Of a stretch of 64,000 nt of DNA, positions 1-64,000 are shown in pieces. The stretch spans positions 112,964,001 through 113,028,000 of the forward strand of contig NC_091287.1 of assembly GCF_032444005.1 (NCBI RefSeq), in the 5' to 3' direction. A program made the position numbers and the translations under genes. This DNA comes from Ranitomeya imitator (Eukaryota). Position 1 is the stretch's first letter. The number at the start of each line of letters is the position of its first letter. The notes beneath the pieces are model-generated. The model made no database searches and was not told the DNA's origin. It saw nothing but the letters and a program-made list of their open reading frames with translations.

Positions 1-18
1 GTCAAAAGGGGCACACCA

Positions 19-347
19 TTGGGTACAATCAATGTGATGAAAACATATAATAACCAGTGGAGAGACATCTATAAGATTTTGGAGAAAAGTTGGGACATCT
101 TGCTCAGAGAACCAAAACTTATACCATTCATTTCCTCTAATCCAAGGATAATAGCAAAAATAGCAAAAAATCTTAAAGATCATTTGACCAACAGCCACCT
201 TAAAAGTGCCACTTGTAGACTTAATACGGGTAACAGAATCTCTAGCTTTTTTCCCTGCAGTAGTTTCTCTTTATGCCCTTTAATTATTGTTGATGAGTGT
301 GTTTTTTTTCTCAAACTCTTTTATGCAAGTGAGATCACATGGGTTCT
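19..347 (+). pseudogene. Penelope-like element ORF fragment (linker before the GIY-YIG endonuclease)
   Basis: ILEKSWDILLREPKL...P...AKNLKDHLTNS resembles the PLE W.IL..D..L...P...NL.D.L..S linker. It continues into the GIY-YIG motif at 1134 once the intervening MITE is removed. Confidence 0.7.
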
Positions 348-351
348 TTAA

Positions 352-1133
352 CCCCTTAGCAACCAGAGGTATTTTTGGTTTTGGATTTTTAATTTTTTGC
401 TCCCCTTCTTCCCAGTGCCATAACTTTTTTATTTTTGGTCAAAATGGCCATGTGAGGGCTTATTTCTTGCAGGACAAGTTGTTCTTTTGAACGACACCAT
501 TGGTTTTACCATGTCCTGTACTCAAAAATGGGAAAAAATTCCAAGTGCGGTGAAATTGCAAAAAAAAAGTGCAATCCCACAGTTGTTTTTTTTTCACCAT
601 ATTCACTAAATGCTAAAGCTAACCTGTCATTATGATTCTCCAGGTCATTACGAGTTCATATACACTAAACATGTTTAGGCTCTTTTTTATTTAAGTGGTG
701 AAAAAATTCCCCCCCCAAAATTGTGCCATTTTCCAATACCCATAGCATCTCCATTTTTCTTGATCTCAGGTTTGGTGAGGGCTAATTTTTAGCATGCCGA
801 GCTGATGTTTTTAATGATATCATTTTGGTTTACATATGATCTTTTGATTGCCCGTTATTGCATTAAAAAACGTAATTCTGGCGTTTTGAATTTTTCTCTC
901 ATTACACCATTTAGCGATAGGGTTAATTATTGACCAGAAGAGTTTGACAGTGGCATTTAACGGGTTAACATCCAGGGGTGGCTCACGATTCCACCCACGG
1001 CTGTTGCGGGAACATGTCAGTTGTTCAAACCAGTGGACATGTGCCAGAAAAGATGTGGGCTCACCGCCGGAGACTACATCAAGGGGAGGGAGTCCGACAT
1101 CGGTGCACATTTATGCCCAATATCTGGAAGGGG
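352..1133. mobile_element. piggyBac-like non-autonomous element (MITE)
   Basis: TTAA at 348-351 and 1134-1137; termini CCCCTT...AAGGGG; same family as 6264-7538 in the opposite orientation. Confidence 0.8.
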
Positions 1134-1240
1134 TTAACTTCATTTATGCTCTAATTTGTGGCTACTCTAAATTGTATGTGGGTCAGACTACCCAGGAGTT
1201 ACAACATTGAACGCAGCAGCATATTTCTAGTATTTATATA
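1134..1240 (+). pseudogene. GIY-YIG endonuclease fragment of the same Penelope-like element
   Basis: NFIYALICGYSKLYVGQTTQELQH*TQQHIS fits the IY..C...YVG.T...R..H pattern. Confidence 0.75.
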
Positions 1241-1421
1241 TCTAACTCTTGCAATCCTTTATATATCTAACTCTTGCAATCCTCTACTGCAACCTTGATG
1301 GACAGTAATCTCAGTAATCTCATTGATAATATTCGTCATGCAACCTAAATGAGGGCTCCCAGTAAGAAAATATGTTTATATGTGTTTGATCAAATGAACA
1401 CTGTGGTGAGGCTCAGTATTG

Positions 1422-1887
1422 AACCAAAAAACAAAACCTTTAAAATAGAGCTTTTATTAATGAACTTCTAAAAAAGCATCAGTCTAAATAAACAAATTTA
1501 TGAAAGGATCAGATCAGGGTCAGGTAACAAATACAAAAGTTTTACTCTTATTTTAAATAATTATTCAACCCTAATTCAATTAGGGCAAGCATGCATGGAG
1601 CGGGGGCGCCACTGCGCTTTCCCCCTTAAGGTGCTAACCTCTCCTGGTAGGTAGGAAACGGAGAATCAGAATGTCTTACCTAGATTTTTTTTCTTATCAT
1701 GAATAATTATTTAAATTAAGAGTAAAACTTTTGTATTTGTTGCCTGACCCTGATCTGATCCTTTCATAAATTTGTTTATTTGGACTGAAGTTAGAAGTTC
1801 ATTAATAAAAGCTATATTTTAGAGGTCTTGCTTTTTTGTTCTATACAAATATAACAGACCCAATTCATCTAATTTGGTTTTCTTTTC
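1422..1887. mobile_element. Inverted-repeat cassette 1 (probably PLE pLTR-derived)
   Basis: 15-bp direct repeat TGAGGCTCAGTATTG at 1407-1421 and 1888-1902; inverted arms 1422-1567 and 1700-1841. Confidence 0.65.
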
Positions 1888-2108
1888 TGAGGCTCAGTAT
1901 TGCGCATACACCATTGTGTAGGAATAATATTGGAATGCTTACCTTCTTTTTTCAAAAACCAACATCATTCTAAATATAAATCTGTACTGTACTCTCTGTA
2001 TTCTGATGCTGCATTGGACAGCTTTATGTTTAGAACTTATTTCTCTCCAGGGTCAATATTATCTCACAACATGGCATCCCCCTTTTCCTTTATGTTTAGT
2101 ATAACCAC

Positions 2109-2738
2109 TAGGGTTGAGCGAAACGGGGTCGGCCATTTTCAGAAGTCGCCGACTTTTGGCAAAGTCGGGTTTCATGAAACCCGACCCGACCCCTGTGTGG
2201 GGTCAGCCATGAAGTCGGTGATCTTCTGAATCTGGTATCGGAATTTCGATCCTAATATACTCACCCTCGGACGCGCCCTGCTTCTTTCCGGCAGCCTTCC
2301 TTCCTAAGAATCAGCGCTTGCAGGACCTTGCGGTGACGTCGCGGCTTGTAAATGGTCGCGCGAGCGGTCACATGGGTGGTCGCACGACCAATCACAAGCC
2401 GCGACATCACCGCAAGGTCCTGCAAGCGCTGATTCGAAGGAAGGAAGGTTCCCGGTTAGTACCAGGGCGCGTCCGAGGGTGAGTATAGCGATATTTTTTA
2501 TTTTAATTCTTTATTTTACACTTAAATATGGATCGCAGGGCCTGAAGGAGAGTTTCCTCTCCTTCAGACCCTGGGAACCATTGGAAACCCAATGCACTGC
2601 ATTGGGTTTCGAGTTTCGGCCGACCCCGACCCCGACTTTTTTATAGGATCGGCCGATTTCACTCGACCCGACTTTTGAAAAAGTCGGGGTTCGTGAAACC
2701 CGACCCGATCCTATAAAAGTAAAAGTCGCTCAACCCTA
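2109..2738. mobile_element. hAT-type MITE
   Basis: TIR TAGGGTTGAGCGA / TCGCTCAACCCTA; 8-bp TSD ATAACCAC at 2101-2108 and 2739-2746. Confidence 0.9.
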
Positions 2739-4712
2739 ATAACCACTATACCTCATTGTAACTTAACCTGGCATTTTATTTGTTCCCTTTAGGCATTAAT
2801 ATAAATGCTCTGCGCATTGACGAGGGCTATGGGCCTGGGGATTATGACTTCTGGTTTGCTCACAATTGGTGCTTGTGTACTACAAGACATTGAGGTGTCG
2901 GTGCAGTGACAGTGACTCGAGCTGGGGAACTTTGACTTCCGGATTTGTGCACCTCGGACACGTGCGCCCTGGGGCATGGGGGATGCCTTGTGTTGGAGGA
3001 ACAAGCATTTCCAGCGGAGTATGGATGACATCACTCAAAAATGGAAGAAGGACTCTCTACTGCAGCACTGCACTTCATATTGTTTCAACCCTGGCTGTGG
3101 ATCCTCTTTTCAACAAGGAGCATTTCTGTGGCCACACTTCGCAGCAGTCCTGCATCTCCTTATTTCTTCTTCAGCTTCACTTCTGCAAGGGTAATTTGGC
3201 AGTGACACTTGTCTGGAGCCCTGAGCACTGTCACTTGGCACACAGCCTATCCCTCTCATCAGCTATACTTATGTCCTATCATCTTCTGCTATGTTGGCTC
3301 TGCAGAGGCCCTTGCCAACGCCCATGCTCAAGACTACTCTGATGTGTCACTACTTTGCTTTCTCCCAGAGAATTAGATTTCACTTAGTAAGCTGATGAAC
3401 CCTTTGCAGCAGACACAAGTCCCCTTCTCTGCAGGGTCACTTCTTGCAGACCCAGATACAAGCCGCAATGCTTTCATCTGCAGACTCCATACTCTTCTCT
3501 CTTTTAGGTGTGGAAAGCTTCTCTCTACTTACAGGTAGTCTCGTCTTTCTCTCCACCCAGGACAGATCACAAGTAAGTTCAGGATTCTTTCTGCCCAAGG
3601 TGGGAAACCAATTAACCAATGTAGGAGTTTTGTAGGAAAACATCTGGGCAAAGAGTTGCCAACCTTTTTGTGCAATCTTCCAAATGAAAAAGAAAAAACT
3701 AAAGATCAAGTACTCAGCGTGCTATACAATATAAATTTTATATAACAAATTATTATGGCGCCTATATGTTGTGCTATTGGACCATCTACTTGTGTTGTGG
3801 TCTGTTTGCAATTGCTGTTGCTGTTTCCTACATTTTATTTAGACACCTGGTAGACTTATTAAAACCACCATGGTGCTTGAAATCTTGTGACTAATCTCAG
3901 CCTACCCATTGTTAAATATCGCATGCTACCCGTGCATCAGGTAAACTTGACCCATGTGCCAAGGTGGTTAACCACTGTATTAAACTTTTTATCTTATGAC
4001 AAAGTAGTGTACTCTCTGCACCACAAATGACAACAGTGAAAAAGCACCACATAATGGCTAAAAGATACCCACAAAAAGGCGCCAAGATACATCTAGGAAA
4101 TGTATAATATTACATAATTTTTTTTAACTTTAACATAAATAGTAGAAATGACAGAGCTTTGTAAATAATATTATAAGAAACGTTATGGCATCATTAATTT
4201 GTTTAGTTACATCACATTATCTTAGAAAGCAAGCAACCCTCACCTTTTTTTTTATAAGTTTTATTTCACAAGTGTCATTCTATACTTTACATCTTTGCAA
4301 CATGTCATCACCTACTTGAACTGAATCTAAAACTGGATCTATTTTGCAATGTCAGCAGATAAAGAAATATTAATATGGTTGCCATAAAATGCACTCACCT
4401 GACTGTAAAAGGTAAAAATTGAAATTGGATTTCACAAATTCATCATAACATTAGCTTCTATAATTACAAAATAACATCCACTGAGACTGTTTTACTGCAT
4501 TTCATGTAACTTTGTGGTTACCCCAAGCGCATAAATGACAACAAACCACTATTTTTTAAAGTTCATTCATTTTTAGCATTCAAGGCGCCTTCATTGAGTA
4601 CATAATTGAAACCAAACCATCTAAGGAAGTGTGCTACCATGAAAACCATACTAGTGAGACAGCAAAATGAAAGAGACTATATTTTGTTATGGATTGAGTA
4701 CATAGAATGCAT

Positions 4713-5118
4713 ATAATAATTATAATAATAATAATTTTTATTTATATAGCGCCAACATATTACGCAGCACTTTACAATTAGCGGGGACATGTACAGACAA
4801 TAAATTCAATACAAGTTAAGACAATTTAAACAGTGACATTAGGGGTGAGGTCCCTGCTCGCAAGCTTACAATCTACAAGGAAATGGGGGGACACAATAGG
4901 TGAAAAGTGCTTGTTATTTCAGGTTTGGCATTTATAGTAAATAGGGATTTTCATATAAAGCTGCATGATCCGGTCATCAGCCCGTGTGTTTAACTGCAAT
5001 AGTCAAGTATCAAGTGCAGTTATCATGTGCATGGAGGGTGTGGAGACAGATGAATAGTAGGGTGCAGATTCAGAATAATGTTTGGAAGGAGGGAACAGGG
5101 CAAAGTTAGTTTACTGAC
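4713..5118 (-). mobile_element. 3' fragment of an L2/CR1-type LINE
   Basis: (TAA)n-type tail and tail sequence resembling 9501-9694 and the LINE end near 43831. Confidence 0.65.
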
Positions 5119-5195
5119 TACTACATACTAACTAGACAGACAAGTTGGCTACAGAAAACTAGTCAAGAAACAAATTAAACCAACAAACAGGCCTA

Positions 5196-5525
5196 GGTTG
5201 AAGGGGTGATATGAAACTAAATTTTATTTTATTTCTAAATCTCTATTTAATTCATAAATTCAATTTTTTTCTAATATACTTTAATTAAAAATTCCCTATC
5301 CTTCCTTTAATACTCTATCGAACTGATCTATTTTTTTACTACTTTCTTTGTTATGATACTTTGAGAATTTCAGTGCATTCTGGGATATTCAAGCAAGTCG
5401 TCATCAGGGTGCAGAGACTGCGGTCACTACTGCGACCTTTGCCCCCACCCTAAAACGGATCATCATCAATGACCTCCATTTCAGGGGCTGGTCTGGTCCC
5501 CGCTCTACTGAGCATGCGTCGGTTG
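5196..5525. mobile_element. Probable Kolobok/T2-like MITE fragment
   Basis: GAAGGGGTGATATGAAAC start followed by an AT-rich subterminal tract; only one end recognisable. Confidence 0.3.
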
Positions 5526-5709
5526 TTAATTCCAAGGGATGCTAAGTAGGATATTGTCACTGTGCACTCTTCTCAGTGCAAACTGACAATGTGATCTCAT
5601 GCCGGCTCTGAAAAGAAGTGACGAGTCGGCAACAAAGTGCACTGTCATTGCACAGTGTAAGAAGATAATTAGCAAGCATAGACCAGCACCGACCCTTGCA
5701 AGTGATGTC

Positions 5710-7807
5710 CTGTGGCATGTGGAAGAGCGTGCTCTGGTCAGATGAGACCAAAGTAGAACTTTTTGGGCTAAATGCAAAATGCTATGTGTGGTGGAAATCT
5801 AACACTGCACATCACCTTGAAATCACCATCCTCATCATCACACATGGGGATGACAGCATAGTGCTGTGGGGATTCTTTTCTTCGGCATGGACAGGGACAG
5901 CGAAGCAGGTCAGAGTTGATGGAAACATGGATGAATTTTACATACAGGGCAATCCTAGATGAAAACCTGTTGATGGCTCCAAGAAAACTTGAGACTGTGG
6001 TGTAGTTCACCTTCCGGCAGGACGATGAACCTTATCGTACTGTCAGAGCTACTGTGGAATTGCTTAGAGCAAAGCATATTCATGTGTGTGAAAGAGTCAT
6101 TCACATTCCAGACCTAAATCTCATTGACAATCTGTGACAAGAATTGAAAATTACTGTTCACAGATGCCTTCACCCAATGTTACTGAGCTAAAGCTAATTT
6201 GCAAAGAAGAATGGGCAAAAAATCAGCCTCTAGGTGTGCAAATTTGGTAGAGATATACTTTAACCCCTTTCTGACCTCGGACGGTATAGTACGTCCGAGG
6301 TCAGATCCCCTGCTTTGATGCGGGCTCCGCGGTGAGCCCGCATCAAAGCCGGGACATGTCAGCTGTTTTGAACAGCTGACATGTGCCCGTAAAAGGCGCG
6401 AGCAGAATCGCGATCTGCCCGCGCCTATTAACTAGTTAAATGCCGCTGTCAAATGCAGACAGCGGCATTTAACTACCGCTTCCGGCCGGGCGGCCGGAAA
6501 TGACGTCATCGCCGACCCCCGTCACATGATCGGGGGTCGGCAATGCTTCAGAATTGTAACCATAGAGGTCTTTGAGACCTCTATGGTTACTGATCGCCGG
6601 CAGCTGTGAGCGCCACCCTGTGGTCGGCGCTCACAGCACACCTGATTTTCAGCTACATAGCAGCGAACAGCAGATCGCAGCTATGTAGCAGAGGCGATCG
6701 TGCTGTGCCTGCTTCTAGCCTCCCATGGAGGCTATTGAAGCATGGCAAAAGTAAAAAAAAAAGTTAAAAAAATGTGAAAAAAATAAAAAAATATAAAAGT
6801 TTAAATCACCCCCCTTTCGCCGCAATCAAAATAAAGCAATAAAAAAATATCAAATCTACGTATATTTGGTATCGTCGCACTCAGAATCGCCCGATCTATC
6901 AATTAAAAAAAAGCATTAACCTGATCGCTAAACAGGGTAGCGAGAAAAAAATTGGAAGCGCCAGATTTACGTTTTTTTTGGTCGCCGCGACATTGCATTA
7001 AAATGCAATAACGGGCGATCAAAAGAACATATCTGCACCAAAACACTATCATTAAAAACATCTCGGCACGCAAAAAATAAGCCCTCAACCGACCCCAGAT
7101 CATGAAAAATGGAGACGCTGCGGGTATCGGAAAATGGCGCAATTTCTTTTTTTTTTTTTAGCAAAGTTTGGAATTTGTTTTCACCACTTAGGTAAAAAAT
7201 AACCTAGTCATGTTAGGTGTCTATGAACTCGTACTGACCTGGAGAATCATAATGGCAGGTCAGTTTTAGCATTTAGTGAACCTAGCAAAAAAGCCAAACA
7301 AAAAACAAGTGTGAGATTGCACTTTTTTTGCAATTTCACCGCACTTGGAATTTTTTTCCCGTTTTCTAGTACACGACATGCTAAAACCAATGATCTCGTT
7401 CAAAAGTACAACTCGTCCCGCAAAAAATAAGCCCTCACATGGCCAAATTGACAGAAAAATAAAAAAGTTATGGCTCTGGGAAGGAGAGGAGTGAAAAACG
7501 AACACGGAAAAACGAAAAATCCCAAGGTCATGAAGGGGTTAAAAGATGTGCAGCAGTAATTGCAGCGAAAGGTTGTCCTGTAAAGTATTGACTCAGGGGT
7601 TCTGAATATACATGCACCCCGCAATTTTCAGATGTATATTTTTTAAATATTTAGAAAACCACAAATCATCTCATTTACACATCACAAATACTTGCTACTT
7701 TCTGTTGGTATATCACATAAAATCCCAATAAAACACATTTAAGTTTTTGGGCGAAACCTGACAAAATGTAGAAAAGTTAATTGGGTGTGAATACTTTTTC
7801 AAGGCTC

Positions 7808-7809
<2 letters not shown>
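5710..7809 (+). mobile_element. 5'-truncated Tc1 transposon interrupted by a piggyBac-like MITE
   Basis: MWKSVLWSDETKVELFG...HGDDSIVLWGFFS (5696..5962); Tc1-like end AATACTTTTTCAAGGCTCTG at about 7790-7809. Confidence 0.8.
6264..7538. mobile_element. piggyBac-like non-autonomous element
   Basis: TTAA at 6260-6263 and 7539-7542; termini CCCCTT...AAGGGG. Confidence 0.85.
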
Positions 7810-7839
<30 letters not shown>

Positions 7840-7850
7840 CATATATATGT
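7809..7850. repeat. (TG)n(TA)n microsatellite
   Basis: Direct reading. Confidence 0.9.
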
Positions 7851-9100
7851 ACCACCATTTTTCTGTCCTTTTTTCAGTGGGTCATGCCCCTTTGTAGATT
7901 ATATTAAGAAATGTGTCAAAAACACATAATAAACGTGATTGCAAGGCATATCAGGCCATGTTTTGTGGCCATTAAGCCAGAATTCTGGCCCATGTAGCTT
8001 AGTAAAATGGTACACTCTGTCTTGCATGTTATATTATCCTAATGACTTCTGGTCATAGCAGTCTGTAGTTTGAAAAAAAACAAACAAACACTGAGAAAAT
8101 GTGATAATAAGGTGCTTGTGAATGCACAATAATATTGTCCAATAATAATGATAATGGTTTGCTTATCTTCAAGTAATTGAACAGAAAAAAAATTAACAGG
8201 AGTATAAGTTGGTATGTATGCAAAATAGGAGCATGTTCACACTGGCCATTAAACATACAAAACTTAAGACAAAGACAAAATGAACAAATACCCTGCAAGT
8301 TAATAGATAAAAGCAAAAATGCATTTTAATAATACAGCGTACTTCACAAGACGAGCGTTAGTATATACAGTTGAGCTCAAAAGTTTACATACCCCAGCAA
8401 AATTTTTGCTTTCTTGGCCTTTTTTTCCGAGAATATGAATGATAACTCCAAAACTTTTTCTCCACTCATGGTTAGTGGTTGGATGAAGCCATTTATTGTC
8501 AAACTACTGTGTTTTCTCTTTTTAAATCATAATGATAACCCAAAACATCCAAATGACCCTGATCAAAAGTTCACATACCCCATTTCTTAATACCTTGTAT
8601 TGCCCCCTCTAACAATAATGACAGCTTGAAATCTTTTGTGGTAGTTGTGGATGAGGTTCTTTATTTTCAAAGTATTTTCAAAAAGTCTCCAGTTCCTGTA
8701 AATTCCTGGGCTGTCTAGCATGAACTGCGCACTTGAAATCTCCCCAGAGTTGCTCATTATATTGAGGTCAGGAGATGACCACTCCAGAACCTTTACTTTA
8801 TTCTGCTGTAGCCAATGACAGGTCGACTTGGCCTTGTGTTTTTGATCGTTGTCATGATGGAACGTCCAAGTATGTCCCATGCGCAGCTTCTGGATTGATG
8901 AGTGCAAATTTGCCTCCAGTATTTGCTGATAACGTGCTGCATTCATCTTTTCTTCAACTTTGAACAAGTTTCCTGTGCCTTTGTAGCTCACACATCCCCA
9001 AAACATCAGCGATCCACCTCCGTGCTTTACAGTAGGAATGGTTTTCCTTTCATCATAGGCCTTGTTGACCTCTCTCCAAATGTAACATTTATGATTGTAG

Positions 9101-10020
9101 TGCAAAGAAAATTAAGAGTAGGCACCACTATAAATAATAAAACCATATCTATGGAGGGTGCAACTAATGCGCCAAAACATAAATTACAACAAAAAAGATG
9201 AAAGAAGCGTAAAAGAAAGTGCACACACAACCCATATAAGTGTAAACAAAGCTTTATTGAGGCAAAAAAGTGCTTAGAGTATAAAAACATTTAAAAAGGC
9301 ATGTAAAAACATACCCAAAAGGAAGCACCCTTTATATATAAGGATGTGCATGAACCAGACAAAAAGGGGAATAAATGTCCCCTAGAAGGAGAACCAGTGA
9401 ATGTAGTCCATACAGAGATAAATGTGCACACAACAGCAGACCCAGGGCTCAAAATGTAGAGAATCCACGCATATGTATGATGATAATTCCATCCACCTCT
9501 CGTGTCTCCCCTTTTCCCCATAGTTTGTAAGCTTGCGAGCAGGGCCCTCACTCCTCCTGGTATCTGTTTTGAACTGTATTTCTGTTATGCTGTAATGTCT
9601 ATTGTCTGTACAAGTCCCCTCTATAATTTGTAAAGCGCTGCGGAATATGTTGGCGCTATATAAATAAAATTATTATTATTATTATTATTATTATAAAATA
9701 AGGAACAGTATAATCAAAATATTCAACCAATGAAGAAGAATGATAAAATAACTTCCATCAAGAATCACTGTGCAGGATGGCCCACATCAAGCCCATGGTT
9801 CGTACCAATAGACAGAAATATAAGAACAGTAGTAGATGTGCAAACAATAGTAATACTTGCCACTTACTGGAATCCAATGGCCCCACTCCCATATAAGGGG
9901 TGCTTCCTTTTGGGTATGTTTTTACATGCTTTTTTAAATGTTTTTATACTTTAAGCACTTTTTTGCCTCAATAAAGCTTTGTTTACACTTATATGGGTTG
10001 TGTGTGCACTTTCATTTGCG
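9101..10020. mobile_element. Inverted-repeat cassette 2 inside the Tc1
   Basis: 13-bp direct repeat TTTATGATTGTAG at 9088-9100 and 10021-10033; inverted arms about 9205-9330 and 9898-10020. Confidence 0.7.
9501..9694 (+). mobile_element. Short L2-type 3' tail
   Basis: Ends GGCGCTATATAAATAAAATT(ATT)n; reverse complement of part of 4713-4870. Confidence 0.7.
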
Positions 10021-10375
10021 TTTATGATTGTAGCCAAAAAGTTCAATTTTGGTCTCATCACTCCAAATTACCTTGCTCCAGAAGTTTTGAGGCTCTGTAC
10101 TGTTTTGCGTATTGTATGCGAGATACTTTGTGGCATTTGTGCAGTAATGGCTTTCTTCTGGCGACTCGACCATGCAGCCCATTTTTCTTCCAGTGCCTTG
10201 CATCTTGAAACAGCCACACCGCTAGTTTTCAGAGACTCCTGTAATTCAGCTGATGTTATTTGTGGGTTTTTATTTGCATCCCGAACAATTTTCCTGGCAG
10301 TTGTGGATGACATTTTTGTTGGTCTACCTGACCGTGGTTTTGTTTTTACAGAGCCCCTGATTTTCCATTTGTTTA

Positions 10376-11018
10376 AGGGAACCTGTCACCAGGTTTGGCC
10401 GATATAAGATGTGGCCAGCCATTGCCTTTCAGGGTTAATCTACAGCATTCTATAATGCTGTAGATAAGCACCCGATCTGACCTGAAAGATAAGAAAAATA
10501 ACTTTTACTATACTCACCCGGGGGGCGGTCCGGTCTGATGGGTGTCGCAGGTACTGGTCCGGTGCTGCCCACCTTCTTGTGATGCCGCCCTCCTGCTTGC
10601 TTTACAGGCTCCCTGGCATTGTGCTCCTACGCAGGCATACTTATCTGCCCTGCTGATGGCAGATGAAAGTGCTGCTGTGCGCAGGCGCTGAGCCTCTCTA
10701 TCCCTTCATGGTGCCTGCGCACTGCAGAACTTTGCTCTGCCCTCAACAGGGCAGATAAGTGCACCTGCACAGGAGCGCGATGCCAGGGAGCCTATGAAGC
10801 AAGCAGGAGGGTGGCATCACAAGAAGATGGGAGGTGCTGGACTCAGATCTGCAACTTCCATCAGACCGAACCATTCCCTGGGTGAGTATAATAAAAGTTA
10901 TTTTTCTTATCTTTCAGGTCATATCGAGGCTTATCTACAGCATTATAGAATGCTGTAGATAAACCCTGAAAGGCAGTGGCCGCATCTTATATCGGCCAAA
11001 ACAGCTGACAGGTTCGCT
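10376..11018. mobile_element. Kolobok/T2-like MITE
   Basis: TIR AGGGAACCTGTCA / TGACAGGTTCGCT at a TTAA site (left copy reads TTTA); largely palindromic interior. Confidence 0.8.
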
Positions 11019-11758
11019 TTAATCATAGTTTGAACACTACTGACAGGCATTATCAATTCCTTGGATATATTGTTGTATCCCTTTCCTGTTTTATACAGTT
11101 CAACTACCTTTTCCCGTAGATCCGTTGACAATTCTTTTGCTTTCCCCATGACTCACAATCCAGAGATGTCAGTGGCTGGATGAAAGATGCAAGAGTCTGG
11201 ATCCCAGAAATTCACTCAGATTTGACACACACACACTAATTATAAGCAAACAGATCACAGGTAAGGATGTTACCTTTAGTAGCCATTCAAACCCATTTGT
11301 GTCATCGTCTGTGCATGTTATCAGGCTAAAATCACCAGAGTATGTGGACTTTTGATCAGGGTCATTTGGATGTTTTGGATTGTTGTCATTATGATTTAAA
11401 AAGAGAAAACTCAGTAGTTTGACAATAAATGGCTTCACCCAACCACTAACCATGAATGGAGAAAAAGTTTGAGTGATATCATTCATATTCTCTGAAAAAA
11501 GGCTAAGAAAGCAAAAATTCTGCCAGCATATGTAAACTATTGAGCCCAACTGCATATGTTGAGTTTGTCTCTGTTTAGGTTTTGTCTTTTTAATGGCCAG
11601 TGTGAACATGGTCCTATTTTGCATCCATATTAACTTATACTGCTTCTCTTCCAGGCTGTTTTGTTTTTGGGTCATGACTGCCCACATCATGCTGATTGAC
11701 AGCCAGCTCCCTGCTACCTAACTGCGGGAAGCAGCTGTCAATGAATAGGACTGCCGAT

Positions 11759-12060
11759 TTAAGGCTTAAATGCAGCTGCTTGGCAATGGAAACTCGTACC
11801 ATAAAGTTCCCAGAGGTCAGTTTTGGTGTCCATTTTAAAGCCAGAGGTGATATGAATTTCTGCAGTTGTTGAGTCAGCAGAACATTCACAAAATTCTGCA
11901 ACTTTGCGCTTTGATACAGTTTCCTGAATTTCTATGGTTCCATATAAATATTTACATTTTTCAATAACACCAGTCATGGTTGATTTTGAAATATTTAGGA
12001 GGGAAGAGATTTCACAAACTGATGTGTTGCAACATTGGCACCCAGACTGCTTCATAGCTA
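11759..12060 (-). pseudogene. Tc1 transposase N-terminal fragment
   Basis: CNTSVCEISSLLNISKSTMTGVIEK...TTAEIHITSGFKMDTKTDLWELYGTSFHCQAAAFKP resembles the Tc1 HTH region. Confidence 0.6.
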
Positions 12061-12870
12061 TGAGGGTGTTACAGCTGGCGGAACGCACCGAGTAAATGTG
12101 AAGTTGATATTGGTGCCTTCGCAGCCCGGGGTCCACCGTGCAGGAGAGGGACCTGCTGCTAGTAAAATGGCGGCCCCATATGGCGGTACAATGCCAAATT
12201 AGACGTGAGTTCCGTCACTCGGTCAGTACAAGGACGAACCCTGTTGATTCATAGTCATGTAATATTAGTGGGACTAACACCCTAACTAGGGTTGTGCTTG
12301 CTCGGGACACTTCTGTGCTAACCGCACACAAGAAGGAACCAGAGCCAAGTCAAGCGGCTAATTGCCCCCACTGACACTAGCTGCCTGCCTGAACAATTCC
12401 TACGGCTAGACGGACACACTCCACATGTAGCCTGAGTGGCAGAGTATTCACTAGCGTCAAGCTCAAACATAAATGATACAAGCGCATGGCCGTTCGGTCA
12501 TGCGAACATTTTATAGTTGCAGCAACTTCAGAACCTTCCTAGAGGACCAATGGGAGCTGCTACAGGACCTGAGCATGTGATCCCCGACCTCCAATGAAAG
12601 GCCCTCCTTTGGGCATGCTCAGAAGGAGAAAAGTAGGACTTAGTCCCAGAAGCGTCTGCTCGCCGCTGACCAGTACTGGCTACAATGGCTGAGCCTGGAA
12701 GGGCAGCAGCAACCAAGCACACAGTATCTGCCTGAGCCAGACGCTGGGACCAATGTCTCCGCTGAGTAGGCTCCACTGCAGCTGCAGAAGAATGGGAGAA
12801 TGCAGCGGAGGTGGCTCAAGATTCCCCCCGTGCAGGAGCGGGAACTCAACACCTAACATTACCCCCCTCC

Positions 12871-15800
12871 TTAAACCTCACTACACTCGAACGCAGCAAC
12901 GAGCTGCGGAGCTCGAATGTGCTTAGCAGGCTCCGAGGACCTGTCTTCTGGACCATAACCCTTCCAGTCCACCAAATAAAATTTTTTACCATGTACCATC
13001 TTACACTCCAGGATAGCGTTCACCTCGTAATCGTCCGTAGACGAACCCGATGTCCTGGCAGATGACTCAGAAAACCGGGACATGTGTACGGACTTTAAGA
13101 GGGACACATGGAAGGTTTCGGTGATACCTAGGCATGGAGCAAGGGCCAAACGGTAGACCACAGGGTTAACCTGTTCCAGGACCTTGAAAGGACCCAAATA
13201 GCGAGATGCAAACTTAGTGGACTCTACGCGCAGCCTTATAAATACGGGTTGAGAGCCACACTAAATCTGGAGCAAAGGTCGGAGCAGGGCGCCGATGTGC
13301 ATCAGCGGAGACCCTCATTCTCTCCTTGGAGGCCCGGATGGCATCCTGAGTGTGGTCCCAAATGTTGACGTGCCTCCACAGCCCAGTCTGCTACCCTGGA
13401 GTCAGAGTAAGACACGGGCATAGGCACAGAAACCCACGGATGCTGGTCGTAGTTAAGGAGGAATGGGGTCTGCCCAATGGAGTTGGCTATGGCGTTGTTC
13501 AGCGCAAACTCCGCCCATGGTAGCAAGGATTGCCAGTCATCCTGCCTGGCTGAAACAAAATGTCAAAGATATGTGACCACGGTCTGGTTGGCCTTTTCTA
13601 CCAACCCATTTGTCTCGGGATGACATGCAGAAGAGAGATTCTGCTCAATGCTGAGGAGATGACAAAGCTCTCTCCAGAACCGAGATGCAAACTGGGGACC
13701 CCGGTCACTGACAATTTTGTCTGGCAGACCATGTAGGTGAAAGATGTGTATAATAAACAACGCTGCCAGAGCCCGTGCAGAAGGTAGCCGTGGAAGAGGC
13801 ACCAAGTGCACCATTTTGGAAAAATGGTCGGTGATCACACAAATAAGAGTGCAGCTACGGGACTTGGGTAAGCCCACCACAAAGTTCATCCCGACCATCT
13901 CCCAGGGCCTGTATGCCACCAGCAGGGGTAAAGTAACCCAGCTGGCTGTTGTCAAGGGGACTTATTCTTAGCACAGGAGACACATGCCTGAATATAGTCC
14001 CCGACATCACAGGCCATATGCATCCATCAGTATGTTCTCGTCAGCAGCTCAGATGTCCTCTTGGTCCCAAAATGTCCACCCATCCTGGATGAATGAGCCC
14101 AAGAAAGAACCTCCGGTCACAAATGTGAGGGTACAAAAGTCTTGCCTGGGGGCACAGACTCTAGCGAGACCGGAGCCATGGTTCTCAGGCTCTCAGAAGG
14201 GACAATAAGCCGAGGCTCCTCTTCCCCCTCCTCAGATGACACCACGGAGCGAGAGAGAGCGTCTGCATGAATGTTCTTCTCCCCGGAGTGAAAATGGAGG
14301 GTGAAATGTAACCAGGAGAAGAACAGGGACAATCTAGCCTGGCGAGAATTTAGCCACTGGGCAGTCTGAATGTGCACCAAATTCTTGTGGTCGGTATAAA
14401 CTTGGAAGGGAAAGCGAGCCCCCTCCAGGAGGTGTCTCCACTCTGAGAAAGCCAACTTCATGGCTAGCAACTACCTGTCCCCGATGGAATAATTCCTCTC
14501 CGCTGGTGTGAAGGTCTTTGCGAAGAAGAAGCTAGGATGCTTCCGACCTTGAGCATCCTTTTGGAAGAGGACTGCTCCAGCACCAACGGATGAGGCATCC
14601 ACCTCCATTATAAAAGGCTTACCTACATCGGGGCGATGTAGGATGGGAGCGCTAGCAAAATGAGACTTAATATAAGTGAAGGCTTTGGAGACCTCCTCAG
14701 ACCACAATTTGGGATTTGCCCCCTTCTTGGTGAGGGCAACCAAGGGAGCTACCAAAGTTGAGAAATGAGGGATGAACTGACAATAATAGTTAATGAACCC
14801 CATAAAGCGCTGCACTGCTTTAAGAGAATGAGGTCCTTGCCAGTCCATCACACCCTGTAATTTGGCAGGATCCATAGCCAATCCCTGGGCGGAGATGATA
14901 TAGCCAAGGAAAGGTAAGGACTCCTGCTCAAACACACATTTTTCCAACTTGGCATAGAGGGAGTTTGCCCGTAAGAGGTCAAAGGCTTTGCAAATATCTC
15001 TCCGGTGGGAGTCAATATCTGGAGATTAGATGAGAATATCATCCAGATAGACTACGACCGAGGTGGAGAGCATATCCCGGAAGATATCATTTACAAAGTC
15101 TTGCAAATTGGCTGGGGCATTACAGAGCCCAAAGGGCATCACTAGGTATTCATAGTGCCCATCCCTGGTGTTAAAAGCCGTCTTCCATTCGTCCCCCTCA
15201 CGGATGCGAATCAGGATATAAGCACCCCGCAGATCTAGTTTAGTAAATACCCTTGCTCCTCGAAGCATATCAAAGAGCTCAGATATCAGGAGCAGTGGAT
15301 ACTTATTCTTAATGGTGATGGCGTTAAGACCCCTGTAGTCTATGTATGGACGTAGTTCTCCGTTCTTCTTCTTCATGAAGAAGAATCCAGCCCCTGCAGG
15401 AGACGCTGACTTCCTAAAGAATCCTCTTGCCAGATTCTCCTGGATGTACTGAGACATTGCCTTTGTCTCCGGGAGAGATAATGGATAGACTCGACCCCGG
15501 GGAGGCTCAGCACCAGGCAAGAGGTCAATAGGACAGTCATAGGGGCGGTGAGGCGGAAGGGTCTCTGCAGCCTTCTTGGAGAACACGTCTGCATAGGACC
15601 GATAATGCTTGGGGAGAGATGAAAGATCTGCGGGTACCTCTGTAGTAGCAACCTGAATGCACTCCCTCTGACATCTACCCTCACAAGATTTACTCCAACC
15701 CAAAATTCTGCCTGTGGACCACTCTATATGAGGGAAGTGATACTGAAGCCAAGGTGTCCCTAACAGGACCTCATCAATTCCTTCAGGAATGACAAGTAAG

Positions 15801-16405
15801 GATATAATCTTCTGATGAGATGGCGACATAGATAAAATAAATGGGATGGTCTGGTGAGTAATCTGTGAGAGCAGTGTTGACCCATTCACCACTCATACAG
15901 TTACTGGCTTGGCGAGCATCACCAGGGGTATTGCGTGACGTTGGGCGAAGGCAGATGACATAAAATTGCGCTCCGCCCCAGAATCCATGCAAAGCTCTAC
16001 CGTAAGAGTGGATGGGCCAATGGTAATTGTTCCCTTAAAGGACAGTTTAGAAGAAAACGCCGCTATGTCTAGTGAACCTCCTCCTATGGTTACTAGACGC
16101 AATCGTTTTCCCGACCGCTGGGGACATTTATTGCCATAATGTCCTATCTGCTGGCAGACATTACAGACCAAGGGTATTCGAGCAGCCCGGGACTTAGGTC
16201 CCGCTCGGGAAACCTCCATGGCCTCATGGGAGTCGGACGCCTGAACAGGAGATTCCAGAGGACTGGCGAAGGTAGGAGCCAACCGGAACCTCTGCCTACA
16301 CTGGGTCTGCTCCATCCTTCGCTCATTAAAACGAAAGTCAATGCAGGTGGATATAGATATAAGCTTCTCCAGTGTGGAAAGGAATCTCCCTGGTGGCAAA
16401 GGCAT
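12871..16405 (-). pseudogene. pol: Gypsy 1 zinc knuckle and pol (PR, RT, RNase H, IN, chromodomain), frameshifted
   Basis: CNVCQQIGHYGNKC; MDSGAE; KLDLRGAY and YLDD; YTDHKNL; DFVVGLP-like, SDRGPQF and HPETNG; YEVNAILE...YLVDWKGYG. Confidence 0.92.
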
Positions 16406-16982
16406 CCTTCACATGGTCAGCCAGTCCCCTCCAGAACACCGGACTAAGGACTTTATCCGGCCACTCCAGCTCTGATGCCAAAGTCCGGAAGTGGACGGCG
16501 AATTGCCTGACCATGGACGAACTCTGCATTAATGCCAGCAGTTGGAGTGCCATATCATGGGTGACACGAAGTCCCATAAAGACCAGTTTCAGAGAGTCCA
16601 GGAAGCGAGGAGCACTCTGCACCACATGATCATCACGCTCCCACAGCGGCGTTGCCCACTCCAACGCCCTGCCCGACAGAAGGGATATGATAAATCCCAC
16701 TTTAGCCCATTCCGTAGGAAAAAGTGCAGCCAGGAGCTCTAGATGTATGGCACACTGGCTCACGAATCCCCGACATAGCTTACTGTCACCAGCAAACTTG
16801 TCTGGTAATGGGAGACAGGATAATGTCAGAGCAGGGATGGCAGAGGACAAACTGGCTGCAGTTACGCTAGCAGCCTGAACAGCAACTGCGGTGACATCCA
16901 CAGCTGAGGTTGTGCATTCTAGAGCCACCAACCTACCCTCCAGCTGCTGGATGTACCGTTGTAGACGCTGATCATCCGCCAT
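16338..16982 (-). pseudogene. gag: Gypsy 1 gag (PEG10/RTL1-like capsid)
   Basis: PLPDKFAGD...CRGFVSQC...KVGFIISLLSGRALEWA...F.RGLADHVKD. Confidence 0.9.
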
Positions 16983-17879
16983 TTACTAGCCAGACCCTGG
17001 CGCTAGTATTCTGTTATGGCTGGCGGAATGCACCGAGTAAATGTGAAGTTGATATTGGTGAGAGAGAGACCTGCTGCTAGTGAAATGGTACACAAGAAGG
17101 AACCAGAGCCAAGCCAAGCGACTAATTGCTCCCACTGATGCTAGCTGCCTGCCTGAACAATTCCCACGGCTAGATGGACACACTCCACATGTAGCCTGAG
17201 TGGCAGAAAATTCACTGGTGACAGGCTCAAACATAAATGATACTAGCACATGGCCGTGCGGCCATGCGAACATTTTATAGTTGCAGCAACTTCAGAACCT
17301 TCCTAGAGGACCAATGGGAGCTGCTACAGGACCTGAGCGTGTGATCCCCGACATTCCAATGAAAGGTCCTCCTTTGGGCATGCTCAGAAGGAGAAAAGTA
17401 GGACTTAGTCCCAGAAGCGTCTGCTTGCCACTGACCAGTACTGGCTACAATGGCTGAGCCTGGAAGGGCAGCAGCAACCAAGCACGCAGTATCTGCCTGA
17501 GACAGGCGCTAGGACCGATGTCTCTGCTGAGCATGCTGCACTGTGGCTGAAGAAGAATGGGAGACCGCAGCGGAGGTGGCTCAAGATTCCCCCTGTGCAG
17601 GGGCGGGAACTCGTCAATTAACAGAGGGTTTTTGGATATTTTTCCTGAATACAAGATACTTGGTGGAACTTAATCATAACCATAATTTAATCAGTCAATA
17701 TTGAGCCAATGTTTTGAATAATTAATGGTGGAGTTTGGGTAGTCTACTTCTTCGAAAATGTCAATATTGCTCCTCCAAGAAAGCTCTATACATATACATA
17801 CAATTTTGATACATAGATACTCAGGACCCTTCCCAGAAATAAAGGAGACCATATGAATGTAAAGTTCCAAAAACACATA

Positions 17880-18594
17880 AATTTTATTGAAAAAACACAC
17901 AGAATAAAATTCTCAACCTTAATATGAACAGGTTAATACATAAAAAGTACCTCCGAGCTAAAAAAAAACGCAGGTATCGTGTACTGGTGAAAACACATAT
18001 TAAAGCTGCCTATATGACCAATTTTATAACGTCAGGCCTAAGAACTGGCATAATGCTCATAATAGAAGGCAATTATATGATGATGTCATGAAAATCTCTT
18101 ATGCATGGGAAGCGCTATATATGCACCACTAGTAATCTATATAAGAACTACATATGAAGCAATGATGCCTACATGTTCTATCGTGTTCGCTATTAGCTAC
18201 TGCTGAATGTATAAAACAACAGTTTGTGCAAAGCTGCGCCACACCAGCACCAGTAATCACTGAAACCACATACTAACAGGGGTGTATGGCGGAATAACTA
18301 AAGGCTAATAATAAACCATGCCGCTGGTAAAATGCACATCCAAGCGGCTATCTGCATCAACCTGGACACAGAATGTGCCGATGACATGAACGATCGCTAG
18401 TAACCGCCCATAACCGAGATGTAAAGTAAATAAAGAGATCAAAATATAATGTGCCCCGGAAGAAGAATTCCCTCGAAACGCGCGTTGGGCAGTTAGCAGG
18501 TCCCGTGTCTGGTGTCATTTGGTAATTATATTTTGATCTCTTTATTTACTTTACATCTCTGTTATGGGCGGTTACTAGCGATCGTTCATGTCAT
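17880..18594. mobile_element. PLE pLTR-like segment ending in a 70-bp hairpin
   Basis: Inverted arms 18381-18450 and 18525-18594 enclose a hammerhead-like motif; AATAAA-rich end on the minus strand near 17880. Confidence 0.5.
18452..18491 (+). ncRNA. Minimal type I hammerhead-like ribozyme (variant core)
   Basis: TGCCC-CGGAAGA-AGAATTCCCTC-GAAAC-GCGC-GTT-GGGCA. Stem I is TGCCC/GGGCA, loop III is palindromic, and the core has G at the canonical U4. Confidence 0.55.
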
Positions 18595-19771
18595 GTCATG
18601 TTTTCAAACTTTTGATTTTTATTCTATTAAACCAGAGCGTTATGTCACACAAAATAGTTAATAGATAACATTTACCTCATGTCCACTATATATCAGCACA
18701 ATTCTGAAACATTTATTTTTGTTAAGAATTTAGAAGGGTTAAATTTCTCATTATTCCAACACAATGTAAGGGGTCTATATGGCAGAAAATACCCAAAAAT
18801 GACACCCTTCTAAAAACTGCACCCCTCAAAATCCTCAAAACCACACTAAAGAGGTTTATTAATCCTTCAGGTGCCTCACAGGAATTAAAGCAATATGGAA
18901 GGAAAAAAATAAACATTTCACTTTTTTCACCAAAATTTTACTTTAGGCCCACAATTTTTGTATTTTTACAAAAGTAATAGGAGAAAATGGACTCCAGATT
19001 TGTTGGGAAATGTCTCCTGAGTACGCTGATACCCCATATGTGGGGGGAAACTACTGTTTGGGCCCACAGCAGGGCTCAGAAAGGAGGAAGCACAGTTTGA
19101 CTATTTGAACGCAAAATTGGCTGAAATCGAGAGCGGACGCCATGTCGTATTTGAAGAGTCCCTGATGTGCCTATACAGTGGAAACCCCCCACAAGTCACC
19201 CCATTTTGGAAACCATTTTGAATCTTCAGGTTCTTCACAGAAATTTATAATGCTGAGCTTTGAAAAGAAAAAATTACATTTTTCCACAAAAAATTTCTTT
19301 TAGCCCCAAATTCTTTATTTTCACAAGAGTAAAAGAAGAAAATAGACCCCAAAACTATTGTGAAATTTTCTTTGAGTATGCCGATGTCTTATATGTGGGG
19401 AAAAACTACTTTTTGGCGCACAGCAGGGCTCAGAAGGGAAGGAACGCCATTGGACTTTTTGAATGCTAAATTGCCTGGAATCATTAGTGGATGCCCTGTC
19501 GCGTTTGGAGAGCCCCTGATGTGCCTAAACAGTGGTAATCCCACAAGTGACCCCACTTTGGAAAGTAGCCCCCTCAAGGAATATATCTAGATGTGCGGTG
19601 AGCACCTTTAAACCCCAGGTGCTTTACAGACGTTTACAATGCAGAGCCGTGAAAATAAAAAAATCTCAATTTTTGTTCACAAGGGTAACAGGAGAAAATG
19701 AAACACACAATTTGTTGTGCATTTTCTCTTAAGTACACAGACACCCCATATGTCAAAGAAAACTACTACTA
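18595..19771. repeat. Internally repetitive DNA-transposon-like element, left part (continues at 23986)
   Basis: Recurring units ACCCCATATGTG...AAACTAC and CAGTGG..A.CCC.ACAAGTGACCCC.TTTTGGAAA on both sides of the LTR element. Confidence 0.55.
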
Positions 19772-20952
19772 CAGGGTCCTGGTCATTGCAGTAATGTCAT
19801 TCTCCTCTAGGTGAGAGTGATGTTACGTTTGGAGGCAAATAAGGACAACTGAATCCAGGTATCACAAACATGTAACACATTTCACACTCCAGGCCACCAG
19901 GGGAATCTCTTGCTCCTATTTATTAGGTCACTCCCCACATTGGTAAAACTGATGATGGCCTGTAGGGAAAGTGAGTTAGTTGCTGGCTGAGCTTTGCTCT
20001 GGTAGTTGGTCCCTGACAGGGGTGGGATCCTGTCAGAGATCGAAGAAGAAGGACACGGAGCTGTGCATGCCCTCAGAGCTGCAGCTCCTAGAAAGAGACA
20101 TCAAAGGCAGAACTGTATTGCAGCAAGCGTGCAAAGAAGTCATAGCAAAGGAGTGGATATCTGAAGGGGACCAGCCCTACACAGACTGCCTCCTTCTGAG
20201 GCACATAATCCCGGTAGCCAGAACACCAAGGGAGCAACGACCCTTTATGCCTTGCTCCACAGACAGGCAGGACAGCTAATTTCATATTACCTTTCCACCC
20301 TACACCCAGGAGGCACGGTGGCACCCCTTAGAGGCTGGGGCATGATAGAGTCCCTATAAACCGCCTCAAGCCACCAGTCATACGGGTTTGTCCTATCCTA
20401 TCCGAGGGACAGAGAGAGAGAGACATAACATCTACAACAGTTGTGAGGACCTTATGAGAAGCTTAGCAGTAAGGGACTATAACACTGCAGAGCTAGAGGA
20501 AGGCTTCTAATTTCCACCTGGACAAGGGGAATCTGGACTTGCCTCCAAACCGGCCAGACTCTGCCTGCCCTGTGATCTGGTGCCCTGGACTGTGGATGCT
20601 GAAGTCTTCAGTAAAGGTAAAGAGACTGCAACCTTGTGTCCTCGTTCTTCACTGCGCCTCTCACCATCCTACCATCTACACACCGGGAAGCCCTGGGGAT
20701 ACACTTCACCTGTGAGAAGGTATAACATCTAGCTGCCATAACCTCATCCCAGTAGACCCCTTAAAGCAGCGTCAGTCACCCTGACCGAATACCACAGGGG
20801 GCGTCACGAACACAAACTTTATCCCTTTAAAGACTTACCATTTTACACGGACGTCCCAGGGCCACAGGCCGGGTCAGCCACCGTGACATCCCCCTGTGAA
20901 CCAAAGGACCCAGTACCAAGTACCCCACGGCCCCATGGGGACGATCCAACTT

Positions 20953-20970
20953 TGGCGTCACGAACAGGAT
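20953..20970 (+). promoter_or_regulatory. Primer binding site, tRNA-Ser-like
   Basis: TGGCGTCACGAACAGGAT is complementary to a tRNA 3' end ATCCTGTTCGTGACG-CCA, recalled as a vertebrate tRNA-Ser(CGA) isodecoder (not database-checked). Confidence 0.7.
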
Positions 20971-21148
20971 CTATTATAGCCTGAAAATCTGGTCATGTGT
21001 GCCTAGAGACTGTGCCAGAACTGTGCCTAACCGTGATTTGTGCTAAAACACTGTGACTGATGAACTGTGATTTGCTGCCAAAAATTCCCACCAAAACCAC
21101 TGCCATTACAGCTCCACGAGGAGCGCCGGAGAAGAAGGGCATGCCATC

Positions 21149-22447
21149 ATGGGAGGAGACTACCAAAGCAGTGCCAAAAGTGACACGCGCCCCCTTCGAC
21201 AGCTGCTATGTAAGGGGGATGTGCCCATCAGCCAGGGAGGTCCACCCCTGATTTGCAATGGCGGGAACAAGGAGGAGTCCCGCCCCCCAGAAAATGGAGG
21301 AACAGCGTGCATGTGCAGCCACAGATCCAGGAGCAGGGATGGCGACCAGAGGGTACCTGATGAAGTGACCCAGAACCATCTCAGGCGACCAGAGGCGGAC
21401 CCGGACTCGTCGCTACAGGAGGATCCAAACTTCTTGGATCTGCAGGTGGAGGAGCTAGGTCACCAACTCCCGGACGCAGAACTGACCGAGGTGAAGAAAT
21501 GGAGGTCAGCCCTGTGTAGGAAGATCGCACTGGAAGAATCGCAGTCGGGGCAGCAGCGAACTCCAGCGTCCTCATCAGCGGAGCGGACCGGCATCGGTGG
21601 AACCACATCAGATGCAGGTACAGAAAATGCCCCTGCACCAGTGACCGATCCTGCTCCAGTGACCGCTCTCCCTGAGCTACTGATCCTGCTTCAGTGACCG
21701 CTCCTCCTCCAGACTGCGACCGAACACCAGCCGTCGCTCCAGCTCCAGTGTCTCCCCACACCACTGATGAGACACCACTCCCGCTCCTAGCGACCGAGGG
21801 CATACCGCTGGACGTGAGCCCTAAGGGGGTGATCTTCAAATTGGAAGCTCCGAGAGATGGGTTGAATGGGTCCTATATTGGAATCCTCACCTGGGAGGAG
21901 TATAGACAATGCCTTCTCTTACACTGGAGAGACAGAAAGGAGCGGGAAGCCCAACGTAAAGCGCAGACCCACAAAACCAAACGATGTAACAGAAGTCCAA
22001 CGACGGGGGGGGTAGTAGTAGCCTTTCACCCGAAAAGGGGTTGGGGCTTCATTCAGGAATCAGGACTGCTGGCAGAAGTCTATGTCACCAGCCGTGATGT
22101 GGAATCCCATCTCCGGGAAGGACATCCTGACCGAGATTTGTGCCAAGGGGATCATGTGACCTACACCCGCCACTGAAGCGAGAAAGGCTGGTATGCCAGA
22201 AATGTTAAACGATGTGCACCTGCAGTAGCGCCACCTGGTTCCAAAAACAAAGACCACCAGCGCTATCCCTCCAGTCCCTGAAACAGCAACTCCTCAAATC
22301 AACACTACTACAACCGTGTGCATAATCACCACCACTGAAACTGCCGCAGTGGCAAATGCTATAGCTGACATCCATACTCAGACAGCTAATGACTTGACCA
22401 CACAGCAAACAACAACAAACAACAACAAACCAATGACATTGATATAG
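21149..22447 (+). pseudogene. Disrupted ~430-aa ORF with a cold-shock (OB-fold) domain at 22006-22212
   Basis: ORFs 21149..21697 and 21694..22176 overlap at a CAGTGACCG repeat. The domain reads GVVVAFHPKRGWGFIQE...EVYVT...LCQGDHVTYTRH*SEKGWYARNV, followed by a Thr/Pro-rich tail in another frame. Confidence 0.75.
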
Positions 22448-23985
22448 CATCAATGAGGACTCGGATACAAACCTTCCCAAGCCAGGAAGTGTTCGTTACG
22501 GACTGATGCCTTGCAAACTACTATAAGAAAACAAAGCAAATCAGAAAACGACCGTACATAGTTATTCAACTTTTTTGCTGCTTAAAACCGATGTGGGTTA
22601 TTCTTTAAAGGGGTCCCGTGTTAAAGGGATCCTGTGTTTTGCACAGTTATCTTCTATTTAAAGGACATTTGGATCATGGACAGTGAATGGTCCACAAATT
22701 TTCCGTTGCACCTAGTTGGCACCTCCAAGGTGCATTCTGGTTCTGACCACTTGCTGGCATGGGTAGGGCTGGACTTGCTTGTATATAGTTTGCACCTTCA
22801 TAAAGGTGCTTCCTACTGGTTTCACAAGAGAAGCTTTTGAAGGGAATGTTCCTGATATCAACGTGAAAGTTCCTGCTGTTTTAAAGTTAAGGACTGACTA
22901 GAGTATTATTTGCACTACCTCATTGAAAGACTTGAATGCTATTTGAACCCTTAAAGGGAATATTGAATCGTCGCACTTTGCTGAACTCGTGCTTAGAGTT
23001 GGTTTATCATGCTAGTTAGTCGGTATGTTAGAAAGTTAATGTATTAAAGAGAGATTGCCAGAAGGGAGCTTGTCGAGGAACATCAGCTAGGCGGAGCTGG
23101 GACGATGCGAGAATAGCCGAGCAGATGTGGGAGTCTGCAGCTCCTGGCAGAAAGAGGAACCTGAGAAGGAAAGCACATCATTCAGTTAGTTAGATAGTCT
23201 GAAATTGTAGAGCACTTTGAATAAATGGAAGAGAAAATGCAGTGAGCTCCTGGGGGTTGATAGACTGTCCTGCACTTGAAGAAGAGTAAAAGTAATCAGA
23301 TGTTGATTTGCACTTGAATAAAGAAAAATGCTTGATTTGCATTTAAGAGATAGTATACCTGTAAGGGTAATTGCATTTCATAGTTAGTAATTGTTTTCCA
23401 CTCTTATTAAAATGGGCCCATAATGTATATATGTTTTTGTTATGCAACATTCAAGAGTCCTCACCTCCCATAAAGGGAAGCACCAGTTCATATTAATTTG
23501 TTTTATAGCATTTCAAAAATTTGTATGTCTTTTGCTAATGTATTGTTGCTTCTTTTCCCAGTCCGGGAGTACTGGATTAAACGGGGTGGAGTGCAGCGCC
23601 CCAGGGTCCTGGTCATTGCAGTAATGTCATTCACCTCTAGGGGAGAGTGATGTTACATTTGGAAGCAAAGAAGGATAACTGCATCCAGGTATCACAAGCA
23701 TGCAACACATTTCACGCTCCAGGCCACCAGGGGAAGCTCTTGCTCCTATTTATTAGGTCACTCCCTACATTGGTAAAACTGGTGACCTGTAGGGAAAGTG
23801 AGTTATTTGCTGGCTGAGCTTTGCTCAGGTAGTTGGTCCCTGACAGGGGTGGGATCCTGTCAGAGAGCGAGGAAGAAGGACATGGAGCTGTGCATGCCCT
23901 CCTAGAAAGAGACATCGAAGGCAGAACTGTATCACAGCGAGCGTGCAAAGAAGTCGTAGTAAAGGAGTGGAGTTGGGGCGATCCA

Positions 23986-24900
23986 ACTTAACAGTGGAAA
24001 ATCCCCACAGGTGACCTCATTTTGGAAACTAGACCCCTAAAGGAATTTATCTAGACATATGGTGAGCACCTTGAACCCACAGGTGCTTCATAGAAATTGA
24101 CATTGATCTGTGAAAATGAAAAAAATATATATTTTTTCCCACATATTTTTTTCATTTTCACAAGGATAGCAAGAGAAAATGGACCCCAAAATTTGTTTTG
24201 CAAGTTTTCCTGATTATTCTGATGCCCCATATATGGTCAAAAACTACTTTTGAGGCACAGTGCAAAGCTCAAAAGGGAAGAAGCTCCATATTTTACAAAC
24301 TACACCTCCAATGAATTCATCTAGGGGTGAAATGATCATATTGACCCCACATGTGCCTCCAATATACCATTTTGTGGTAAAGAAAAAATATTTACATTTT
24401 TACCACTAAAATGTTGTTTTAGTTCCAAGTTTTTAATTTTTCTAAGGGCTAATAGGAAACAAATGACCTCAGTTTGTTGTAAAAATTATCTCCTGAGTGC
24501 GCCAATACCCTCCATGTAGTCGGAAAATACTTTTCAGGCACAGTGCAAAGCTATAGTGCAGATTTTACTTTTATGGTTTGCGGGTGCCATGATCCACTGG
24601 GAGAACCTCTGAGGTGCCAGAACAGCGGAACCTCCATAAGTGAGCCCATTTTACAAACTACACCTTTCAATGAATTAATTTAGGGGTGCAGTGATCATAT
24701 TGACACCATAGGTGTGTCACGGAATTTTAGACCATTGGCAGTAAAGAGAAAATAATTGCATTTTACCACCAAAATTTAGTTTTTGCAACAGATTTTACAT
24801 TTTTACACAGGGAAACATGTAAAAGTGGCACCAAAATTTGTTCCACAATTTCTGCTGAATGTAGAAATAACCCATATCTGGCTGTATAGTAAAAAAATTA
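23986..24900. repeat. Internally repetitive DNA-transposon-like element, right part
   Basis: Same repeat units as 18595-19771. Confidence 0.55.
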
Positions 24901-24949
24901 GTAAATCTTTCATGTTACTACTACTCCTGTATGTGAAAAGGCGCATCTG

Positions 24950-25228
24950 TTATACTCTTGCGTTTAGATCTTTATAGCTTTCTATAATATGCCAATTACG
25001 TCTTATTGCTGCACGGATTACATGATTCATGTTGGTATGTTTAAATGTGAAAGTGAACATCCCTGTATTATCCTTTTTTTTAATTTTAAACAAATAATTT
25101 TGGGTTTTCTTATATGTCCTGTATAATACTTCATTTAACACTGTTACTGGATACCCTGAATTTAAAAAACAAATTCTAAGTACTTCAACTTGTACAAACA
25201 GCTCATCTGTATTATTAATTCTTCTCAA
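24950..25228 (-). pseudogene. Penelope-like RT C-terminal fragment
   Basis: RRINNTDELF...F.NSGYP...L...IRRNWHII pattern. Confidence 0.7.
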
Positions 25229-25497
25229 TCTAAGAGATTAACTATAGGGAAGCCCTATTTTTTAAGATTTGGATGGGCACTTTTAAAATGTAACAGTGAA
25301 TTTGTCGCTGACAGTTTTTTAAATGACTCAATGACAATTTAACCCTCCTTGATTCTGACATCTACAAATTCTAAGGTATTTCCACTACAATTAGTTGTAA
25401 ACTTCATATTTACAGCATTAACATAATTTAAATAAGTGAAAAATAACCAAAATTCTGTTGCATTTCAGGACCATGGCTTGTTGGTGGGTAGGGGGTA

Positions 25498-25500
<3 letters not shown>

Positions 25501-25528
<28 letters not shown>
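25501..25528. repeat. (CT)n microsatellite
   Basis: Direct reading. Confidence 0.9.
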
Positions 25529-25709
25529 GAGGGTTTGGGGGATGAAAAGCTAAACACTTCCATTGCACAGTGTGTAGATGCTCGATGACACTGATGGTTG
25601 TGGTGATGTCTCATTCTCTCTTTGCGGGAAGGCAGGTTACCCTGTTGATCGTGAGCGGGAGGAAGAGGCTGAGACTGCAGCAGGAGGACGCTCAAGTCTC
25701 TGGTGCTTT

Positions 25710-25967
25710 TTAAGGTGTGTACTCCACTGCACTGGAGTTCAGATGCCTCTTCATACAGGTGGTGCTCAGGGTCAGAAGGTTTATGCCTTGCTTCAGGCTC
25801 TGATAGCACAGCATGCAAACCACCAGTCTCTTGTTGTCAGCACATTCCCTGAAGAAATGCCATTCCAGGACACTCCTTTGACCTAGGTTTGGTGCGCTGA
25901 TTTCAGAGGTGTGACATGCAGTAGCAGCTGACGTACTGGTTAGCGACCAGCCGATGTGATTTTGCAC
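25710..25967 (-). pseudogene. BED zinc finger of a hAT transposase
   Basis: SVLEWHFF...LVVCMLCYQSLKQG...LSTTCMKRHL. Confidence 0.75.
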
Positions 25968-26535
25968 CCTGCTGTGCTCCTGAAGTTAGCATGGTCACCT
26001 CTGCTTCCTCCGAACTGCGCACATTAATAGGATGGCCTTCACTCCATGTGGGTGTCTAGGACCTCATCATCCCCTGCATCATCAAACACCCACTCCTCAC
26101 CCTTACCCTCCTTGCTGGTCTGCACGTTGCAGAAAGACGCTGCAGTTGGCAACTATGTTTCATAATCCTCTAAGATGTGCTGCTGTGGTCCTGTGACCGT
26201 GTGCACTAGCCCTCCCAGATACTAATCCTCCAGCCTAACAAGTGGTTGGGCATCAGTGCACTCAGTCTCTTCCACTTCTAGGGCAGGGCCAGGTGGTTGT
26301 GCCATCGAACTCCAGCCAGCGGAGTCATCAAAAAGCAGAAGAGACTGATGCATGACTTGGGGCTCAGGCTGCTTGGCTGATTTAAATCACTAAATGTCCA
26401 AATAGCAAAGGGCATTTCCACAATACTAAGACACAAAGTCCCATATCAATCTTAATGGAACCAAGAAGAGATCCCACAATTAAAATGTAAAATCATTTTT
26501 ATTGGTAAATAAATATAAAAAGACAGAGAATAAAT

Positions 26536-27138
26536 CTATGGGCACATAGTGCCGTCACCCAATAATTTAAGTGTCTGGCGCTCGTACATCACTGAAGGCC
26601 ACACGACAAAATTTCCCCATTTATCCACGGGTTTATATACAATATCATCCCATTCCTGTAGCTCCCTCAAAGCTCTACGTTCTGCCCCTGATAGGTTATC
26701 CCTATGTCTCTGATTACATGCCAAAGTTTCTATATCTCTAGAAACCAGATGGGTGAAGATCTTCACTGCTGATGACAAATTAAGAGGGGGAAAGGTTTGA
26801 GATTTTACCAATGGCCGAGAAGGGATAGTACTCACCCCATGTGGTTCATTTTCCTCAAGAAGAGTTTCTAAAATATGTGTCACTTCCTCATCGCCCATGA
26901 TGTTGGAACAAACAGGGTTTGAATCATCAGGTTTAAAATGTAACTTTTTGAGTAAAATTTTTCGGGCAAACAAATTCAGATCCTTTATGGCTGTAAAGGC
27001 ATCTAAGTTAGAAGAAGGAGAAAAGGTAAGTCCCCGTTCCAGGAGACCAATTTGTGTAGGTGTGAGAACATGCGTGGACAGATTAATCACCTTAAGTTGG
27101 TCTTTTTGTTTCTTAGATCTATGAGGTTTAATAAACAT
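26536..27138 (-). pseudogene. Penelope-like ORF N-terminal region
   Basis: VINLSTHVLT...LLERGLTFSP and NLSGAERRALREL...IVYKPVDKWG..VV are typical PLE pre-RT motifs. Confidence 0.85.
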
Positions 27139-27382
27139 ATCCGGATATTTTCTGCAAGTCCCACTCCGTAAATGGAAATCCCGACAATGGCTAGGTTCCC
27201 CAGTGGACCATCCACTCTCACTTCCCGAGACACTTGAAACATCAGAGGCATCTCGTGATCCTTGCTGTACTTTATTATCGATTTTTTTTATATTGCCAAC
27301 GATATATTCTATGTATACAGACGGTATGACTCACACGGCTGGCCGGCTATTGGATATCTCTGGTATATTAGCTCGGCTCTCC

Positions 27383-27440
27383 TTCACCCCGGCATGCCCC
27401 CGGAAGAAGCTGGCGGTGAAACGCGCGTCGGCGTGAAGGG
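27383..27440 (+). ncRNA. Hammerhead-like motif (variant core)
   Basis: ATGCCCC-CGGAAGA-AGCTGGCGGT-GAAAC-GCGC-GTC-GGCGT; same core as 18452-18491. Confidence 0.45.
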
Positions 27441-27940
27441 GAGAAGCAGCGCGGCAGGTAATATACACCCGTTAGTTTATTCTTATTTTGTCCCCCCTTT
27501 TTCTATTGAGGTGGTTTAGTCCTTTAGATTGGCCCATTGTGGCAAGTATAATTGCATTGGGGAAGTATAATATTGGTCGGGAGATCCTTGTCTCGGGTGA
27601 TTTCTATTATATGCCGCTCAGCTTCTCAGACATATGGGCACTGGTATTAGCACTTTTTTGGCTTAAGTATTATTAGCCTTCCTCTAGCATGTTGTTTATG
27701 CAGATGGTTGTTGCATATATGTGCCCATAGTTACTATATTTTGTTGGCGTCCCTTAGTACGGTATTTTGTTTATTTTGGATTTATTCTCTGTCTTTTTAT
27801 ATTTATTTACCAATAAAAATGATTTTACATTTTAATTGTGGGATCTCTTCTTGGTTCCATTAAGATTGATATGGGACTTTGTGCTTGGCTGATTTGCAAG
27901 GGCGTAAGTTGGAAGCTGTATGACCATGGTCCACAGGTAC

Positions 27941-29012
27941 TACGTTTTTTATATTCGCTGTGCCATAAAGGCCTCCTAAATGAACTAAGAGCAAGACCAC
28001 ATTAAATGCAAACTGTACAGCAGCCTATCAATCACAGAAAACACAGAGAGAATGGTGCACATAACCAGGCGACGCACGGCTACAGTGGTGGTTTTTCTTT
28101 ATCTGTGGTGCTGGATGGGCAGTGTGGAGGTTGGATCTGAAATGTCTGTCTGGACCTGGTCAACCTTTATCCTCGCTTGCCCCTCTGGTGCTATGGGGGT
28201 GACTCAGTAATGCTCCAGGTACAGCTTGCATTTAATGTGGTCTTGCTTTTAGTTCATTTAGGAGGCCTTTATGGCACAGCGAATATAAAAAACGTAGTGT
28301 AGGACTGCCCCATTATGAGATTGCCGTGAAGTGGCGGGGTGGCTCAAAGAATTGATCAATTGTTTGCTAAATGTCTCATTTTGAAATACAGTTAGAAATC
28401 AATATGTGCATTTGCACTTTATGTATTGCGTTCTGACCATAGGCAGTGCTGGCTTCTCCCCTTTTTTGCTTCGATATTGGTCCCGTGGCTGACCACCACT
28501 GTAGCCGTGCGTCGCCTGGTCATGTGCACCATTCTCTCTGTGTTTCCTGTGATTGATAGGCTGCTGTACACACATACAGCAGCCCTGCCCTGACTTAGGC
28601 TTTGTTTAATTATGCACTTGTGTCTCAGCCTGTCTCATTCTTTATCTGTGGTGCTGGATGGGCAATGTGGATGTTGGATCTGAAATGTCTGTCTGGACCT
28701 GGTCAACCTTTATCCTCGCTTGCCCCTCTGGTGCCATGGGGGTGATTCAGTAATGCTCCAGGTACAGCTTGCATTTAATGTGGTCTTGCTTTTAGTTCAT
28801 TTAGGAGGTCTTTATGGCACAGCGAATATAAAAAACGTAGTGTAGGACTGCCCCATTATGAGATTGCCGTGAAGTGGCGGGGTAGCTCAAAGAATTGATC
28901 AATTGTTTGCTAAATGTCTCATTTTGAAATACAGTTAGAAATCAATATGTGCATTTACACTTTATGTATTGCGTTCTGACCATAGGCAGCGCTGGCTTCT
29001 CCCCTTTTTTGC
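27941..29012. repeat. Compound tandem and inverted repeat insertion
   Basis: A ~375-bp unit occurs twice (about 28097-28470 and 28639-29010). 27941-28015 and 28016-28092 are inverted copies of internal parts. Confidence 0.7.
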
Positions 29013-29455
29013 AAAGAAACAGCGGTACAGTAAAATTATTTTTTTGGCCCACAAAAGGCAAAGAGAATGGCTGCAGGGTATATTTATTTTTTAGGTACAC
29101 TACTTATACAGACCTGGCTGCAGAGAACACAGAGGCTTTTTGGAACAGTACTCCCACAGGCCAGGTTGCAGAGTACACACAGAGGCTTAGAAACAGCACT
29201 CTCATGGGTGGGTTTGCAGAGTACACACAGAGGCTTAAAGACACAGTACTTCCACGGGTGGGGTTGCATAGTACAAACGGAGGCTTAAAGGCACGATACT
29301 CCAACAGGAAAGGTTGCAGAGTACACACAGATGCCCTAAAAGCATAGTACTCCCACAACCTAGGGTGCAGAATACACACAGAGGCTTAAAGTCACAGTAC
29401 AGAGTGCAACTTTTTTTGTTTATTGTATATGGAGGTAGCTGCTCCTAGTTGGCAC

Positions 29456-29726
29456 TAGTGATAAGTGAGTATACTCGTTGCTTGGGTGGTCTCCGAGTAT
29501 TTGTGAGTGCTGGGAGATTTAGTTTTTGTTGACACAGCTGCATGATTTGCTGCTGCTAGACAGCTTTAATTCATGTGGGTATTCCCTAGCAACCAGGCAA
29601 CCCCCACATGTACTTAGGCTGGCTAGCAGCCATAAATCATGCAGCTGCGTGGACAAAAACGAAATCTCCAAGCACTCACAAATACTCGGAGACCACCCGA
29701 GCAACGAGTATACTCACTCATCATTA
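29456..29726. mobile_element. hAT-type MITE
   Basis: TIR TAGTGATAAGTGAGTATACTCG / CGAGTATACTCACTCATCATTA; 8-bp TSD GTTGGCAC / TTTGGCAC. Confidence 0.8.
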
Positions 29727-32479
29727 TTTGGCACCTGTTCATATTAGCTTGGAAGTGCCAGTTAGTTTTGTTGTCATTGTATATAAGCTTTCTGAAGACT
29801 ACTCCACCCTTCAGCATGTGGCGGATTATAATTGCAGCAGAGTTCTACCTACCAATAAAATACCTGGAAAAGAGGTGTTCACAACATCCCAGGAATTCAG
29901 ACTTCAGTCTTAGAGAGGTATTCACATTAGACACATTAGGACTCATCAGTTTTGAGACCACCTTGTCATTGGATGATGGGCATGAATGAATTTGCCAAAT
30001 TGGCCTTATGTGCTAAGTGTCTCATTTTTTCCTAGTATCCAGAAGCAGCATTGCTATGTATATTTAATATATTTCACATTGACATGCTTTAGCACTACAG
30101 AGTGCAACTTTTTTTGTTTATTTTATTTAAAGTCACAGTACTCCCACAGGTGGGGGTGCATAATAAAAACAGGGGCTTTTTGTCACAGTACTCCCACATA
30201 TATGGGTGCAGAGTACACGCAGATGTTTAAAGGCACAGTACTCCCACAGACGAGGGTGTAGAGTACACACAGCAGCTTTTTGGCATAGCACTCCCACTGA
30301 GACACGTGTAGAGTACAAAAAGAGACTTTTTTTGCAGAGTCCACAGTCTAATTCTGTCCCTCACTCCAGCTGTGTCCTGTTGCTACACTAATCAGAGCAG
30401 AATGGCGGCAGCACTTGTGATCCAACATTTTTGCAGTCTGAGTCACATGATACGCCGGCCATTCACAGCCATGTCCATATTTGGCATGGCTGTGATGGCT
30501 CAGTAAGTGCCCACAGCCTAAAATCTTGTTGACTGGCTGCATTGTAGCCTTTCAGCAAACTTTAGGCATCTGAACCCAAACTGTAAACTGGACGTCTGGT
30601 AAAATGTCTGTGTTCGGGGTTCGGTACCGGACACTAGGTGTCCTGTACGAACCTCAAACTTTGCAGTTCGGTTCTGTTATCCTTATTCAGGACCAAATGG
30701 TGTACTTTCAAAAAGTGTTGTAAATTGTTTTACTTCACAAGAAAAGGTTACAAATCTGTCCATAGATAGTCATAAATAATTGTTTACTAAAGAAAAATAT
30801 ACATCACCAGTTTTACATTGACAATTTTTTTTTATATTAATGTTTTATATTTAGGATATAGCATAGTATAACCAAACCTATAAAAATAACAGAAGAAAGT
30901 TTACGAACTAAATTGTGAAATTTGTAGAGAAATATTTGTTATTTTTTTTGTTCATGGTAATGGTATCAACCCAATTTATATTCATGAGCCTTGAAGATAT
31001 TTCTTCGTCTAATAAAGAAGGTGATACTGTATGTTTTTTTTTTCTCTTAATCTGAAAAGATGGATAGATCACAAGAAATTCTTCTACATGGCATTAAAAT
31101 CACACAGTTGAATGACCTGTTCGACATTGTTCAAGATAACCATAGGTTCTTTCATTCTTTGAATGATTGTGACAATATTACTTCTCTGTTTAGTATACTT
31201 TTCAGTAGAATGAAGATCGGGAAAATAATTTTTAGCTTGAAATCTTATTCCAGAGGGAGAAACCCTAGAATAAATGTTGGAAAAGTAAAACTCGACTTGA
31301 TTGTTCAATACCTAATGTAAATGTGAAGCATTGTGAGTTACAACTTGTTTTATACCTTTGAAAAGTTGTTTGAGTATAGAACTACCTTTAGTGTTATTTG
31401 TTGTTGACCTATAGATAAGAATTTGATGCCTATATCATTGCTTATGAAAGCTCCATATCACTAATTTATGAAGCATTCAAGAAGGAAAGGAATAATATAA
31501 TATGGACTAAAGGCCCCTCCATACAGATTAGACTAAAGTAGGTGAAATTCTATGTTTATTGTACCCTCCAATCATTTACACTTACAGATGAGAGAAGGAT
31601 CCGGCAATTTAAATTTCTAATCCTTATTTTTAGGCTTATCTTGTGAAGTGGACCCACTAAGCCCCAGTTCCAGTTGGATACACATACGCTGGGGGTTGAT
31701 GCAAGCTGGTAACATGGCATGTGGGGAGTGAGGTCATGGCACACACAGTAGTCTTGGGAGCACCAAGGTGAATGAAGTAAAGTCAGCAGAATTAGAAGCA
31801 GGTTAAACATGGTGTGCGCAAGGGGCAGAGTACACAAAGCTAGAGTCTTGAATCTCAATCTGAAGACACAGTTTTGTGTCTTAATGGGCCTTAAGTAGAA
31901 TTATGGAGATTACATCACTGAGCCATGCTGGGTAACCTGAAAAAACCTAGCGAGCAGCAAAACAGAGGGCAGAGGAGTGAGGTGAAGGATGCCGAGCCCA
32001 GTACACCAGGGACAGGAGTGTAACACTTATGTTCTCAGTGACAATAAATTAGCACTAGATGCAGAGGCATAGCTAGGGTTTTGGTTCAGGGGGATGAAGC
32101 TCCTGAGTGGGCCCCTAACCAGGTAACCTTCATTACAATTCGGTGATGTGCCCTAATAGTGGAGGAGAACCTCAGCAGATAACTGAAGATAATCTCTATA
32201 TAACGACAAACATGAATATTACCGCAATATGGACAGTGGTAGATACCAGTCCTACAGAACATATAAGAGATCACAGCACAGTTACAGATAATGTCTTACC
32301 GCTGATGTTCTCTGATGGAATCGTTCACTTTTCCTGCCTTTTCCATCTGGCACAGACCGACATGACAAGTTCTTCCAGCCAGGACTCATCTGCAGAGAAT
32401 ACAACAAAGACATGTTTCACTTCTCAGCTTCCAGCCCCATCACCATCTATTCCCAACCTTCACAAACTCCTCATCCTGC

Positions 32480-32850
32480 TGATGCCCCAATACTGAGCCT
32501 CTGCTGCCGTATTTGTCCCTATTACTACACCTGATACCCCAATACTGAGCCGCTGCTGCCATATGTGTCCCTATTACTACACCTGATACCCCAATACTGA
32601 GCCACTGCTGCCATATGTGTCCCTATTACTGCCCCTGATACCCCAATACTGAGCCGCTGCTGCCATATGTGTCCATATTACTGCACCTGATACCCCAATA
32701 CTGAGCCGCTGCTGCTGTATGTGTCCCTATTACTGCCCCTGATACCCCAATACTGAGCCACTGCTTCTGTATGTGTCCCTATTACTGCCCCTGATACCCC
32801 AATACTGAGCCGCTGCTGCCTTATATGACCCTATTACTGCACCTGCTGTG
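32480..32850. repeat. 52-bp minisatellite
   Basis: Unit CTGATACCCCAATACTGAGCCGCTGCTGCCATATGTGTCCCTATTACTRCMC, about 7 copies. Confidence 0.9.
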
Positions 32851-33199
32851 TGGTTCTCTGTGTCTTCTAAATTCTAAATCACCCCTCTATAATATAGTAA
32901 TGCCGGGTGAAAGTGCCCTAGAAAATAGTGCCCACATTTTGCTCCCTAGAAAATAATATTGCCATGTGTGCCCCTTTGATAGTCACAGTAACCTGAGATC
33001 CCCTATAACAAGAAGTGCCCACTTTACATTTAATAATGTCCCGAGACTGCCCCCCTGTACAGTTCCCCTATACAGTATAATGCCCCCTCACTGTATAGTA
33101 CCATCCACACAGTATACTGACCCCTTAGTAGCCCCCAAACTGTATGATGGCCCATTCACTGTAATCTCCACACTTTATGATGGCCCACTAGATGGCCTC

Positions 33200-33615
33200 C
33201 ATATAGTATAATGCACTAGATCATCCTAAATATAGTATAATACACTCCCCATAGGTCTCCATATAGTATAATGCTCTCCCCATAAGCCCCCATATAGTAT
33301 AATGCACTCCCCATAGGACTCCATATAGTATAATGCACTCCGCATAGGACTCTATATAGTATAATGCACTTACCATAGGCCTATTCTATAGCACAAGGCA
33401 GCACCTATAGGCAGACTCTGTAACACAAGACAGCATCCCCATAGCCAGACCCTGTAGTATAAGACAGCACCCCATAGGTAGACTCTGTAGTATAAGACAT
33501 TACCCCATAGGTAGACCCTGTAGCATAAGGCAGCACCCCATAGGCAGATCCTGTAGTATAAGGCAGCCCCCATAGGCAGACTCTAGTAAAAGGCAGCACC
33601 CCATAGGCAGACCCT
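33200..33615. repeat. 31-35-bp minisatellite arrays (left of Gypsy 2)
   Basis: CATATAGTATAATGCACTCCCCATAGG units, then ATAGGCAGACCCTGTAGTATAAGGCAGCACCCC units. Confidence 0.85.
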
Positions 33616-34544
33616 TGTTGTGAATTCTGTTGTCGAACTCCCTCCTGTGGTCGTGAATGGTACTTCGGCGAGTCCTGTCCATGGACTCCCTCTGGTGGCT
33701 GTGAGTGAAGCTGCTGCTTCTGAGGTTCCTTACACAGGTGACGTGGTTTATCCTTTGGTTGGCTGCTCTATTTAACTCCACTCAGATCGTTACTCCATGC
33801 CAGCTGTCAATGTTCCTGCATTGGTTCAGTTCGCTCTTAGATCTTTCTGGTGACCTGTCTTCTCCAGCAGAAGCTAAGTTCCCGATAGTTATTATTTGTT
33901 CATTGTTTCCTTGTCCAGCTGGTTATCATGATTTTGTCTTGCAAGCTGGAAGCTCTGGGATACAGAGTGGCATCTCCGCACCGTTAGTCGGTGCGGAGGT
34001 CTTTTTGCACACTCTGCGTGGTCTTTTGTAGTTTTTTGTCTGACCGCAAAGATACCTTTCCTATCCTCTGTCTGTTTAGTAAGTCTGGCCTCCCTTTGCT
34101 GAAACATGTTTCATTTCTGCGTTTGTGACTTTCATCTTTACTCACAGTCAATATATGTGGGGGGCTGCCTTTTCCTTTGGGGAATTTCTCTGAGGCAAGG
34201 TAGGCTTTATTTTCTATCTCTAGGGCTAGCTAGCTCTTAGGCTGTGAAGAGGCGTCTAGGGAGTGTCAGGAACGCTCCACGGCTATTTCTAGTTGTTGTG
34301 ATAGGATTAGGGCCTGCGGTCAGCAGAGCTCCCACATCCCAGAGCTTGTCCTGTGTGAGTTTAACTATAAGGTCGTGCCGGGTGCTCCTAACCACCAGGT
34401 CCATAACAGTACAGCTGGCCCAAAGTATTAATGCATCTCAATAGAGGGATAAGAGAAGTTCTGAGACCATTTTTTTTTCTTTGCACTGTGTTTTGTCTTT
34501 CTTTTCCCCTAAACCTTTGGGTGGTTCAGGACACAGGTGTAGAT

Positions 34545-35497
34545 ATGGACATTCAAGGTCTGTCCTCTTGTGTGGATCATCTCACTGCAAGGGTACAAAA
34601 CATTCAAGATTTTGTGGTTCAGAATCCTATGTTAGAGCCTAGAATTCCTATTCCTGATTTATTTTCTGGGGATAGATCTAGGTTCCTGAATTTCAAAAAT
34701 AATTGTAAACTGTTTCTAGCTTTGAAACCCTGCTCCTCGTTCAACAAGTAAAAATCATTATTTCTTTGTTGCGTGGTGACCCTCAAGACTGGGCATTTTC
34801 CCTTGCGCCAGGAGATCCTGCATTGCGTGATGTTGATGCGTTTTTTCTGGCGCTTGAATTGCTTTATGATGAACCAAATTCAGTGGATCAGGCAGAGAAA
34901 ATCTTACTGGCTTTGTGTCAGGGTCAGGATGAAGCGGAGGTGTACTGTCAGAAGTTTAGAAAGTGGTCTGTGCTTACTCAGTGGAATGAGTGTGCCCTGG
35001 CGGCAATTTTCAGAAAGGGTCTTTCTGAAGCCCTTAAGGATGTCATGGTGGGATTTCCCACGCCTGCTGGTCTGAATGAGTCTATGTCCTTGGCCATTCA
35101 GATCGATCGGCGCTTGCGTGAGCACAAAGCTGTGCACCATCTGGCGGTATTCTCTGAGCATAGGCCTGAGCCTATGCAGTGTGATAGGACTTTGACCAGA
35201 GCTGAACGGCAAGAACACAGACGTCGGAATGGGATGTGTTTTTACTGTGGTGAATCCACTCATGCTATCTCCGATTGTCCTAAGCGCACTAAGCGGTTTG
35301 CTAGGTCTGCCACCATTAGTACGGTACAGTCTAAATTTCTTTTGTCCGTTACTCTGATTTGCTCTCTGTCGTCTTATTCTGTTATGGCATTTGTGGATTC
35401 AGGCGCTGCGCTGAATTTGATGGACTTGGAGTTTGCCAGGCGCTGTGTTTTTTTCTTGGAGCCCATTTCAGTATCCTATTCCATTGAGAGGAATTGA
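34545..35497 (+). pseudogene. gag: Gypsy 2 gag, zinc knuckle and protease (one frameshift near 34740)
   Basis: PIPDLFSGDRSRFLNF; LRGDPQDWA; FRKGLSEALKD; CFYCGESTHAISDC; FVDSGA. Confidence 0.9.
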
Positions 35498-38458
35498 TGC
35501 TACGCCTTTGGCCAAGAATAAGCCTCAGTACTGGACTCAATTGACCATGTGCATGGCTCCTGCACATCAGGAGGATATTCGCTTTTTGGTGTTGCATAAT
35601 CTGCATGATGTGGTCGTTTTGGGGTTGCCATGGCTACAGGTCCATAATCCAGTGTTGGATTGGAAATCTATGTCTGTGTCCGGCTGGGGTTGTCAGGGGG
35701 TACATGGTGATGTTCCATTGTTGTCAATTTCACCTTCCACTCCTTTTGAAGTCCCTGAGTTTTTATCAGATTTCCGGGATGTATTTGAAGAGCCCAAATC
35801 CGGTGCCCTACCTCCTCATAGGGATTGCGATTGTGCTATTAATTTGATTCCTGGTAGTAAGTTTCCTAAGGGCCGTCTGTTTAATTTATCTGTGCCAGAG
35901 CACGCAGCTATGCGGAGTTATATAAAGGAATCCTTGTCGTCGTCACCATTGGGAGCAGGGTTCTTTTTTGTGGCCAAGAAGGATGGCTCTTTGAGACCTT
36001 GTATTGATTACCGCCTTCTTAATAAGATCACAGTCAAATTTCAGTATCCTTTGCCACTGCTGTCTGATTTGTTTGCTCGGATTAAGGGGGCTAGTTGGTT
36101 CACCAAGATAGATCTTCGAGGGACATATAATCTTGTGCGAATTAAACAGGGCGATGAATGGAAAACAGCATTTAATACGCCCGAGGGCCATTTTGAGTAC
36201 CTGGTTATGCCATTCGGGCTTTCTAATGCTCCATCTGTGTTTCAGTCCTTTATGCATGACATCTTCCGAGAGTACCTGGATAGATTCATGATTGTTTATT
36301 TGGATGACATTTTGGTCTTTTCGGATGATTGGGAGTCTCATGTGAAGCAGGTCAGAATGGTGTTCCAGGTCCTTCGTGCGAATTCCTTGTTTGTGAAGGG
36401 GTCAAAGAGTCTCTTTGGAGTTCAGAAGGTTTCATTTTTGGGTTTCATTTTTTCCCCTTCTACTATCGAGATGGACCCTGTTAAAGTTCAGGCCATTTAT
36501 GATTGGACTCAGCCGACATCTGTGAAGAGCCTGCAGAAGTTCCTGGGCTTTGCTAATTTTTACCGTCGCTTCATCGCTAATTTTTCTAGTATTGCTAAAC
36601 CGTTGACTGATTTGACCAAGAAAGGTGCTGATGTGGTCAATTGGTCCTCTGCGGCTGTAGAGGCTTTTCAGGAGTTGAAGCGTCGTTTTTCTTCTGCCCC
36701 TGTGTTGTGCCAGCCAGATGTTTCGCTCCCATTTCAGGTCGAGGTTGATGCTTCTGAGATTGGAGCAGGGGCTGTTTTGTCACAAAGAAGTTCTGATGGC
36801 TCGGTGATGAAACCATGTGCCTTCTTTTCTAGAAAATTCTCGCTTGCTGAGCGCAATTATGATGTTGGCAATCGAGAGTTGTTGGCCATGAAGTGGGCAT
36901 TCGAGGAGTGGCGACATTGGCTTGAAGGAGCTAAACATCGCGTGGTGGTCTTGACGGATCACAAGAATTTGACTTATCTCGAGTCTGCCAAACGGTTGAA
37001 TCCTAGACAGGCTCGATGGTCGCTCTTTTTCTCCCGTTTTGATTTTGTGGTTTCATACCTTCCGGGATCTAAGAATGTGAAGGCTGATGCCCTTTCAAGG
37101 AGTTTTGTGCCTGACTCTCCGGGTGTTCCGGAGCCGGCGGGTATTCTTAAAGAGGGGATAATTTTGTCTGCCATCTCCCCTGATTTGCGGCGCGTGCTGC
37201 AGAAGTTTCAGGCTGATAGACCTGACCGTTGTCCTACGGAGAAACTGTTTGTCCCTGATAGATGGACTAGTAGAGTTATCTCTGAAGTTCATTGTTCGGT
37301 GTTGGCGGGTCATCCTGGAATCTTTGGTACCAGAGATTTGGTGGCTAGATCCTTTTGGTGGCCTTCTTTGTCACGGGATGTGCGTTCTTTTGTGCAGTCC
37401 TGTGGGACTTGTGCTCGGGCTAAGCCCTGCTGTTCTCGTGCCAGTGGTTTGCTTTTGCCCTTGCCGGTCCCGAAGAGGCCCTGGACGCATATTTCCATGG
37501 ATTTTATTTCTGATCTCCCTGTTTCTCAAAGGATGTCGGTCATTTGGGTGGTTTGTGATCGCTTCTCTAAGATGGTCCATTTGGTACCCTTGTCTAAATT
37601 GCCTTCCTCCTCTGATTTGGTGCCATTGTTTTTCCAGCATGTGGTTCATTTGCATGGCATTCCAGAGAACATCGTCTCGGACAGAGGTTCCCAGTTTGTT
37701 TCGAGGTTTTGGTGGTCCTTTTGTGCTAAGATGGGCATTGATTTGTCTTTTTCTTCGGCTTTCCATCCTCAGACTAATGGCCAAACCGTACGAACTAATC
37801 AGACTTTGGAAACATATCTGAGATGCTTTGTTTCTGCTGATCAGGGTGATTGGGTGTCCTTCTTGCCTTTGGCTGAGTTCGCCCTTAATAATCGGGCCAG
37901 CTCGGCTACTTTAGTTTCTCCTTTTTCTGTAATTCTGGTTTCCATCCTCGCTTCTTTTCAGGGCAGGTTGAGCCTTCGGACTGTCCTGGTGTGGATACGG
38001 TGGTGGACAGGTTGCAGCAGATTTGGACTCATGTGGTGGACAATTTGACATTGTCCCAGGAGAAGGCTCAACGTTTCGCTAACCGCCAGTGCTGTGTTGG
38101 GCCCCGACTTCGTGTTGGGGATTTGGTTTGGTTGTCATCTCGTCATGTTCCTATGAAGGTTTCCTCTCCTAAGTTTAAGCCTCGTTTCATTGGGCCATAT
38201 AAGATTTCTGAAGTTCTTAATCCTGTGTCATTTCATTTGGACCTTCCAGCTTCTTTTGCCATCCATAATGTGTTCCATAGGTCGTTGTTGCGGAGATACG
38301 TGGCGCCTATGGTTCCCTCCGTTGATCCTCCTGCCCCGGTGTTGGTCGAGGGGGAGTTGGAGTATGTGGTGGAGAAGATTTTGGATTCTCATGTTTCGAG
38401 ACGGAAACTCCAGTACCTGGTCAAGTGGAAGGGTTATGGTCAGGAAGATAATTCCTAG
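35433..38458 (+). pseudogene. pol: Gypsy 2 pol (RT, RNase H, IN, chromodomain), frameshifted
   Basis: KIDLRGTY, YLDD, VDAS, LTDHKNL, HCSVLAGHPG, MDFISDLP, SDRGSQF, FIGPYKI, and EYVVEKILDS...QYLVKWKGY ending at a stop. Confidence 0.95.
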
Positions 38459-39161
38459 GTTTTTGCCTCTGATGTTCATGCTGCCGATCTAGTTCGTGCC
38501 TTTCATTTGGCTCATCCTGATCGGCCTGGGGGCTCTGGTGAGGGTTCGGTGACCCCTCCTCAAGGGGGGGGTACTGTTGTGAATTCTGTTGTCGAACTCC
38601 CTCCTGTGGTCGTGAATGGTACTTCGGCGAGTTCTGTCCATGGACTCCCTCTGGTGGCTGTGAGTGAAGCTGCTGCTTCTGAGGTTCCTTACACAGGTGA
38701 CGTGGTTTATCCTTTGGTTGGCTGCTCTATTTAACTCCACTCAGATCGTTACTCCATGCCAGCTGTCAATGTTCCTGCATTGGTTCAGTTCGCTTTTGGA
38801 TCTTTCTGGTGACCTGTCTTCTCCAGCAGAAGCTAAGTTCCTGATAGTTATTATTTGTTCATTGTTTCCTTGTCCAGCTGGTTTTCATCTTTACTCACAG
38901 TCAATATATGTGGGGGGCTGCCTTTTCCTTTGGGGAATTTCTCTGAGGCAAGGTAGGCTTTATTTTCTATCTCTAGGGCTAGCTAGCTCTTAGGCTGTGA
39001 AGAGGCGTCTAGGGAGTGTCAGGAACGCTCCACGGCTATTGCTAGTTGTTGTGATAGGATTAGGGCCTGCGGTCAGCAGAGCTCCCACATCCCAGAGCTT
39101 GTCCTGTGTGAGTTTAACTATCAGGTCGTGCCGGGTGCTCCTAACCACCAGGTCCATAACA

Positions 39162-39690
39162 GACCCTGTAGTATAAGGCAGCACCCCATAAGAAGACTCT
39201 AATAAAAGGCAGCACCCCATAGGCAGACCCTGTAGTATAAGACAGCACCCCATAGGCAGACCCTGTAGTAAAAGGCAGCCCCCTATAGGCAGATCCTAAA
39301 GTATAAGGCAGCCCCCTTATAGGCAGATCCTAAAGTATAAGGCAGCTCCCTATAGGCAGATCCTAAAGAATAAGGCAGCCCCCTATGGGCAGATCCTGAA
39401 GAATAAGGCAGCCCCCTATAGGCAGATCCTAAAGTATAAGGCAGCCCCCCTATAGGCAGATCCTGTAGTATAAGGCAGCCCCCCTATAGGCAGATCCTGA
39501 AGTATAAGGCAGCCCCCCTATAGGCAGATCCTGAAGTATAAGGCATCCCCCTATAGGCAGATCCTGAAGTAAAAGGCAGCCCCCCTATAGGCAGATCCTG
39601 AAGTATAAGGCAGCCCCCCTATAGGCAGATCCTGAATTTTAAGGCAGCACCCTTATAGGCAGATTCTGAAGTATAAGGCAGCCCCCATAA
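39162..39690. repeat. 33-35-bp minisatellite (right of Gypsy 2)
   Basis: ATAGGCAGATCCTGAAGTATAAGGCAGCCCCCCT units continue the array split by the retrotransposon. Confidence 0.9.
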
Positions 39691-40297
39691 AAAAACAATA
39701 AATAAATGCTCACCTCTCTTCCTCCTTTTTCCAGTGGTGCTCTGACCTCCCGGTCATCTTCTGACAGCGGGTGCCAGGTGGTGACGTCATTGAGCCCACT
39801 GTCATTGTCGGCGTCGGTGACGCCAGACGCTGACAGGGGGATTATGGGAGAACGAGTGCAGTGCTCCTTCCCTCATCAGTGCAGTGATGGGCGGGGGGCC
39901 CACTACTGGCACTGGGTCCCCCCTGGCCTGCTCACGGGCCCCATAGCGGGCGGCAGAACAGGGAGATCGATTCTCCCTGCTCTGCCGATACAGTTAGAGT
40001 AGCGTAGCTCCGGGTGGGCCCCCTCTGAGCCACCGGTAGCTATGCTACTGACTAGATGTGTCTGGCAGAAGTTTTCTCCCCTCCCCACATTAAGAAACCT
40101 CGACAAATAGCTGTCAGTTGAACAAGATTATTTGTTCAGAAACTACTCAAAAGGGTATGGACACATTTAGTTGAAGGTGAATGCACTGAATGTTTTTAAT
40201 ACCTCATAATATATACAGTATATATACTGTGTACACTGTTTCAGCCATGACTGTGTATATATATATATTATTTTTACGTTGCCTCTTAAGCAGCTTG

Positions 40298-42265
40298 AAA
40301 AAAGCAATACATAAATAATATAACTTCCAAAAGATCCCACCAACCAGGATAATACATCCATACAGGATAATACAGCGTAGGTATGAATTAAAACGTAGCT
40401 TTTAATATACACATAAAAAACTCAAAACAAAACGTGTCACCCAAAGCGAGATAAAACACCAAGGATTGTGTCTCATACTAAGAAATACTGAGTTTGTAGA
40501 GACAACAATCCCATAGGATAAAGAGATTACACTTGCAGTGGCTAAATGCAAAATCTAGTTAATCAGGGTACAATATTCTTAATACAAGAGCACTTGCAAT
40601 TCACTTATGCAATTCAAAATAATAATCCATATACCCCTAGTTGCATAAATAATGACAGTTATCACATGAAAAAAAAACATGTGTGGTAAGTTGGCTGAAG
40701 AGATACAACATATAAAGATAGAATATGTATAAAAAAGGAACAATCTTACCAGATCAAGGGACCAGGTACGGGAGAAAGGAATCTTGCTGGGTTAAGGAGA
40801 TGAAAAACACCAAAAGAGGAAAAATTAAAGAAAACAAACCAAAAACAGGCAGAGATGCTTACCTGTCTAAATGGACCTCAATACAATTGCACAGACAGGG
40901 TGCAGCGGACCCCCCAAAAATGGCAAATGCACAGGTGCAATGCCTAATGAAACAGCCAGCCTTCAATCAGGGATTGGCCGTGTGGTACACCAATGGGACT
41001 AAGATATATACTCTGTATGTGGCGTGTTCACACAAGGAATGCAGAGCATCTGGCTCCAGCCTATTAATAACGCCCTATGGCGGGCTGCCCAGTGCTACAA
41101 TGCATCCTGTGTGAACAGAGGCCACAGTGTACAGAACCATTTGGGCCCAACTGCACCCTGCAAAAAATACAACGTGCAAAACAAAACATAAATATATGTA
41201 AGGTATTGGTTGATATTCTGGCCTTAATATTTAAGCCTGTAACCCGCGTCAAGGGTCCTTACGTTTGCCAGTCCTAGTCTAACATGAAAAACACCAAAAG
41301 AGGAAAAATTCAAGAAAAAACACCAAAAATCAGGCAGAGATGCTTACCTGTCTAAATGGGCCTCAATACAATTGCACAGACAGGATGCAGCAGACCCAAA
41401 TAAAATGGCAAATGCACAGGTGCAATACCTAATGAATCAGCCAGCCCTCAATCAGGGATTGGCCGTGTGGTACACCAATACACTAAGATATATACTCTGC
41501 ATGTGGCGTGTTCACACAAGGAATGCAGAGCATCTGGCTCCAGCCTATTAATAACGCCCAGTGCTACAATGCATCCTGTGTGAACAGAGGCCACAGTGTA
41601 CAGAACCATTGTCTGTGCAATTGTACCGAGGCCCATTTAGACAGGTAAGCATCTCTGCCTGTTTTTGGGTTAAGGAGATCCATGATACAGCAAGTGTGGG
41701 AGACAATACCCTGTCAATCCCTATGGGGCTAGCAGTAAACTATTCCCCGAGCTCCCACCCTTACAAGGGCAGTCCACATCTACCCCTGCATTAAAGCATG
41801 CCCTGCACTCTCCCTAATTGGGTGTTTACTTCTAGACCCATAGGGATTGACAGGGTCTTGTCTCCCACACTTGCTGTATCATGGATCTCCTTAACCCAGC
41901 AAGATTCCTTTCTCCCGTACCTGGTCCCTTGATCTGGTAAGATTGTTCCTTTTTTATACATATTCTTCATATGTTGTATCTCTTCAGCCAACTGACCACA
42001 CATGTTTTTTTTTCATGTGATAACTGTCATTATTTTTGCAACTAAGGGTATATTGATTATTATTTTGACTTGCATAAGTGAATTGCAAGTGCTCTTGTAT
42101 TAAGAATATTATACCCTGATTAACTCGATTTATCATTTAGCCACTGCTAAAGTGTAATCTCTTTATCCTATGGGATTGTTGTCTCTACAAACTTAATATT
42201 TCTTCGGATGAGACACAATCCTTGGTGTTTTATCTCACTGTGGGTGACACGTTTTGCTTTGAGTT
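40298..42265. mobile_element. Inverted-repeat cassette 4
   Basis: 15-bp direct repeat CTCTTAAGCAGCTTG at 40283-40297 and 42266-42280; inverted arms about 40419-40801 and 41885-42265; internal tandem copies at about 40800-41140 and 41285-41610. Confidence 0.75.
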
Positions 42266-44228
42266 CTCTTAAGCAGCTTGCAACTTTGCAGTCTCCTTAG
42301 AGTCTTCTTACTTCCTGGTCGCTTGAGGGAGTGGACACTACTCCTTGAGTAACAATTCTTGTCTGGAGCTCCATCCTGCCTTCTGGACATCTGTCAAGTC
42401 AGCAGTCTTCCACATGATTGTGATTTCCTTTTTAAACGCTTAGGAAGCCTTTGCAGGTTTTTTTGTTAATTTTTCTAATTTACTGAGATAATGACTTTTG
42501 GGCTTTCATTGGCTGTAATCATCAACATTAGCAGAAGTAAACACTTGAAATAGATCACTCTGTTTGAAATGACTCTATATAATATATGAGTTTCACTTTC
42601 TGTATTGAAGAACTGAAATAAATTAACTTTTTGATAACATTCTAATTTTGTGAGAAGCACCTGTATGTGCACATCAAGCATCTATACTGTGAACTGGATA
42701 CTCCATGTTGAATGTTAGATAAGGGCATAAACCACATGCATTATGAAGAACCAGAGGCCATGGAATCAGGTGACAGCTGATGGTGGTGACTGTTTGCGAC
42801 CAATCTGATATTGAAGACCTGTCTGAAGGACAGGTTATTATTGTCAAAGAAGAGAACAACCTGTTTGCAAAGAAAAAAGAAAAACATGTTTTCTCTATGC
42901 TACAGTCAGCAACCAAGAAAAACAACTCTGCAGTATGAGAAATATTAAGTGACCTAACGCATCCAATCACAAGTGTGTTTATGTACTAGATGTTTGATTT
43001 TTTGCATTCATTGGATACATGTTCAATTTTTAACTTTTTTTTCAGTACTTTAATTCCTTTGCAGTATTAAAATATATTATATAATACAAGCTAATGTTCT
43101 GACATAAATTTCAAGTCATTCCTTAGTTACCAGTTAATTAATCATCATATGGGTGGTTGCTAGTGCGCCCTGTGAATACTTATTTGCATAAATAATATCA
43201 GCTGACTCTTTAATTATCACCTTTCAATTCTTCAATTTGTTCTTCATTAGTCTCTGAGCACTTTTTAGTCCATTTTTATGAAATTTTTAGAAAGTAAGAA
43301 AATAAGCACAACGCAAAACCCAGATTTAACCATATTCTAGACATGTAACCCAGCCTATAATACCGAATTATAAAGTGATTTAATGTTTTAAATGCATGCA
43401 TCCTCTATGATATTGAAGAAATTGCACTATATAGACAAAAGCATAATATAAAGACCTTACTTTATTACATAACAAGACATAAAAAAATCCTAAAACTATT
43501 TGACAGTGAGATACCAGTTCTGAACAACTCAAGCAAAAAATACAACTGACTCAATAATGGATATGTGAACTGTTGTGCCACACACCTACAGTGTATGCAT
43601 GAACTCAGAAGTTGGACATGAAAAAAAACACTTGACAACATGTAGTGGGGCTTTTTTAAGCAAAATTAGAAAATTATAGGTTTTCATTCAGTCAGGGCCC
43701 CGACATCACAATGAAAATTAGACAAGGAGTTCAAATAACTCTTAGGCATCATTCAGACATCCGTGTTGTGTGTACGTGTTGTAGACAGGGCAGGATGACC
43801 CTTTAAATGTTATATGTCATTTGTATTGTGAAATAATAATTATTATTTATTATAGCACCATTAATTCCATGGCGCTTTACATGTGAGGAGGGGTATACAT
43901 AATAAAAAGAGGTACAATAATCTTGAACAATACAAGTCACAACTGGTACAGGAGGAGCGAGGACCCTGCCCGCGAGGGTTCACAATCTACAAGGGATGGG
44001 TGAGGATACAGTAGGTAAGGATAGAGCTGGTCGTGCAGTGGTTTGGTCGATTGGTGATTACTGCAGGTTGTAGGTCTTTAGGTTCTTTTTGAAAGTTTCG
44101 ATGGTAGGTGAGAGTCTGATATGTTGTGTTAGAGAGTTCCAGAGTAGGGGTGATGCGCGAGAGAAATCTTGTATGTGATTGTGGGAAGAGGAGATAAGAG
44201 GGGAGTAGAGAAGGAGATCTTGTGAGGA

Positions 44229-44360
44229 TAATAATAATAATCTTTATTTTTATATAGCGCTAACATATTCCGCAGCGCTTTACAGTTTTGCACACATTAT
44301 CATCACTGTCCCCGATGGGGCTCACAATCTAGAATCCCTATCAGTATGTCTTTGGAATGT

Positions 44361-44391
<31 letters not shown>

Positions 44392-44489
44392 ACGCAAACA
44401 CGGAGAGAACATACAAACTCTTTGAAGATGTTGTCCTGGGTGGGATTAGAACCCAGGACCCCAGCGCTGCAAGGCTGCTGTGCTAACCT
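44229..44489 (-). mobile_element. tRNA-derived SINE with L2-type tail, inserted in the LINE
   Basis: Minus strand GGTTAGCACAGCAGCC...GGGTTCTAATCCC (A/B-box-like) and an (ATT)n tail at 44229-44243. Confidence 0.75.
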
Positions 44490-47026
44490 CGGATGTTGCA
44501 TGCAGGAAAGTACTGGGAGACGAGGTCACAGATGTATGGAGGAGACAGGTTGTGGATGGCTTTGTATGTCATGGATAGTCTTTTGTACTGGAGTCTCTGG
44601 GTAATGGGGAGCCAGTGAAGGGATTGACAGAGGGGAGAGGCCGGGGAATAGCGGGGGGACAGGTGGATTAGTCGGGCAGCTGTGTTCAGAATAGATTGGA
44701 GGGGTGCAAAAGTGTTCAAGGGGAGGCCATAGAGCAGGAGGTTACAGTCGTCGAGGCGGGAGATGATGAGGGCATGGACTAGGATTTTTGCAGATTCTTG
44801 ATTTAGGAATATACGGATCCGTGAAATATTTTTGAGTTGAAGGTGGCAGGAAGTGGAAATGGCTTGGATATGCGGTTTGAAGGAGAGATCAGTGTCAAGT
44901 ATTACCCCAAGACAGCGAGCTTGTGGGACAGGGGAGAGTGGGCAGCCGTTTACTGTAGTGGACAGGTTCATTGGGGGGGTCGCGTGAGATGGGGGAAAGA
45001 CAATGAGTTCTGTTTTGTCCATGTTAAGTTTTAGAAATCTAGCGGAGAAGAAGGATGACATAGCGGATAGACATTGAGGGATTTTGGTTAGTAGGGTGGT
45101 GATATCTGGTCCAGAGATGTAGATCTGTGTGTCATCAGCATAGAGATGATACTGAAAACCATGAGATTCTGTGAGCTGTCCCAGACAAAAGGTGTAAATG
45201 GAGAAGAGCAGGGGTCCTAGAACTGAACCTTTCGGGACTCCGACAGATAGGGGGCGAGGTGAGGAGGTGGTGTGTGAATGTAAGACGCTGAATGTTCGGT
45301 CAGTTAGGTATGACGAGATCCAGGATAGGGCCAAGTCTGTGATGCCAAGGAATGAGAGGGTCTGTAGTAATAGGGAATGGTCCACTGTGTCAAAGGCAGA
45401 GGACAGGTCCAGGAGGAGGAGGATAGAGTAGTGTCGCTTGCTCTTGGCGGTTAATAGGTCATTGGTCACCTTAGTTAGGGCAGTTTCAGTGGAGTGGTGT
45501 GACCAGAAGCCTGATTGTAAGTGGTTGAAAAGGGAGCAGGAAGATAGATGGGAGGACAGTTCAAGATGGACGTGTTGTTCCAGTAGTTTTGAGGCATAGG
45601 GGAGAAGTGATATAGGGCGATAGCTAGATACAGAGGATGGGTCAAAAGAGGGCTTTTTGAGGATAGCTGTGATTGAGGCATGTTTGAAGCTTGAGGGGAA
45701 AACACCAGTTGTTAGTGATAGGTTGAAGAGATGGGTTAGAGTTGGGATGAAGACTGTGGCGAGGTTTGGGATGAAGTGGGAAGGGATCGGGTCAAGTGCA
45801 CAGATGGTGAGATGCAATCTTGAGAGTAGAGTGGAGAGTCGATCTTCGGTAATAGTGGAGAAATTGGTTTTGGAGGTGGAGGGCTGGGTAGTAGGGAGGA
45901 AGGGCTCTGGGGGTTGCCGACTAAAAGTGTCTCTGATGTTCTCAATCTTTTGCTTGAAAAATGAGGCAAAGTCTTCAGCTGAAATTAGTGGGGAGGGAGG
46001 AGGTGCTGGGGGACGGAGGAGAGAGTTGAAGGTGATGAATAACTGTTTAGGGTTGTGAGAGAGGGAGGATATGAGAGATGAGAAGTAGGTTTGTTTAGCT
46101 GTGGCAAGTGTGGTCTTGAAAGTAGTGAGGGACTGTTTGAACGTGATAAAGTGGTCGTTGGAGTGAGATCTTTTCCATCTCCGCTCTGCAGCCCTGGAAG
46201 CTCGCATCAGGTCTTTGATCAGGCTGGTGTGCCCAGGCTGTCTGTTGATTTTGCAAGCTTTGGTATGTGTGAGAGGAGGGAAGAGATTCCAAAGCTGCAG
46301 CTATTCTGGTGATATATAGAGCGGCAGCGTCATCCGCATTGTGTAGGGAACTTATGTCTGTGAGAGGGAGGAGGGACTCAGAAAGTGAATGTAGATCAAG
46401 GTGTTTAAGATTTCTGCGAGGGTGTGCAAGTTTGTGGGGTGGGGATTGTAGACAAGGAGTGGAGAGGGAAGAGAATGTGAGTAGATTGTGGTCAGAAAGA
46501 GGAAGAGGTGAGTTAGAGAGGTTAGATAGGCAGCAGAGGCGGGTGAAGATGAGGTCCAATGTGTGACCATCTTTGTGAGTGGCTGCAGAAGACCATTGAG
46601 TGAGGCCAAAGGAGGAAGTGAGAGATAGAAGTGAAGTGGTCAAAGAAGGTGGTGGCTGGCACTGGGGGGAGGGTAAATGACAGCTAGTTGGAGGTTGGTG
46701 GGGGCATAGATGCGCACAGAATGCACCTCAAAGGAAGGGAGGGTAACAGAGGGTGGCAGTGGGATTGGGGTGAAGAAGCAGTTATGTAACAGGAGAAAAC
46801 CAACTTCTCCGCCATGCTTGCTGCTGGGGCGGGGTGTGTGAGAAAGATGGAAGCCACCATTGGAAAATTGAAAAAATGTATAATAATAATAATAATAAAG
46901 TGCAGCAGGAGAGGCTGTGTCAGAAGGGGTGAGCCAGGTTTCGGTGATGGTGAGGAAGGAAAGTTTGGTAGTAACAAAAAGATCGTGGATGTAGGAAAGT
47001 TGTTGCAGACAGAGCGAGCGTTCCAC
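44483..47026 (-). pseudogene. LINE ORF2 (APE endonuclease plus reverse transcriptase)
   Basis: ORFs 46640..47026, 46095..46643 and 44483..46207 ([37 protein letters not shown]). Confidence 0.92.
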
Positions 47027-47150
47027 AGAGCTCCTTTTAGTGGGACTGGGAAAGCGGGGCTGGGCGAATGGTTATAAGGTTAGAGAGGTTACGGAAATTT
47101 GTGATAGAGCGTGGATGGGAGGTAGAACTGACTGTGGGGATGTGGTGAGG

Positions 47151-47195
47151 AAGACCAGGATTTGGAGAGATATCACCAGCAGTGAGAAGGAGCAG
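47151..47195 (-). other. 2A-like ribosome-skipping motif (final Pro mutated)
   Basis: LLLLTAGDISPNPG(L) upstream of the APE domain. Confidence 0.7.
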
Positions 47196-48982
47196 AGAAA
47201 GTGTTAGCAGGTGGGAGCAGGAGAGGGCATGAGGTGGCTGTCTGTGTTTGGAGACAGAGGATTGTATGTTGAAGAACAGTTCTGAGGAGGAGGTGAGATG
47301 AATAGGGAGGATTGAGGAAGAGATGAACAGTTCTTTACTAGGAGTAGGGATTAGGGGAGTTTGCAGAAAGTGAAAGATTATAGGGATGAAAGTGAAAACA
47401 AACACAAACATTGTTTATATTGACTGTGTCCAGTTACCTTCAGTTCCCTTCTGGTTCAATTCTGGTTTTAATTCTAAATCTGGTCATATATCCTCTATAA
47501 TAAGATAGCAATTTTTAGAGGGAACTGATACCTGATGCAATATTTGATGCTTTAGACCTCATTCACAGTCCATCTTGCACATGTTCTATGCATATTTATT
47601 CAGGGATAGAACACATACTCATTATAATCTACGGTACTATAAACAAGTCAGTGTTTTTTTATGGTCTGAGTATTTATGCAAAACTCTTGAAGTCATGGCT
47701 GTTATTTCTGGCAGCACAGATGACAAGGGCTAATACAAGTCTAAGGGTCTATGAAAAACAAGTACAGCACAGGGATGGCATCCATATGCCATCTGTGTAC
47801 TGTCTGTATCAAACATTGTAAAGGACAGAAGAAACTTTGCAACTTATTTATATAGTTATTCTTCCATGAAAAATACTGATGGTAAAAAAGGACTGAAGGA
47901 CCACACACTGATTCAAAATATTGATGACACCGATACCATTTTTACATAAACACAAATGTTTGAAAGAAGCCTTACTTCTAAAAATTGCACTGTTTCAGAG
48001 AAAATACATTTTGAGGCTTTGGTCCCATGATGAGTTTTTAGTGATTTTTTATGCTACATCTTTTCGAAAAAGAACTAGCCGGACACCCAGATGACACACT
48101 GTTCCAAAACACCGATGACACACTGATGGTAAAACCGGACACCTGGATGACACACTGATCCAAAACACTGATGACACTGGTACCATTTTTTTCATGCATG
48201 TGTTTAAACACTAATATTGTACAGGTTAGAATGTCATACTCACATTTCATGTCCCCTACTGCTTCATTTCTATTGTTTCCGGACACCAGTAAGTCCCTGG
48301 ACTTTCTCAACCAAAATGACATCTCGACACAACACGTGACTACTGCAGTCAATTACAGGCTGAAGGCTGACATACAGAAAGGAGGACATCATTTGAAGTA
48401 GAATGAGTCTGACATGTGAAAGTCATAAATGTGACACATACTGTTTTTTCCACTAAACATAGGCTTCTAAAATAATAAGTTTCTTCAAAAATTGAAAAAT
48501 TGTGATTTTTTTGTGTGATTTCCCTGAACACTTTCCTTTCTGCGAACAAATATCTATGATTACTGACTTTAGCTTTCCATTGTCTTATGAGTATTTCTTA
48601 GCATAAAGCATTCTTCTTGCCAGAAGTTCAGAATTATGTAATGTTCTTCCTCTTTGCCTTACATTGCACATTGCTTCTTCAGAATGGCGGCTGTGGGTAA
48701 ACTCAAGCCCACCACAAGCTTCACCTGTAAATCAGACTATAGATAGTTTTACCTTACAAAGAGGATATAATGATCATCAGACAGGATAAAAGCTAAACTA
48801 CCAGTGAGAAAACTTTATCAACTAATTGACTAAGGCTGGTTTAACACTTGCGTTGGGCAGGGCTGCAGAAGGCTGTGTAGTTCCTCAATTAAGCCCAGCC
48901 CAATGCCACACCTCTTCCATTTGTTATGGAAATTTGGTTTGGATAAATCTATCCCTGTGTGTGCTGCGACCGTTCCCAATTA

Positions 48983-49176
48983 GGCTGCCATCACACTAGC
49001 AGTATTTGGTCAGTATTTACATCAGTATTTGTAAGCCAAAACCAGGAGTGGGTGATAAATGCAGAAGTGGTGCATATGTTTCTATTATACTTTTCCTCTA
49101 ATTGTTCCACTCCTGGTTTTGGCTTACAAATACTGATGTAAAATACTGACCAAATAATGCTAGTGTGATGGCAGCC
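48983..49176. mobile_element. Harbinger-type MITE within the ERV LTR
   Basis: GGCTGCCATCACACTAGC / GCTAGTGTGATGGCAGCC with TTA TSD; palindromic body. Confidence 0.85.
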
Positions 49177-51098
49177 TTAGACTGAGTATTTTGAGCGCTC
49201 ATCAAGAATGAGACTGTACACCATTGTGACAATAACATTCCACCAATACTGATGATTTATTGTACATACATGTATTTATAATTGCATATAGAAAGGGGTG
49301 GTTAGGGGTGGTTAGCTAATTACCATATTGTCAATCTCCTCTGTTATTGGTTATCTAAATATATATGGAATATTGTGATTAATGCACATATGAATGCTGA
49401 TTAAGCAACTAAAGTGTAGCTGTCTGCATCTAGGACAAAGTTGAGACATCTGATCATCACTTATTACATCTGGTGCTGTTCCACATTTTGCTGGAAATCC
49501 CCAGTCTGTCTGGCTTATATCAGTTTATGTCAGCCATTTTAAGCAATTGATTATAGTGTATATATTAGCTGTGGATATATGAGTATACATGAGTATATAT
49601 GATTATATAGGAGTATATACGCAAGTGAGATCTATATGATATATATTTCCATCACAATCCCCCCTTAGATATCACTTGCCCTAATCCTAGCCTTCTGTCC
49701 CAAAGTGCTGCAACTCTTTTATGCTGCTGGGGAGCTGACGCATGCCTAGCACATATACCCCCCTCCGTATAGACTTTTTGCAAATGGGCAGTCAGGAGAT
49801 CTGTCCCTAACAGGGGTTTGTTGCAATCAGTCTCTTAGTTAACAGCATGTGTAGTGAGCGGTGTGTATTCTTTATCAGGTAGGTCATCTATTCCATCAGG
49901 CAGGGCATCCACAACATCATTCTGGCTTGGGTGTCAGCCTCTGGTAGGGGAGCTTTCTTGCAATGTGATGAGTGGATCCAAGTTGGTCTTCCCTCCAGTT
50001 TCACAGAGGTTGGTGTCATCAGCAGCACTTGGAAAGGACCATCAAATCTGGGACCGAGTGGTGTTCTCCTTACAAACTTTTTCACCAACACTCAGTCTCC
50101 TGGCTTCAAGGAGTGTGTACTGGACACTGAATCTGGATCTGGCAATGAAGAAAAAACTCGTGAATGGATGTTAGCAAGTTTCTTGGTGAGTTCAATTACA
50201 TAAGCAGACAAAGTATCATATTGCATAGTCAGCTGCTGAGGGAAAAAATACCCCTAACCTGGGACTAGACCCAAACAAAATTTCATATGGTGACAGCTTT
50301 TCTGGGCCTCTGGGAGTGTGTCTAACACTAAGTACTGTGATTGGAAGTGTCTCCTGCCATGGTTTGTTTGTCTCTTGGGCAACTTTTAGCATCCTGTTCT
50401 TAAGTGTCTCATTCAGTCTTTCTACTTTCTTGCTACTCTGGGGATTGTAGGGAGTGCGTAGGCGGAAATCTGAGCCTACTGCTGACCAGATCTCCCGTGT
50501 GAGATTTGCTGTGAATGCGGGTCCCTGGTAATTCTATCACTTTTGGGACCCCATATCTGCATATCTCATCTCTGAGAGTAGCTTCTTTGCAGTAGTCTTT
50601 GCTGTTTGGTTCCTCACTGGGAAAGCTTCTGGCCATCCTGAGAACACGTCCACGACCACAAGGGCATATTCGAATCCTCCACTTGGCGGCATCTGGATGT
50701 GGTCTATCTGGATCCTCTGGAAGGGGTACAGTGGTCTGGAAAAATGATGTGTGGGAACTTTCTTCATTCTTCCAGGGTTGCATTTGCCACAGGTCAGACA
50801 GCTGCCAGTGAATTTGACTGTTAAGGTGGAGATCCCTGGAGCAAACCGGTAGGCACCTATCAGATCATTCATCTGTGTCTTTGATCTGTGTGTGGGCCCA
50901 TGTGCCCATTGAACCACCATAGGGTATATGCTTTGGGGTAAACAGGGTTTGTAGTCCATTAAGTAGACCCTTCCTTCTTCATGTGTTGCTCCCTTCCGCA
51001 TCCAGCATTCCTTCTTGTCCTTTGGGGCTTGCTCTTGCAGCTTTTTGAGCAGATCCCAGGATGTCATCTGGTCAGGTTTCTTGTCTTCAGTCGTCATG

Positions 51099-52094
51099 TG
51101 TAGGGATTCGAACTGAAATCTAAGAGTGGACCCTCTGGGTCGTGACTCTAGAGCCCCCGGGGTCGAGCGGACCAGATGGAGTCACCCCCTATACAGGGAG
51201 CGTTAGGAGCAGGACCTCGGGGGAATGGAGACACAACAGCTAGAGCCAAAGGGACGATCCAAGATAGAGACTACAGAGCTATTAGAATGACGGGGAATAA
51301 TAGGAAAACAGGACTTAACTGATAAAGACAGGAACACAGGCGATGACGGGCAAGGCTGGACCACAGGACTTGGCAGGAGACGGCAGGAACACGGAACTTG
51401 GCAGGAGACGGCAGAAACACGGAACTTGGTGGAATACAGCGGGAACACGGAACTTGGCAGAAGACGGCAGGAACACGGAACTTGGTGGAAGACAGCAGGA
51501 ACACGGAACTTGGCAGAAGACGGCAGGAACACGGAACTTGGTGGAACACAGCAGGAACACGGAACTTGGCAGAAGACGGCAGGAACACGGAACTTGGTGG
51601 AAGACAGCAGGAACACGGAACTTGGCAGAAGACGGCAGGAACACGGAACTTGGTGGAACACAGCAGGAACACGGAACTTGGCAGAAGACGGCAGGAACAC
51701 GGAACTTGGTGGAACACAGCAGGAACACGGAACTTGGTGGAACACAGCAGGACAAAACACTGAAACAAAGCGAAGACTGAGCAGGGAAACAGGAATGGCG
51801 AAAGGGAGCCTAGGACATAGGGACACTGACGGCAGACAGTGCACCTACAAAGCAAAGGCGTCTTACCTAGGGAGACGCCGGGAAGAAATACCCGATGGGC
51901 GCCGCCATGTTGGGGCGGAGCCACCGGGTCGCGACCTCCCAGAGGGCTCAGCGGCGGAGGAGACGCGACTGCGCATGCTCAGGGAGACTGGACGCCGAGA
52001 GCCGGCGAAGGAGGAAGCAGAGCGGCGCTGGACAGGAGAGCGAGTGCGCCGAGGGATGTGAGAAGCCAGGTAAGTATGCGCAGCGATCGTAACA
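51099..52094. mobile_element. Solo LTR inserted in ERV pol
   Basis: TGTAGGG...CGTAACA with 5-bp TSD TCATG at 51094-51098 and 52095-52099. Confidence 0.85.
51368..51745. repeat. 28-bp tandem array inside the solo LTR
   Basis: Alternating variants of GGCAGGAACACGGAACTTGGCAGAAGAC and AGCAGGAACACGGAACTTGGTGGAACAC. Confidence 0.92.
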
Positions 52095-54830
52095 TCATGT
52101 AGTAGCCATCCGGCTCTACAACCTCTCCCACTTCTCCATATTGTATTCCTTTGGCTGCTTCTTTGGCTGCCATATCCACCATGTTATTGCCCCGTGCCTC
52201 TACTGTGTTCAGTTTTCCATGTGCTTTGACTTTAAGTACTGCCACCATTTTTGGAAGTTGGAGTGCATCCAACAGGTCCTTGATGGCTCCATGATGCTTC
52301 ACGGTCGTTCTGCTTGCTGTGATGAAGTCCCTTGCAGCCCAGATGGGTCCAAGGTCATGTGCTATGCCATGCAAGTACCAGTACCTTGAATCAGCATATA
52401 TGTTTGCTGTCTTGTCTTCTGCCATCTGGTAGGCCTTCGTCAGCACTATCAGTTCTGCTTCCTGGGCTGACAGACTAGGCGGCAGACTTCTGGACCACAG
52501 GATCCCTTGATTGCTGGTCACTGCACATCCCGTGTGGAATCTTCCTTCATCATCTGCAAATCTGGAGCCATCCACATAGAGGATCAACTCTGGGTTGGTC
52601 AGTGGCTTTTCTGCCACTTTTGGTAGTCCTGCTGTTTCCTGTTGCATGATCCCGAAGCAATCATGGTCATCCATCCGGAGCAAATGCAGATCCCTGCGGA
52701 AGGAATCATGCAGATTTCAATCAGAATTTTGATCTGAGGGTCCATATCTGTATCCCCCTTGGGAGTGGGAGTAGAGTGGATGGGTTGAGGACTGTGCATC
52801 TGGAGATGGTGACATTGTCGGGCAGGAGTAGAGAGCACTGGAGGTAAAGATACCTGGCGGTGGAGAGATCTTTTGGCTGGGTTTGGTTGAGGATTGCTGA
52901 GATGTCATGCGGAGCCAGGATTTCCAATGGATATCCAAGAATGATGTCAGCAGTCCTGTCCAGGAGGGAGTGTGCTGCAAATGCTGCTCTCATGCAGGAG
53001 AGGGCCCCCCTTGCAACTGGATCCAGGCGAGCTGAAAAGTAGCCTAAAGGTGTCTGCTTTCCCCACTGAAGCTGCATCAGGACTCCATTAGCAAGGCCTT
53101 CTTTTTCCATCAGGTAGAGACGGAATGGCTTCTCGTAGTCAGGTAGGCCTAGTGCTGGCGCTGAGACTTCAGAGCCTTTTAACTTCTTGAACGAGCTAAA
53201 GGCTGCATCTGTCAGGAGGAACGGGGTTACGTTGACGCAATCATACAGAGGCTGCATTAGGACTGAGGCATCAGGGATCCAGGCTCTGCAATACGAAACT
53301 AGACCAAGGAAGGCCTGTAGTGCCTTTGCAGTTGTTGGAGGAACCATCTTCTCCACTGTGGTCTTCCGGTCATCTGACAGGCGTTTTGTCTGGTAAGCAA
53401 TACAGTGTCCCTGGAACATAACTCGCTTCAGACACCACTGGACTTTGTTCTTTGAGACCTTGCAGTGCTGCTCCACCAGGTAGAGTAGGAGAGACGAGGA
53501 ATGGGCTTTACACGTGTCAAAGTCAACTGCACAAAGGAGTAGGTTGTCCACGTATTGTAGCAGGGTTACTTCTGCATGTTCTGTGACCCAGTTGGTGAGG
53601 ACTGTGGACATTGCTTTGGAGGAACTGTTATAGGCTGTTCTGGGCCCGCTGTGGCATCACTGTCCATGTGTGCTGTGCCCTCTGGTGCGCTAAGGCAAAC
53701 AGGAACTGGTCATCCGGATGAAGGGGAACACTGGAGAAAGCATTAGCCAGGTTGGTCATTGTGAACACTTTTGCTGTGGAAGGCACATTTGAGAGCAGAG
53801 TGTGCGGATTCGGCACAATTGGAGTTTCAAACACCATGACGTCACAGCTCTCAGGTGATGTACCATTCTGAACTTGGCTGGCTCTCATTTTACAGTCTTT
53901 TTCTTGACCAGGAAAAGTGGGGTATTGCAAGGTGATGTGCAAAGAACAATGATTCCTGTTTCCAGGTAGACCTTCAGTTGGTCAGAGACAGCTTGACTCT
54001 AGGCGATGGACAGGGGATACTGGGCCTTACGAGGGTACGGGGTGCCTGGCTTGAGTGACACCTGTACGTGGGCAAATTGAGGTTTTCCCACGTCCTAGGG
54101 TCCCTTAGACCATAGGCTTTCTGGTACTACATCCAGTACCTCCTTGGGTAGGCCTTCGTCGCTTGTTTGAGGTTCTTGTAGGGCTGCCAGCATGATTCTT
54201 CTTAGGTCAGGGATGAAGAAAGTGTCACGATCCCATCTTCCTGGAATATTGTGGTCGCCTTCAGCTTCTGCAGTAGGTCTGCTCCCAGCAGATTGAGTGG
54301 CAGGTCCCTGACACCACAAACTGGGACAGGACAGAGTGTCCTGGCTGAGTGCACACGCTCAGAGGCTTTGTAAGCTGAGAATGTCTGACTTGATCATCAA
54401 TGCCCATGCAAGACAAAGAGGATTCTGAAAAGCAGGTGGGATTGGGGAGTTCCACATGTCTCATCACACTTCTGGCTGCACTGGTGTGCAGAAGAAATGA
54501 TCTGACAATGCCATCCACTTTCAGGGTAATTTGAGGTATTGGTCCTGCAGATGGGGTTTTACATGTCAGGAGCATAGTGTCTTGCGGACCTGGCTTGCCC
54601 CTGTCCTATGGACGGGGTACTTCTTCCTTGACCTGTTTCTCTGGACCAAGTCTCGGGTTGCATGGGTGCTCTGCACTGGTTCCGGAAATGGCCAAACTTG
54701 CCACAGTTGTAACACTTGACACTTCTTCTGTCTTTGTAGGATGGTTGCGCATCCAGGTCAGTGGTCACCATGAGAGGGGCCGTCTTCAGCACTCCTGGTT
54801 GGGACTCAATCCCTTTGGCTACTGTGAACA

Positions 54831-55314
54831 ACGGCATGATGGGCACTGTAGCGGCAGCAGGGTCCGGCCTGCTGATTGAAGCTGCGGGCCCTGCGGGGCC
54901 TTGTGTTAAGATGGGGCCTGCAGGTGCATCCGTGGCGAGGCACGGAGGTGCCATGAGACCGACGGCTGCATCTAACCTGAGGTCTTGGGGCATTACAGGG
55001 GCTGCGGCTGCATCTGCCACCACTTCTTTCCGCTGGTCTGACATAGCTTCTCCCCATTGCTAACCTTATTATGGTCGGTGTCTCCTCTCCAGAGTCTGCA
55101 GCGGTTCTTCCGGTGTGTCCCCGGTACTTTGCAGCATCTTCACTTCTGGCTCTCCTTCTGGCGTTCTCAGCAGCGTGGCACCCGTTACCTTCTTCGCGCT
55201 CTTTCCAGCTGGCTCCACCCATGAAGATACGCCTCTTCTCTCGCACTCTTCGTGGCGCTATAACGGCGTCAGTTTTGGCGGCAATTTGGCAATAAACAGT
55301 CTCTTAGGCGCACA
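54831..55314 (-). mobile_element. Fragment of a different LTR-element leader and ORF start, inserted in ERV gag
   Basis: Flanked by TGAACA at 54825-54830 and 55315-55320; resembles 20997-21170 of the cold-shock LTR element. Confidence 0.6.
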
Positions 55315-55463
55315 TGAACAGTTTTGCTGGGACAGTCCACTGCTATTGACCTGTTCTTGGGCCTAGCCACTATCAGTGGTTTCCTGATTGGCTGTCTTAG
55401 TCCATGCACAAAGGCCTGTGTCAACATTTGCCTGTGTATCTGGTCATGAATGGTGAAGCCTAA

Positions 55464-56168
55464 AGGTACCGTCACACTAAGCGACACTGCAGCGATACCG
55501 ACAACGATCCGGATCGCTGCAGCGTCGCTGTTTGGTCGCTGGAGAGCTGTCACACAGACAGCTCTCCAGCGACCAACGATGCCGGTAACCAGGGTAAACA
55601 TCGGGTTACTAAGCGCAGGGCCGCGCTTAGTATCCCGATGCTTACCCTGGTTACCATCGTTAAAGTAAAAAAAAACAACCACTACATACTTACCTACCGC
55701 TGTCTGTCCTCCGGCGCTGTGCTTCTCTGCCCTGTGTAAGCACAGCGGCCGGAAAGCAGAGCGGTGACGTCACCGCTCTGCTTTCCGGCTGCCCGGCGCT
55801 CACAGCCAGAGCAGAGAAGCACAGCACCGGGGACAGACAGCGGTAGGTAAGTATGTAGTGTTTGTTTTTTTTACTTTAGCGATGGTAACAAGGGTAAACA
55901 TCGGGTTACTAAGCGCGGCCCTGCACTTAGTAACCCGATGTTTACCCTGGTTACCAGCGAAGACATCGCTGAATCGGCGTCACACACGCAGATTCAGCGA
56001 TGTCAGTGGGAGAGCCAGCGACAAAATAAAGTCCTGGCCTTTCTGCCCCGACCAGCGATATCACAGCAGGGGCCTGATCGCTGCTGCGTGTCACACTGGA
56101 CGATATCGCTAGCCAGGACGCTGCAACGTCACAGATCGCTAGCGATATCATCCAGTGTGACGGTACCT
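55464..56168. mobile_element. Harbinger-like palindromic MITE in ERV gag
   Basis: TIR AGGTACCGTCACACT / AGTGTGACGGTACCT; flanks TAA and TTA; internal inverted repeats. Confidence 0.75.
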
Positions 56169-57009
56169 TTAGTCTTGGAATACTTGCATTACTCTGCCAT
56201 AAAACTTCTGTACAGACTCTGTCTTGTCTTGGCTAATGTCATGTGAGCTGAGGGCTTGTCCTGTCAATCTGCCTTTGGCCCAGTCTCTGAGCTGTTCAAA
56301 TAGCTGTGGCCCTGACTCCCAAGCGTGTACATCTAATTCTGCTTGAAGTTTGAATTGTTCCTTCATGACTGGCCAGAGTGCATCACCTGCTTTTATTTCC
56401 ATTTATGGCCCAGAGATCATTTCCAGGTGGCTGCATATGTTCGCTGGTTCTGCTACATTCTTCGGTAAAATGGCTTGGGATGCATCCCTGGGTCTGGAAG
56501 ATTGTCACCTGATTTATGGTGAAGTGCACATAGTGTAATGGTGGTGCCTCTATCTGCCCGTGCATTCTTGGTGCCTGTGGGTTTCTTTTCCTAGTACTAG
56601 GCAGCATGTATGATGTTCCCTCTTCACCTTCATCAGAGGAATAGTTGTGATAGCGTGTGCTGGGGTCATACACTGGCTGATTTTGGACTTAGAAGTTGCC
56701 TTTTTGTGTGAGGATGTCTCCCCCCCTTGTTGAAGCCTAGGCTTATAGTTCTATGTTGGTGTGAATATAGGTAGCTCTGACCGGTGCTGAAGTTGTACAT
56801 TATCAGCAGATAGTGATGTCAGTCCTCCCCCCTCTGCACCCAGGGCTGAGCTGTCTGCTGCCTGATGTGCCTGGGGGCTGCCTGCTGTAGGGTAGGGAGA
56901 TTTTCACCTTCTTCCCCTGATATCACAACCGGCAATGGCTGGACTGTGCCTGTAAGCACTGAATACAGAGGTACCACATTAGTTGCATTGGGCGTTGGCC
57001 CAGCCGGCA

Positions 57010-57465
57010 ACAGAGAAGAAAAAGAAGAAGAATAAGAAGAAGAAGGAGGGTGTGTAAAAGGAGGAGATAGGTGAGGCAGAGAAGAAGGAAGAGGTAGAGG
57101 AGTGAGAAAAAGGAACAGAAGGAGGAGAAGATGGGAGGTGTGGAGAAGGAGGAGAGAAGGAGGAGAGAAAAAGGGTGAGTGAAGAAGGAGGAAAGAGGTG
57201 TGGAGAAGAAGGAGAAGGAGGAGTAGAGATGTGGAGGAGAGAGATAGAGGAGGAGATGAGAGGTGTGGAGGAGGATGTGGAGAAGGAAGAGCAGGAGGAG
57301 ATAGGTGTGGTGGGGGTGTGAAGAAGGAGGAGAGAAGGAGGAGAGAAAAAGGGTGAGTAAAGAAGGAGGAAAGAGGTGTGGAGAAGAAGGAGAGGAAAGG
57401 AGAGAGAGAGGGAAGAAGGAGGAGAGAAAGAGTGACAGAGAAAGAGGAGGATAGAGAAGAGAATT
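57010..57465. repeat. Purine-rich (GAA/GGA) low-complexity tract
   Basis: Direct reading; ~70-bp internal duplication near 57143 and 57322. Confidence 0.9.
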
Positions 57466-59260
57466 CCTCCCCGCTCTGTGCAGTCTGAGAGGGCATGGTT
57501 GGAACAATGATGCCTTCTCCTTGTAGGGAGGGACGGGGCGCGCCATATACTGTGCAAAAACTCCCTATACCATGGATTCTGTTGAGAGCAGACTGCACAT
57601 GCCTAATGTATGGGGAGGCGCTGATGGCTTAATACCTGTCCCCATCTTATACACATAAAAATCACTTCCTGGTTTGCTCATATATCTTTCTGTACCACCT
57701 AAACGATGTAAGCTCTGCTGCTACTTTATACCTGGTATTAGCATTCAGCAATTTAACATCAGCTAACTTCCCTTATTTTCCTTTCTAAATACGTCATGCC
57801 ATTCTGCAGTCTGAAGTCTGCCATTCTCATGAATCCCACATACTTTATATCTTCCAAAATTCTTCACATACTTAACACCTTCGTGTTCTGCCACTGTCTG
57901 GGGTGGGGGGCAGTTTGCTCTCCAGGAAAATATAAAAAAAACACTCCTCTATGCCCATCTTACTCCCCATGGCAAAAACAAAAACAGACAAAATAAACAA
58001 AAAGGGAAAAAAAAACAACAACAACAAACGTCATAAAGATTGGTATATAAAAGCACAAAAAACAAAAAGAAAAGAAAACATTCAAAAAGTTGGTACAAGA
58101 AGTTGAAACCAAAAGAAAAGAAAACCATAAAAAACTTGGTACACAACCAAAAAACTAAACATTTTGATACAGAAGGAAAAACTTTAAAGGGTAAAAAGTT
58201 TAAATGGCTTTTCTTACACTTTGTGCTCAAACGCAGCCAGACTCACACACTTCCCCTTTTCTTATGCTGCTGTATCCAGCTCCGCCTAAGTCGGCATGCG
58301 TCCTGCGTACTTATCTTTAACATTGGGTACGCAGTCCATGCGAATGTTTGCAGATGCCTCTGCCTGCGTCGCTTTGATGCTGCGCCGAACTGCACCCAAC
58401 GCAACATGTTGCGGTCGGCGCTGCGTCGAAACGATGCATGCGGAGGCATCCACATATATTCGCATGGCCTGCATACCCAATGTTAAAGATAGGTACGCAG
58501 GACGCATGTTGACGTAGGCGGAGCTGAATGGAAGAGATGTGGCAATGGGCAGGGCTTAAAGGAAGAACAACACAGCCCTCCACAGCTCTGCCCAATGCAA
58601 GTGTGAAACCAGCCTAACAAATATGGTTGTAAATAATCCTCAATAAGGCGGGACCCTAAAGCATCTGTTTAAATACTGTAAAAGTATTTCTGTATTAGCA
58701 GAAGTGTTACGTTTGGTCCAACGTCCTAAAATTCCTATACACCAGTGTACTTAAAAATGATCTAATACATAAACATCATATTTTCAATGATTCACACATA
58801 TATTATATATTGAAAGCTCTCTGTATACACTTCTCCAGTATCTCTTCTTTCCCTTTCACACATGTCAAACAAATCTGCTATGTCTCAGGTGTCACAAATC
58901 TGTTTGTAAGTGCTGTCAGATGACGGTGTGAACCAGTGCTGCACAGACGTGAGAGCCAAGTAACACAATTCCTGTTTCTAAGTGAATGTTCAATAAATTA
59001 AACCAGTTATTAAAGTTCAATCTGATGTATTGAGCATACTCAACACCAATTTTAAAGATGACAAATATTATAAAATGACCTTATGATGTGCCTGTGGAGG
59101 GCTAAGAGTGCTAGTAATAAGATATGACTACTAAATTTATTATTTTACATAGCAATGTTTTTAATAAAGGTAAATTGTCAGAATTGTTTTACCCATAAAG
59201 CATCAAGAGTGCCTGATTGTTATTACTATCGCTAAAGGTATCCTTGGCAGTCCCAATTAG

Positions 59261-59614
59261 AGGAGCTTTCCAGGCTGAACATAAATTTAAATTCACATTT
59301 CTTATTCCTGACGGTGTGTAGGATGCACAGTGTCAGGATTCTGTTCTGTTGCCCGCTTGAATCTATGTGATTTACATAGTTGGGGGTCACATGACAATTA
59401 GCTTCTGATCTGTTTCTTTCAAAACAACAAATGAGAATTAGAAAGGGTCTAATGTATCCACCAGTGAATCACATTCTAGCAGTCTCATGATCACCGCTCG
59501 AGCTGTCAATAGAGGGGAAACGTGATAGTGTACATAATGTACACTGTCAGGATTTGGCAATCTGCAGTCACATCAAATTAATGCAGAAAAATATGTGAAG
59601 CATGGAAAACCCCT
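59261..59614. mobile_element. Probable Kolobok/T2-like MITE
   Basis: AGGAGCTTTCCA / TGGAAAACCCCT ends, each flanked by TTAG. Confidence 0.5.
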
Positions 59615-60012
59615 TTAGTGTATGTGATAACTACAGTTGTGGTCAAAAGAATTGAGACCCTGCAATTCTGTCAGATAATACTCAGTTTCTTCCTGAAAAT
59701 GATTGCAAACACAAATTCTTTGTTATTATTATCTTCATTTAATTTGTCTTAAATGAAAAAACGCAAAAAGAATTGTCCTAAAGCCAAATTGGATATAATT
59801 CCACACCAAACATAAAAACGGGGGGACAAAAGTATTGGCATTGTTCAAAAAATCATGTGATGCTTCTCTAATTTGTGTAATTAACAGCACCTGTAACTTA
59901 CCTGTGGCACCAAACAGGTGTTGGCAATAACTAAATCACACTTGCAGCCAGGTGACATGGATTAAAGTTTACTCAACCTATGTTATGTGTCCTTGTGTGT
60001 ACCACATTGAGC

Positions 60013-61045
<1,033 letters not shown>

Positions 61046-61180
61046 GCTGAGGGTGCCAATACTTTTGTCTGGCCCATTTTAGGAGTTTTGTGTGAAATGA
61101 TCAATGTTTTGCTTTTTGATTCATTATCTTTTGTGTTTTTTCATTTAAGACAAATTAAATGAAGATAATAATACCAAACA

Positions 61181-62470
61181 CTAAACAATGAAATACACTG
61201 GCGCTAAAACAACACGTGAAAACTCCACAAGTGCCGCTGGTATCCCAGTCGGATAATGTGCCCAATCTGACAAACAAGAGAAAGAAACTGCTATATGACA
61301 GTGGGAATACCGCGCTACAGGTGGCTAGAACTAATGAACATGCGAGATAATCCTATGTTGTGCAGAACCGCATATGATCCTAAGCGGTAGCTGCTATATA
61401 TAATATATAAGGGATCACACTCATTAAAGATGACTGCTGATAGTATAGTCCTTGCTTCTATGTTTTGCAAAACCGCATATGATCCTGAGCGGTAGCTGCT
61501 ATACAATATTCAAATGACCGCCTTGGGATCGCACACATAAATGGTGACTACTGATAATATAGTCCTTACTTGGTACGTAGGTGTCGTCGCACGGGTGGAC
61601 TGTTAGCCTCAGATTCGGATGACGAGGTTGCGCTCATAGAAGTCCGATGCGCCGGAGACAAGTCCCGTCCCTCTGGTAGGTGAGTGTGCAGTTATCAGGC
61701 ACAGCCTATAGCGGTGGCTGCGGGTATGGCAGGCAAGGGCTGCTTGGGTTGCGTGTAGAGCCAGAGACGTCCCGGCCGGAGGCGTCCCTGGATACACGTG
61801 GAAGATGGCCGACACCGCCGAGCAGTGAGTGACGTCACTTGGCCTAAGGAGACTCAGTGGGGCCCCACTGAGTCTCCTTAGGCCAAGTGACGTCACTCAC
61901 TGCTCGGCGGAGTCTCCTTAGGCCAAGTGACGTCACTCACTGCTCGGCGGTGTCGGCCATCTTCCACGTGTATCCAGGGACGCCTCCGGCCGGGACGTCT
62001 CTGGCTCTACACGCAACCCAAGCAACCCTTGCCTGCCATACCCGCAGCCACCGCTATAGGCTGTGCCTGATAACTGCACACTCACCTACCAGAGGGACGG
62101 GACTTGTCTCCGGTGCATCGGACTTCTATGAGCGCAACCTCGTCATCCGAATCTGAGGCTAACAGTCCACCCGTGCGACGACACCTACGTACCAAGTAAG
62201 GACTATATTATCAGTAGTCACCATTTATGTGTGCGATCCCCAGGCGGTCATGTGAATATTGTATAGCAGCTACCGCTCAGGATCATATGCGGTTTTGCAA
62301 AACATAGAAGCAAGGACTATACTACCAGCAGTCATCTTTAATGAGTGTGATCCCTTATATATTATATATAGCAGCTACCGCTTAGGATCATATGCGGTTC
62401 TGCACAACATAGGATTATCTCGCATGTTCATTAGTTCTAGCCACCTGTAGCGCGGTATTCCCACTGTCAT
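61181..62470. mobile_element. Inverted-repeat cassette 5 (long zero-spacer palindrome)
   Basis: 16-bp direct repeat ATAATAATACCAAACA at 61165-61180 and 62471-62486; arms about 61292-61862 and 61863-62470. Confidence 0.85.
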
Positions 62471-62755
62471 ATAATAATACCAAACAATTTGGGATTGCAA
62501 TCATTTTCAGGAAGAAACTGAGTATTATCTGACAGAATTGCAGTGGTGTCAATACTTTTGGCCACAACTGTATGTCTTTTTCAGGCGTATTCTGTCTGGA
62601 ATCCTACTGAAAAAGCCCTAAAATATACTATAGAGATAGAACATAATACACATCAATGTCAGAACAACATACTGTTTTCATGTTCAGTCTTTTGTTAGCT
62701 CTTCTAACTGCTTCAGGGATCGGAAGCTATGAAGCAGTTAAAAGAAGTAAACTTA

Positions 62756-64000
62756 CCGTATATACTCGAGTATAAGCCGACCCGAGTATAAGCCGACCCC
62801 CCTAATTTTGCCACAAAAAACTGGGAAAACTTATTGACTCGAGTATAAGCCTAGGGTGGAAATGCAGCATTTACCGGTGAATTTCAAAAATAAAAATAGA
62901 TCATTATTTCCCCATAGCTGTGCCATATAGTGCTCTGCACCGTTCATTGTGCCCCCTAGCTGTGCCATATACGGTGCTCTGCACCGTTCATTGTGCCCCA
63001 TAGATGTGCCATATACGGTGCTCTGCACCGTTCACTGTGCCCCATAGCTGTGCCATATACGGTGCTCTGCACTGTTCACTGTGCCCCATAGCTGTGCTGT
63101 GCCATATACGGTGCTCTGCACCGTTCACTGTGCCCCATACATAGCTGTGCTGTGCCATATACGGTGCTCTGCACCGTTCACTGTGCCCTATAGCTGTGCT
63201 GTGCCATATACGGTGCTCTGCACCGTTCACTGTGCCCCATAGCTGTGCTGTGCCATATACGGTGCTCTGCACCGTTCACTGTGCCCCATAGCTGTGCTGT
63301 GCCATATACGGTGCTCTGCACCGTTCACTGTGCCCCATAGCTGTGCTGTGCCATATACGGTGCTCTGCACCGTTCACTGTGCCCCATAGCTGTGCCATAT
63401 ACGGTGCTCTGCACCGTTCACTGTGCCCCATACATAGCTGTGCTGTGCCATATACGGTGCTCTGCACCGTTCACTGTGCCCCATAGCTGTGCTGTGCCAT
63501 ATACGGTGCTCTGCACCGTTCACTGTGCCCCATAGCTGTGCTGTGCCATATACGGTGCTCTGCACCGTTCACTGTGCCCCATAGCTGTGCTGTGCCATAT
63601 ACGGTGCTCTGCACCGTTCACTGTGCCCCATAGCTGTGCTGTGCCATATACGGTGCTCTGCACCGTTCACTGTGCCCCATAGCTGTGCTGTGCCATATAC
63701 GGTGCTCTGCACCGTTCACTGTGCCCCATAGCTGTGCTGTGCCATATACGGTGCTCTGCACCGTTCACTGTGCCCCATAGATGTTCCACATAAATTTGTG
63801 CCGCCGCTGCCGCAATAAAGAAAAAAAAACACATACTCACCTCCCTTGATTGCAGCTCCCGGCGTCTCGTTCCGGCGCCTCCATCTTCCCGGCGTCTCTG
63901 CTCTGACTGATCAGGCAGAGGGCGCCGCGCACACTGTATGCGTCATCGCGCCCCCTGCCTGAACAGTCAGAGAGCGCAGACGCCGGGAAGATGGAGGCGC
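62756..64000. mobile_element. Tc1/mariner (pogo/Tigger-like) non-autonomous element, runs off the window
   Basis: TA-CCGTATATACTCGAGTATAAGCCGA start with repeated CTCGAGTATAAGCC motifs; right end not in the window. Confidence 0.6.
62905..63785. repeat. 44-53-bp minisatellite (modal 49 bp)
   Basis: Unit GCTGTGCTGTGCCATATACGGTGCTCTGCACCGTTCACTGTGCCCCATA, about 18 copies. Confidence 0.95.

What the first reader, a model, noticed from the sequence alone, without database searches (positions are those of the whole stretch)
19772..23985. LTR element carrying a cold-shock-domain ORF instead of gag/pol
Seen: two LTRs, an 18-nt PBS and a PPT enclose 2.6 kb with no RT, IN or capsid motif. The only ORF (about 430 aa reconstructed; two frameshifts, one TGA likely from CGA) contains GVVVAFHPKRGWGFIQE-x5-EVYVT-x15-LCQGDHVTY-x4-EKGWYARNV. 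Known: cold-shock domains follow G.VKWFN..KGFGFI...DVFVH...L..G..V.F.....KG..A.NV and bind single-stranded RNA/DNA (YBX1, LIN28, CspA). Inference: a trans-mobilised retroelement family encoding its own nucleic-acid chaperone, perhaps aiding packaging, translation or defence evasion. I know no description of this, but could not search the literature.
Basis: partly seen in the sequence, partly recalled or inferred. Interest (0 to 1): 0.82.

Follow-up and report, generated by a model that had tools for sequence, protein, structure and literature searches.

The report
Defective frog provirus carrying cold-shock gene
This is a decayed endogenous retrovirus-like element of a poison-frog-type genome. 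Its gag, pol and env genes are replaced by one now-broken gene for a Y-box-like cold-shock RNA-binding protein, a kind of gene capture already reported for bird retroviruses.

Summary
Two direct repeats (19772-20948 and 23592-23985, 93% identical where both exist) flank a PBS-like site, a 2.6-kb interior and a purine tract.

The interior has no RT, IN or capsid signal. It holds one broken ORF (21149-22526) with a cold-shock domain at 22006-22212.

The domain is real. Pfam CSD is sub-threshold in this copy, but relatives pass the threshold. A family profile hits YB-1/YBX2 structures at E 4e-10. AlphaFold models match cold-shock proteins.

The ORF belongs to a family found only in dendrobatoid frogs (Ranitomeya, Phyllobates, Anomaloglossus). 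Seven further proteins were found. The six looked up are intronless and intact, and RefSeq calls them 'uncharacterized'.

The leader and start codon are homologous to the leader and gag start of a degenerate MLV-like ERV elsewhere in the window. So this is best read as a helper-dependent, gag-start-to-cargo defective provirus.

The copy is old (LTR K2P 0.068), lacks a target duplication and is dead.

CSD capture by ERVs was described in birds in 2025, so it is not categorically new.

Not shown: whether the intact frog relatives are LTR-borne, whether mobilisation occurs in trans, and what the protein does.

The parts
19772..20948 (+). 5' LTR (about 1.18 kb). Its first ~10 nt are missing. It ends in CA.
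   Evidence: Repeat families D1, D5 and D10. Alignment A1. The end motif is shared with the right LTR.
20158..20936 (+). Segment of the 5' LTR that is absent from the 3' LTR. It is bounded by GGGGAC microhomology. It contains a TATAAA at about 20354.
   Evidence: Gap in alignment A1; sequence. Reading it as a deletion in the right LTR is an inference.
20953..20970 (+). PBS-like 18-mer beginning TGG, 4 nt after the LTR's CA. It resembles a decayed tRNA-Lys3 primer-binding site.
   Evidence: Unique in the window. Edit distance 4 to the Lys3 PBS string; 1 of 400 shuffles as close. The string was checked in the literature.
20985..21158 (+). Leader and start-codon region, with two blocks (20985-21013 and 21076-21158) homologous to the leader and gag start of the ERV at 55213-55325 (-).
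   Evidence: blastn: 74% over 77 nt, E 3e-6. Local alignment scores 57 and 38 against shuffle means of 17 and 15 (sd ~2.3 and ~2.2), with none of 300 and 500 shuffles as high.
21149..22526 (+). Broken ORF (about 459 codons) for the CSD protein. It has a frameshift at 21667-21682, an in-frame TGA at 22174-22176, at least one frameshift between 22239 and 22452, and a TAA at 22524-22526.
   Evidence: ORF list. tblastn of P0002-P0005 against the region. Alignment A2.
21796..21933 (+). Conserved middle domain (three strands plus a long helix) of unknown function.
   Evidence: AlphaFold models with pLDDT 70-85. Conserved with P0002 and P0003. No structural match other than the CSD hits.
22006..22212 (+). 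Cold-shock domain, interrupted by the TGA before its last strand.
   Evidence: Pfam PF00313 at 21.2 bits. Family profile against YB-1/YBX2, E 4e-10. Foldseek hits to cold-shock proteins.
22527..23578 (+). AT-richer non-coding 3' interior (about 1.05 kb) of unknown origin.
   Evidence: No Pfam hit in its ORF pieces. No similarity elsewhere in the window. Composition.
23579..23591 (+). Polypurine-tract-like run (11 of 13 purines) directly before the 3' LTR.
   Evidence: Sequence.
23592..23985 (+). 3' LTR. It begins with TG, ends with CA, and is internally deleted relative to the 5' LTR.
   Evidence: The terminal inverted repeat matches 7 of 9 positions, read from the sequence.
55213..55325 (-). 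Comparator: leader and gag start (ATG at 55222) of a degenerate MLV-like ERV (50.5-55.3 kb, minus strand). This stretch shares the leader homology.
   Evidence: ERV genes: zinc knuckle, RT, RNase H and IN. RT and RNase H are closest to MLV/XMRV.

Best explanation
The locus is an old, dead, replication-defective endogenous provirus (a non-autonomous LTR element).

It keeps the cis-acting parts a retroviral genome needs in order to be copied: two LTRs, a tRNA primer-binding site, a leader and a polypurine tract. Between them lies a single ORF.

That ORF begins at what was the gag start codon of a gamma/epsilon-like (MLV-like) retrovirus lineage. Within a few codons it runs into unrelated sequence. 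This sequence encodes a disordered N-terminal half, a small conserved beta-plus-helix domain, a Y-box-type cold-shock domain and a Thr/Ser-rich tail.

Shown: this anatomy, the CSD fold, the membership of the ORF in a Dendrobatoidea-restricted family of intronless CSD proteins, and the leader homology to an ERV.

Inferred:
(1) The cargo was acquired by recombination during reverse transcription. This is how transducing retroviruses acquire cellular genes. The source would have been a Y-box-like host gene or another element that already carried it.
(2) The element could be copied only with Gag-Pol supplied by a helper ERV that recognised its leader.
(3) The protein bound single-stranded RNA through the CSD. 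It most likely stabilised, or helped recruit, the element's or the helper's genomic RNA, as host YB-1 is reported to do for retroviruses.
(4) This copy has decayed neutrally since insertion, roughly 15-35 million years ago if the neutral rate is 1-2.5e-9 per site per year. That rate is an assumption.
For: - LTR pair, PBS-like site and purine tract.
- No RT, IN or gag domain in the interior.
- The ORF is collinear over its whole length with intact relatives P0002 and P0003.
- CSD evidence: Pfam scores for relatives are 32-37 bits, above the 27-bit cut-off. The family profile hits YB-1/YBX2 structures at E 4e-10 with only a one-residue gap; bacterial Csp, CSDE1, CARHSP1 and LIN28 score lower. 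The AlphaFold CSD has pLDDT around 90. Foldseek top hits are all cold-shock proteins, with TM about 0.85.
- All eight closest proteins among 1.84 billion representatives come from Dendrobatidae or Aromobatidae.
- The six that were looked up are intronless.
- The CSD is the best-conserved part of the family: 48% mean pairwise identity against 25% for the middle domain.
- The leader and ATG are homologous to an MLV-like ERV in the window. Similarity ends at about the third codon.
- Precedent: 46 bird ERVs carry CSDs, captured several times. YB-1 is reported to support HIV replication (title and abstract of PMC6040738).
Against: - There is only one copy in the window. None of the relatives' DNA could be fetched, so it is unknown whether they are LTR-flanked.
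- There is no target-site duplication, and the left LTR end is missing.
- The PBS is 4 edits away from the best candidate tRNA site. That candidate came from the human Lys3 sequence, not a frog tRNA.
- The ERV that shares the leader shares no LTR sequence, and its own PBS is not recognisably preserved.
- Each relative forms a single-member cluster at 90% identity. Three of the six looked up lie within 10 kb of called host genes, and none has a called TE gene nearby. This fits ordinary low-copy genes as well as it fits TE cargo.
- No cellular progenitor of the cargo was identified.
- The equivalents of two of the four YB-1 base-stacking residues are not conserved, so RNA binding is not assured.
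Confidence: 0.6

Rival explanations
1. The CSD proteins are an ordinary host gene family. It would be lineage-specific, intronless and fast-evolving, and perhaps born by retroposition of a Y-box-like gene. The window copy would be a single accidental transduction of one member's mRNA into a provirus, or a pseudogene that happens to sit between LTR-like repeats. On this view there is no CSD-carrying retroelement family.
For: - Relatives are intact.
- Each is the only member of its 90% cluster, and each was seen on one contig.
- Three of the six looked up sit within 10 kb of called host genes (guanylate cyclase, fibrinogen-like, WD40). None has a called TE protein nearby.
- One gene carries two RefSeq protein accessions, which suggests several transcript models.
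- Only one copy lies in 64 kb of a TE-rich window.
Against: - All six relatives looked up are intronless.
- In the window, the ORF starts exactly at the ERV-homologous gag start and sits between PBS and PPT.
- RefSeq annotation normally masks repeats, so the lack of TE neighbours and the low annotated copy number say little. This point rests on my own knowledge.
- Even on this reading, the window element is still a CSD-carrying defective provirus.
Confidence: 0.22
2. The ORF is a highly divergent Gag, not a captured gene. It would belong to a gag-only non-autonomous LTR element in which the zinc-knuckle nucleocapsid has been replaced by a CSD. The middle domain would then serve for assembly.
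For: - The ORF starts at the gag ATG (MGG...), and the leader is homologous to an ERV.
- The nucleic-acid-binding domain sits towards the C-terminus, where NC would be.
- A conserved small folded domain lies upstream.
- The related ERV's own gag is short and has no detectable capsid domain.
Against: - No matrix, capsid or NC profile hit at E<=1.
- No protein similarity to the ERV's gag beyond three residues.
- Foldseek finds only cold-shock proteins in PDB, and only phage or giant-virus CSPs in BFVD. No retroviral fold appears.
- The N-terminal half is predicted to be disordered or of low complexity.
Confidence: 0.1
3. It is not a retroelement at all. On this view the two repeats are a local segmental duplication around a gene, and the PBS and PPT are chance look-alikes.
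For: No target-site duplication. The repeats are of unequal length. The PBS is imperfect. The purine tract is short.
Against: - The TGG 18-mer lies exactly 4 nt after the left repeat's CA.
- The purine tract lies exactly before the TG of the right repeat.
- The terminal TG...CA comes with a 7-of-9 inverted repeat.
- The leader is homologous to a bona fide ERV, at the same position relative to its gag ATG.
- The whole unit interrupts a 355-bp host tandem repeat.
Confidence: 0.04

Closest known systems
Bird endogenous retroviruses carrying cold-shock domains (Mol Biol Evol 2025, PMC12287698)
   Same: An ERV with a Pfam PF00313 domain of host type. Those authors report repeated, independent capture, including in their gamma-like 'ERV-G' group. 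They interpret it as an adaptive acquisition of an RNA-regulating domain.
   Different: The bird ERVs were complete, with RT, and the CSD sat at varying positions. Here gag, pol and env are gone and the CSD protein is the only gene. The host is a frog. No sequence comparison with the bird CSDs was possible, because no supplement was held.
Transducing (acutely transforming) defective retroviruses with gag-X fusion genes. Named from my own knowledge; not tested here.
   Same: The layout is LTR, PBS, leader, gag start fused to foreign coding sequence, PPT, LTR. pol and env are lost, which implies dependence on a helper virus.
   Different: The cargo is an RNA-binding domain, not a growth-control gene. 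No cellular progenitor with introns was identified. Relatives occur in at least four frog species from two families, which argues for a long-lived lineage or domestication rather than a somatic one-off.
Vertebrate Y-box proteins (YBX1, YBX2)
   Same: These are the best-matching solved structures for the family profile (E 4e-10, 42.8 bits). The whole CSD aligns with a one-residue gap, including the long eukaryote-type loop.
   Different: Identity is only about 25-30%. The Trp65 and His87 equivalents are not kept. The flanking regions bear no resemblance. The genes are intronless and confined to Dendrobatoidea. This is not a Y-box orthologue.
Non-autonomous LTR elements (gag-only BARE-2; LARD/TRIM) and LINE-1 ORF1p. 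Named from my own knowledge; not tested here.
   Same: A retroelement that encodes no polymerase, or only an RNA-binding or chaperone protein, and relies on a partner's enzymes.
   Different: Those proteins are Gag or ORF1 homologues. This one has no detectable Gag fold.

Membership tests
LTR retroelement / provirus | Two long direct terminal repeats | tested here: met
   345 of 369 shared positions are identical. The right copy is internally deleted.
LTR retroelement / provirus | LTR termini TG...CA with a short inverted repeat | tested here: inconclusive
   The right LTR starts with TG (23592) and ends with CA (23985), with a 7-of-9 inverted repeat. The left LTR lacks its first ~10 nt. The same ACTT follows both CA ends, so the true end is uncertain.
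LTR retroelement / provirus | Primer-binding site complementary to a tRNA 3' end, next to the 5' LTR | tested here: inconclusive
   An 18-mer starting TGG lies 4 nt after the LTR. Its edit distance to the Lys3 PBS string is 4 (1 of 400 shuffles as close). No frog tRNA was available, and the window holds none.
LTR retroelement / provirus | Polypurine tract next to the 3' LTR | tested here: met
   23579-23591, 11 of 13 purines, abutting the TG of the LTR. It is short.
LTR retroelement / provirus | Target-site duplication | tested here: not met
   The left flank stops about 115 bp earlier in the host repeat unit than the point where the right flank resumes. I read this as a deletion across the left junction.
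Autonomous retrovirus / LTR retrotransposon | Encodes RT, RNase H and integrase | tested here: not met
   No such Pfam hit in any interior ORF piece. No tblastx similarity to the window's pol genes.
Class I (gamma/epsilon-like) ERV lineage | Sequence homology to a member outside the cargo | tested here: met
   The leader and gag start are homologous to the ERV at 55213-55325 (-). That ERV's RT and RNase H are closest to MLV/XMRV (E 7e-52 and 5e-34). The homology covers only about 110 nt.
Cold-shock domain (Pfam PF00313) | Profile score at or above the curated cut-off (27 bits) | tested here: inconclusive
   The window copy scores 21.2 bits on a domain truncated by the stop. Relatives P0005, P0001 and P0015 score 36.9, 33.7 and 32.1 bits. 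P0003, P0004 and P0007 score 23.7-26.8 bits.
Cold-shock domain (Pfam PF00313) | Five-stranded OB-type beta-barrel | tested here: met
   The model of relative P0003 has five strands at pLDDT around 90, and its Foldseek hits are cold-shock proteins with TM about 0.85. The window piece models strands 1-4.
Cold-shock domain (Pfam PF00313) | RNP1/RNP2 aromatic nucleic-acid-binding residues | tested here: inconclusive
   GWGFI and VFV/VYV are kept. The equivalents of YB-1 Trp65 and His87 are not aromatic or His. The roles of these YB-1 residues are from my own knowledge.
Y-box protein family | Orthology: high CSD identity, intron-containing gene, conserved flanking regions | tested here: not met
   About 25-30% identity to YB-1. 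Intronless. Flanks unrelated. No hit outside Dendrobatoidea apart from generic CSDs.
Retroviral Gag | Matrix, capsid or nucleocapsid domains | tested here: not met
   No Pfam hit. No similarity to the neighbouring ERV's gag beyond MGG. No retroviral fold in PDB or BFVD searches.
Transducing defective retrovirus | The cargo has an identifiable cellular progenitor | not testable with these tools
   Frog genome DNA could not be fetched. Only a resemblance to Y-box CSDs was established.

The most novel reading that the evidence does not exclude
The CSD protein is the working gene of a long-lived, helper-dependent retroelement lineage that has persisted since before the Dendrobatidae-Aromobatidae split. 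The cold-shock domain would do the job of the Gag nucleocapsid: binding and delivering the element's own RNA into a helper ERV's particles. Alternatively, the lineage has since been domesticated into a poison-frog-specific family of RNA-binding genes.
Probability: 0.18. Interest if true: 0.75.

Novelty: new member of a known kind. Interest (0 to 1): 0.5.

Why it matters
If the inference holds, amphibian retroviruses acquired a Y-box-type RNA-binding domain independently of those in birds. That would strengthen the case that CSD capture is a recurrent and probably adaptive move for retroviruses. The case is plausible because host YB-1 is reported to help retroviral replication.

The finding also flags a set of intact, intronless 'uncharacterized' CSD genes in poison-frog RefSeq annotations. 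Their origin may be retroviral, and their function can be tested. Nothing here touches on a hazard: the copy is dead and lacks all replication genes.

Tried and rejected
- Word-index protein search with the N-terminal ORF piece: no hits.
- Word-index search with the family alignment A3: nothing returned, not even known members. I treat this as a tool limitation.
- Exact look-up of the window's 182-aa piece: not on record.
- IMG/VR scan with a relative's CSD: nothing.
- Self-comparison of the element against the window: no second copy and no shared LTR.
- A shared PBS between the element and the ERV: rejected, because the ERV's site is 6 edits from the Lys3 string and aligns poorly.
- tRNA scan and Rfam scan of the window: nothing.
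- The bacterial promoter/terminator scan is irrelevant to a eukaryotic LTR and was ignored.
- PDB sequence search with the single 160-aa piece: only non-significant RRM hits.
- Supplementary tables of the bird ERV paper are not held.
Full report
**1. Observation**

The region contains two direct repeats, 19772-20157 and 23602-23971. Of 369 aligned positions 345 are identical (16 transitions, 8 transversions), which gives K2P 0.068.

The last 15 nt of the right repeat, up to 23989, recur at 20937-20952. I therefore read the left LTR as running to the CA at 20948, about 1.18 kb. The right LTR (23592-23985) has lost the equivalent of 20158-20936. GGGGAC microhomology lies at both edges of that gap.

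Four nucleotides after the left LTR's CA lies an 18-mer beginning TGG (20953-20970), unique in the window. It is 4 edits from the tRNA-Lys3 primer-binding string. I confirmed that string in the literature. Only 1 of 400 shuffled 70-nt stretches came as close. No frog tRNA was available for comparison, so the primer identity is a lead and not a result.

A purine run (23579-23591, 11 of 13 purines) abuts a TG that I take as the start of the right LTR. The termini then form a 7-of-9 inverted repeat. The left LTR lacks its first ~10 nt.

The whole unit interrupts a ~355-bp host tandem repeat. The left flank stops about 115 bp earlier in the repeat unit than the point where the right flank resumes. 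So there is no target-site duplication. I infer a deletion across the left junction.

**2. Interior**

The 2.6-kb interior gave no Pfam hit to RT, RNase H, integrase, protease, Gag or Env in any ORF piece of 40 aa or more, on either strand, at E<=1. It has no tblastx similarity to the window's several pol genes.

One ORF dominates. tblastn with intact relatives shows it is collinear from the ATG at 21149 to a TAA at 22524-22526, about 459 codons. It is broken in these places:
- a frameshift at 21667-21682, inside a short duplication;
- an in-frame TGA at 22174-22176;
- at least one further frameshift between 22239 and 22452.

I did not assess which change produced the stop.

**3. Is it a cold-shock domain?**

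The window piece scores 21.2 bits (E 2.7e-4) on Pfam PF00313, covering profile positions 3-51 of 66. This is below the 27-bit cut-off because the last strand lies beyond the stop.

A full HMMER scan of 1.84 billion representatives found 40 hits. The eight closest form a family. Three of them pass the Pfam cut-off at 32-37 bits, and three more score 24-27 bits.

A profile of the family hits the solved CSDs of YB-1 and YBX2 best (E 4e-10, 42.8 bits). The alignment covers the whole domain with a one-residue gap. Bacterial Csp (about 35 bits), CSDE1 (25), CARHSP1 (21) and LIN28 (19) score lower.

AlphaFold on relative P0003 (residues 185-365, eight-sequence alignment) gives a five-stranded barrel at pLDDT around 90. 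All top Foldseek hits in PDB are cold-shock proteins, with target TM about 0.85 and probability 1.0. The window's own piece models strands 1-4 at pLDDT 85-92. It retrieves the same proteins more weakly, as expected for a truncated domain.

The GWGFI and VFV/VYV motifs are kept. The equivalents of YB-1 Trp65 and His87 are not.

**4. The family**

The eight closest proteins come from Ranitomeya variabilis (three), R. imitator, Phyllobates terribilis and Anomaloglossus baeobatrachus (two). These species belong to Dendrobatidae and its sister family Aromobatidae.

The remaining hits are multi-CSD proteins. The two whose source was looked up are protist sequences (eukprot, one from the dinoflagellate Biecheleria cincta). 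Their scores sum over several domains, and I regard them as generic similarity.

For six relatives, the gene span equals exactly three times (residues + 1), so they are intronless. All six are intact (328-549 aa), are annotated only as 'uncharacterized protein', and are single-member clusters at 90% identity.

The window copy groups with two R. variabilis proteins (support 96/98). It is 49% identical to P0002 over the 160-aa piece and 63% identical over the preceding 60 aa.

Across the family the CSD is the best-conserved part: 48% mean pairwise identity against 25% for the upstream domain. That upstream domain, three strands plus a long helix at pLDDT 70-85, matched nothing in PDB or BFVD.

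I could not obtain DNA for any relative. Whether they sit between LTRs is therefore unknown. This is the main gap in the analysis.

**5. Link to a retrovirus**

Two collinear blocks in the leader (20985-21013 and 21076-21158, the second running through the ATG) are homologous to 55213-55325 on the minus strand:
- blastn gives 74% identity over 77 nt, E 3e-6;
- local alignment scores are 57 and 38, against shuffle means of 17 and 15 with sd ~2.3 and ~2.2, and none of 300 and 500 shuffles was as high.

That stretch is the leader and MGG... start of the gag of a degenerate ERV. The ERV has a zinc-knuckle ORF (54559-55044), RT (52721-53611), RNase H (51979-52683) and integrase (50537-51097). Its RT and RNase H are closest to MLV/XMRV among solved structures (E 7e-52 and 5e-34).

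Protein similarity between the two ORFs ends after three residues. The two elements share no LTR sequence. The ERV's primer site is too decayed to compare.

The simplest reading is a defective provirus in which foreign coding sequence is joined to the gag start. The packaging-proximal leader is retained.

**6. Mechanism (inferred)**

An element with LTRs, PBS, leader and PPT but no gag, pol or env can be copied only by a helper's proteins.

A CSD protein translated from the genomic RNA would bind single-stranded RNA. [quoted passage not shown] The authors of the bird study argue that repeated CSD capture by ERVs is adaptive. I therefore favour a role in stabilising or recruiting retroviral RNA. 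This was not tested here.

One stop and three or more frameshifts in 1.4 kb fit neutral decay at about 3.5% divergence per LTR. So the ORF was probably open at insertion.

**7. Comparison with what is known, and verdict**

CSD-bearing ERVs are described for birds: 46 ERVs, several independent captures, in alpha/beta-like and gamma-like groups (PMC12287698). Defective gag-X proviruses are classical; this rests on my own knowledge.

What is new is the host clade, the loss of all viral genes around the CSD, and the link to a family of intact frog genes. My library searches found no paper on amphibian ERVs with CSDs.

I rate the finding as a new member of a known kind, with moderate interest. The upside depends on whether the intact relatives prove to be retroelement-borne or domesticated.

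Noticed in passing
window 18900-19771 and 23990-24850: A ~355-bp tandem host repeat lies on both sides of the element. The element's insertion and a junction deletion interrupt it.
   Followed up: partly
window 18381-18594: 70-nt inverted repeat arms, 99% complementary, 74 nt apart. This looks like a MITE or hairpin.
   Followed up: no
window 50537-55325 (-): A degenerate MLV-like ERV with IN, RNase H, RT and a zinc-knuckle ORF. Its gag is short with no detectable capsid, and no LTR pair was found. It carries a 28-bp x14 tandem array at 51354-51752. A ~480-bp palindromic insertion sits at 55.5-56.0 kb, upstream of its leader.
   Followed up: partly
window 34766-38458 (+): A Ty3/gypsy-type element with an uninterrupted 871-aa pol ORF (RT, RNase H, integrase) and a gag fragment upstream.
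   Followed up: no
window 15026-16982 (-): Another LTR-retrotransposon fragment: gag (DUF4939/Retrotrans_gag), a zinc knuckle and the start of RT.
   Followed up: no
window 44000-48000: A stretch with extreme GC skew (+0.41 to +0.46). It holds a 574-aa RT ORF on the minus strand (44483-46207).
   Followed up: no
window 59980-60528 (+): A Tc1/mariner transposase N-terminal fragment (Sleeping-Beauty-like HTH domains).
   Followed up: no
window 62917-63784; 39160-39686; 32479-32845: Minisatellite arrays: 49 bp x18, 34 bp x16 and 52 bp x7.
   Followed up: no
window 20949-20952 and 23986-23989: The same four bases, ACTT, follow the CA end of both LTRs. Either the LTR really extends four bases further, or this is a 1-in-256 coincidence with the target site.
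   Followed up: partly
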